Assembly (NCBI RefSeq): GCF_001447785.1 | Contig: NW_015174272.1 | Location: forward strand, 2,075,071 to 2,139,070 | Direction: 5' to 3' | Origin: Gekko japonicus | Lineage: Eukaryota | DNA: 64,000 bases | Part shown: in pieces, positions 1 through 64,000 of the stretch | Layout: each line of letters starts with the position of its first letter | Numbering within the stretch: position 1 is the first letter of the stretch | Program-made: the position numbers and the translations under genes | The notes under the pieces: model-generated | Told to the model about the DNA's origin: nothing | The model's database searches: none | Seen by the model: only the letters and a program-made list of their open reading frames with translations

Positions 1-728
1 CTGGGAAGTGACAGCTAACTGTGGCTTCTTAGCATGTATGTACACACAATATAAAAACGTGTGATCATTACATGCCAAGTTAACACTGTAAATCCTATGC
101 AGGACATTCTATGTAGCAATCTTACATGAAGCAGCCCCTCTACAACACAGCCTCAGATCCGCAAAAGTGCACTTGCTTTCAAGTAAGTATTACCTAATGT
201 CACGGTCCTACACAGGCATTTCAGACAACCCAAAGGGATTGCAGCTGATGTTAGCAATACTGTGTTCTCCAATATCCTTTATTACATTTCCTGTCATGAA
301 GCATCCTGCCTTATATTCGGATACAATGTATTTACCAGGCTTTCCCCCCATCAGATTTCAAGACGTCATATGAAGAATTCAGTAACTGATCAGTATTCAG
401 AGCATAACATAGGCTGTTTAATTTGTGTGCCAGCTTCAATGAGAATTCATTATGCTGAGCAGAACCTAGTAGAATTTTGCAAAAAAAACCACCCCAAACC
501 AAGGTTTCTTCTGGGAGTGTATTTTTTAAGCCCCAGTTCTTGGGTTGAAGTCTTGGAGATCAAAATATCTAGTAGTACAATAGAACTTAAAAAAAAAAAA
601 GTCAGCACTATCACATGTATCCTCAATTGGGAAGGAAAAGGCCAATACAGATTTGGCAGAGAAAATCATCAGCTTTCCAATTATACCAACAAGGCAAAAC
701 AAAAGTCAAGCTGTTCACCAACACCTAC

Positions 729-818
729 CTGCACAGGCTCCTCCAGGACCCCACTACAAATGGGGCATATAAGGTCTTCATCAACATCCCCTTGAAAGCG
801 TGCTACATCATACCCCAT
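729..818 (-). CDS. RNF41: RNF41 (NRDP1) RING E3 ubiquitin ligase, first coding exon (exon 729-841 including UTR); rest of gene lies left of the window
   Basis: Minus-strand translation MGYDVARFQGDVDEDLICPICSGVLEEPVQ matches the RNF41 N-terminus; acceptor ttttctag before 841; donor CAG|gtaggt after 729; 90 nt, phase 0. Confidence 0.96.
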
Positions 819-2336
819 TTCTCATCACCGATGCCAAAACCCTAGAAAAAGCAGGAGGGAGGGGAAGAAGTGGGAACAGATAACATGAGGACTTTTGCTG
901 CAAGAAGAACTAGAATATTCACAGCACTGTTCCTGCAGAGCCAGTTAAAAGTCACTCTTTTTTGATGGCTCCCCTGCCTGCCAACTGACCTGATAAGGCT
1001 GCATTCTAAGCCAGGGATTCACAGACAAGTTCCAAACCCTTCAAGAGCAGGGTGTGGTACAGTGGGGGAGAGAGAGAAAGAGAGAGAACATACAATTTGA
1101 TTCAGTCCCACTTCTGCACACTGAATTGCTCCTGTTTCCCCGCCTGCTAACGCTAATTAGACACTTCTCCCCACAGTGCATTATTACTCATCTCTTCACA
1201 TGCATTTTTTTTTTAAATTCCACACCTTGCCTTATTTTATTTTATTTTTGCTTCTGCCGGATAATTTGACTGTATGGGTGATGGTAAGTGGTGCCTATAT
1301 TTCACATCAAATTATACAGAATGTATGAAGGAAACTAGAATACTTGATAGGAGGGGTGGAGGGGAGGTTCAACTTAACTGTTTTATGCCTGTCTCTGAGG
1401 AAGGCTGACAACAGCAGAATAAGCCGCAGGTAACTTGCAAGCCTTGCAAGGGAACAGAGAGGAAGCAGGTCTGCACAAAAGTCTTCTAGTCAGGAGCAGA
1501 ACATAACCTCCTCTTAGGACAGATATCCTTCTGCAAACAGGAGTCATGGGTTGCTCCTGAGGTAGAGAGACAGCATACTTATCTGCCCTCAGAAGAAGCT
1601 ATTTGGAAGAAGGCACACCGAGAGCCTCACTAGAACGCTGGTCTGGATGATTTAATTTCTCACATGACACAGTTTGGGAATGGCTGACTCTCAAGAAATA
1701 GGATGATCCTTAGCAGCTACAACTAAGTATATGAATCAACTTTGCTAGATTACCTAGAGCAGTCCGATCCATCTCACAAATTGCAACTTCCCAGTTCCAT
1801 GCTCACACAAGCTATCAACAACCATTTTGACCCCCTACAAATAGTCCCCAATGAAGAAAACTAGAAGAGATGGTCTATTGACGTTTACATACTGTCAAAT
1901 GAATGGCAGATCGACTAAATCCATAGTTAATGAAAGAGAAGATGGACTTCCCTGGAAAGCTGTTGAGGAGGCACAAGGTCCTCCTTGATTGTCCCCATAT
2001 AATTCCAATTGATAAATTTGCCAAAATAGACTCATAAAATCCAACACACGTTATAGCGCGGTGGTGGTGGTGGAACTAAAAAGGCCAGATCCTTTAAACC
2101 ACAAGCAGAAGGCACTCTCAGTAGCAGATCTTCTTTCCCCCTTTCTACAGCAATCCTCACAAGACACCTGAAAAGCCAGTGCTGGATTGATGGAGTCATT
2201 TTGTAAACAAAATGCCATGAGCCACAGTGGGTGGACCTGACGGAGAAGGGAGAGATTGGGGGAAACTGCCACTTCTTCCTTGCTTAGATCATTTATATGC
2301 AGCTTCTCCAGAGACTGCCCACAACTAAAATAAAAT

Positions 2337-3205
2337 ACAACCAAACAACCTATTAAGAACATGCCAGGGCACAAAAACAGCACAAGACAAACATTGAGCA
2401 GCCTAAAATAATACTGATGGAATAGTCCTCAGGCCAGAAGCAGACCACAAAACAGCTAAAACAAATAGGACCCCTTTGTTAAAAGCCTAGTGCCTAAAAG
2501 AAAGTAAGGTAAGCACCAGGTGAGTCTTCCAAAGGCCAAGTTCTGCCTCTGAGAAAGCGGCATCTCTGATTGCCACGTGTTTCACCTCTTGGGGAGCCCT
2601 GTGAACTGGGCTGGAAAACAGGATCTTAACTGGCAATCAGGAGAATACCAAAGGAGATGGCCAGCGCCAAAGCCAGTTAGTCTGCTAAAGGTATGTGCAT
2701 GTGTTAAGTGCTGCCAAGTCACTTTGGACTTATGGTGTCTCTATGAATTAATGACCTCTAAAACATCACACAACCAAACAACCTATTAAGAATATGCCAG
2801 GGCACAAAAACAGTACAAGACAAACATTGAGCAGCCTAAAATGATACTGATGGAATAGTCCTCAGGCCAGAAGCAGACCACAAAACAGCTAAAACAAATA
2901 GGACCCCTTTGTTAAAAGCCTAGTGCCTAAAAGAAAGTAAGGTAAGGTAAGCACCAGGTGAGTCTTCTAGAGGCCAAGTTCTGCCTCTGAGAAAGCGGCA
3001 TCTCTGATTGCCACGTGTTTCACCTCTTGGGGAGCCCTGTAAACTGGGCTGGAGAACAGGATCTAAACTGGCGATCAGGACAATACCAAAGGAGATGGCC
3101 AGCGCCAAAGCCAGTTAGTCTGCTAAAGGTATGTGCATGTGTTAAGTGCTGCCAAGTCACTTTGGACTTATGGTGTCTCTATGAATTAATGACCTCTAAA
3201 ACATC
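2337..3205. repeat. Tandem duplication, 2 x ~433 bp
   Basis: Copies 2337-2767 and 2770-3205 differ by about 11 substitutions and a 5-bp indel; paired ORFs at 2577 and 3015. Confidence 0.95.
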
Positions 3206-4534
3206 CCATGGTTAACAGCATTGCTCAGGTCTACCTAAAAGGTGTCCCAAAAGGGCCCCGTTAAAGGTAAGAACTGAAAAGTGAAAGCTTGCTCTACTCC
3301 ATTTCCTCCACCAGCAGAAGGAGGTGGGGCAATTTTTTCAGTCCTATAAATTACTGTGGCCAATTTTAATATTATTCACTTCTCTGAAAAAATTTCTTTG
3401 GTTAGACTCTTACATCTTGGTAGAGATGAGTGATAAATCTCTCGATTAAGGACCAGCCTCTGTAAGCTTCGTTATCCTCCCCAAGGCAAACATGTAACCA
3501 GCAATTATACAGGATTAGCTGTACAGTTTCCCCAAAGCTATGTCACAGGTCTTGTAGGCTTCGCTCATTTCTGCCCACTTCAGTAACTACCTTCTACAGC
3601 AAAAGTTGTTGGGCAGAGGACACTGCACTTTCTCCTTACAAGTTAAGCCTTTGTTGGGTAACTAACAGGCTCAATTGTGACATCAAAGGAGCAAGGGTGA
3701 CTGACTCCCCATTAATTTGCCGGATGCAGTCCTATTGGCCAAGATGGCTTTAGTTTTAAGATTCTGAATACATGGGGGCATGTCTTAGACCAAATTAGGA
3801 TCAGCAATGACAAAAATAGAGATTTAAGTTTAAAAATAAATAAATCAGAATTCAGGTTTCAGCTATACACTTCTTTTAAACATAACCTGGTTTAAAATGA
3901 AAGCTGAAATTAATGTGAGCATATCATGTTAGAAATTAATTTAAGACTCTTGGGAGAACAGGAAAATGATTGTCATCACACAACAGTTCTGTACTTATAT
4001 AATGACTTGACATGGAGGGCCGAGAACTGGCAAATCACCACAGATAACATCCACAGATCCTTCTGGTTTACCTTTCAATATTCTTCTAACCCTAGTAACT
4101 ACCAGATTTTTGCAATTGGCTCAGTATTCCTGCTATACCTATTTGTATCTGACATCTCAGCAACATGGACATTTACCTTTCACCTCATGGAGAACAATTA
4201 TCTGACCAGTAACTACTGTCACAAGCCCTTGATGCTGGTTGAATTGTTTTTGAGGGCAGGATAATTATATAATCAAGGAGAAGGGCCATATTGAAACAGA
4301 AGTCAACACTCGGGAAAAGCAGCACCTTCTAGTGTTGATCCCAATGAGAAATAAAAAATTGTCATGATCTTAGAATATTACATTTTTTTAAAAATAGTCA
4401 TATTAAGTTAATACTCTTAAAAATGCGTAACGTATCCTCTGAGACTGTATAAAAGTTCTATTTAGTTTTTAAAATATCATTATTTGATGTACTTATACTC
4501 GACTTTTCCAAATGGCTTACAATTCCCAAATCTG

Positions 4535-4675
4535 TTGTTTTTTGCCATCAAGTCTCAGCTGATTTATGGCGAGCCCATTGGGTTTTCAAGGCAAGAGACA
4601 TTCAGAGGTGATTTGCCATTGCCTGTCTCCATGTCACGATCCTGGTACTCCAGGGTATTCCTTGGTGGCCACCAG
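4535..4675 (-). mobile_element. 3' fragment of a 5S-derived SINE
   Basis: Body similar to the 8469-8708 element (gacattcaga..gtg; gggtattccttggtgg). Confidence 0.55.
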
Positions 4676-7600
4676 TTGCTATGAACAGTTTTATTTTATT
4701 GGTCTTGTTGTTTTACACAAGAGTAATAAAATACTGCATTGCCTATTGGGACTTAATGGGACACTGAAAAAGCTGGGCCCGTCAACTTAAGAGAATCCCA
4801 GATGTTTGTCCTTCTCTCTCACACCTACCATTCCAGTTGCTGGTGGCTTTAGTAACTGGGCCTTGGGAGGTAGAGCTCATGAAAATAACCTGGACAGCAC
4901 AGACAGTCTCCCTTAATACAAGCCTAGTGTGGTGGGTTCTAGTGATCATTTCCATTATTAATGTACTTCTGTTAGCAGAATCAAAGGTTCCCTGCCTCCG
5001 TTCTCCCATAGCAGCCCACTTACCTTCATGAATGTCATTCCTAGAAATAAGAGACTCCTAAAAACAGTATGAGGGGCAAATTGGTGACAATCACTCATGC
5101 TCCCATTAGCAGACATTATTGTCAGGATCTAACCCATTATCTGGTGAATTACTTTTGCTCACCCCCTGAGGGGAGGGATCCCTTTCCCCCTGGCTCTTGT
5201 TCCCTGCCACTACTCCTAGCAGCAGCAGGATATATATTTTTTGAAAAGTGACCATTTGGCTAATGGCATGACATCATCCCCAGAAAAAACCAGGAAGTGA
5301 CATCACAACCTCTCTGGGCAATTCCTAGAGAGGTGTGACTTCTGGGAAAACCCAGAAGTGAAATTACACCAACAGCTGCTCCCCATGCCCCCCAGGTCTC
5401 TTGCTAAGTGACACTGAGTGGAATACTGAGATCCTGGGACTGTCATTTGGTAGAGATGATGGCGGGGAGGAGTGTCCCAGACAGTGGTCTTCAGCATTTC
5501 CAAACCCTCACCTCCCAAGCTGTAGTGCGGAAGCTACTGAGCTGAAAAGCATATGATGAGAAATCACATGACATCATAACCAAATAAGAGTCATGTGACA
5601 GGTAGATGAAGAACAAATGTACGTGAATGTGCCTGTGCTGAAAAAGGAATCTTTTCCACTGCTGAGTGATCTTGACATCCCGTCCCACTGCTCCTCTCAC
5701 TTCAGGAGAGACAGGAGGCATATGCACCAGCAGCGGATTCATTCAAATTCTAACAAAAAGGCAGTTCAACAGGAGCTCAACATCCAGAAAGTGGGGCTTC
5801 TGCAACTCACCTGAGGATCCTGACACATTACCCGAACATGTTAATACATGTTTTATGGTTATAAGAACTTGTCAGCATGCATTTTTATTTAGGGAATATG
5901 CAAACAACAAATGAACAATTTTTTATTTAAAGAGTAGTTTCAGATACCAATTTAAGGTCTCTCAATTTAAGGCATTCCATACTGAAAACAATTCAAGCAC
6001 AGGTCATAAGCATTATAAAACATTAGCCTTTCAGACCCAGACACAAAACTCTTTGTAAAAGGACAGACAAAATACAAGGTACTTGAGAAACATTTGCCCT
6101 GAATGGACAACAGAAAGAGGTGCACACAAAACAGCTGTATAGCAGAGCTCTGGAATAATCAAGTTACAGCCAAGTAATATATTCTTGATGGAACAATCTG
6201 TCTGAAGAGCATATGGCAGCTGCCCAAGATTCTGTGTGTTCCTAAAGGTTGTAAGCAGCATCTGATTATTCATGTTTTAAAGCAAAGAACATGTAAGGAC
6301 TTCTCAATGTACAATAAGCTAAGTTATCACTATAGCTGTCATTTGCACTAGCTGATCACAAACCTAGCATTCCCAGCCCCAGAAAAATCTGGTAAATAAA
6401 TTCCCACCACCTGATGATGCATCAGGTAGTAAAGATCTACTACTGAAAATGAAAATCCACCACCACAATATACAAGGATTACAGTGCAGCATAGTTTAAT
6501 CTTCACTTTAAATGTGCAGATCCTTTTAACATTTATTTAGATATTTATACTGCACTTTTTAAAGAAAAATATGATGCCTTTTAATGAATAAAGTTACCGT
6601 ATGTTTTTATTATAACACTATAAAAACTGTTCTTGCAAGTAATGCTTGGGTGGGAAACAATTCTAACTTTCAGACCTGCAAACTGCCAAAAATACAGATT
6701 ACTGCAAGTCCTATGGAGATCTACAAGCCTTATGTGTAGATTGTGTGATCAAATGCAGTAGAAGACAAAACTGCAGCTGCTAAATTTCTGCCTTCCCACT
6801 TCAGTTCATGAAGTCTACACCAGCTTTTCCTACAACTACAGTCTTCGTTAAAAGCAAGTTCTTGACAGTTCTAAATAAGACTCCAGGTTTTAGTCCATGC
6901 CTTAAGAACGATTCATTCAGGGGATCCCAAGATGTCACTATGACTTGTTCTGTCTTTAGAAGTGTTCTGTCTTTAGAAGTGAGCCTAAAGCTCACCTAAG
7001 TAATAGGAGAAATCCTTCATAAAAGACTTTATGATCAGAGACACACCAATGGACCAGAAGACAACACTAACTTTGTCTTCAGAATTCATCTTGGAGGATC
7101 CTCCACAGAACTTGGAAGATAAGTGACAGCCTTGAGACCATTTCTCTGTTACTATGGAAAGTCAATGTATTTTAATGCTAGAATGATATCCTAAATTAAG
7201 GCATGTAGTAAAATCCAAGCAAAATCCAGTACACTAACTTGTGTGCCTTATTTGCCTAGTAATGCAGTTGTTAGTAGTGCAATGTGGGGGAATGCTTCAC
7301 TAAATTTTGACACCACCATTTTGAGAAATGGCCCAAGCAAATCAGCATCAGCAGGTAAGAGATGTGACACACCAGTTCTGCTGTAGCCAAAACTGGGTTT
7401 GTCTGGAAAATTACATGAAAAGTTACCAGCAACTGCAGACACCACAGAATGCTGATGGGGTCTGATATAAATGTGTTTCTAACAGACATTTTAGTAAGGT
7501 AAAACCCTATAAAGCAACACTGAAGATGAGCTAAATGCTCAATAATTTTCCATATATATTACGGAAAAGTGCTCCTGCTCCCCCTCCCCCAAGTTAAACA

Positions 7601-7864
7601 CGGCAATGCATTTGAAGACTCCGTTAAAGCTTCAATTGCATGGGATTCTAAAATATAAGCAGACTGGGAAGACAGCTACACATTTTCATTGTGCTTTTCT
7701 TTTAGTAGTACCAAGTAATCTACACCTGAAATGCTGCTAAGTGTTTCAGTATGTGCACTGAATGAAGTTACTGCCTTCACCCACTCACACAAGAGCTGTA
7801 CTTCCCACACTTCCCACTGTTCCTGCTATTAATTTCGCCAGGGGTTAATCATTTTAGTTGCCCT

Positions 7865-9425
7865 TTTCTACACCTTTACCAATGCCATAATATCGTTTAT
7901 GAGATATGATGACCAGAAGTGTACATAATATTCCAAATAAGGCGACACCACAGATTTATACAGGGGCATTATGATACTGGCTGATTTGTTTTCAATCCCC
8001 TTCCTAATAATCCCCAGCATAGCATTTGCCTTTTTTATTGCAGTCACATACTGAGTTGACATCTTTCGTGAATTATCTACCACGACCCCAAGATTACTCT
8101 CCTAGTCAGTTACCACCAGTTCAGACCCCATCAACATATATTTATAGTAAGGATTTCTGGCTCTAATGTGGTTTACTTTGCATTAGCCCACGTTGAACCT
8201 CATTTGCCATGCTGATGCCCACTTGCCCAGCTTTAACAGATCCCTCTGGACTGCCTCACAATCCTCCCTGGTTCTCACAGCCCTGAAAAACTTAGTGTCA
8301 TCTGCAAATTTAGCCACCTCACTGTTTACTCTCAATTCCAAATCATTAATGAAGAAGTTAAAAAGCACCGGGCCTAGTACTGAGCCCTGCAGTACCCCAC
8401 TGCTTCCCACCTTCCACTGTGAAAACTGCTCATTTATACTCACTCTCTGTTTCCTGTTAATTAACCAGGTGGGTTTTTCAGTATTTGGTTTTTTTGCAGT
8501 TTTGTGTGTGTGCATGTGCCTGGAAGTCATGGTGACCTCTGGCTACTCCTACTGGGGCAAGGAGGACATTCAGAAAGGTGGCTTGATAGCCTGCCTCTTG
8601 GCCCTGGTATTCTTTGGAGGTCTCCCATCCAAATACTTGCCATGGTCGGCCCTGCTTAGCTTCTGAGATCTGAGGAGATTGGGCTTGCCTTGGCTTTCCA
8701 GGTCAGGGTAATTAACCAGTTATTAATTCACAGAAGGACTTGTCCTCTTATCTCATGACTGCTGAGTACTTAGGAGCCTTTGATGAGGAACTTTATCAAA
8801 AGCTTTCTGGAAGTCTAGGTAAACAATATCTACTGGGTCACCCTTGTCCACATGTTTGTTCACCCCCTCAAAAAGGTTAGTGTGACAAGATTGTCCCTTA
8901 CAGAATCCATGCTGATTCTTCCTCAATGGTCTTTGTCCATCATGGTGTCTACTAATTCTATCTTTGATAACAGATTTCACCAATTTACTCAGTATCGATG
9001 TTAGACTGATCACCTGTAATTTCCCAGATCTCCTCTGGAACCCTTTTAAAAGATGGAGGTTATATTAGCTACCTTCCAGTCCTTGGGAATGGGGGCAGAT
9101 TTTAGTGAACGTCTGCCTATTTTTGTCAGGAAAACCACAAGTTCACATTTGAGTTCTTTCTGAACTCTTGGTTGTATGCCATCTGGGACTGGTGATTTGA
9201 CAGTTTTTAATCTGTCCATCAGTCATAGGATTTCCTCTCGTCACCTCAATCCGACTCGCATCTTTCGACACCCCTCCCATCTTCCACAGTGAAAACAGAG
9301 GCACAAAATGCATTCAGCTTCTTTGCCATTTCCTTATCATACTTTAGTAATCATTTCATCCCTTGGTCATCCAAGGGCCCTACTGCCTCCCCGGCTGGTT
9401 TTCTGCTTCTAATGTAGTTGAAGAT
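7865..9425 (-). mobile_element. CR1 LINE ORF2 (RT) fragment, interrupted by a SINE
   Basis: NQHGFCKG..VDIVYLDFQKAFDKVPH, GVLQGSVLGPVLFN, KFADDTK and KKANAMLGII motifs. Confidence 0.93.
8469..8708 (-). mobile_element. 5S rRNA-derived SINE (SINE3/5S-Sauria type)
   Basis: Reverse strand has AGATCTCAGAAGCTAAGCAGGG...AGTATTTGGATGGGAGACC (5S internal promoter region); 11-bp TSD TAATTAACCAG. Confidence 0.88.
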
Positions 9426-9545
9426 ATTTTTATTGTTAAATGTGAATTATGTGGTACTGATCAAATGAAGCATACTGTGTGTCACAAAAATTAAGACAAT
9501 GGAAGTCCCAAACTGCTGGTTATTGTATTTCCTATGGGATGCTGC

Positions 9546-9593
9546 AAAGTGGGGTCACGAAGAGTCGGACTCGACTGTGCGACTGAACAACAA
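9546..9593 (+). mobile_element. Ultra-truncated BovB 3' end
   Basis: Matches the 3' end of the 43404-44217 element; 12-bp TSD ATGGGATGCTGC. Confidence 0.85.
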
Positions 9594-9706
9594 ATGGGAT
9601 GCTGCTATTGTTTTATTCTTCCCAACATGCCAGGGGCACAGTCTGATACCAATTAGCTGTGTTCACCTAAGAATGCTATGGGATGCAGATAAAGACTTCT
9701 TTATAC

Positions 9707-9963
9707 CACGGCATGAAAGGTTGCTCTCCACACCCATTTTTAACTTTTCAACATCCAAGCTGATAAAGAGTTAAGGAAAATTCAAATGCTTGCATGCTGT
9801 TTTGGGGACATTTTGGTTGGTCTTAATCAAAATGTATTATATGGCTTTTGTTTCAGGTTGTCGGTTCCTGATGTGGAGGATAGCGATCCGTGTTTGCAGC
9901 AAGCAATGAGTTAATGTCTTCTTAGGAAATATCTTCTTAGCTTCAAAATATCATATATCCTTC
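9707..9963 (-). other. RNF41: Putative RNF41 non-coding 5'UTR exon
   Basis: Acceptor tttttcag|GAAGGA at 9963; unique non-repeat sequence; motifs CAACCTGAAACAAA and AAGACCAACCAAAA resemble the mammalian RNF41 leader as recalled; donor uncertain (TG|gtataa after 9707, or AG|gtgaac near 9666). Confidence 0.55.
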
Positions 9964-10303
9964 CTGAAAAACTGAAATATTTGTTATAGTTTGGGCTCCA
10001 GTCTCATTGTATTTTTCACCAGTACAAGTTACATCACATGACTGCAACTAGCAGAAGCTAATTGAACTAAATGTCTGCACAGCTGTGGAAAGCTTTTAAA
10101 AATTCCATTTCCATGCCAACAACAGGAGGAAGAAGGATTAGGCAACTAGAATTAAAAAACATAGACGTCCCATCTGAGTGCAGTGCAAAAATGTGGCCAT
10201 CTTCTCTCCCCTCCCCCGAGACATCTGAAATATTGCTGTTGCTTATATCTTTAAAATAGCATTGTCAGTTGCTTTGATTTCTAAAACATAGTGGGGCATA
10301 GAT

Positions 10304-10614
10304 CAGGGGTGACCAAACTGTGGCTCAGGAGCTGCATGTGTCTCTTTCACACATATTGTGTGGCTCCTGGCAGGGCAGCTGGGGAAGGTAAATATCATTA
10401 GCAAACAAATATCATTGGACAAATAAATATCATTATCAATATCTGCCTTTACTGCTTTTGTTATTATTTTTGACAGTCTCATCTAATGTTGATAAAAAGC
10501 CAATTTGCATATTTCCTAGTAAAAACATGTAATATTTGTTCATGTCTTGCAGCTCCCAAACATCTGACATTTATTCTAGGTGGCTCTTATATTAAGCAAG
10601 TTTGGCCACCCCTG
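10304..10614. mobile_element. Non-autonomous hAT (Charlie-like) MITE
   Basis: TIRs CAGGGGTGACCAAACT / AGTTTGGCCACCCCTG; 8-bp TSD GCATAGAT/GCACAGAT. Confidence 0.85.
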
Positions 10615-10889
10615 GCACAGATGGATCTGCCAATGGCTACTATACATTGCAACTAATTGTTAACAACCCTACAGTTTTATATATTGCTTCTAATTTTACT
10701 CCTTTAAGAAAAAGGCAAATTAAAATAGTTAACATTCGAGCCACAGAAAGGGAAGAAAGCATTTGGACTATTAATAACCTTTTGTGGTTTGATGTATCTC
10801 TAGTACGAAACTTTATTTGGGGGTATATAAAAAACCACTTGAGTCTACCAATAGTACAAGTAATAGAAGGCGGCACACTGCATCTCTGC

Positions 10890-11280
10890 ATGAGTCACTC
10901 TTCGTGCTTCCTTGCGCTTTTGAATAGGAGATATCCTCCCTGTTTGAGGAAGAGGAAGGTGGAGGAAGCAGTAGATTTTGAAGGTAAATCAATATGGCCC
11001 CAGCAGGACCAACTTGATTTTTGGAATCATGGATTAGGATTTCTTGAGGACGGTTCACCTTCCTGTGATGGGCTCCATCTTACAAAGATGGGGAAGAATG
11101 TGTTCAGTCGGAGTTTGGCTAGATTATTGGGAGGGGTTTAAATTGATGTTCGAGAGGAATGGAGATGTCTGTTGGGGGGCTTTGAACTTAGAGGGGGATT
11201 TGATAATAGGAAGGCATTTCGGAAGTGGAACAAAATAATGAGATACAGGGGATATCAGGCTTGGGGGAACAAGGCTAGTG
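10890..11280 (+). mobile_element. CR1 ORF1 (SGNH esterase) 3' part
   Basis: FWNHGLGF..DGLHLTKMGKNVF motif. Confidence 0.7.
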
Positions 11281-11285
11281 GTATT

Positions 11286-14200
11286 TGTGTGCATCTGTGT
11301 GTATCTTAACTGCCATCAAGATGCTTCTGATTTATGGTGACCCTATGCATTAATGTCCTCCAAAACGTCCGATCATTAACAGCTTTGTTCAAGTCTTGAA
11401 AACTAAGGGTTCTGCCTTCCTTTATTGAGTCAATCCATCTCATGTTGGTTCTTGCTGTTTTCCTGCTGCCTTCAACTTTTCCTAGCATTATTGTCTTTTC
11501 CAGTGACTCTTGTCTTTTCATAATGTGACCAAAGTACGATAGCCTCAATCTAGTCATTTTAGCTTCTAGGGAGAGTTCAGGCTTGATTTGGTCGAGAACC
11601 CACTTATTTGTCTTTTTGGCGGTTCACAGTATCCATAAAACTCTCCTCCAACACCACATTTCAAACGAATCTACTTTCTTCCTTTCAGCTTTCTTCATTG
11701 TCCAACTTTCAAATCCATGTATAGTAATGGGAAATACCATGACATGAAATAATTTGATCTTGGTCGCCAGCAACACATCCTCACAATTAAGCATCTTTTC
11801 TGGCTGAGTTCTTGTGTGCAGTCTCCCTTTTGATTGATGACTGAGCCAAGGAATAGAAAATCTTGAACAATTTCAATTTCTTCATTGCCAACTTTAGAGT
11901 TGTGTAATTTCCCAGTATTCATTACTTTTGTCTTGATGTTCAGCTGTAATTCTGCTTTGGCACTTTCTGCTTTAACCTTCACCAGTAGTCATTTCAAGTC
12001 TTCACTGCTTTCTTCCAGTAATGTGGTGTTATTTGCTTAGTATTCCTTCCACGAATTTTCATTCTACCTTCATCTAAATCTACCTTTCCTTACGATATGT
12101 TCTGCATACAGATAGAATAGATAGGGACATAAAATACATCCTTGTCTGACACCTTTGCCAACTGGAAACCATTCTGTTTCTCCATATTCTGTCCTAATAA
12201 AAGCCTCTTGTCCAGAGTACAGGTTGCACATCAAAGCAATCAGATGTGGTGGCACACCCATTTATTTTAAAGCCAACCATAGCTTTTCCTTATCCACCCA
12301 GTCAAAAGCTTTGCTGTAATCTAGGGAACACAAGCTGAATTTCTTCTGAAATTGTCTTGTAGTCTCCAGTAACCAATGTAAATTTGCAATATGATCTCTA
12401 GTGCCTCTTCCTTTTCTGAATCCAGCTTGACATCTGGCATTTCTCATACCATATACAGTAACAATCTTTGCCATAAGATTTTGAGCATCGCTTTACTTGA
12501 GTGAGAAATGAATGCTTCCAGACTGTGGGCCATTATTTTGTTTTCCTTATTTGCTGGCACAATCTTGTTATGATTTTGATGGATCCCATTTCTGTGGCTT
12601 GGAATAGCTCTATTGATATCCCATCTACTCTTGGGGATTTGTTTCCCCCAATTGCTCTCATTGGAACTTTCACTTCTCTTTCTGAAACGGTAAGATCTTC
12701 TTCAAAAGATTCTTCAACCTTTTATCTCTTGTTCTTCAGAGTATTGCTCCATCTTTTATTTATTTTGTCCTGTTCAGTTAATGTATTTCCATGCTGATCT
12801 TTCAGTGTGCCTAACTGTGCTTTAAATTTCCCTTTGATTTCTTGGATCTTGTGTAACAGATATCTTATTCTTCCTTTTTGTTGTTGTTGTTCTTCTATCT
12901 CTTTACACTAATTATTATAATAGTTCTTTTTGTCTCTATAGTCCAGATTCTATCACCTTCTGTTTTTCATCTATCATTCGCAGTTTTAAGAATTTTATCA
13001 GTCATCCATCAAGGCTTTTCTTTTCTTTTGGCTACAGGGATAGTCTCTGTGCATTCTTCCTTGATAATACCTCTGAGTTCTGGTTCACATTCACTTAAAC
13101 TTAATAATGCAAAGCTGTTCTTTATATGGTCTCTAAACTCTTCAGGAATGTTGTTTAGACAGTATTTTGGCACTGTGAATGTTTTGGTGCTTTTCTTCAG
13201 CTTTTATTCTAATTTTATATATTAACACTTCATGGTCGGTACCAAAATCAACTCCTGGTCTTGTTTTAGCAGACAGAAAAGAGCTTCTCCATCTTCTGCT
13301 TCTGATTATGTTACGTGTTTGGTTTCTATATTGGCCATCGGGTAATGTCCATCTATACAATTGTCTATTTGGTTGCCTGAAACGTGTGTTTGCAATGAAC
13401 AAATTGTTGTCTTCACAGAATTCTATGAGTTGCTCTCCTGCTTCATTTCATGCTCCTAGTCCAAATCTTCCAATAATATTTGGTTCTGCTTTGTTTCCTC
13501 CTTTGTCGTTCCAGTCACCTATGATTATCAGCACATCTTGTTTAGGTGTGCTATTAATTCCTCCCTGGACACTGGCATAAAAGCTTTCAATTTCTTCCTC
13601 ATCATCATCTGTGGCTGGGGTTATATTGATAGGCTTTCAATGAAGTCTGACTGATATTTAGTCAGACTTGCATCCCACCTCACTATTAGTACAATTCTGT
13701 TTCGTCTGTGTTTGTCTTTCTCCAAGTAAAACACTTTTTAATTTTCTGACAGAAAATGTCCTAGTCCCATCCAGTTCACTCAGTCCCAGGATTGCAATGT
13801 TTAAATGTTCCATTTCTCATTTTATGATTGTGAGCTTCCCTTGATTCATACTTCTCACATTCTATGTTCCTATTATGTGTGTTGAACAGCTTTGGACTTT
13901 CCTTTTGCATCCATTCACATCAACAACTGAACATCCTTTCATCTTTGGTCTAGTTGTGTCATTAAGAATAGCACCACTCATACTTGTCCAAAGCTCTTCC
14001 CCAGTAGCTGATTGAGTGCTATCTGACCTGGAGGTTTAATCTTCCAGCACGATACCTTTTTCATTTTGGATCATCTAAACATAGGGTTTTCAAGGCAAGA
14101 GCTGGTCAGAAGTGGTTTACCAATGCCTTCTTCTGCACAGTACTAACTAGGGTTAGCTGAAGTGACTCTGCCACAGTCTACGAAACATCCTCTGCCAGTA

Positions 14201-14440
14201 TCACCTTCCACTATGCTACTACCCAGTAGCTATCCCTCAAGGATTCTTCTGCCCCCATCACCAATTGAACTATCTATTCTCTTCTGCTAATGTGGCCATT
14301 GGCCCTTAGGGGAGTGGATACATCTTAGTCTGGTGTCTGAGCTAAGACAATTCCACCCTGAATGACTCTGCTAGGAGTTTATACCCTTTACAGTGTTGCT
14401 GTCAGCTTCAATGGCACACGGAACCCCCCTCACCATGTTA
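11286..14440 (-). mobile_element. Near full-length decayed RTE-clade LINE
   Basis: APE endonuclease fragments (FIANTRF..YRWT..), RT fragments (QAGFRKGRGTRDHIAN, DYSKAFD, GVRQGCIL), C-terminal YFGHIM..SLEKTIMLG; (TG)-rich tail near 11286. Confidence 0.93.
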
Positions 14441-15530
14441 GATATCTCTATACTAATGTATACTAATCCCCAAAGTGTGGGGTATGAGCAGGAGGATGTT
14501 GAATTTCTAATCCAGACAGAGGGATATGATTTAATAGCCATTACGGAGACCTGGTAGGATATTCTCATGACTGGAGTCTGGCAATGGAGGGATATGAGTT
14601 GTCTAAAAAGAACCTCAGGAGTTGGACAAGAGAAAGTACGGCTTTGTGTTAGAAAAGGGTATGTTTGTCAGGAAATATTGGATGATAGATGTGATGCCCC
14701 TGAGGAAAGTGTCTTGGTGAGAATAAGGAATGGATGTACCAATGGCATTGTGGTTGCAGTTTGTTACAGACTGCCTGATCAGGAAGAAGAGGAGGATGCT
14801 CTCCCCCTTGGGAAAACTGCCCAATGTGTCCAAACAATATGATCTAGTGGCTAAGGGTAATTTCAATTTCCCTGATGTACGTTGAAAGACCTATTGGGCC
14901 AAGCACCCAGGGTAATGTAATTTCTGAAAATGTTTGATGGATAACTTCCTCTTTCAAAAGATAGAACAGGTGGCTTGGGCATCAGCTATTTTAGATTTGA
15001 TTTTAACTAATAGGGAAGAGCTGGTAGATGTGGTGACAGGGTGGGCATGTTAGGCAGAAATGATCATATGTTAGAATTCTCTCTCTTATGAGATAGTAAG
15101 AGTATTTGTAGTCAGACATGTTGGATTTTAGTAGGGCTGATTTTAGTAAATTTAGGGATGTTGGGAAAGATTCCATGGGAAATAATGTTGTAAGGAAAAG
15201 TAGCAAGTGAAGGATGTTTTTTTTAAAAAACGTGAGTTGTTAGGGGCTCCCGCTGTTCAAACAAGATAGAAACATGTTAGGGAGACCAAAGTTCCCTAAT
15301 GAGCTACTCTTTTAAAGTAATCGAAGAGCTGTCATTTCAAGGAGGGTAGAGCTCTATTTCATTTGGTAGTAGAGGATAAAACTCGTAATAATGAGTTTAA
15401 ATTATGGGTAGGGATATATCAGCAGGATATTAATAAAACCTTTTTAACAATAAGGGCAATTTTGTGGTGGAATCAGTTGCCTGGGGATGCTGTGAGTTCT
15501 CCCTCCTTGGAGGTGTTTATGTGGAGATTG
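14441..15530 (+). mobile_element. CR1 ORF2 endonuclease region joined to the CR1 3' end (internally deleted)
   Basis: YLYTN..YDLIAITETW and VVAVCYRLPDQEEE motifs; CR1 3' end sequence at 15320-15520. Confidence 0.8.
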
Positions 15531-15796
15531 GAGTGAGCTCCCGTCTCTGGGCCCAGCTCCTGCCAACCTAGCAGTTTGAAAGCAAGAAATTGCAAGTAGA
15601 TAAATAGGTACCGCTTTGGTGGGAAGGTAACAGCGTTCCATGCACCTCAGTGTTTAGTCATGCTGGCCACATGACCACGGGGAAGTCTTCAGACAACGCT
15701 GGCTCTTCGGCTTGGAAACGGAGATGAGCACCACCCCCTAGAGTCGGATTCAACTGGCTTTTGAGCAAGGGAAACCTTTACCTTACCTTTACCTTT
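15530..15796 (+). mobile_element. Sauria SINE (5'-truncated)
   Basis: Typical body (CTGCCAACCTAGCAG..GATAAATAGGTAC..GAGATGAGCACC) and (ACCTTT)n tail. Confidence 0.9.
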
Positions 15797-16459
15797 AATG
15801 TAAAATTAAGTAACATAAGTCTTTGTTACCTTTGAGAGGCTTCATGTCATGTCAGTATCACTCAGAACTCTTGGCAAGAAAACTAGTGGATAGCTCATTG
15901 AAAGTGTCAAAGCATTCATAGTTTTTTCTTTCTTGTAAGCAAGGTGGCTCATTCTTCACCAAGATGAATGCAACAGAGCCAATTTTGCAGCAAAACCCTG
16001 AAACACAGCTTGTGCTAGCAGAACTTTCCAGGAAAACCTATCTTGAAAGTGAGCACTAGGCTGCAACAAATACCAGCCAAGGACATAGTTTCTTTGGCTA
16101 ACCAGGCCTCCTTGTTTTTTTTCTATAAAAGAACTAAAAAAAACAAGCTTACTAAAAATAATTGTGAAAAATGAAAGCATGTGCAGAGACTCATACATAT
16201 CACACCTCGCAGTCTGAATGTCACTTGGCAGAGAAAATCATTATATAACAGATGCTGTATTCCTGGCACCCGTTTCCTGTATTTTGAAGTGCTCTGCTTC
16301 CCAGATATCAAAGAAAGGGCAGCTGCTCTTGCTTACCACACAGCCATATTATCAATTACAGAAATACAAGATGGGGAGCGTTGAAGTATTCAAGTACAGG
16401 ACTATAGCCCTTCCTACTCCAGGAATGTGCTGTTTGACCATAACATTAGCTGCTGCTGC

Positions 16460-16460
<1 letters not shown>

Positions 16461-16523
<63 letters not shown>
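16461..16523. repeat. (ATT)21 microsatellite
   Basis: Perfect trinucleotide run at the tail of the adjacent L2. Confidence 0.97.
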
Positions 16524-17220
16524 TTCAACTTATTAGGCTGTCCTTCCCTGCAGTAGGGCTCAGGGTGGCTTAAATAAAAACCAACACAATAATAATCCAT
16601 TAAATGACATTGAATACTACTAAAAACAATATATTAATCAAACAGTACATTACATTGTCTAAGATAACAAGAAATTTCTGTTCCCACCAGCCCCCTGGAT
16701 AAATGGGGTATGAAGGAGTGAGCAGGAGGGTATGAGAGTGCCAACCATTGCTGTTCTTAACCAAATGCTTGGCAGAACATCTCTTAATACATCCTGTAGG
16801 GCATGGATATTCTCAGGCAGAGAATTCCACCAGGCAGGGGCCAGGGCTGAAAAGGCCCCAGCCCTAGTCAAGGACAGCCGGACCTCTCTCAGTCCGGGGA
16901 CCACAAGAAGGTTCTTATTGCTAGAGTGTAATGTTCTCCCAGGGACATATTGAGAGAGGCGGTCCCAACCACTCAGAGCCTTAAAGATCAACACTAAGAC
17001 CTTGAACTGGATCCAGAGCAGCACAGGCGGAATAGGTGCTGGCTGAGGAACCCTGCATTCCAGCAGGCACCTCGAAGAAACTGCCCCTCCCAGCACCACC
17101 CTCTGTCCCCAACTGTGGAGAAATTAGGTAAACCATTACAAGGCCACCCCATGGATTCCCATGTCTGTGAGGCGGTGAGTCAGTAGAGGGTGGTCGACTG
17201 TGTCAAATGCTGCTGTAAGT
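16524..17220 (-). mobile_element. L2-clade LINE 3' fragment
   Basis: IQFKVLVLIFKAL..AFSALAPAWWNSLP; AAFDTVDH motif near 17200. Confidence 0.85.
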
Positions 17221-18063
17221 TAAACTAAACCAACCTACAAGGAGGATTCTGAAATGTGTACATCTTGTGCTGGAAAAGACGGCCTAATCTGTTTTATCTT
17301 GCTTGAGAAATATATTTGTGCTGCTGTTCACAACTCACAAAACACACTCCCCCCCCCCAATAAAGATACGAATGTGTGTAGGAGAAAAACAGCATAGGAC
17401 TCAGCCTTTCAACTACAAGCAGTAATGAGAAACAGAGCCTGCCTCTGCTTTATGGGCAAGTTGGCTCTGCAAGGCTTCCATTTGGCAGCAAAAGGGTACT
17501 CTGGCTCTGCTGCCCCCCAAAAGCAAGCAGGAAGTAGGCTGGCAAAAACCTTGTTATTTGTCATCACATCCACCAAACACACTCCTTGGGGTGGATCCAG
17601 TGCTTCTATGGATGCAAAGACTTCCACCCGCAGCACACAACTATTCTGGGTCCCCCCGTCCCCCAGCAGCCCAAACTGTCATTCAAAATCCTACTCCTGG
17701 GAGAGAGAGGACACTCAGACACAGGATTTCAAGGAATATTTTGGTCTGCCACGGGCAAGAGAGGGGAACTGAGAAATGTTGTGCTGTGCAGGTACAAGCC
17801 CTTGCACCCACAGAAGCCCTGCACTGGATCCAACCCCCTGATTTGCTTATTTTGCCAAACCACTAGAAGGATCAACAGGAGAATGTTCCCAGTATTGTTT
17901 AGTTCCAGCATTACTTCATCTGTAGGATAAACAGCAATTTAAAAGCATCAGCATGCCTTTTACACACGTAAACATGTATCTTTTTTATTGTCCTGGCAAT
18001 GCATTTGATCCTCATTTGATAGATGGTAAGAACATGACCATCTTCTCTGAAGTGCAGCCTCAG

Positions 18064-18305
18064 TGTCACCGTACTCACTCACGTGACTAACTTTCACTTT
18101 AAAAAAAATCCCATTTGTATATACACACATAACGTTTCAGTTCACAACCCATGTTTACCATGTGGTAACTGCAATGAGCCCAAGACCTGTCACCGTACTC
18201 ACTCATGTGACTAACTTTCACTTTTTTAAAAATCCCATTTGTATATACACACATTTCAGTTCACAACCCATGTTGACCATGTGGTAACTGCAATGAGCCC
18301 AAGAC
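18064..18305. repeat. Tandem duplication, 2 x ~120 bp
   Basis: 18064-18186 and 18188-18305 are near-identical. Confidence 0.92.
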
Positions 18306-18489
18306 AGCTGGTCACCAGCAGATGATGTCACACAACTGAGACATCACATAAAGCAGCACCTATTAATGGAAACAAACAACAAAGGTCACCTCTATAGAGC
18401 CTGAAAGCTTGACTCTAAGACAAACAGACGTCAGCCTAAGAAAAAGATGAAAGACATTCCATGACCCATGGAAAGTGAAAACAATAGAA

Positions 18490-19655
18490 GGACGGGTTCT
18501 CTTATGGATTAAAAACTGGCTAGATGACAGGAAGCAAAGAGTAGGAATCAATGGACAGTTTGCACAATGGGAAGAAGTAAGCAGTGGGGTCCTACAAACA
18601 TTTGTATTGGGGCATGTACTATTTAATTTATTCATCAGTGATCTGGAACTAAGGGTGAGTAGTGTAATGGCCAGGTTTGCAGATGACACAAAAGTATTCA
18701 GGATGGTGAAAACCAAGGATGGCTGTGAAGAGCTCCAAGAGGGCCTCCACAAACTGTTTGAATGGGCGACAATGTGGCCAATTAAGTTCCATGTTGGTAA
18801 GTGTAAAATGATGCACACTGGGACAAAAAAATCCCAGTTTCAAGTATAGGTGTCTGAACTTGCTGAGACAGAGGGGGGAAAGATCTTGGGGTCCTAGTGG
18901 ATAGCTCAAAGTGTCAACCCAGTGTGCTGAAGCAGTGAAAAAGGCAAACTCTATGTTAGAGATTATTAGGAAAGGGACTAAGAATAAAACAGATGATACT
19001 GAAATGCCCCTGTATAATCTATGGTGCGGCCTCATTTGGAAAACTCTGTACAGTTCTGATCACTGTATCTCCAAAAGGACACTGCAGCGGTGGAAAAACT
19101 ACAGAGGAGGGCAACCAAGATGATTAGGGGATTGGAGCACCTTCCCTATGAGGAAAGGTTGAAGAGTCTGGGACTTCAGAGACTACTAAGAGGGAGACAT
19201 AGAGGTTTATAAAATTATGAATAGGGTGGCGAGAGCTGACAAAGAATTTTTTTCTCCCTCTCCAAAAATACTAGAACTTGAGGGCATCCAATGAAACTGA
19301 TGGGCAGTAGGTTCAGGACAGATAAAAGGAAATACTTATTTATAAAGAGAGTTATTAAAATGTGGGATTTGCTGCCAGGGGATGTAGTGATGGCCACAAG
19401 AATAAACAGCTTTAAAAGGGGATTCGATAGATTCATGGAGGATATGTCTATCAATGGCTATTAGCCACAATGACTAAAGGGAACCTCCATGTTCAGAATT
19501 GATCTTTGAATCCCAGTGCCAGAAGGCAACATCAGGGGAAGGCCTCTTTGCCCTGTTGTTGGCCCTCCAGAGGAACTGGTTGGCCACTGTGTGAGACAAA
19601 ATGCTGGACTAGATGGACCACTGGTCTGATCCAGCAGGGCTCTTCTTTTGTTCTT
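18490..19655 (+). mobile_element. CR1 LINE 3' fragment with 3'UTR
   Basis: WIKNWL..RKQRVGING, RFADDTK, KKANSML; 3'UTR ending GATCCAGCAGGGCTCTTCTT..TTCTTA. Confidence 0.92.
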
Positions 19656-22164
19656 AAGAGAGAGAAAAAACCCAAAACAAATACAGCTGGAACAAGATTC
19701 ATTATTTCTGGAAAAGTAAATAATCTCCAAGCAGAAAAATATTATTCATCCACACACGAACAAGCCCGTTCTTGAAAACCAGCACCATTCATTAGGTCCC
19801 CCCACACCACATTAACATCAAAGCCAAAGTCATAGGTCATGCGCTATTTTAAACAGAACTTAAAATAGAAGCTCTTTTTAAAAACTCACAAAGTTGACTG
19901 GAATGATTTTATTTTATAGTACTTAATGAAAGCATGAAGAGATTTTTATGGACTTTGTATGAACAAAGCATTTATGCTCTCGGGCACCCAACCCAGAAAC
20001 CAGAAGTTATTTTTCTTAGTCTTTTAGTATTTCTGCAGTGTTAACAAATTCTTTACACTGTGTCAAGCCGATTACCCTCCATGAATGAGTATGCCTTATT
20101 CATTTATTTCTCTATGAACAACATACAACTTTAAGATTTCAAAAGAGGGGAGTGGTCTTCAACCATTCCAGACCCAGGGCATACTTGTACCACCCAAGCT
20201 GCACCACAGAACCCACTCAGCTGCAATCATGTCATGTGACAAGAAATCACATGGCATTAGAGTCATTTGACAGATAAAGAGCCAGTGTTATGATTTTATT
20301 GGTAGGGATCAATTCTGCAATGCAAGTGCATGTGAAACACTGGAGGACTGAATAGAAGAATGGGGGATGGCCTGGCAAGCCAGTGGAAGACAAGATAGAA
20401 GGCACAGGGACCTGGGCAGGAGTGCCATCAGAGACATCACTTTCAAGAACAACCCAGAATTGATGTCAGTCCTCTCTAGGAATTGCTGAAAACTCTATAA
20501 TAAAACTACAGATTTCCGACAACTCTTAGAGAGGAGTCACTTTGGGGTTTCCCCTGGAAGTGACATCTGCCAATGGGAACTGGGAGCAGGGGATCCCCTG
20601 CTTCCACCTTGGGATTAAGACTAAAGTGGAGAATCCAGTCCAAAGATGGATAAACATGTAATGAACAGACTGGCATACAAGACGCTAAATATATTCAAAC
20701 ATTATACCAATTATGTTATTGATCTCAAGTCAATAACATTACTGTGACAATGAATACAGTTGATGAAAATACATGAAATTATTGTGATTATTGAAATATA
20801 TGAAGTTATTGTGATTGTTGACGAGAACCTCCGGACTGAGTTCCGTTTCGTCTCTTCGTCCGAACAAACCTTCAATAAGGGTTTCAAACAGTCCTACACA
20901 AACTAAATATTTGTACACTTTTGACAGCTAAATTTGAAATTATGTAGCCTCACAAAAGTGACAAAACCAGTTCTGTAGCTATAAAGCGCATCACACACCT
21001 CTATACCACTTCAGCCCTGCAACACAGTACTACTGAAGCCTGCATGCATAATTAGGAGTAAAAGTGAATAAATAACAGGTTTCCAAGCAATTTTTACACC
21101 ATCATCATCATCCCAAAATCCCAAAGAATCCCTTTCATGCCAAAACATACGAATATCTAAATAAAAGCAAAGTATACATAAAATTGTAATCCAATTCCCA
21201 TATGATACTACTTAAAGATGTCACCATTTGCTCCTCCTACCAAAAAAACAAAGAACAAAAACGCACACACAGAAAACAATGCACACCAACAGGATATGTC
21301 ACAAACTGAGCCCACCCACAGGCTGGAAATGAGCAGCCTTATCTGGATTTTGATATGCAGAGAAATAGGAGGGCTTTTAGGAAAACAGAAATTATTTGAG
21401 CTCTTAAAAATAATGTTGTTTTACCTTCTGTAGTAGAATTCCTTTCTGAACAGCAACAAAAAACAGCTGAGTTTGGGTTGCTCTTCTGAAGCTGTCTCTC
21501 ACAGTGGCCCATCTTCTTCCCCCTCCTTCTCATTTTAAGTCATCATTTTTCTCTCCAGGATCTGTTGTCACAGGAATATCTAAACACAGACAGGACCAAT
21601 CTCTATGTGAAATGAGAAGTACTCATTAACAGCAACATGGCAAGACATGTTGCTGGTCTATATATTATTTTTAACAACTATGGGGGAAAAAAACCACATA
21701 GCCTTTTACACACCCATGAAATAATAATTCATTAACTGCTCTTCAGCAGCTACGGAGACATACCCTTGCTGTCCCAAAACAGATACTTGCATATGTTTTA
21801 CACTTGTAATTTACTTCAAACAGACAATTATAAGACAGCAAGAGGCCTTATTAAAAATCCAGTCCATTTTCATACCCTTGGGCAGGGCAAACAGAACATC
21901 ACAATAAATTGTTTAACATTTTAACACTGATGCCCCAACAGCAGCATCTCTGTGGCCCCACAAAATACCTAGTTCCATTGCCTAACAACTTGGAGCAAGA
22001 ACATGATAAGCAGGGTACATTCTGAGGCTAGTCTCAGATTTATATATCTCCTACTCTGAATGGCAATAGAAAACAGGGGAAAGTGAAGCAACACATCCTC
22101 CTCTAAGGTTATTATTCTTGTACTGCTCGTGCTGTTATTTAATAAAATGAAACTCTTTTTACAA

Positions 22165-22314
22165 TAGATTCAGATGGGTAGCTGTGTTGGTCTGAAGTAA
22201 CAGAACAAAGTTTGAGTCCAGTGACATCTTTAAGAAAAACAAAGTTTAAATCCATTTATAATCAGAATTAAACTTTGTCGTCTTAAAGGTGCTACTGGGC
22301 TCAAACTTTGTTCT
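22165..22314. mobile_element. Penelope-like element remnant (inverted terminal segments)
   Basis: Imperfect palindrome at 22202-22314; same family as 28990-29100 and 40801-41010. Confidence 0.7.
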
Positions 22315-24685
22315 TTTTACAACAGACAACCATTTTCCTGAACCAAGAGGCATCTACAATAAGTTTTTTAAAGCAACCATTCACTACTTTCCATCTCAAA
22401 GAAAAGCATAACTTCATACGGAACACCACTGGATTCATTTTTAAGCAGAAACGGTGCAGAATTAAGCCCTTCTAAATCCATTGAAGTCAGTGGGCTTAGA
22501 AGGGCTTAACAATGGTCAGGATTGACTAGCTACAGAGCAGCAGAGAATGAAACTGGGTGAAGACCACCTGTGCCTGGAAAGCAGCAGCAGCTATCTGCAC
22601 TACCATGTGAGAAGTGCTATCATTTAGCAATGTACAGAGAAGTTGTCTGAAGCATGGAGGGAAGGGACACAACCTACAAGCCCTACTGCAACCCCAAGCA
22701 CTGTGAGAGTGGCCCTTGGCACTTAGCCTTGAAACAAACTGGTGTCAATACAAAGATGCAGCCAGGAGAGGGTTTAAAGAGGCAGATAAGATGCAGGAAG
22801 ACAGCTGTTCCCCACCTGCCTCGCACAGGATGCTCTAGTAGCAGCACCACAGGAAGGAACTAGGTCAGCCTGCTACTTATTTTGAAGATCAGTTCAAATA
22901 AATGATTCCCACAACAAACTGATGCAGTCTAAGAAATAAGGCCACATGGTATTCTACATTAGGCATCTCTTACTCTTCCATTCTCATTTTTTCATACCAA
23001 TTATTAAACTCCTCCTGTGTATGGATCACAAGAGCTTTCAGCAAGACAAGCTATTGTTATGTAATAAGAACACAGGTTCAAAATTTTATGGTGTTGCAAA
23101 ATAACTTCAGATAAAAGTCAGTTTATACTGCATGAAAATAGCTCTAGATTAACACAATTTCTACATCTGTTCTAATCCTGGAAGCAAGATAGATCTGTCG
23201 AAAATTATAATTCCAAATATGTCATGGGATGCAAAGAAACTGTACCTCAAGCACACATAGATTAATTACACATTAATGCACTGTGAGACTGAGATCACAC
23301 TGTGTACTTTTAAGCCATGGGAGTGAAGAGCAGTCAGCACAGAACAAGTCCACCTATTCCTATCATACTGCATGATGAATGTACTCTCCAAATTAAAAGA
23401 TGCTCATTCAAAGGATGAATCACAACTCTTTGAAAATTAGAGCTTCACCTCTGCAGCATTTAGATGAGATAAAACAACAGGCCCTCGAACCATCTCGCTT
23501 ATTCCCCAAGCTTGTAACTTGTACAACCGAGTTCAGGCAACAAAAACCTGCTTCACTGCCACAAGCAACAAGAGCTCCCTGTGGTCTTCACTACTCTTGA
23601 TCTGTAGTAAGCACACTTCCATTAAGCATGAGAAGAATTCTACCGGGGATTACTAGCCTCACCTGTAGGAGATCTATCTTCCAGCCACAAAACAAGGATA
23701 TACCATAAGATCCTTCACAAAAAGTTCCTGTTCTGCTGAAGCAGAGCTCTGGTTAGTTCCTCTCAACTTTTGCTGACCCACTCCTCTCAGGCTTTCTCTA
23801 GAAGAGCGTAGTAAGATCAGCGCAGCAAGGGACTTGCAACATGCACATACCCCAGTCCAGCAGCAACCTCAAGTTCACTTCCATCAGTTTCACACACACT
23901 GCTCCTCAGACAACCTCCACAGCATGATGCCTTCTACCTGCCAATAACCCCACAACCACCCTATTACATTTTGCTCTACTGCTTATCTGGTTCTTCCAGG
24001 GTGGCATCTCAGTTTGCCTGTCTTCTGTCATCCTTGAAGTCTCCAATCTTATGCCTGTGTTCTCAGCCCAAATTCCCATGCCTCCCATATAAGCTATTCA
24101 CTGAACGGATACAGGTTTAGGGCACCTAGAGTACTTTATCTATCCGTTTTATCATTTAGGCTGCTTATATGTTGCCTTTCCAGTTCAAGAACTGCCCAAA
24201 CAACTTCAACTTGTACAGTATAATTAGAACTGTAAAATCGTAAAAGCAAAAAATTAAAAACTAACATTCCAATAAAGCCACAATTTAAAATCAGGGTAGG
24301 AATTAGTTTTAAAAGACCCTACCAAAAAGATCATCTTCAGAAGGCCTGTAAATGTGGTACAATGTTTGAGGTTGACAGTTTCACAGATATGAAGTGGCTA
24401 CTGAGAACATGTTCCTCTGGCAACATGGATTCCAGCAGCAGAGCCTCCCCAGAGAGGCAGGCAGACACATATGGGTGGAAGCAGTCCCTCAGGCACCCTA
24501 TACCAGCTACTGCTGGGGCAGGGACAGACAGCAAAGGAAGGCTGTTCCTTCATGCCTTTTGGGGCTTTCTGGCTAGCCACTGTAGGAAGTAACATACTGG
24601 ACTAAATGGACATTTGGCCTACTCCAGCAGGACTCTTCTGTTCTTAAGTAATCATCTTTTCCTTCCAAGTAGTTCCCTTTTGTAG

Positions 24686-24975
24686 TAGAGCCAGTTTGGT
24701 GTAGTGGTTAAGTGCGCGGACTCTAATCTGGGAGAACTGGGTTTGATTCCCCACTCCTCCACTTGCACCTGGCTGGATGACCTTGGGCAAGCCATAGTTC
24801 TGATAAGAGCTGCTCTTGAAAAAGAGCAGTTTCTGTCAAGAGCTCTCTGAGCCCCACCTACCTCACAGGGTGCCTGTTGTGGGGAGGGGAAGGGAAAGGA
24901 TTCTGTAAGCCGCTCTGAGACACCTTTGGGTAGTGAAGGGCGGGGTATAAATCCAATCTCTTCTTCTTCTTCTTT
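24686..24975 (+). mobile_element. Squam3-type tRNA-derived SINE
   Basis: A box TGGTGTAGTGG, B box GGTTTGATTCC, (CTT)n tail. Confidence 0.88.
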
Positions 24976-25062
24976 TTAATCCAGCCCAACAGCTCACAGA
25001 AAACAGCCCTCCACCACCTTTCAACTTCCCAACTTTTCCCCCTCACACACCACTCCCTGCCA

Positions 25063-25340
25063 AGAGGTCCAGTGTGGTGTGGTAGTTAACATCAGCCTTG
25101 AATCTGGGAGACCCAAGTTCAAATCTGTTGTCTGTCATGAAGCTTGCACACAGCCCAGTCCTATGCAGTTACTCCAGCCTAAGCCTGTTGGCTTTACACT
25201 GAAGTAACTGCACAGGACTGTGCTGTGAGTGAGTATTGGCCAGCCCACTTAACCAACCTCACCGAGAGGGCCAAATGGAGAAGGGGAGAGCCATGTGAGT
25301 CACCCTGAGCTACTTGCAGGAAGGGTGGGATAAAACCATA
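25063..25340 (+). mobile_element. Older Squam3-like SINE with an inserted palindromic MITE
   Basis: Degenerate A/B boxes; inverted repeat CACAGCCCAGTCCTATGCAGTTACT / AGTAACTGCACAGGACTGTGCTGTG at ~25149-25227. Confidence 0.55.
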
Positions 25341-25849
25341 ATATTTTCTACCAGTTCCCTAATAATTATCTCAAACTCTTCTCCACCCACCCACCCACAG
25401 CTCCTTCCTGTCCTCCTTCCTCACAGGCCCCTTTATCAGAAACCCCACCACTCAGCTTATGCCTTCCTTCTTATGGCACCTATTTTTAGATGCTCAACTC
25501 CAGGGACCTGTCTTTTGTGGCCCAAGCGCCACACACACAGCTGGCGGCCAAAAAGAAACAATAACAGGCCCATCGGTACTCCACCAAGGCGTTCAGGGTG
25601 GTGGGCGTGTTCTCCCTCCTCCCACCCACCACTGCTCCCAATTTAGCTTCAGAATCACCCTTCAAGGCCGCCGACTAGAACACAGTGCCCACTCCCCCAT
25701 CATGCCCATACTCTGGCCGGAGCAAGCTCCGGGAAAACAGGCGGAGATGTAAAATGACCAGGGATGGGGGGGAGCTCTCCATGTAAAAAGCACTATTTTA
25801 CACACAGGCAAAGGACCAGCCTCCAAACAACCAGACGGTATTCACTTAT

Positions 25850-26700
25850 ACTCCGGTCCCTTTAAATTTACCAGCCCATCTCCCCAACCGGATCTTTCCT
25901 TCCCTAGCCGTCACTCGCTCCCGTAATCCAACCGGTCTAGAACAAATAGGTGCAACTGAACGCGTGCCCGTCCCGTCGCATTTCAGACTGTAAGACCCTC
26001 GGGGCAGAGACCCGCTTTGTGGTCGCTGTAAGCGTCCCTCGCTATGCAGCCTTAACGGTACCCCAGAAGTGAACGAACGACACTCGCCGCCGCTGCCACC
26101 TCGGTCTTCGCTCACACCAGCTCCCCCCGGCCTGCGTGCAGGATGACCCCTCAAGCCTAGCAGCGCCCCTTCGTCCTCCACTCGCCGCTGCCGCCACCAG
26201 CCCAGCCCCCCCCCCGGCCCCTCCCAGCAAGCACAATCAGCCCCCCTTCAGCCTCGTCCCCTGGAAAACCATCCCTGAGACCAACTAAATTCGCATCCTC
26301 CCCTCCCCGGTCATCGCATACCTCCTTCAAGGCCCGGCGCGAAAGAGGCCACTTTCTGCCAACCCCGGTCCTTATTATTCCCGATCGCCGCCACAGGAAA
26401 CGCGCCAGCTTCAACCCGGATGCGAGAATCCGCCAGAACAGAGCGGGCTCACAAGGAAACCTACGCGAAGAGCCGCTCTAGCCGCAAGTCCAGCCCTCCT
26501 CCTCGGGCTTCGCTCCCTCCTCTGACAGACAAAGGAGACCCCGGAGTGCCGGAAGGTCTGCGCCTGAGCAGGGCTGGCCCTTAGTGGTGGGTGTGGTGGG
26601 GGGTTAAGGCGGGGCTTGCTGATGGACGGGAGCGCAACGCTAGGTTTAGGAGGTTGTTGGACTGAGGTTTATTAACTGGCCGATCCCGATGCGCGTTTTA
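25850..26700. promoter_or_regulatory. CpG island / divergent promoter region between RNF41 (-) and NABP2 (+)
   Basis: Sharp rise in CpG and GC; GC box GGCGGGGC near 26608; ETS-type CCGGAAG near 26550; the two genes point away from it. Confidence 0.85.
26116..26430 (-). other. RNF41: Putative RNF41 first (non-coding) exon
   Basis: Lies in the CpG island, G-rich on the minus strand, ends at donor GGT|gtgagc (26115); resembles mammalian RNF41 exon 1 as recalled; TSS approximate. Confidence 0.65.
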
Positions 26701-27969
26701 CTCAGAAGTAAGTCCCATTAAGTTCCCCTAGGACTTACTCTCGTGCAACTAGGTATAGGATTGCATCCTTAGACGCTTGGAGTTGCAGTCCCTGGAGTTC
26801 ACTGGGGCTTGATTCTGAGTACCTCATCCTTAGGAAGTTCGTGCGGTGTTCTAGCTGTGTCTTGGACTCTGAATGTCCCCTGAATGTACAAGTAATGGAT
26901 AAATAATGTGTAAAACAGTAATGCGTATTGCTTCCTTTCTAGAAAAGGAGATGTCAAGGCTCATGACTGTCTGGAAACAATTCCCTCTTAACTGGAAGCC
27001 CTTTCCCCCAAATAAGACGAGGGAGATGTATTCTGCACCCGCTAAAGGGTGCTTCCATCTGTTCTTATTTTGTATTGCGCCAGGATTGAATCCTGCCACT
27101 GAAAACTGATACTGGGTCTGAGCTCTGGCACAAATTCAGCAATGAGCCACTCTGAGCCAGTTTGATGCAATTTGATACTAGCGGTGTACACTGGAACTTT
27201 ACCATTTTTTGACATGGCAGCCAGCCTTTGGATGTGAATACTCTGATACCTCGGTCATTATTTGAGTCTAACTCTCTTGCTGCAGTCAGGAAAAATGTTT
27301 GACATGTTAGTTGACAACAGAAATAGAGGAGAAAGCTGAAAACTGTTTGAGATAGGCCTTTACCCCCCCCCCCCACATACACCCCTTTTGTAGGTACATA
27401 CAATGTCTATGTAAGTGTGTATATATAAGTAGGTAATGTGTTTGTGATGCTTTTGTTGTATTAAATACTGTTTTGTTACAAATTGCATGTTAGCTGTGCT
27501 TCACATGCATTTTTTGTTATGTAATATGGGTAGCTCTCCAGTCAACAAATGTTGGAGCATTCTTTCAAGCAACACGTGTTGAAGCATGCATAACAGGCCA
27601 GAGTGTGGGGCTTTGTGCTTCTTTTTGGCAAAGGTGGCCTGTAGTCAGGGCTGAGGCCAATGCTGAACTAGTATTACCTCCCCATGTTTCTGACCATATC
27701 GTGCTTTCTCCTTTGCCACAATTTGTACACAAAGAGCAGCACATATACTGACAGAAAACAAAACTGGACCTTTGACCTGACAGTTGCAGTCCTTGTGGCC
27801 CAAATAATTCAAGTTTTCCAACATTCCATATGCCACAGTAGAAACTGGTTTTTCCAGATGCTGTACTGTAATCTCTGTTTCAAGTTTCTATGCAAGCCCC
27901 GTGCACTCTCCTGTATGGACAAAAATACATGACCTTTATCCTATTTTGTATGTCCCTTGTATGTCCCAC

Positions 27970-28243
27970 TAGTGGTTAAGTGTAGTGGTTAAGTGCACGG
28001 ACTCTAATCTGGGAGAACCGGGTTTGATTCCCCACTCCACTTGCACCTTCTGGATGACCTTGGGCAAGCCATAGTTCTGATAAGAGCTGTCCTTGAAAAA
28101 GAGTAGTTTCTGTTAGAGCTCTCTCAGCCCCACCTACCTCACAGGGTGTCTGTTGTGGGGAGGGAAAGGGAAAGGAGTTTGTAAGCCGCTCTGAGACTTC
28201 TTTGGGTGGTGAAGGGCGGGGTATAAATCCAATCTCTTCTTCT
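27970..28243 (+). mobile_element. Squam3-type tRNA-derived SINE
   Basis: Highly similar to 24686-24975; 5' end carries duplicated TAGTGGTTAAGTG. Confidence 0.88.
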
Positions 28244-28929
28244 AAAATTTTTTTTAAACTTACCTAAAGGAAAGGAACGTTAAATGTATCTTACATCTAC
28301 CTCATTGTTTCATGCAGTGCCATATACCACTCTGTATACTTCCCAGATTACCAGTCCATCAAATTGTCTAGATGCTGAGAATACAAATCCTTCTTTTCTG
28401 CCTTATGATGGGGAAACAGCCACTGAGGCGCTAAAACTTGGGCAGTTTAAAAGGCACCTAGTACAAGTAGCTGGATAGACACACACTCCATATTGGGAAA
28501 TGCCCTGAAAATTATGCAAGAGGCCAGTCCTCCCTCAAATTTATCTCAAGCTTTGCTATGCATTTTATTAGGGACAGTGGTTAATCCAGCCCTGAGTGCA
28601 ATTAATTTCATATGGGGATCATCCATTTAAACCAATATGTAGAGCCCAGCCTCCCAGGTATCAAATTGGGAAGTCTAGTATCTGGATTAAGGCAGCTATG
28701 CCACTTCGTTGGACAAAGGGACTGTTGCCCTTCTCTTTGCTGTGCTGCAGTGCCACCATTGCAGATGGCCAACTGTTGATATTGCAGCATTCCACAATTA
28801 AGGATATGTCTGCCCATCAGTCTCCAATTTTGACATAGTTATTTCCTTCACTGTGTCCCCACTCCCAGAATTAAATCCAAACAAATGATAACCACATAAA
28901 CTAAGCTTGTTATTCCTGTTTGGTCCTTG

Positions 28930-29100
28930 AATCTGTTAAACATCTTCATTATGATGTATTCTAATCTACTGCTCACCCTCTACCTATATGTATGGACTGG
29001 TAATTTCCGTTTCATTGTATCTGAAGAAGTATGCAGGCACATGAAAGCTTATACCTTGAGTAAAACTTTGTTGGTCTTAAAGGTGCCACTGGACTGTGTT
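28930..29100 (+). mobile_element. Penelope-like terminal repeat fragment with a hammerhead ribozyme core
   Basis: GTAT-CTGAAGA-stem-GAAA-GCTT-ATAC followed by AAACTTTGTTGGTCTTAAAGGTGCCACTGGACT. Confidence 0.7.
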
Positions 29101-30769
29101 CTGTTGATATTGTAGCTACTAGTTCAGGGCAGATCAAGTGGCATCATGGACCAATAGGGTTCTGTAAAATTGCTGGCTCTAACCTGGTTTTCCTGACTGA
29201 ACTGCAGAACTGATTGGCCTCCAACTGAGAGTCCTGATCATATGAAGATGACACCCACATTTATAGTACTTGTATCATGAGTACCAAATATAAAATAAGA
29301 TTTGTTGCCCCCCTCCATCCACCGGCCTCACAAGTCAGGGTTTAGGCTGCATTTCTCAAAATATCAAACCTCTGTTATTGTGGAAGAGCTTCTGTTACTG
29401 GAAATAGTGTGAAAATTAATTTCTTAATAATAGAGGATTAGGAAGAGTGAAACCACGCACAATTCTTGTATCTTACCATGGTGAACTGTGCAAATTGAAG
29501 TACATTCTTAAATGAAAAAAGTGACTGAACAAACGGAAGAAAAGAAAGGATACAGGGCTAAACCTAAAATCGGGGAGGTGATATATCCAGCTCAAGAGGC
29601 TGCATGAGGAATATTTCCTTTACTACAGTATTCTATACAAGGAATTGTATGACTATGAGCTGTACTTTTTTATTCTAATGTATTGATTCTAAATCACATT
29701 TATTTATTTATTTAGTCCTTTGTCAATAAATCAAACTGGGAAGGCATTCAGAGAGCCAATGTGGTGTAGCAGTTTTGCATTAAGACTAGGGAGACCCGAG
29801 TTTAGACCTTCACTCACCTATAAAGCTCTCTGACAATGCAATTCTATGCAGAGTTACTCCATTCTCTTGTAATGTAATAGATCTAGATCAGGGGTCAGCA
29901 ATCTTTTACAATTAAAAAAAAACAAATGACGACAAAATTCAGAGCAAGAGGACATTGTATAAGAAAGCCAATTTTCATTTGACTATGGGCCACCCATTGG
30001 GGAGAAAGGCAAGATATAAATATAGTAAATAAATAAATAGTTAAAAAAATTAAAAAGCTTAACATTACTTCTAATTGACATTGATTGACATCCACAAAGT
30101 TTTCACTGAATACTGGTTGTTATGAGTCCTTTACTAGCAAGGGGCACACACGAGATCTCACAATGCTTAATAAATATACACAGGATCACCCTGTGAAATC
30201 GTTTTAGTGTACTGGCATAAATCTGCATTTGGTTCACACTTGGGTTACTAGCAGCTATTCAGCTCTATTGTTTTCCTTTCTGTAAAATATCTCTAAAAAG
30301 CTCTTTAGTCCCATTAACATCTTTTCCAGCCATTCCCTTCACCTACTTATAGTTCTATAATCCCACCTACCCCTCCAATATACCTTAATGAAACATTTAC
30401 TTTTCTTTTTAGAAGAGCTATATTTAGTTTCATACTGAGACACATTTGTCTCTGGAGCCATAGGTCAGGGATCCCTGAGGTAGACTTACTCACGGTTAAT
30501 AGACTAACTTTTGGAAACTTTATGGCAAGAAGTGAAGTGTGATTTGGCTGTACAAATACTGCAAATGCTGCTAGCAAATCAATCTTTTGAATGGCTGTTC
30601 AGTCATTATTTCTGTTTGAGTATTGATATAAACTTCGTCCAAGTCTTCGAAACATAATGTGCAATGCAAAATCGATGGAAATTCTTAGGAGTAGAGTGTC
30701 AGATCACAGTACCCTCTGGGGGCAAATTTAACGTGTACCAGTAGGTGTTACTGTCACTTTAATACTCTA

Positions 30770-30946
30770 TCCGCTTGCAATTGGCGGAAAGATTGGAACA
30801 TTCCTGCATGTTGGAGGACAGCGTTGTGCCGCGATTGGCTGCTCTGAACGCAGCAGGACACTTCCTGGAATGTCAGCAACCCACCGACGTTCTGCCAGGT
30901 CTCCTCACTGGAAAAGTGGTGGTGGGTGGGGGCTATTTTTTATCAC
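30770..30946 (+). promoter_or_regulatory. NABP2: Candidate NABP2 proximal promoter and non-coding exon
   Basis: Local CpG cluster; three inverted CCAAT boxes (ATTGG at 30780, 30792, 30834); ETS-like CACTTCCTG; donor CAC|gtaagt at 30947. Confidence 0.55.
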
Positions 30947-31799
30947 GTAAGTGATTAATAGCTTCAGAATTTTTGGTAAGGGAGATGTGGGATTTCAGTA
31001 ATCTCTTTGGTGTTTTGTGCCTTGAAAGAAAGGGCTGCGTGAATGCTGTAGGATAGGCAGAATCCATGTTCTTCAAGAGGAACGCTGCTCACCAGCACGT
31101 TCACTAAGTTGTTCCATTGTAGTTTTAAGATCTCTCTTTTTTCCTTGTGTTCTAAAATCACGGTGGAGGGATTTGCTTTAGCATTAGCAAATCAACCTTT
31201 GCTTCACCCAGAAGGGAAGCATGCACCACCAAACATTTGCCAGAGGTACACTTTGTTTGTGCTGGTGTGAATGGTGGTGGAAGATTGTATAAAAACAAGG
31301 AAAGATGTCTTTTTTCTTCTTCTTACAGTGGCATGTGATCAGCACTGCAGTTTGAGCAAGGATGCTTTTGCTTGTTCTTTTTAAACCAGCTTTATACTAG
31401 TGATAAAGAGAGACTTTGCATACTGTGCTGAAAAAACAGGTAACTGTTGATAGAACGATAAATGGTTTATATGTATATTGAATAAGTGATCTGCTTAATC
31501 TGGAGAGTACATACACACTACTACAGCTAATTTATTCACAATCTGATTTGCTAGACAGTAGTACAAATAAGTGTCTGCTTATTCAATGAATGGTTTGATA
31601 CATACTGGTCTAGTCTATGTTCATGTGGAAACAGAGCTAGTAAAAGATTGTGATCTTATATGTCCTAAGATTTCAATCAGTTGGGCCTGTTATTATATTG
31701 GTGCTAATGTTTTGTGTTGGCTTTGTGTGGGTTTTTTTAGATTAATCTTGGAATGTCAGAGTGAGCTTTTCTTTTCTTTTTTTGCACCGACCATAGATA

Positions 31800-32710
31800 A
31801 CTGTGGAGGATCTATTGCAATTATCTATGCTCTTTTGCTTAAAAATATTGAGGTATCTTTTAGTTACCATAATAACTGGAATAGAGATTTGCAGATAAAC
31901 ATCAGACCAGAGGAGTGGAAATGGTTATTGAATACTGCTTTGCCTAGACTTATGTCCACAAGATTTGAAGGAGAATTTGTTTCAGTGACATCTTAATTCA
32001 CATAGGCTGGCTATTATATACAGGAATGTAAAAGATTGTTGTTGGAGATGTGGATAATTTGGTCCTAGTTTTGTTTGTATCTTTTGGAGTGGTGCAAAAA
32101 TACAGAATTTTGGGGATTTCTAATCCATTAATGATAAATTTTAGCTTATCTCATAGCCAATGCTCCCTCTAAGCTGTGGAGTCTTGTGAGCAAAAATTCT
32201 ACTTCGTGAGCTACTGGCATTAAAGTTGTGAGCGAGCGATTTGGCTACTGCATAAATTAGTTTGCTCTGGAGCCATCCTTCCTGAGATAAGACAAAAATG
32301 TGTGAGCCAGAGGCTAAAAAACTGTGAGCTAGCTCACATTAACTCAGCTTAGAGGGAACACTGGTCATAGCCAAAAGTTGTATTATTTGGTTATATTAAA
32401 GATTATGTTGTTTTATCCGATTTGGAATCTGTTTTAACCCTTCTTGTGGATACTAAAATAATCCTTATTGACAGATGGGAAAAGCAGATCCTCCAGCTCC
32501 AAGAAACTGGGCAAGCTAATCAAGATGTGTAATTTATATTATTACAATTTAGTGAGCTGGCAAATTTTATTTGTACTCTGCTTGTCTCACAGAATTATAA
32601 ATCAGGATATTCGTTATAGCCCATGTGTCTCACTGAATCAATGTTATGTATTCAGAGATCTGTATTTCGTATACATCTGTGTTTCTAAATAAAGTTATTT
32701 TTAAAATATA
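31800..32710 (+). mobile_element. Old L1-clade LINE 3' fragment
   Basis: WNRDL..EEW and CWRCG..FW..KIQNFW zinc-knuckle remnant at ~32040-32112; AATAAA/A-rich end. Confidence 0.6.
32158..32363. mobile_element. Non-autonomous hAT (Tip100-like) MITE
   Basis: TIRs CAATGCTCCCTCTAAGCTG / CAGCTTAGAGGGAACACTG; 8-bp TSD CTCATAGC/GTCATAGC. Confidence 0.85.
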
Positions 32711-33814
32711 TAAATATAAATAACATCTCCAGGAAAATATGTAATTTGCTTTTCTGTTTGAGGAGTAAATCTAAAAAGGTGACTGGGGTCAAATAATGTA
32801 GCATTAATATTTTTCTAGCTCCAAAGTACCATAAAGAAGAAATCCAAAATATGAGATTGGAAGTGAGCAAACTGTCATTTTTATTTTATTTTTTTTAGTT
32901 AGGACAATGGAGAGCAAAGTTGAGATATTAACTGGTATATTATAGTTGTGATTTCTAAATGCTTTGTAAGCAGAGACTGCTGCAGGAATATCTGAAATGT
33001 TCCAAATGTGTGGTAGAACATAATGGTGTCTTCTGGTTAGACTTGGGGTAGACATCATAATGTTGGTCCTTGTGGGAAGGCCACGAACACCATTTTCATA
33101 TACTGATCCATATGGTAAACAGATTCTAATAGTTACAGCCTCCATATGACATTTCTGCTGTGTGGAAGTGTTTTCAGCAGCTTCCACTCTGGATGGGGAA
33201 GGGCATGTTAAGAGTAGTTCAAACAAGTATCTACCTAGGACATGGGTGATCACTTCACAGCATGGTGTGCATCTGGCACAGGCAAAGAGGTTTGTGACAT
33301 GCCTGAGGAGAAGTTCTGTAATTCTGTGGTATAAAACGTCAGACTTGTACTCCTGCATATCTCCCTAGTAATATGACCTGCTTGATTCTTGGAATATTAG
33401 ACAAGGTATGAAACTACACCATGTTTGTGGGGGTACAATGTACAATAGAGTACTGCTATTTGGTCATGACATGTGGAACTCTTGCCAGGTTACCAATCCC
33501 TGCTTCAGACTATATCTTCTTGAGTAGAGATCTGAGCAACTACACAGTATTTGGATTTCATATGCTTAGAAACTGAAGAGTCATGTTGACCAGAACTTAG
33601 TCTCTTTGACTTCTTTCTTGCATTATTGATATGCAAAGTAGACACATTTCAAGTTTAGCATCACTTCCAAAAATACGCTATAGTCCTACATAAGTTTTGG
33701 AGCGAAAGAAATTTCCCTTCAGTGAGAATGGGAGGAGTCTAAATTGCACTGGGTTGATAAAGTAACGTGATGCAAGTTATATACAATAGGTTTTTAATGT
33801 TCTGCTATTGGAGG

Positions 33815-34232
33815 CCAGGAACTGGAAGCCAGAGGAGAATGGAGTGGGTACAGAGGAGAGTGACAAGGCTGAGGGACTTGGGAATGTTTAGTCTGGAGAA
33901 GAGGAGGTTGAGGGGGGACATGATTGCTCTCTTTAAGTATTTGAAGGGCTGTCACCTAAAGGATGGCGGGGGAGCTGTTCCTGTTGGCAGCAGGGGATAG
34001 GACTCACAATAATGGGTTTAAATTAAGGGTGGGGGAAAAAACTTTTTATGGTTATGTTCAACAGTGGAATCAGCTGCCTAGGGAGGTGGTGAGCTCCCCC
34101 TCACTGGCAGTCTTTTAAGCAGCGGCAAGACAAACATTTGTCAGGGATGCTCTAGGCTGATCCTGCATTGAGCAGGGGGTTGGACTAGATGGCTTGTATG
34201 GCCCCTTCCAACTTTGTGTTTCTATGATTCTA
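33815..34232 (+). mobile_element. CR1 3' end
   Basis: [27 protein letters not shown]; tail TTCCAAC..TTCTATGATTCTA. Confidence 0.9.
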
Positions 34233-34284
34233 TACTCAGTAGAATTTTTCATAAATGTAGACCATGAAACAGTACTTTCAGTAG

Positions 34285-34515
<231 letters not shown>

Positions 34516-36009
34516 TGATTTTTTTAAAAAGCTTGTTATAGTTATCTTGGTTTTTTAAATCTTGTACAGAATAGAAGGGAGGCAAATTCATTTATGTTTC
34601 ATAAAAATGTGAGAAAGATTTTGGAAGATTTCCCAGCAGATCTCCAGTATGTTTTTTATTAGTAAACAGCAGCCTGGGGTGTGTGTGTGTATGTGATTAG
34701 GATTACAGTATGGAGGGGAAGGTTCTTAGTAATGTAAAATACTTATATGCCACTTTTCTCCTGAATTAGAGGCCTAAAAGTGACTTACAAACTTTAAAAC
34801 CACAGTATAATGACCCAGAAGCCAAATCCATGAAGAAATCAACTACTCACACCCCTGTTATTGTAAAATTCAAACTGGCACCCAGTCCCTTCTTGATATC
34901 CCTTTGATCTCAAAAGATTGGTTTGACAGTTGCAAAAAAGCTCTAGAACCAGCAATGGGAGGGGCAATACTACACCCCTACCTAAAAACAAAATGCCTAC
35001 TGAGCCAAAGATTAATACAACAGTTGCATGGGAGCACATGGCACTTTGGGACGTGGTGGCAATTTAAAACCCTGGGTAGGTAGATGACAGAAGCCTTACC
35101 CCTAGCAGCTGGTCCAGTCATCACTTCCAGGCTGTGGCTGCTAGAGATGAAAAGGTCTGGGGCCAGTGGCAAGTCCTGGTGTAGATTCCCCCCCCACCCT
35201 AAAGTGGAGTAACTAGAATTATGCAGATGAACTGAAGAGGTGGTAGTCTGCAAACTAAGGCAGTAAACATCTTCTCCTTTCCCAGTCCCAGGTTGTTGTT
35301 GTTCCAATCCCAGGTAGCAGGTCTTTATATCATCTCTAGGCAAGGGGTGGAGTTAAAGCCCAGCAGGTGGAATTAAATGAGCCAGCAGTCCAGAGGCCAA
35401 GGTAGTCAGCAGCTTGTGCTGTTTTCTCAGACCTCAAATGGCATCTTGGAGTAGCTTAGCTATTTTTTCCATTGGGGGAAATAGATAGGCAGGCAGTATG
35501 TTTCCTCCGGCAAGGCAAAGGGAGTCATTGGGACTTGAGAAAATGACATTGGGAAGAAAGGGTTAAAAACTTGTAGGCCTAATCTAAATTGGGATGACTT
35601 CCCCCACACACTGCTATTTAGAAATGTTGGATGCATTCCTGGATGTTCCAGTATGTTTGTCCCTTCTGCATACCTGGGTAGTGTGATACAATGTTATCTA
35701 TTTTAGGTAATGATGGTTGTGTATAGACTTCCTTCTGTTTACCGTCAAAATAGTGAGGATATTGCAGGAGTACTAATGAGATGTCTGAAATAGTTACATA
35801 CTGATAAATAAGACTCTGTGAATTGGGTAAGCAGAGTAATGTCCCATCATGCTGAGTGTATAGTCCTACACACAGAATTCTATTTTCAGCATAGTAGTAA
35901 ATTCTGTTGATTCAGAAGAAAGGTTATCCTATCCTGACCACTGGGTATTGCCAGTTAGCATTTATGTCAGAATATTCACACCTCATTTGTTAATGAACAT
36001 TGCACTTCA

Positions 36010-36190
36010 ATATATGAAGCTGCCTTATACTGAACTAATGGCAGTATTATCAACTCCGATTGGTAGCGGCTCTCTAAGGTCCCAAGCAGATGTCTTTTGT
36101 ATCACCCTTTTAACTGGAGATGACAGACATGGAACCTGGAATCTTCTGGCTATAAAGCAGATGCTCTTCCACTAAGCCACAGCCAGTCCC
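36010..36190 (-). mobile_element. tRNA-derived SINE (old)
   Basis: Reverse strand TGGCTTAGTGGAAGAGCATCTGCT..CAGGTTCCATG; similar to 60920-61090. Confidence 0.55.
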
Positions 36191-36394
36191 CTCCACTTCT
36201 ACCTTCTATACTTGTTACTGTTTTGTACTGAGACTTGTTGTTGTGAGGCAATACATTTTAAGAGCACACTTTCTTCTCCATTTTTCTGTTTGTTTCTGGG
36301 GTAGAGTGCAGTGATGCTTCTAACAGCTTCCATGGGCTTGGGGCTGGGATAGAACTTTTGTTGTTTCAGCATAAAAACAGCAATATCCTCTTAA

Positions 36395-36628
<234 letters not shown>

Positions 36629-39600
36629 TAGCTGAAAGACTTCTAAGAAAGAAGTGTCTGTGTGAAATTGCAAGATGGGTTTTTAAAAACAATTTTAAAT
36701 ACTCTAGCCCTATTTACAATTTCTTGGAGGCAACTTCTATTGAACACAGTGGGACTTACTTATGGTTAGGATTGGGCTGAAATGGTGGGTTTCTGCCCAT
36801 CTCTCCCCTCCGTCTCTACATGTGTGAGTGAGGGAGAGGGGCAAGAAGGTGGGGAAAGGGATGGATGTTTCCTTTTGTTGCCAAAACTTAGCTGGGAGCT
36901 GCTTTTTTCAAGTATGTGTTCTCCCTTTGCAAAATGAAGACAATGCTTTAAAGTTTTATTCATTCTCTCTGGGTCCCTTCAGATGTAATATGTCTTGGCC
37001 TTTGAGCCTGGTATTTAGAACAGACCACCTGTTGCTCTCATCTCACAAACCCTTCTCCTTGTACACAGATTCTCCCCACTAACCCTAAACATGGCTGTGT
37101 TGTCACAGATGTTACTGCTAACCAAGGCTCATTCTTCAGCCATGGATTACAGAATCTAGTTTGCATTAATGATGGCTTGGCAACTGGCCTAATATAATGA
37201 TCATTATGGTTCATTTCAGAGGAGGAAGTCATACTGAAGGGGGAATGGGCTGCAGGGGGAGCAGGATGGGGAGAAAGCATTTGATTCTGCAGCTTATCTC
37301 ACTCACTTAACTATGGTAAAAGCCTTTCATGAGTAACAAAGAAAGCTAAGTCTCAGATGTACATGGAATCTGACTTTTTCCTAATGGGCACAGTTCACCA
37401 TAGGCACACCAGCAGCCACGGTATGTATTGGCCATCTGATTGGTGTGCTTGTGGAAGGAAAAAAAACTCAGCCACCTTTCTTCCGTTACTGAATACTTGC
37501 ATTTTCCTGCACAGAGAGAGATCTTGGGAAAAGACAGTGGTTGAAGTTGCATTCAGGTTCAAGTGGTCTATTTTAACTAGCTTTGCTGCATTCTGATTTC
37601 TTTCAGTTAGGGCTTTAAAAAAGACAACCCTTGTGGTACTATTTAGATGATAAGTAGCACAGTCTCCTTCATAGCCCTTAAACCAGCATAATTTTTAAAG
37701 TATTATGTCTATATGATTAGCCTATCTATAATTACTTCAGTCAGATCCCATTAATTTCAATAGGTTTAGTAAGAAGAAACAATGCATAGGCTAGTACTGT
37801 TAATTAATTTGTCCTTGAGCAATTTTTTTTGTTCTAGCAGCTACATTTCTCATCAAATGTATTAGGTTTCAATACGCTTCCCGGTTTTCCTAGCTCTGGT
37901 TCTCTGACTAGGATTATCTAGTTGCATGAGAGGTGTTGGTTGGCAAAGTGGAGATTGTGAACAAAACATTAACATTCAGGGCAGGATCAAGCCTGCCACT
38001 TGGGGAAGGATAGTTATCAGCGCTAGCATATTTCATTCCTCGTCCACCATCTGTAGCACATTCATGTGGAGGCTTCTGAAAAGATCCTCAGTGACCTTTT
38101 CAGTACCTTTTCTCTATTTTGATTTCATGTCACGATACTGAAGTGATAGCATGAAAAGTGTCAGTTCATAGTTTTAGAGCACCTACTTCATCCCTTCTGA
38201 TTACCAGATGCTAAGAACAAACAGTGGTTGCCTTCATGCCCTGAATGTGAGCTTCTCAGAGACTACTGCTGGGCCACTGTTAGAAACAGAATGCTGAGAA
38301 ACAGATCTTTGGTCTGATCCATTACAGCAGTTCTTACTTTTCTTCTGGATGGCAGCCTTTGAACATCCAGAGCCAAAGAGCACACTGGCTTTAGCACAGA
38401 ACAAGAAATTCATGAAAAAAGGGCATGAAACACATGGGAAAAAGTCAGCCCTGTGTGCTATAGAGCTAGTGGTGCATATAAGGGAAGTGCCTTCCCACTT
38501 CTCTTTGCTGACCCTTCACATTCCCAGACAACTACATTACTATTATGTGCAGTGTTTCTGGGTTCAGAATTGCATTAAAGGCACCTTTGATCCCTTTCAA
38601 AAGTGTTGTGTGGATTCATTCTGGAGAAGTGATGGACATATTCCTCTTATGATCCATGGTTGCACCAACAATTGTTCTCATGTCTGAAACCATTGTATGA
38701 GAACAGTCACAAAACAAAGGCAGTGTCCTGTATTCTGAAGGCAGGGCCAGTCAGGTCTCCATGATGGGTAGTGCTCACAGGCTTGAATAGTGAGGCTTGA
38801 GTGTCAGCTGGAGGCTGGAGCTGGAACACAGGCATGTGCCTGGTGAACAGATTAATCAGCCAAGGCAGCTTTCCCAAGCCTCAGCCTAAATAGGCTGGGA
38901 AGCAATCAGGCTCAGCTGCCCTGCGGGCAGGTGTTGAGCTCCTGTGGCGGCACTGTGCTTTGGCCAGGATCTTGCAAAGACTGATGGTTCTCACTGCCTG
39001 GCTCTGGGATGGGGTTGTGTGCAGCCAGCTGAGCACTTCACCTCTTTTGGGCCACCTTGGCCCAGGCCTTGGAGCTGGTCGGAGGGGGTCATGACAGGCA
39101 GCCATGACAGGCAGCCACTAAGAAAGATGCAAGTATTTATCAATCTTCATAAACATGTTTCTGTCCTGAAAGTAGTAATATATATGAATCCATCCCAAAT
39201 AATTGTGGGAACAACTTGGGGAAGTAAAGCTATAGATAGTAACTTAGACACCTTATAAGACTGACAGTGTTTGGGAACACGGTGGTAAAAACGTTTTGTA
39301 ATTGTGTACAGGAGGACCCCTGCCAAAGTAACCAAGCAGGGTAGACTGATCATTTAGGTAATGGGGAGATTTCCCAGTGAGTCACTGATATAGAGGACCT
39401 CTGGTGACCAGGCATGAGCACAGCTGAACCCCAGCAACTCTGCCAACACCTCAGGGGCCACTTGGCTCAGATAATCAGCAGTAGTAACTGGAGGAAGTAA
39501 TGGATGAGCTCATGCCCATTGCAGACACGGCTAAGCCCCTGCAATGCCAAAAGGGCTGCTTAGCTTTGCTTGTTTCAGGGCCATTTTCTCTTCCCAGTCT

Positions 39601-40076
39601 GTTCTTGATAACTAAGCATGCATTCTGGGTACATATTATGGCATAACTTTTTTTAGGTAGATAAGCAGGCAGAATTTAAAAACAGCATTTTTCTAAACAG
39701 AAACCCTTGCCTTTAACTATCTCATTGTTGTGTTTAAAAGAATCCAGAACACAGTGCAGTGCTGCATCCATGATGTGGGGGGCCGTCTGGCAATGGGTCC
39801 CTTAACCTGAAAGATGAAGGTTGTGCAAGTAGGAATCTCTCATATGGAGCACCCATGAAGTTCAGAGTGAAAATGACAGCCTTGGTCTGATGAACTGGGC
39901 ACTTCTTTGTTTCCCTGCAAGCATGTTGGGCCTATGTGAGAACTAGTTAAGAGCGTTTTAAGTCTTACTGACTTCAGTGAGACGTAAAGCACACTTGTAC
40001 CATACGACACTAAGCAAAGTCGCATGCTTCTTAAGCCTGTTGACTTCAGCACACTTAGAAGGGTGTAACTGCTTAG

Positions 40077-40355
<279 letters not shown>

Positions 40356-40800
40356 TAAGACCTATAGCTTATCCCAAGGTTGCTTTCAAGGGTTGGGTTA
40401 GGTGGGCTTGGTTAGTTCAGATGCAAAGCCTAGTTTTGGCGAAATAATAATGTGGTTATGGAGAGTATAATCTACCCTGAAGTCATGGAATGAACTCCCC
40501 GAGACTTCCAGAGCAGAATATATCTGTGATGTTTGTATGTAGTTTACATTATGGTAAATTTTTCAGTTTAGTGGGCATTTGTTCTGAATCTTGAGAGAGT
40601 GGTCTGGCTTTGGAACCATAAAGCTCCATAGCCATAGAACAAAGGTCCACAACCTTTACAGTGGTATCCTAAACAAAGTTACACCCCCTGCTTAGACTTG
40701 CATTGCTAATTCTGCAGGACTTATTCTCTTCTATTTTGTAGAACAGAAGTGTCCGTTTTGGATTACACATTGTGACTTTGCATTCTGAGGTAAATTGTAC

Positions 40801-41012
40801 AACAAATTTAGAGTCCAGTAGCACCTTTAAGACCAACAAAGGTTTATTCAAGGTATGAGGCTTCATGTGAATGCACACTTTTTTTTGAAAAAGTGTGCAA
40901 GCACATGAAAACTCATACCTTGAATAAACTTTTGTTGGTCTTAAAGGTGCCACTGGACTCTAAATTTGTTCTACTGCTTCAGACCAACACAGCTGACCAA
41001 CAGAATCTATTT
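40801..41012. mobile_element. Penelope-like element remnant forming a 170-bp palindrome
   Basis: Arms 40801-40883 and 40888-40970 are near-perfect reverse complements. Confidence 0.8.
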
Positions 41013-41194
41013 TGAGGTAATTTGTGTATCACTTCCCCTTACAATTTAGTCCCAGGGTACCCAAAATAGTTCCATGAAAAATCTCACAGTATGATTTTCC
41101 TGAGTTTAAAAATTTTTTACTGCTCTAATCATGCCACTTTCTTAATGTGGGTAACTAGTGCATGGGTGTAACTGGAGTCGGGTCTTCAGTCATA

Positions 41195-41539
41195 AAGGTA
41201 AAGGTTCCCTTGCTCGAAAGCCAGTCAAATCTGACTCTAGGGTTGCGGTGCTCATCTCCGTTTCAAAGGTGAAGAGCCAGCGCTGTCCGAAGACGTTTAT
41301 GTGGTCATGTGGCCGGCATGACTAAACACCAAGGCTCACAGAACGCTGTTACCTTCCCACTGTAGTGCTACCTATTTATCTACTTGCAATTTCTTGCTTT
41401 CGAACTGCTAGGTTGGCAGGATCTGGAACTAGAGACGGGAGCTCACTCTGTCATGCGGCACACTCGGCTCTCGAACTGCTGAACTACTGACCTTCCACAG
41501 CCTGCAGTTCAGCGTCTTAACCACTTGAGCCACCGCAGA
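41195..41539 (-). mobile_element. Full-length Sauria SINE
   Basis: (AAAGGT)n tail at the left end, tRNA head at the right end; 12-bp TSD TCTTCAG(T/C)CATA. Confidence 0.92.
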
Positions 41540-41833
41540 TCTTCAGCCATATTCTTACCTTCAATAGAAGTTCACTGGCAGAACTGTTGCTATCCATCTC
41601 TGTCACTGACTTTCCCTTTTAGTAATGTACTGAATAGTTCTAGTCCATATCACTCTGACAGCATAGCCTGAATAAGTTTGCGTGTTGTCTGGTTTTGATT
41701 GTGTCTCTTTGAAGAAAAATTATGAAAACCTGTAGTGCAAAGATTTACTGATGTCTGGCAAGTCCAGGCCTAAAAAGGATCTGAAATGTGGTGTTTCTGG
41801 GTACTATTATCACTGCCAGTAGTTAGCGTGTAA

Positions 41834-42043
<210 letters not shown>

Positions 42044-43196
42044 TAGCCATAGTTGATGCTGACAAGTGAAGTAACTTTGGCTCAAATTGTGGGAGTATCT
42101 GATATCCCCATGGGGTGTCCCACTCCTGAGGCTGTTCTTTATTCCATCACAGGGTGCCTTTGTATCTTCTGTTGCCACAGGAAAACTGGGTACTCTTGAA
42201 ATCCCAGTTTCCCTTCTGCTACCAGAGCCATGCAACAGACATTCCTTCATCTGTTTCCCATTACCACCCACTTCCTCTACTCCTCTGTATTCTCCCACAC
42301 TTATTTATACCCTGGAACAGCCTGCTGATAGATTTACCTGATCTCAGGAATGAAAGCAAAAAGGAAGCTTTGGATACCAGGGCAACTCTTTGGGACGCAT
42401 GCCCATAGATTTACCAGGTCCACAATTTAGGGAGGACATCTGCACCTGTAAGAGCAGCACTGTATGTAGAGCTTCATTGAGTGTGGCTTTTTCCACCATG
42501 ATGCTACAGTGAGAAGGAGAATCTGCACTGAATGGAGGTTTTTTTCCTGTGCAGTTCTTAAAAATTCAGGAGCCTTCTCTGGTTGTGGACTTGGCAACTC
42601 TGCCGGTTCCAGGACCAGGCTTTAGGGCTCTACTCCGGCCTGTTTGTAGCATCCATCCTTGACCCTCTTCCTTCCCCTCTCCTCTGAACTGGATTGGTTT
42701 CCATCATACTTTTGAGAGACTGTTACCATCAAGAAGGCTTCCACACTTCTATTATTCCAAGGAATATGCCAAGCAGAAGTTTTTATGATGGGATCAGAAC
42801 TGCAGTATAATGGCACAGTCCAGGAGGGTACTTTTATAAGGGAACAGGATTGTAGTCTGTTGCAATGTTTATTGTTTGTATCATCCTGCTGCTACTGCAC
42901 TGTCTTGCTACAAAGGTAATCCGCTTTCCACATTAGTTATGGTATGCCATGCCTTTGATGGTTTTGTTTGCATTGTTCCCTAATTTCTGTGATCGTAGCC
43001 CTACTGCATAGTTACTGGAGGTCTTGTGCTGACTGAATTGTTTTCTGTATTTTGTGATCCACCTAGACTCTCAGTGAGAAATGTGGGCTATAAATGAAGT
43101 AAACGAAATAAATCAACATGTATTTTCACTTTAAAAAGTTCTGAGGAGCCTCTGCATTTGCCAGAATGTGTGAATAATCTTGATTGTTTTCCCCAG

Positions 43197-43269
43197 ACGC
43201 AGAATGACAATTCAGCGCCTGCAGCGTCTCAAACTGTACCAGGCCCCTCCTCTTCCTCCGCAGCAGCAG
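43197..43269 (+). CDS. NABP2: NABP2 coding exon 5
   Basis: TQNDNSAPAASQTVPGPSSSSAAA; ttttccccag|...|gtaggc; 73 nt; phases fit both neighbouring exons. Confidence 0.88.
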
Positions 43270-43403
43270 GTAGGCAGCCATCTTTAGCAGTGCTAAGTAA
43301 ACTGAGTGCTCTAGGTGAGTGATGCACATCATGACTTGTTTAGCCAGGAGGTCTGGAGGATTTATTGTCTTGCCAGATTCTTTAGCCCACTAGTAGTGCA
43401 CTA

Positions 43404-44217
43404 TAAGATTGCTGGGGAAAAGATCAGCAACCTCAGATATGCAGACGATACCACTCTAATGGCAGAAAGTGAAGAGGACCTTAAGAGCCTCTTGCTTAGA
43501 GTAAAAGAGGAGAGCGCAAAAGTGGGCTTGAAGCTCAACATCAAAAAAACTAAGATCATGGCATCCGGCCCCATCACTCCTTGGCAAATAGAAGGGGAAG
43601 TCGTGGAAGTAGTGGCAGACTTCACCTTCCTGGGATCCCAGATCACCACAGACTGTGACAGCAGCCATGACATTAAAAGATGCCTGCTCCTTGGGAGGAA
43701 AGCGATGGCGAACCTAAACAGCATGATAAAAAGTAGAGCCATCACCCTGCCAACAAAAGTCCGCATGGTCAAAGCAATGGTATTCCCAGTAGTCATGTAT
43801 GGCTGCGAGAGTTGGACTATAAGGAAGGCTGAGCGCCGAAGAATAGATTCTTTTGAACTATGGTGCTAGAGAAGACTCTTGAGAGTCCCTTGGACTGCAA
43901 GAAGATCAAATCAGTCAATCCTAAAAGAAATCAACCCTGACTGTTCCCTGGAAGGCCAGATAATGAAACTGAAGCTCAAATACTTTGGCCACCAAATGAG
44001 AAGGGAGCACTCACTGGAGAAGACCCTGATGCTGGGAAAGATTGAAGGTCAAAGAAGACGGGGACGGCAAAGGATGAGATGGTTAGACAGTGTCATAGAT
44101 GCAACGAACATGAAGTTGAGCAAACTTCAGAGGCCGGCGGAAGACTGGAGGGCCTGGCGTGATCTAGTCCATGGGGTCGCGAAGAGTCGGACTCAACTGT
44201 GCGACTGAACAACAAAA
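43404..44217 (+). mobile_element. BovB (RTE) LINE, 5'-truncated
   Basis: NLRYADDTTLMAESEE..VMYGCESWT..RRSNQSILKEI..HGVAKSRTQL; one in-frame TAG at 43867; TSD AGTGCACT(A/G)TA. Confidence 0.95.
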
Positions 44218-45028
44218 AGTGCACTGTATGCTGCATGACCTTCTGTACCTCTCTGATTCCTGCATATCTAGTCAGAGTGGTGAACAGGAGTAGTTCTATG
44301 CAAGTAGATGTGCCTAAGCCCACTGATTTTAAATGTATTGAGAGTCCCTAATACTCTATAGAATCTGGGTGTTAGAAACCAGATATAAGTAAGAACTGGA
44401 GACAGCTAGAGCCTACAGAAAACTAATGCAGCAGGGAGAAAGCTACCAATGATTTTAGTTACTGTGTAGGTTTCCTGTTTCCAGCGAGCTTTTTATATAG
44501 GAGAACATTCCAACATGTGTTCCTCCAACTGCAGTCTGACACATACACTTCTTCCTACTATGCTGTTCCTACCTTGTTCTCTTGCATGTGTAAATCAGGC
44601 AGGATGTCTTGATTTTGTTCCGAAATATGCCACTGAACCATTGCAACATTTTAAAGTCTTCACACTTTGTTTTTTAAAACTGGGATCTTTAAAGAATGTC
44701 CAATATTAAATGTATCAAGAATGGTAATATATTAGCAGAAATATTTCTTCAGATTTATTCTCATTTCCCCAAAACCATTTGCTTGTTTCTCTCCCTTCAG
44801 CTAATCTGATATCATATCCTGACAGTAAAATTTGAGTGTTCTACAGTCTACCCAGTCAGCATTCATCTTAAATGCCGTTTCATCCAATTATTGCAGTTAC
44901 TAACCAATTTAGAACTAAATCTCTATCTTCCATATTAAGTATGTTTTTTAATGTATCCCAGAAACATTTAACGGTTTAGCCTCCATGGTTTCAGTAATAT
45001 TTTTTCTCTCTCCTATACTTGTTTTTAA

Positions 45029-45226
<198 letters not shown>

Positions 45227-46503
45227 TGGGTACAGGACTAGAGGGCATCTCTTCTTCTACCGTCTGCTTGTAACCTTTTTACCTCCTAGTGACCTAACTC
45301 TGAGGCAGAGCGGTAGATATTGAGAAGAGATGGACACTGGGCTGGAGCACAGACTATGAAACCAACTTAAGTTTAGCCACTGAAATGTACTTTTAACATG
45401 TGATGCTGAGCACCAGGTGAGGAATATGGTCCTCAGTATATTTATACTTGTATTTCATGTAAAACTTGTACTTTCAGGACTCCCCACACATGTATACTAC
45501 ACTTTCACTCTTGCAGGAAATTGCCATGATCACTCTTCCAGCTTGTCTGATTTTTGTCGCACCATTTATCTTCTCACATCACTTTCCTGCCCTATGGGTG
45601 TGTGTCCTTGAATTTAGCACCATTTAGACTTCTGCAATCCTTAAAATCATTTATTGACATGGTAGATTCATAGTGAGGTTTGTGAAACTATCCTGGATTG
45701 AATTGTTTTAAGGCTGCGAACAAAAAGACAGCTATGTTTGAGTTTCTATGAAGTGTTTAGCTCTCACAAATATCTTTTACACGGGAGGGGGTATAGCAAG
45801 TCACACACAAATTTGTGCCACCTTTTCCATGCCAAACTAATATTTACTATCTCTAGGTTGCCAATACGATGACTGTTGTTTTTTCCCCAAAAATATTTTT
45901 AATAGATTGAAGCATCCTGTGGGTAGGCTTCCATAGATGTAATGATGTTAGATTAGAAGTGTGGCAAAACTGACATGAGCAGATTTTTAATTGTTCTGAA
46001 AAACTAACATTTTATTGTTGTTTTTGTGCTAGATGGCTAAATTAGATTGTATGTTTTTATTCCAGTACGCTTCAACGTGGCTGGCATAACAGTTTAACAG
46101 GGTCAGACGGTTACTGGCTCCCTGCCCATTATAGGGCCTACCAACCAGGAACTTGTGCTGCCATCTTTGTTCTTATTTAGTGCAAGGCCTTCAGAGGTGC
46201 TACATGTTGTCTCTGGCCTTTCTAAGCCTTATGTGAAGAAAGTATTCTTCCCACACTCCCCTAAGATACAACAGGGGTCTTTTGTCTCCTCACTGGCCAG
46301 GCCTTCACTCCCACCTGAGAAACTGAAGGAGCCATCGGAGGCCAAGGGCTCCAAGGGCCTTTAGAAAGCTATAGCATTTAGTGGCCTGAAGGAACATGAG
46401 TTATGGCCTGCATTGTAAATGGAATTGTTGTAAACCTTGAGAATAGGATCGGATTTTAACACTAAAATGTTTGCCCAAGTTTTAACACAATTTCTTAAAA
46501 GTC

Positions 46504-46509
46504 AATAAA
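46504..46509 (+). terminator. Candidate NABP2 polyadenylation signal
   Basis: AATAAA about 1.3 kb after the stop, followed by T/GT-rich sequence; a second AATAAA lies near 46750. Confidence 0.5.
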
Positions 46510-46987
46510 ATGTTTTACATTTTTTTGTAATTGTGGCCATAAATCAACAATATTTAAGAATATTTTAAAGGCCGTTTGCCTATTTGCTTGGGCCTCATTC
46601 TCCCCATTCCTGTGCCTCTGTTCTTTTTTCCAGAATATTAGCATGAACTAGCTGGGAAACAGGTTGTAGTATTGGTATTTTTTTAAGGAACATTACATTT
46701 GTCTAATCTGGTGTGGCTACTTGAGTGTACTATCAATGAATGTTTTGGGAATAAATACTTCAATCTTCCTTTTCTTTATTCTGCAAATCTCTGATCAGAG
46801 TAAATGGGTCATTCCATGTAACTGTGGGTACAAGGACAAAAACTCTTTATTTTTCATTAATTTTTACATATAAACCTAAGATACATAGTTGTGTAGGTTA
46901 ACAATAATTCGTGAGCAAATCTAATCAGACATCCTATGGTCCCTATCTTGATATTGTCTGATCATAAGGTAATGTAACAAGAGTTAA

Positions 46988-49010
46988 ACAGGGTTGCACT
47001 TACCTGTGACTGTTGTTCATTGAATTGTCTTCCATGGAGGCACACATCTAGAACTGTGCAGGTGCAGGCCAGTCAGGAGAGAACTTTCTAGCTGGGATGT
47101 CACAAGCTGCTTACCAATGGAGATGGGGTGAGCTGAGACAGTGGAAGGAGTATCATCTAGTCAAACAAAGAATGCAAGCCTCTTTCCCCACAGCTGACTC
47201 CTAACAATCATCAATGTCCACAGCATAGTGCTTGACGAATGTGTTGGCCAAGGACCATGTCACCACTCTACAGACATTGTTGATCCAAACACCATGGAGG
47301 AAAGCTCCTGATGAGGTGAGAGCCTGGTGGAATGAGCTTTTGCAGGGGGAGGACAGGCAACACCAACATGTAAAGAATACCGTTTAATGGTTTGAACAAT
47401 CCAGCATGAAATCATCTGGGAGGACAAAGCAGTGCCCTTAGGAGGGCCCATATGACAAACAGCAAGTGTTCCTTGCGAAAACATGTGGTACAATGTGAAT
47501 AGTACAATAAAGTTCTTTTAAGGTCCAACATATGGAGTGCTTTTTCATTTGGTGAAGAGAGGTTTGAAAAAAGGCAGGCAGAGGGATCACCTGGGGTGAA
47601 ACTTGGAGAAAACCTTAGGCAAAAAATGGAGACTGGGTTTGAGAACAACCCTATCTGGAAAGAACTGGATATATGGAGGGTCATTTCTGAGGGCAGCCAA
47701 CTCCCCCACCCAGTGTGCAGAGGAAATAGCCACCAGAAAACATACCATGAGGGATAAAAGGGGGAGAGAACATGTAGCTAAGGGTTCAAATGGGGGCAGC
47801 ATCAAACTAGAGAGTATGAGAGAAAGGCTCCATTGCAGAACTGGATGAGTTACAGGGGGATAAAAGATTATATAACCCCTTCAAAAATTGTTTGGAGGTG
47901 AAATGTGAGAACATAACATAATGGAAGACAAAGATTGCGGCAAGGTATACCTTAACAGCTGAATGAGTGAGGCCTGACATCTTTAGGTGTAACAGGTAGT
48001 TTAAAATTAAAGGTAATGGACAAGATGAGGCTTTATGCCCAGTAACTGAGAGCCACAAGGTGAATCTCTGCCATTTATAGCCATAGGATTTACAAGTAGA
48101 ATGCCGGCGAGTGGGGGGGGGGGGGGGGGGGGAGGTGTGGCTAATTGCCCCAGAGGAAACTAACGTGCGGCCGCCCGAGCACAAGTCCCGGTCGAGGTCC
48201 CGTGGTTAGGGGGGAGATGCCGACCAGACGGGTATCCTGCAGCGCGGCACAGAAGCCGCGCGGCACGATCGCACTAGCAATCGCTCTTTGTGCGCATGCA
48301 CTGTTGGGCGCTGTTGCGCAACCTGTGGAGACAAGCACCGGATGCCACGTAAGTCCACCGGAAACGCGATCAGACGCCTGCCCTTGGCCCGCGGTTTCTG
48401 GAAACTAGTACCTTGTAAGTACTAGTTTTTTAATCCGGACCTTCGGCGGGGAGCCACGGGTTCGCCACGGGAGCACTGCACTTTCCAGATGTTGGGGTGT
48501 GATCGCGCCCGGAAAATCTGCGGGACTCCCGTGCATCTCCCGTGGCAACTTTGCCATGACCGGGGCCTTAGTTTCTGCAGACTGTGACACCATAATGAGC
48601 CCTCATGTAGAAGGTCCTGAGCTAGAAGAAAATTATGAAAACAATGCTGGGACACAGCAGCAGAACCACGGCTAAAAAGGCGCTATCACTATGGCATGGG
48701 TTCTTTCCTGAGCTATCTTGGTGAGAACTTTCCCAGAAGAGGGTTCGGTGGGAAGGTGTAAATGGTTCCTCTTCAAGGGATTTGGAAGGCATTGCCCAGA
48801 GATGCAGGGTTATGGCCAGCCCTGGAAAAAAATGGGGGCTTTCTTGTTCCATCTGGTGGCAAATAGGTCTATGTTTGGGAAACCTCATGCCTGAAATATA
48901 GGAAGGATGTAGTGATTGGTAATAGAACACTGTGGTTAGGAAGGGAGACTGCTCAGGAAAATGGCTTGTTTGTTGTCTACCCCTGCAATATGGATCACGT
49001 GAATGTGATT
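46988..49010 (-). mobile_element. Decayed DIRS1-like tyrosine-recombinase retrotransposon (RNase H end, methyltransferase-like domain, YR, terminal repeat)
   Basis: Minus-strand motifs in order: HIAGVDN, PNIDLFAT, GNAF, IYTFP, STCKSY..KW..F, LVAISSAHWVGEL, FLPKV, LHMLD, AHSTR, TFVKHY. Confidence 0.88.
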
Positions 49011-49199
49011 GGGGTGAGATCTTTCCCTCTTTTTCCTTCCAACCTCACCAACTAACAGAGAGATTAGCCACAATATATAATCCTCACTCATAAGAGACAC
49101 AGAGATATGAGATTGGGATGTTAGTTGCAGCTGGAAAAGGGAGACTGTCTCAATAGTAAAGTTCCTTCAACAGAGCGATGACGATCCTGTACAAACCAA

Positions 49200-49900
49200 C
49201 CAGTCTCAGCCATACACGACGTTGTGCTCTTCCCACATCTACCAAAACGTCTGGATAATGCCAGAATCAGCGGGCACGTCATTCTAGTCTACTTTTTTTT
49301 AAATCTCCACGGAGCCACGGGAAAGCGTGGTTGCCCCTGCACAGCACCTCACTGCGGCTCTTTGCAAGTCTCCCGACAGCTTTTCCGCCGGCGGAACGCT
49401 TTCAGGCTAGCCACGCCCACCTTCCCGCCAGTTTGCCTCGCCGTTCGCCACGCGATCAGAGGGGGCTTTGAAGGTCCTTTGGAAAGAGTTAAGTGGCCTA
49501 GAGTAGTGCCTGAGTCCGCGACAAGGTAGTTTTCACGGCGTTTCAAAGGAGGGTTTTTTTTAAAGAAAGGAAGGAAGGGTATGTGGATTGAGTTTAGATG
49601 GATTTTCTGGAGCGAAGTTCAGGAAATGAGATTTGGGATAGTCGGGAAGAGGTATTGATTACCAGTTTGCGTAGTCTGCCGGTCAGGCAGAATTTAGGCG
49701 CCCCTAGAGAAGGTAGCTTGGAGGAGCTGCTGCAGCCGACACTGCGTTGGGGGTTCGGGTGGATTTGGTTTTTTGTCGTGGGAGGAGGTGGTGGTGGTGA
49801 GAACTGAGTAGGGGGAAGTAGCGAGTTTGGAAACGAGGCAGTTTTACTGTAGAGAGGATCTGTGGTGGCGTAGCAGTGTTTGTGAGAGAGTAAGCTATCA
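49200..49900. promoter_or_regulatory. CpG island / promoter upstream of the CNPY2 coding exons
   Basis: CpG-dense segment; E2F-like TTCCCGCC near 49422; GCGGAA motifs. Confidence 0.8.
49458..49889 (+). other. Non-coding first exon (PAN2 exon-1-like), probably used by CNPY2 and/or PAN2
   Basis: Starts in the CpG island and ends at donor AGA|gtaagc (49890); PAN2 similarity is from recollection, not from an alignment. Confidence 0.55.
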
Positions 49901-50304
49901 AGTCTCCGGTGCAAGTCTCACTTCTGCCACGCATTGTCCAGGGGGTAGTCCGTTTTCTCAGTACTTGCCTCTCCATGTGCACAAAACTATTGACCTACTT
50001 TACCAAGTTGCTGTGAAAGACTGATGATAGTGGTATCCGTGAAGTGATCCCCACGTTCAACTCGTATGTTATAAATGCCGTTATCAGCTTTCTATGGCGA
50101 AAGGGTGGTCAGTGGCATGTATTCTGCCTTAGGCTGGATAAAGTTTCTGCAGTCCAAGGAGTCTTCCAATTTAAGTGGTTCTTCCGTTGGAAGAAGGCTT
50201 TAAACGTTGCTCAGTGGAGTGATATGATCTATGCTACTAAAACTAGTGGTTTGAAATATGATGAAAGGGGAGGGTTGATGTTGATCAAAGGATAGAGTAG
50301 GGAA

Positions 50305-50328
50305 NNNNNNNNNNNNNNNNNNNNNNNN
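50305..50328. other. Assembly gap (24 N)
   Basis: Run of N. Confidence 0.99.
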
Positions 50329-50689
50329 GGGGGGGAATGAGCATCAATTCCCTTAATATCATATATCCTCTCCTTACCAGGATTTTAAAAAAATCTCACA
50401 TACACAATACTGTTTTCATGCTCTTCATTGGATGTTTAAAATCTATGCTATTTGGTTGTGTCAAACATTTTGGTAGGTCTTTCTTTGGAAACTGGAATAA
50501 TTTCCCTTAAACTTTCTCTTTAGCTAAAATTGTGATATGCTTGAGCATCTGGAAACCAATAATAACTGCTGCCTTTGGCCTGCCACACAAAGGGCACTTT
50601 GTGTTCTAAACCGAGCTCAGTGGATAAATGCTGGCTTTTGGTAATGTTGCTCAGCACAGTAGAATGTACTATGGAACTTTGCTGGGACC

Positions 50690-52801
50690 TGAATGTCAGG
50701 CAGCTTGTATGTGCTCATGATGGAGGCTAGGATGAGGTTCCTTGCAACAGCAGCAAGTTGTTTTGGGATCTGAGGGACTGGCTAAGACTTGGCAATGAAC
50801 TTGGGACGAAGCTGTGAGGAACACAATATAGAGCCCAACTGAAGGCCTATGAGGTGGCAGTGAAAGCAGTGAAAAAAGATAATTTCACCACCTTCATTGG
50901 ACCGCTAGCTTGCAGCCAGCTCAATTATTCAGATTGGTTCAACAGTTGACGTGTCCTAAAACTGATACCGATTTTGTCCTTTAGCTGTGATTCATTTGCA
51001 AAGTTTTTTGCTGATAAAATCTGTAAGCTCCTCCTGGATCTGGCCACTGAACTTAATAACAGTAGTGTGATGGGGGCTCTGCTTGCACTGTCAGGTTCTT
51101 TTTTGGACTCTTTTGGCCTGCTCACCCTTGCAAATGTTGACAGGATCCTGTCAGCTGTGAACCTGCTGCTTGGATCCTTGTCCCTCATGGCTGGTAAAAT
51201 CATGCCATGAAGTGGTTAGTGGCCCTTTGAGACAGATTAATAATTTGTCTCACAGGGCTATTTCCCCAGCTCCCTTAAGGAGGTGATTGTTAGACCTTTG
51301 CTAACCTTTGCTTGTTAGATAAAAAAGGAGCTGGCCAGTTACCACGCAGTGTCTAATCTACCTTTTCTGGGGAAGGTAGTTGAGGGGCAGTGGCTGAGCA
51401 GCTCCAGATTATCCTGGATGAGACATCTGCCCTGGACCCTTTTCAATCAGGTTTCAGGCATGGCTTTGGGACCGAGACAGCTCTGGTTGCTTTGGCTGAC
51501 AATCTCCATTTACATCTGGATAAAGGCATGCTGGCAGTGTTGATCTTTCTGGATCTATCAGCAGCTTTCGATATAGTTGACCATTTGGTCCTGATCAACT
51601 GCCTTGCCTCCCTGGGGGTAAAGGCCGTAGCTGGTTTTCCTCATTCCGCCAGGGATGCTCTTAGAGGGTTGCTATTGGGGAGGAAAGGTCTTCCTGATGA
51701 GACCTGAATTGTGGGGTCCCACAGGGTTCGATCTTCTCTGTGCTGTTATTTAACATATCTATGCACCGTCTTTTCAAGATTGTAAGGAGATTTGAAGTTG
51801 GGTGCCATCGATGTGCTGATGACACTGAACTCTTCCTTCTGCTGGATAAGCAGCCAACGGTAGGCTCTTGGCAGTATCCTAGTGCCTTGATGCAGTAGTC
51901 CAGTGGTTGGGATCTGACTGAAGTTGAATCCATCCAAGACGGTGGCCACGTGGCTGGAAAAGACTGAGATGTTAGGTGGAGGGTCACTCCCAAGATTCTG
52001 TGGTGTCCAGCTGACAGCTTTAGACTCTGTAAAGGGTCTCGGGATGTGGTTAGATTCTGAACTATCATTGGATAAACAAGTGTCCGTGGTAGTACAGTTG
52101 GTATTTTAGCTTACGCCAGGCCTGCCAGCTGGCTCCTTATTTGTCTGGGTCAGACCTTGCAACATTGATCCATGAAATGGTCACCTCCAGATTGGACTTC
52201 TGCACTTCGCTCTGCATAGGACAACCCTTGAAAATGCTTCGGAGACTGCAGGTGGTCCAGAATGCAGCTTCCTGGTTGCTGACTGGAACATCATGGTCAG
52301 ATCATATTACTCCAATTTTGCAGCAGTTGCACTGGCTACCAGTTAGTCTCTGGATTCAATTCAAGGTGTTGGTGTTAACCTTTAAAGCCCTTAACAGTCT
52401 GGGGCCCTCATACCTATGGGACTACCTTGCTCCCTTCGGTCATAGTCTAGGGGCCTTTTACAAGTGCCTGGCCCCAGGATGGCTCAGTTAACTGTCACTG
52501 GGGAAAGGCCTTCTTAGTTGTGGCCCCTAGCCTGTGGAATGCACTCTCAGATGATATCTGTGTCCTGCCAGACTTGTTTAGTTTCGGCAGGGTATGCAAA
52601 GCCGAATTGTTTGATTTTGGGTTTTTTTAGTGGTATGGTGCTATTCACATATTTTAATAGTTTAATATATTAATATTAATATTTAATATTTGTTATTTGT
52701 TTTATATTGTTTTTACCTCATTATATGTTTTTAATGTTGTAAGTCACCGTGAGACCCTTTGGGTCAGTGGCGACTAAAAAAAATTTCTAATAAATAAATA
52801 A
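50690..52801 (+). mobile_element. L2-clade LINE fragment
   Basis: SNLPFLGK, LDPFQSGFR..TETAL, LDLSAAFDIVDH, HITPILQQLHWLPV; (AATA)n tail. Confidence 0.92.
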
Positions 52802-52876
52802 GACTATTCCTATGCTGCGTGGAAGCTAACTTGTGCCTTTACGTGCAGTCTGTTGTGCTTGGCCACATCCACGAAG

Positions 52877-52976
52877 ATGAATGGCTGGGTTTCAAGCATG
52901 CTCTGCATGTCCGTCGTCCTCTTACTGCTGTTAAAGGGTGCCCTTACCCGGAAGAGCCAAGATCTCCATTGTGGAG
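52877..52976 (+). CDS. CNPY2: CNPY2 (canopy 2/MSAP) coding exon 1, signal peptide
   Basis: MNGWVSSMLCMSVVLLLLLKGALTRKSQDLHCG; hydrophobic signal peptide; Kozak AAGATG; acceptor tgcag| at 52849; donor G|gtaaaa. Confidence 0.94.
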
Positions 52977-54227
52977 GTAAAAGGAGCAAACTAAACCATC
53001 TACTAGTTATTTAATTAATTACACAGTAGTGGCCGTACTGAATATATGTCAGCACATTACAGATGTGTTGATTTTCCTAGTGCTATCTAACTTTCTGATT
53101 TCAGCAAGCACAGTTTTGATTTGATTGCTGAGGTCTCTGAGGCATTTCTAAAGGACACAGTGAATTCTAGATGTCATGGGAAGGTTGATAGTGGTGGGCA
53201 AGCTGGTGAAATTTATCTTCTATTTCTTGCTTTCTTATTGTAGATAACAGAACTATACATAACATGCAGATTATATTCATTACTTTGAAAACTGAACATA
53301 GCTGAGTTTCAGGCATGCTCTGCCCGTCCCTAAATGGTCTGTGACCATCATACCTGAAGGACCACTGTGATCCCCCACGTTGTCTCTGTTCTTCATCACA
53401 CAATCTTTTAGTGGTACCCGGCTCTCAAGTGGCTCACCTACCAGAGTAAGGGTCTTCCTGGTCAAATGCTCTATCAGAGGACACAAATTGTATTTTACTT
53501 GTTATAAGCCACCCCAAGCCTCACATGTCAAGGGAGTGATGAGGTACAAATTTGATGAATAAATAAATAAGCTGTGGGAGCTGCAGTTCAAAGGTAGAAA
53601 CTGACATGTGGGGGGAGGGGCAAAGGCCTATTTAACTCTCTTCCCTTTGCATTGTGTTCCACCAAAAATTGCCATTACCGTGTTGCTTTTGCCCCTGCTG
53701 GGGGGAACACATGCAGGTACCCACAAATCTGTGTAATTTCCCCCCTCACAGTTGGGGCAGAATCAGCTTGGAGGTGGCACTTTTCAGTGGGAAATGACAC
53801 AAGAAAAATAGCACTGTTTTCCTTAAGTCAGTTTGTCTTTAGATCCTAGTCCCAGCAGCTGCATTTTGTTAAAAGGCAAAAATAATTGCTGGGTTTGTAC
53901 AGTATGTGTACTTTTTGCCCTTAGTCCAGCCAGCAGAGGTTTGCCATCTGGACCCAGCATAGCACTTGCTCTTAAAATATGCTCCTTTATTATGTACCTT
54001 GCATCAGAATCTTCCACTGTATGCTTAAGGGGTGTGCATCTGTATGTTTTGCACTGTAATGGGGTGAGTGGCTGGGAGATTAATACTGGTAAATCTCTAC
54101 CAAAGCACTTGTTGCTCTTCACTCTGAAGGAGGGGGTGAAAATGCCTCTTCCCTGCCTTTCAGCTGATGTACAAGAGAATCAATGGGAAGGACCAGCATC
54201 ACTCAGTTCAAAATACAGCCCCTGTTA

Positions 54228-54266
54228 NNNNNNNNNNNNNNNNNNNNNNNNNNNNNNNNNNNNNNN
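54228..54266. other. Assembly gap (39 N)
   Basis: Run of N. Confidence 0.99.
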
Positions 54267-55571
54267 TAATTAAGGGGTGAGTCCAATGTTGCCTGTCCTG
54301 GGGGAGACTGCCAAGACATGATTTCTGCATTTATATTGGTTTTACTTTGCAAATCAGCTCAAATGTATGACACAGTTGTGCACTAGAACACCCCTGGTGG
54401 TAGCTAGGCCTTGACATGGAAGCCTATTGTGTAATTGGGCTAGTGGTATGGTCAGCATAATACAAATGTTCTGTCCCACCATACGAAGTGCTTATCGGGA
54501 AGGGAGGTGTTTGGACTGCTAATGTCCTTCCACAAGACCCACGTCTTTCAGAAAACAATGTTTTGGAACTACCATAGCTTCAGCTTAGCTGTGGCTACTA
54601 GATTTTCTCTTATGAAGGGTTGCTAGTTTCCAAAGCAGAAATGGCACCTGTTGTTTTAACAGCAGAGCTGAAGGCCTTCTTGATGCTGGAGGTGAGAAGG
54701 AGACTAGGCGTACAGAATTGTTTTATTGCCCTGGAAAGTCTTAAAGCAACTGGTGTTGTCTTCAGGTCAACAGAGGGGAACACTATCCACTCATTTTCAG
54801 CCCTTTCTGTAGACATGCATACAATTTATCTACCTAATACTAATTGTAAGTAGATCACAATACATCACAATTACTGGTGTGCACAATTGTATGACATCAA
54901 AGATAACTCCAAGGGGTAGTGGATCCTTTCCCACAATTTTTCCTGCTTTTGCTTCCCTAGCTAATAATTGTTGCATATTAAAGTCCTAAAGCATGTATTT
55001 ATCTGCCTCTGTTCTATGAAGTATGTGGATAATGTGTATAGCAAGATCTTTGTTCCCCCTTGTTGCACCTTCACTCCCCTGAAGTCGTAGAGTCACCTAT
55101 GTGTGAAATGTTTCATGTTTGCAGTAGGTTTTGTCTTGAATACTGCATTTATTCAGATTACAAATTTTCACAAAAATGTTGGAACTGGGTGTAAATCATC
55201 AGGGTTTAGGTCCATATGATAGTTGAAAGGCGGGAATTGGATTTTGGAAATGGCCACTGGTGGGATCGATGAGCATTTGATTGGTAGCACATGAGTGAAA
55301 TGGAAAGCTGAGGTAAGCTCTGCAGTGGGTAGCCAAGGTTTTTGATCCTATTTGGATTTGTCTGGATAACTTCCTGTTGAGAGTTTTGAATAGTCCTATG
55401 AACAGCACCAGAAGGTCATTTAATCCAGCCCTGTAATGTGGGGAAATAAGAATCCTTTTGTTTTTATGTTTAAGACTAGATTCTGAATGTGCCTTTTGAA
55501 ATTATGTCTTTAGCATGAATAATCTCTTCATTAGTTGTTGCTATCTGGATTTAAGTTTTATTTCCTTTTAG

Positions 55572-55687
55572 CATGTCGGGCCCTGGTAGATGAACTGGAG
55601 TGGGAAATTTCTCAGGTAGACCCCAAGAAAACCATCCAGATGGGTTCCTTCCGCATCAATCCAGATGGAAGTCAGTCGGTTGTAGAG
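55572..55687 (+). CDS. CNPY2: CNPY2 coding exon 2
   Basis: ACRALVDELEWEISQVDPKKTIQMGSFRINPDGSQSVVE; tag|...|gtaatt; 116 nt. Confidence 0.97.
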
Positions 55688-57944
55688 GTAATTGGATTTT
55701 TCTGTTTATTTGTTCATTTAGAAAGTACTCATGTGTTACTGTTCTGCTTGATGCCAAGTGTATACAGTGTTGCCAAGTGTATACAGTGTTTTACAATAAA
55801 AGGGAATTGTTCCACATACAATAACGATAATAACAAAAAAAGAAACAAAGGCAACATTGTCAGATAAATGCATAGGAAATGTAAAATGTCTTCTTTCTTC
55901 TCCTTAGGTGTTACTGTTGCTGAAGCTCAAATTGTTTCTCTTTAAAGGCTCTGGAACAGCCACAGGAAAATAGTATACCTGGCTGGAGGGCTATGTAGCA
56001 ACTAGGGCCGGGTAGCAGCAGGTATTTTCATCCCTTGGGAGCAGGTGTCTCCTCATTCAGACAGCTGAAGAGCTCTTGGCCCTTCCTTAATAGCAGTGGC
56101 GACTGATGGAAACACTAGGATGGCAATGATGTCATTCTTATCTCTAGAACAGGAGATGAGGAAATATTTTGGACACTGCTGTATGATTGACATCTGTGGA
56201 AACAGTCTTCTGCTTGGATGATAAACTTTTGATAAAAAGAAATGGAGACTCTAGAATCTTTCTTGCTCTTATTCCTTCCCTCCTTCCCTAGCTCTATAGA
56301 AGTTTCCCAAATGGGCTGAGGCTGTATAGTCAAGAAGGTATTTCTCTTTCAAAATGAGGTAAAGGCATGCTCAGCATTCTGTGAGAGACATCCATCAGCT
56401 AATCTGTTTATTTTCATATACCTCAATAGCCTTACTGCCAAAAAGCCTGAGGCAATTTACAGCTGAAAATATAAAATCAAACCATAAAACAGACATTATA
56501 TAAGAGTCTTAGAACAAAATTCAACAATCAGTTAAAAATCTAGAAACACAGAGTCCAGTGTAACTAATTAAAGCAGCAAAAACTTTCCCCAGCTGCTTAA
56601 AACAGATGAGCTTTCAGTGGTGTCATAAAGCCAACAAGGTGGTGTGTTGACACACCTGTATAGGCAATTAATTCTAGAGCACTGGGCTCATGGTTAAAAG
56701 AGTTATGATTCTTCCTCTGGCTATTTTACATCAACCTTTAAAAAAAAATTATTGAACAATATAACAATATTACAAAGTGACAGTAGAATGGAGTGCAATC
56801 AACAAAGAGCAGCAAAAGATAAATACAAACAAAGCTCCAAATATCACACACATCTTAACAGATATAAATTAGCATTGGAACCTTCAATATAGCATGAAAA
56901 GGAATAATTACAATTCATTCAATATGAACAGAGAAGAGAGATCTGACTCTTGACTAGTACATAACAACTATTTGAGATGCCTGACGAATGCTTGTGTAAC
57001 AAGGGGTACCATTTCCCTAGAAGACTGGGCGAGGGACCTCTAGACTTATCTAACCTTGATGTGGGAGTTCTCAGCAGCACTCAATGAACTTAGCAATGAT
57101 GGGGTGTACATCTCATTTTGAGTGCCACTGTTAGAGCAGTTACCTCCAGTGTGGTGTCCACAGGCATCATGGTATCTGCTAATGTTTCATGGCACACACT
57201 TCTTTCCTCCCCCAAGCAAACAGCCAGTCTTGCTTTCCTCCAACTCACTTGGGCTGGAGTTCCTTCAGAGGAACCCAAGTGGTACCACCTTCATATCTGT
57301 AGGCAGCATCCATTTGGAAGTGGCAGTCTCTATTATAGGTAGACAAGCGGCTTGGAGCTTCACAACAAGGGCCAAGGCAGCTATTTTGTGATTGGCCATG
57401 CCCCTCATGACCGATTTTGTGATGGCACCCTACTGCCTGTTTGCAAAGCTTCTAGAGTGCTCCAGAAACTCAGCAAGGTTGGGGACCTATAGGTTAGAAT
57501 GTTCAATTAGGGCTCAGGAGTCCTTGGTTCAAATTCCCAGCCTTCTCTTAAACTGGCTGGGTCACCTTTGCCAATAATTCTCTGTCAGCCTAATTTACCT
57601 CTCAAGGCTGTTGTAATCCTCTGCTTGTAGGAAGGGGATTAAACCAAGGTTTGGAATTATGGTTTGTGGGGAGAAAAATTCTAATTTGCATAGGTGCCTG
57701 TATTGGGAAGTCACAGCAAAATGAAGTTTGACTCAAGGCTTCCCAAATCTAGAAGACTTCAGTCACAGTTCTTCTGTATTGGAGGAGGGAGAAGACATCA
57801 TGCTTTTCATGGGCAAACTTCTATTTGTCATGAAGTCAACTGAAACTACTGTGTACCAGAGTGGAAATGGGGTTGTTTTTATTGTTGGCTGTGGTAAAGA
57901 GGCTTTTGCCATCTGCCTAGCAGACTGTCTTCATTCTGCCATAG

Positions 57945-58142
57945 GTGCCCTATGCCAGGTCTGAAGCTCACCTGACAGAATTGTTGGAGCGTATTTGTGA
58001 GAACATGAAAGACTATGGAGAGAATCTGGATCCATCCACCCACCGTAAAAGTTATGTAAGGGTTATCTCTCATGACGGGACTAAAATGGACCTTTCTGAA
58101 ACCAAATTTGACAGTGATGTGTCGTCAAGCCTGAAATTTGTG
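57945..58142 (+). CDS. CNPY2: CNPY2 coding exon 3
   Basis: VPYARSEAHLTELLERICENMKDYGENLDPSTHRKSYVRVISHDGTKMDLSETKFDSDVSSSLKFV; tag|...|gtgagt; 198 nt. Confidence 0.97.
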
Positions 58143-58976
58143 GTGAGTACACAGCTGGCTGTTGTAAGTCTTGGCATTTGGAAAAAGGAGATCTTACTGT
58201 TGGATCCTTTGTAGCAAATATTATGTAGTAAATTAGTTGCAGTATTATGGCTTAAAGCTAGCATTTTGGGCTATCTCCTTGATATACAGAATATATTATG
58301 GACATAGGACAGAAAAGGATAGATACAATAGACAATATATAAGAAGACTAGCCATCACGGCAGTCTGTAGTTTGCATGCCAAGCAGCTAAGCCCCATCAA
58401 GCTTTTAATAGGTTTCTTCGGAGTATCCTTAGGTTCTGTGCAGTCTCTTCCCCTTCTGCGTAAGCTAAACATTGGGGGTGGTGAGGGGGTTGCATCAAAT
58501 AGCTACATTCATTTCCAGTTTCTTTGTTGCCACCCATGTTCCTGCAGTACCTTTAATAATTTTTTATTTCCTTCATTTTTTGTCTGCCGTTCTTGTTGAG
58601 GCTCAAGGCCTATTACTGCAGGAGCCAGTGGATAAGCACCACTCATATACCCATGTGATCAGCCTGCTTAGCAAGGGAGCATTCATTATGATGGCTATAA
58701 GGGCATGTATATTGGCTTCCATATGTATAACAGTGTTTCTGCTTGTGGAATGAGAGGAGCCATGTCATCAACATGATAATGGCTAATACAGTAGGCTCTC
58801 ACTCCTACACAGGCAGGCTCAATTTGAATTTTGACTATTTTCCATTTTACAGCCTGTCATAAGAGGAGAGTTGCCAAAGTAGTCTTGACCCTCGTATTAG
58901 TGGTGTTTATGATTGGCTGTGCCTGTGGGATGGGCAGCAGAGTTGCTTGACTGGTTTCTTTGGTTCTCGTGTGCAG

Positions 58977-59073
58977 TGTGAGAGTATAGCCGAAGAGTAT
59001 GAAGATGAACTCATAGAGTTCTTCTCCCATGAGGCAGAAAACGTGAAGGACCGACTATGCAGCAAACGCACAG
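58977..59073 (+). CDS. CNPY2: CNPY2 coding exon 4
   Basis: CESIAEEYEDELIEFFSHEAENVKDRLCSKRT; cag|...|gtgagc; 97 nt; final HDEL exon not seen in the window. Confidence 0.96.
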
Positions 59074-60919
59074 GTGAGCGTGTGGGATTCCAGGATCAGG
59101 GGCTTTAAGAATGGGCTCAGTCAGCATTAGCAGACTTTAAAAAGAGGTAGGAATCAGATCATACTATACATTTTCTGGGCAATTCATGGTGTTGAAAGGG
59201 AAGGGATTTGGTTGTAACATTCAGTCAGTCCATTGGACTAATTGATTGAATCCTTATTGATCGTTTTAAAAGGTGTCCCCAATTAATTGGGATGTAGATA
59301 TTGCAGTATGCTTTATTATTTTTAACATGGTTACTTACAAGAACCACAGGTAGCAGGTGCCATTTTTACAAGAGGCGTACCTTGTTCTATCTTGCAAAGG
59401 AATATTTCTTTTAAGATGTTTCTCTTTTCTACATACATGGGATTGTGTGAAGCACCAGGGGTCTCTTTGGGATCAGCAGTACCTTCTAGCATCTTGCTCC
59501 CTTGACACTGGGCAGGGGTGGGGCTAAACACCACGGCCAACCTCACACTCCCCCTGGAAAACCTGACCCTGTTGGGGCTGGCCAGCTTGGACATGAGGCA
59601 GGTTCCAGGTCAGCTGGTGTGCCTGGGCCCTCAGTATGGGGTGGAACCTCACTACCCTGTCACCCTATTGGGAAGATAGTCCAGCACCACCAAGTGAGCC
59701 CAAGGCTGCTGGGGTGTCATGTTCACTGTGTAAAAAATAAGTAAAGGATGCAGTGTTCTTCAGAACCATGTATTATGCAGGGTTAACTGATTAAGATTTA
59801 TTTAATCTTGGGGGAAATTGACTTGCATAGGAATCTTCTTCCCAACAAGTTAGACTGAAAAATGTCTTGTTAGGCAACAAGTAGAAATTGTCAGCTAAAA
59901 CTTTTAAAAGTTTGAGCTCGCTCCTGTGCCTTGTCTGTCTGTGTCTCCATTCTTACAACATACCCAGCCATGGTTCAGGCTAACCCAGTTCAGAATCCAA
60001 ACCATGATTTGAGCCTCCAGACATACAACAGAAACCCTGGCTTTAAGTTGCTTCACTACTTTTATTCACTGTCCTTATTGTAATTAGCCTCACTCCTCCT
60101 TCTGTGGAGCAGCAGCCTCTGGAGGCAGAGTTATGGCCATAGTCTTGTAAATTCAGGCATGGTGCCATTGCCAAACTTCTGATTCTGGTTGCCAGCCAAT
60201 TGCAAATATGTGAATTCAGACATCACATCAAACTGTGTTCTAGCATACTGCAAATAAATAAAACCTGCCGCTGCCAGAAAGATCTGAGTATCCCAAACAC
60301 TGAAATTATCAACATATGAAGAAAGCACGGTGTTGATAGCTGTATTCCATCTTTTACAACCGTCTGAAGATTTTTTATTTCCCTTTTTTATTTCTGCCAA
60401 TTAGTTTCGTGGAGCCAAGAGAACAGACCAATAAAATCTCTCCTTGCTTCCTTCTTTTTCCAAAGACGTTCATTGGCTGTCAAAAGAATGACAGGTTGCC
60501 AGGTTGCCTTTGAGGCAGCTTGCATGTAGCACTGAGCTATTTTTGGACAACAACCTTGACTGTGCTTGTTTCCACCTGACCCTTGCCCCCTGCTGTTTTA
60601 GGACAGGAGGCATGCCATGGCACTACAGCCAGAGTATATCCATTGTGCAGTATCTGTTTTTGACCAGTATCAGCAAACACAGCAGTGCTTACCTGATAGA
60701 TCAGTAAGATAAGGGTACCATCAGCTGTTTGCTGGCAGGAATGTCCTTGATGATTGTCTGGTAACTAGATCAACTGTATGTTTGCCTATATGCATGGCTA
60801 GATTTTATAATGATTAAAAAGGTAAGTTAACCCTGTTTGTTGATCCTGTGGTCCAATAACTCAGTCATCTGTTCTACATTCCTTCTACATAAAAGAGGTA
60901 ATGAAAATGTCTGGGAGGG

Positions 60920-61090
60920 AAGCATGGCTGAATGGTGGAGCACATAATCTTGCATAAAGTAGGCCCCAGGTTCAGTCCTCAGTCTTCTCAGTTAATAAGG
61001 ACCTTGAAAATTTTGTGCTGGAAAAGACCTTTCTCTGCTGGAGAGCCTCTTCCAGAGTAGACTGAGCTAAATAGGCCAATGGTTGGATGC
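60920..61090 (+). mobile_element. tRNA-derived SINE (old)
   Basis: Degenerate A box TGGCTGAATGG and B box GGTTCAGTCC. Confidence 0.5.
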
Positions 61091-61220
61091 CATATGGGGT
61101 TGGAGCTTTATATATAAGTCAACCATTAGGGAAGTTGTTGTGGATGCATCTCACTGGGCCTAGACAGACACAGGCAGAGATGCAAGCCCGTTACCGTGAT
61201 CACATATTTAATAGTGATGA

Positions 61221-61778
61221 CCTAAGGGACCGCCTCTTCCCGTATGTTCCCCCAAGAGCGCTGCAATCGGGGAGTCTCAACCTCCTCGAGGTTCCGGGCC
61301 CCCGAGACATCAAGCTTGCCCTAACCAAGGCCAGGGCATTTTCGGTGGCGGCTCCTACCTGGTGGAATGAGCTCCCGGCGGAGATCCGGGCCCTGCGGGC
61401 CCTTGTACAGTTCCGCAGGGCCTGCAAGACGGAGCTCTTCCGCCAGACTTTTGAGTAGGAGCCGCCACCGCCGCCGCCGCCTCTATACCACCTCCATGAC
61501 TCGACCCTATCATCTACCCTGTTTCTGGGAGGGGGGTAGATGTCGCCCGGTTGAGGAACATCACTCCTGGCGCTCACGCTACTACAACACCGGCCGCCAA
61601 TGAGGGACATTGTGCATCTTGGGAAATTTAGTGAACTGTAGAGCACCATTTTGGCTTGTATGTATTAATGTTTTAATGTATTTTATATTTTATTCTGGCG
61701 TTGCCGCTTGTTCGCCGCCCTTGGCCGCTTCGGTAGGGCGGGATATAAATCCCAAGTAAATAAAAAAAAGAAAAAAAA
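61221..61778 (+). mobile_element. Young L2 3' end
   Basis: Open frame LRDRLFPY..AFSVAAPTWWNELP..FRRACKTELF*; CpG-rich 3'UTR; A-rich tail. Confidence 0.9.
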
Positions 61779-62179
61779 TGAGTTGCCTCGTGTGAATGGA
61801 AGTATTCTCAAAGAGGACCCATCTAGGACTAAAGTATATGTTTCTGCAGAAAACGATGAGGTCCTTAAAAAGTGTGGAGTCAACTCCTGCATAGACATTG
61901 TGGGGAGAGGGGAAAGGATATTCAGGCAATGTTTTAGCAATTATTGTTGGCTGACATTGTGTGATTCCCCCATCCAGAGGTGAAAGGGACCAAACTAGTG
62001 GATAGTAAAGGAGAGGGGTAAGAGTTTCCAAGGGGGAGGGGATACAGGAGCTGGTAGAGGGGAAACACCAGCTGGGGAGAAGGTAAGAAGTAGTAGAGAT
62101 GGGGGGAGGAACTGAAAAAACATCATGTTAGTATTAAGTACTGTCATGTCAACAGGAAAAAAAAGTAGGATGCCTTGTG

Positions 62180-63066
62180 GGGTTAAGTACCATCAGTTTG
62201 CTTCTGACTTACAGTGACCCTATGAATTAATGGCCTCCAAAACATTAATGTCCTTGCTCAGGCCTTGCAAACTGAGGGCCGTGGCTTCCTTTGTTGAATT
62301 AATCCATCTCATGTTTGTTTATTTATATTTATATTTATTTATACTTTTTATTTATATTCCGCCCTCCCCGCATGTTGAGTGTTCCTCTTTTTCTGCTGCC
62401 TTCAACGTTTCCGTCTTTTCCAATGACTCTTGTCTTCTCATAATGTGACCAAAGCACAATAACCTCAGTTTAGTCATTTTAGCTTCTAGGGAGAGTTCAG
62501 GCTTGATTTAATGAAGAACCCACTTATTTGTCTTTTTGGTGATCCACCACATTTCAAGTGACTCAAGTTTCTTCCTGTCAACTTTCTTCATTGTCCAACT
62601 TTCAAACCCATACCTAGTAATGGGGAATACCATGGCATGAATTATCTTGACACATCCTTATTTTTTCTGGCTCCATTGGCTTCTCTTCTGATTTATTGGT
62701 TGCAGTCTCCCTTATGATTGATAGAGCCAAGGAATAGAAAATCTTGAACAATTTCAATTTCTTCATTGTCAGCCTAACAGCTGTGTAATCCCCAGTAATC
62801 ATTACTTTTGTCTTCTTGATGCTAAGCTGTAATCCTGCTTTGGCACCATTTGCTTTAACCTCCATCAGTAGTCGTTTCAAGTCTTTGCTATTTTCTGCCA
62901 GTAATGAGGTGTCATCTGCATATCTCAATTTGTTTATGTTCCTTCCATCAGTTTGCACTCCACCTTCATCTAAATCTAATCCAGCTTTCTTTATATGTTC
63001 TGCATACATATTGAACAGACAGGAAAATAAAATGCATCCTTGTCTTCCACCTTTGCCAATTGGAAA
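62180..63066 (-). mobile_element. RTE-clade LINE 3' fragment
   Basis: GRQGCIL..INKLRYADDT; same family as 11286-14440. Confidence 0.9.
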
Positions 63067-64000
63067 CCCTCCCCCCAAACTACAAACCTTTAAAATACTT
63101 CATTTTGTTTTTACAACCAAAAGAATAGTATATTTCCATCCCAAAAACATACAGTTCGACACCAATGTGAGCATCCTACAAGAATGTTTAAAAAAGGTCC
63201 ACCATCTTGCAAAATGGCAGCTACAGGAAAAATGGCTATCTCTACAACTATTATACAGCTATTATCAACCTCAACAACATATATTTTGACACTGGGCATC
63301 CTAGATGAATTTTAAATATCAAAATAACCATATCCACCATCTTGGAAAATGGTGGCTACAGGAAAAATGTCCCCAAATTGGGAAGTCTACCCAAGAAAAT
63401 TTTAAGGCAATAGTGCCCTGAAATACACACTAACAATAAAATTCTCTGTACATATTTTTTTTTTGGGGGGGTGTCTATTGTGAGCCCAGGTGTGTGACCA
63501 CTAAACTGAATGCAGCTCTCTAGCTGTGTGTGAGGAGCTTAATACTTCCTGGTTGTGCTGTGTACTTGAGTCTTCAAGAAACGGCAGCAAGCAAGCACCC
63601 AACATGGCCAGAATTCAGGAGGGGGCAGCCATGGTAGCCTCAGCAACAGGGCAGCTTTGGCCGTGTGTCCCAGGGAAGCTCAAAAGGTACGGAGGCAGTG
63701 AGCAAGCCTGGATGGGAGAACAGTGGCTCTCTGGGCCCAGGTGTTTTTAGGCAGGACATGGCTGTGGAGAGCAGGGAACAGACAAGAGGAGGTAGAACTT
63801 AACTAAAAGGCCAGGTGTGAAGGTAGGGCTATAAAAAGAAAAGAAAGGGAAATGGGAGGGGGCTGGCCGAAGGGAGAAGGCACGCGAGCAGAAAGGGAAG
63901 CCAAGCCGGCTAGGAGAAGGGAGAAGAAGCAACCAGTTGTCTCAGGGAGGTTCCTAGGCAAAGAGGCATGTTGCAGTCTTGTGGCTCCTCTCCTTGTAAG

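What the first reader, a model, noticed from the sequence alone, without database searches (positions are those of the whole stretch)
49458..59073. PAN2-like first exon sits directly upstream of CNPY2: possible shared first exon or nested two-gene unit
Seen: one CpG-island exon (49458-49889, donor gtaagc), followed by a CNPY2 exon that begins with a splice acceptor (52849) and so needs an upstream exon. No other CpG island and no PAN2 coding exon is visible between them. Recalled, not aligned: blocks such as GAAAGAGTTAAGTGG, GTCCGCGACAAGGTAGTTT, AGTCGGGAAGAGGTA and GGTGGTGGTGAGAACT resemble the human PAN2 5' leader, and in human PAN2 lies upstream of CNPY2 on the same strand. Inference: one promoter and exon may be spliced either to CNPY2 (ER chaperone/UPR factor) or past it to PAN2 (deadenylase), so the choice of splicing or poly(A) site would couple the two genes. 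Alternative: the PAN2 body is hidden by the 24-N gap.
Basis: partly seen in the sequence, partly recalled or inferred. Interest (0 to 1): 0.75.

Follow-up and report, generated by a model that had tools for sequence, protein, structure and literature searches.

The report
Ordinary gecko CNPY2 first exon
This stretch is the non-coding first exon of the gecko CNPY2 gene, spliced to it from three alternative points in RNA data, and nothing found supports the idea that it is shared with the PAN2 gene, which is absent from the window and likely lies elsewhere on the chromosome.

Summary
The anatomy is real, the PAN2 story is unsupported. The window encodes Gekko japonicus NABP2 then CNPY2 (170 of 170 residues identical to RefSeq). 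RNA reads and contigs join three donors (49889, 50063, 50472) to acceptor 52849, so the exon is CNPY2's first exon. CNPY2 models of two other geckos use homologous sequence. The 24-N gap is about 32 bases and hides nothing. No PAN2 coding sequence is in the window (0 of 119 homologues). Transcription likely starts near 49721, downstream of three of the four 'PAN2-like' blocks. None of the blocks occurs in 18 guides from the human PAN2 start, which cover only 287 of 591 bases, so homology is neither shown nor excluded. Human and mouse PAN2 and CNPY2 have separate starts. Accession neighbourhoods suggest that squamates moved CNPY2 beside NABP2, likely by an inversion, while turtles keep the human order. 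A splice from this exon to a PAN2 beyond the window was not seen, but 214 loose-end rows were hidden. The scan's earlier notes hold nothing on this locus.

The parts
45030..46770 (+). Last exon and 3' UTR of NABP2 (SOSS-B1), the upstream neighbour; poly(A) signals at 46504 and 46750; 3' end approximate
   Evidence: 100% tblastn match to RefSeq NABP2 P0304; AATAAA sites
46970..49050 (-). Likely decayed DIRS-type retroelement (tyrosine-recombinase-like pieces); limits by eye
   Evidence: Weak Pfam Phage_int_SAM_1 hit, E 0.017, below cut-off; ORF text; the family label is recalled
48100..48600 (.). CpG-rich multi-copy repeat, not a single-copy gene promoter
   Evidence: CpG o/e 0.91; summed contig depth 488-762 and many divergent loose ends
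49200..49720 (+). CpG-island promoter region, likely CNPY2's; holds blocks 49482, 49514 and 49640; only low RNA depth
   Evidence: GC 0.52, CpG o/e 0.86; depth table
49721..49889 (+). Core of non-coding exon 1, short form (start inferred); leader of 195 nt without an upstream ATG
   Evidence: Joint 49889->52849 in X21 (1 read) and X1 (contig depth 27.4); start and ATG scan; Paroedura CNPY2 model matches 49697-49757
49721..50063 (+). Exon 1, longer form (donor GTATGT); two short upstream ORFs (49975, 50024)
   Evidence: Joint in X21 (4 reads, 4 starts) and X1 (17.6); Sphaerodactylus model matches up to 50102
50305..50328 (.). 24-N gap; true length about 32 bases
   Evidence: X1 record 1 spans 50034-51376 with 1351 letters, 0 other letters and 8 put in; X2 also lists insertions here
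50432..50472 (+). Third donor (50472) with an in-frame ATG at 50432; adds 23 residues (RefSeq isoform X1)
   Evidence: Joint in X20 (1 read) and X2 (37.3); P0243 residues 1-13 identical
50750..52800 (+). Decayed LINE filling most of intron 1 (limits by eye); holds the RefSeq X2 alternative exon 51819-51859
52849..52976 (+). CNPY2 exon 2: acceptor, ATG at 52877, signal-peptide-like hydrophobic stretch
54228..54266 (.). 39-N gap; true length 66 bases
   Evidence: Spanned by contigs of X1 and X2
55572..55687 (+). CNPY2 exon 3
   Evidence: PF11938 E 1.5e-9; joints
57945..58142 (+). CNPY2 exon 4
   Evidence: PF11938 E 4.2e-14; joints
58977..59073 (+). CNPY2 exon 5; spliced to a last exon beyond the window
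   Evidence: PF11938 E 5.7e-7; loose end in 18 X21 reads and one X1 contig

Best explanation
The exon is the non-coding first exon of gecko CNPY2, spliced to the coding exons from three alternative donors, and it sits 3 kb behind NABP2 likely because a squamate inversion moved CNPY2 with its own promoter away from PAN2. Shown: a CpG-rich region is transcribed and joined from 49889, 50063 or 50472 to acceptor 52849, giving an intact CNPY2 mRNA. Inferred: the main start near 49721. Inferred: the leaders differ in upstream ORFs or a 23-residue extension and could differ in translation. Inferred: the ancestral order NABP2-(three genes)-CS-CNPY2-PAN2 was broken by an inversion with ends just after NABP2 and just upstream of CNPY2 (about 0.6 on its own), which would leave PAN2 with its own promoter, probably on the other strand.
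For: Three GT-AG joints into 52849, each seen in one raw-read run and one contig run. Window exons give 170 of 170 residues of RefSeq CNPY2 P0248, and RefSeq already lists alternative 5' forms. In a back-translated alignment of 54 N-terminal extensions, the two top scores are gecko CNPY2 models (z 8.6 and 8.1); the best of 6 PAN2 extensions is z 1.8. Both gaps are closed. 0 of 119 PAN2 homologues hit the window better than E 0.025. Of 24 squamates with both accessions seen, NABP2 and CNPY2 are consecutive in 12, within 4 in 4, and far apart in 8; a Crotalus gene model fuses NABP2 to CNPY2. Turtle series read NABP2, several genes, CS, CNPY2, as in human (Caretta 5 steps; Natator 218/226/228). 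PAN2 is 55 tags from CNPY2 in Lerista, 13 from NABP2 in Phrynosoma, and 3 accessions from CNPY2 in Anolis carolinensis.
Against: Read support per joint is thin (1, 4 and 1 raw reads). 214 loose-end rows and 1 joint were hidden. In X1 the depth does not balance: 78.2 enters the 50063 branch and 32.3 is listed leaving; exon 2 has 115.9 with 45 listed entering; so an unlisted branch exists or depth is uneven. Accession numbers are often not positional: NABP2 and CNPY2 are adjacent in this window yet 23 apart in RefSeq, and PAN2 is also 17-339 from CNPY2 in turtles, caecilians and lungfish, so PAN2's distance is weakly shown. No outgroup CNPY2 extension (turtle, bird, mammal) matches the exon convincingly, so its ancestry is not shown. 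By eye, three human PAN2 guide fragments resemble 49590-49725 weakly on one diagonal (note).
Confidence: 0.84

Rival explanations
1. Shared first exon: one promoter feeds CNPY2 and, by skipping it, a PAN2 body downstream of the window on the same strand, as in RBM12/CPNE1.
For: The DNA beyond 64000 could not be read. X1 depth leaves about 46 units unaccounted for at 50063, and 214 loose ends were hidden. PAN2 is on the same scaffold or chromosome as CNPY2 in Lerista and Anolis. The guides leave 304 of 591 bases uncovered, and all four blocks could hide in the gaps in 5 of 268 registers.
Against: No such splice among the rows shown; in X21 the listed loose ends go down to 11 reads and none is at these donors. 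PAN2 is never consecutive with CNPY2 in the squamate series seen. Mammal and turtle order puts PAN2 upstream of CNPY2, so this model needs a second rearrangement. The missing X1 outflow is matched by missing inflow to exon 2, which one more CNPY2 donor would explain.
Confidence: 0.05
2. Promoter capture: the exon descends from the ancestral PAN2 promoter but now serves only CNPY2, after the PAN2 body moved away.
For: Weak by-eye likeness of three human PAN2 guide fragments on one diagonal, which would also place the human secondary start peak near 49667-49725 (note). No significant match to outgroup CNPY2 leaders.
Against: Each likeness is at chance level and was found after the fact; five other fragments on that diagonal do not match. 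A motif of equal weakness (49821-49830) points to mammalian CNPY2 exon 1 instead. It needs at least two rearrangements and a new PAN2 promoter.
Confidence: 0.06
3. The exon is CNPY2's, but some transcripts read through to the next gene on the strand (likely CS), as in the CNPY2-CS models of mammals.
For: CNPY2-CS fused models exist in 4 mammalian clusters (P0108, P0111-P0113; order checked for three); unbalanced depth in X1.
Against: No gecko or squamate CNPY2-CS model among the 120 listed of 125 hits; the loose end at 59073 agrees fully with the normal last exon.
Confidence: 0.04
4. The 24-N gap hides the PAN2 body and a separate CNPY2 promoter.
For: Only that the run read as contigs is a guessed RNA run, so a spliced contig is formally possible.
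Against: One contig crosses the gap with 270 intronic bases on the left and 1048 on the right, 0 other letters and 8 extra; X2 agrees; exon 1 is spliced across the gap to CNPY2.
Confidence: 0.01

Closest known systems
CNPY2 of Gekko japonicus (RefSeq XP_015279156-162) and other geckos
   Same: Identical protein over the 170 residues in the window; RefSeq X1 and X2 use the 50472 and 51859 donors; non-coding first exon, ATG in exon 2.
Human and mouse PAN2-CNPY2-CS cluster
   Same: Same genes in the same broad neighbourhood; tandem PAN2 then CNPY2 in mammals.
   Different: In mammals each gene has its own start, 17.9 kb (human) and 19.3 kb (mouse) apart, and human PAN2's end overlaps CNPY2's start by 114 bases. 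Here NABP2, not PAN2, precedes CNPY2.
Promoter-sharing pairs: RBM12/CPNE1, ANG/RNASE4, LEPROT/LEPR (PMC2568002)
   Different: Those pairs rest on cDNAs showing the exon joined to two unrelated coding bodies; here only one body is seen. PAN2/CNPY2 is not among the 24 human pairs in that paper's Table 1.

Membership tests
CNPY2 (Canopy, saposin-like) | DUF3456 / PF11938 domain | tested here: met
   Exons 3, 4 and 5 each pass the Pfam cut-off
CNPY2 (Canopy, saposin-like) | Six conserved cysteines (PMC6566547, passages) | tested here: met
   C32, 35, 90, 139, 166 lie in window exons; C173 is in the last exon, seen in P0248 and in the loose end
CNPY2 (Canopy, saposin-like) | N-terminal signal peptide and C-terminal HDEL | tested here: met
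   Hydropathy 3.16 over residues 9-19; P0248 ends in HDEL. The HDEL exon is outside the window and no signal-peptide predictor was run.
CNPY2 (Canopy, saposin-like) | ER localisation and co-chaperone activity | not testable with these tools
   Known for mammalian CNPY2
Promoter-sharing gene pair (RBM12/CPNE1 type) | A non-coding 5' exon spliced to the first coding body | tested here: met
   Three joints to CNPY2 exon 2
Promoter-sharing gene pair (RBM12/CPNE1 type) | The same exon spliced to a second, unrelated coding body | tested here: inconclusive
   None among 15 joints and 24 loose ends shown; 1 and 214 hidden
Promoter-sharing gene pair (RBM12/CPNE1 type) | Second gene on the same strand just downstream | tested here: inconclusive
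   No PAN2 within the window; accession series put it 3-55 steps away in four squamates but are not reliably positional
Promoter-sharing gene pair (RBM12/CPNE1 type) | Sharing conserved in mammals | tested here: not met
   Separate CAGE starts in human and mouse
PAN2 first exon | Sequence homology to a PAN2 5' leader or promoter | tested here: inconclusive
   0 of 4 blocks in 18 guides covering 287 of 591 bases, by eye; 0 of 6 PAN2 extensions match; no full PAN2 leader was available
PAN2 first exon | Followed by PAN2 coding exons before the next gene | tested here: not met
   The next coding exon is CNPY2's and the gap is closed

The most novel reading that the evidence does not exclude
In squamates the ancestral PAN2 promoter exon was rearranged in front of CNPY2 and is either captured by it or still shared, a minor splice skipping CNPY2 to reach a PAN2 body beyond the window; ER chaperone and deadenylase output would then be set by one splice choice.
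Probability: 0.08. Interest if true: 0.6.

Novelty: already known. Interest (0 to 1): 0.12.

Why it matters
As it stands it matters little: an annotated housekeeping gene with alternative 5' donors. Two small by-products remain. Both gaps are shown to be tiny. The NABP2-CNPY2 junction appears to be a squamate-wide rearrangement against a turtle and mammal order, usable as a synteny marker; searches found no paper on it (listings only). If the novel case were true, it would be a vertebrate example of a promoter changing owner or serving two unrelated essential genes.

Tried and rejected
No whole genome is held, so the DNA past 64000 could not be read. The run search listed no RNA holder on record among the indexed runs; this blank is no evidence on expression. 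The metagenome scan with one block gave 2 loci that share only 20-25 bases with the window: chance. Rfam: 0 matches in 64 kb. Full-text search for the four blocks: 0 papers. Supplement searches for the blocks and gene names: 0 files of 11 in PMC8260622 and 0 of 6 in PMC8831611; neither is known to hold the PAN2 leader, so these are uninformative. A 5' UTR library paper was not held. Six large guide-library files of PMC5094855 could not be read and may bear on the homology question. Pfam on 63 of the 187 ORFs listed in 1-26500 gave no real hit, so the gene on the other side of the 25.5-27 kb island is unidentified. tblastn of 59 N-terminal extensions gave six rows at 0 of 60 shuffles, only one of which (P0241) is also strong. 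The z 4.8 (goose) and z 3.7 (armadillo) rows were rejected: 54 tests, 12 shuffles, composition-biased. The bacterial promoter scan is irrelevant. Three exon ends were one base off and were corrected. The guinea-fowl PAN2-CS fused model first suggested an order CNPY2-PAN2-CS; it was rejected because a model that skips CNPY2 fits the human order too. Four look-ups in the scan's own notes returned nothing on this locus.
Full report
What is in the window. The four quoted blocks lie at 49482, 49514, 49640 and 49790, and there are two N runs, 50305-50328 and 54228-54266. The coding exons 52849-52976, 55572-55687, 57945-58142 and 58977-59073 have canonical splice sites and give 170 of 170 residues of RefSeq Gekko japonicus CNPY2; three of the four hit PF11938. 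The last exon is not in the window and appears as a loose end at 59073. The upstream gene on the same strand is NABP2, ending near 46770. Most of intron 1 is a decayed LINE. The CpG-rich stretch at 48100-48600 is a multi-copy repeat.

RNA evidence. Four runs of the same species label were laid on 48001-60000: two raw RNA runs, and two contig sets that are only guessed to be RNA. Three GT-AG joints enter 52849: from 49889 (1 read in X21, contig depth 27.4 in X1), from 50063 (4 reads in X21, 17.6 in X1) and from 50472 (1 read in X20, 37.3 in X2). All later CNPY2 introns are well supported (26, 29 and 80 reads in X21). So the exon is CNPY2's first exon, with at least three donors. RefSeq already has the 50472 form and another from 51859. 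From a start at 49723 the leaders carry no upstream ATG (49889), two short upstream ORFs (50063), or an in-frame ATG at 50432 (50472); any effect on translation is untested.

Where it starts. An X2 contig begins at 49723, and X1's depth implies a contig beginning at about 49721. Seven of the 19 holders in the run search hold 0.30 of the words, which is what a spliced exon from 49720 gives. X21 has 26 reads at 49917 and none at 49769. Contigs cannot prove a start, and the tool may drop human-like reads unseen, so this is an inference. If right, three of the four 'PAN2-like' blocks are promoter DNA rather than the main leader.

The gaps. One X1 contig spans 50034-51376 with 1351 letters, no other letters and 8 put in, so the 24-N gap is about 32 bases; X2 also lists short insertions there. 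The 39-N gap is 66 bases in both contig sets. PAN2 is not hidden in either.

Is it PAN2-like? None of 119 PAN2 proteins hits the window better than E 0.025. In human and mouse PAN2 and CNPY2 have separate CAGE starts 17.9 and 19.3 kb apart (PMC5094855, supplement rows). Eighteen guides around the human PAN2 start contain none of the four blocks by eye. They cover 287 of 591 bases, and all four blocks could fall in the gaps in 5 of 268 registers, so this test is incomplete. Against my reading: three guide fragments show weak gapped likeness to 49590-49725 on nearly one diagonal, each at chance level and noticed after the fact, while five others do not match (note). A second test used N-terminal extensions of gene models, which are translated 5' exons. 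Of 54 scored against 49200-50304, two gecko CNPY2 models stand out (Sphaerodactylus z 8.6, Paroedura z 8.1); the 6 PAN2 extensions reach at most z 1.8, but they are few and from distant taxa. No turtle, bird or mammal CNPY2 extension matches convincingly either, so the exon's deep ancestry is open.

Is it shared? No splice from these donors to anything but CNPY2 is among the 15 joints and 24 loose-end rows shown; 1 joint and 214 rows were hidden. X1's depth does not balance at 50063 (78.2 in, 32.3 listed out) or at 52849 (115.9, 45 listed in). One more CNPY2 donor would explain both, but a branch out of the laid stretch is not excluded.

Gene order. Fused gene models give NABP2-CNPY2 in Crotalus, PAN2-CNPY2 in Microtus, CNPY2-CS in mammals and PAN2-CS in guinea fowl. 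Of 24 squamates with both accessions seen, NABP2 and CNPY2 are consecutive in 12, within 4 in 4, and far apart in 8, the last group including this gecko, where they are physically adjacent. Consecutive numbers are therefore informative and distant ones are not. Sea-turtle series run NABP2, several genes, CS, CNPY2, which fits the human order (the three intervening human genes are recalled). PAN2 is 55 tags from CNPY2 in Lerista, 13 from NABP2 in Phrynosoma, 3 accessions from CNPY2 in Anolis carolinensis, 10 from NABP2 in Anolis sagrei, and on a scaffold of different length from NABP2's in two snakes. It is also 17-339 from CNPY2 in turtles, caecilians and lungfish, so this is weak evidence. 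The simplest reading is one squamate inversion ending just after NABP2 and just upstream of CNPY2, carrying CNPY2 with its own promoter. This step is inferred.

Comparison with what is known. Shared non-coding first exons are a known kind (RBM12/CPNE1 and 23 other human pairs; PMC2568002, abstract and sections 5 and 12 read); PAN2/CNPY2 is not in that list, and its defining feature, two coding bodies on one exon, is not shown here. CNPY2's family features come from PMC6566547 (passages); its role in PERK signalling is recalled. PMC13618004 (passages) and PMC6303322 (supplement rows) give the human neighbourhood. Thirteen papers hold both PAN2 and CNPY2 (listing and abstract starts, one read in passages); none of these indicates a shared exon.

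Verdict. An ordinary, already annotated CNPY2 first exon with alternative donors. Interest 0.12; residual chance of a PAN2-derived or PAN2-shared exon about 0.08.

Noticed in passing
window 46500-52900: NABP2 directly followed by CNPY2 on the same strand seems general in squamates (12 of 24 species with consecutive accessions, one fused snake model), whereas turtles seem to keep the human order: a likely squamate inversion breakpoint between 46770 and 49200.
   Followed up: partly
window 46970-49050, minus strand: Decayed element with tyrosine-recombinase-like pieces (weak Pfam hit, E 0.017), probably DIRS-type (label recalled), interrupted by a CpG-rich repeat; it lies in the inferred breakpoint interval but is probably younger.
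   Followed up: partly
window 48100-48600: CpG-rich multi-copy repeat, strongly represented in RNA (X20 depth about 80 against about 5 for CNPY2 exon 2), with a palindrome around 48405-48430; family not identified.
   Followed up: no
window 52976 to about 54164: Six X20 reads join CNPY2 exon 2 to a cryptic acceptor in intron 2, just before the 39-N gap: a possible cassette or poison exon seen in one run.
   Followed up: no
   Followed up: partly
window 49860-50063 and 52849: In X1, contig depth entering the 50063 branch and exon 2 exceeds the listed joints by about 46 and 70: an unlisted splice form may exist.
   Followed up: partly
window 25500-27000: Large CpG island upstream of NABP2, probably a two-way promoter; the gene on the minus strand was not identified (63 ORFs gave no real Pfam hit; RNF41 is expected from recalled human order).
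   Followed up: partly
window 30808-30971: Intronic stretch of NABP2 that matches the N-terminal extension of a Varanus NABP2 model (E 9e-8): a conserved alternative 5' exon or regulatory element.
   Followed up: no
protein P0134 and cluster of P0132: A guinea-fowl PAN2-citrate synthase fused model, and citrate synthases clustered with turtle PAN2, point to PAN2-CS read-through models in birds and turtles.
   Followed up: no
window 59074-64000: CNPY2 intron 5 exceeds 4.9 kb and holds a CpG-rich repeat at 61000-61750 and an RT fragment at 62617-63099 (minus strand).
   Followed up: no
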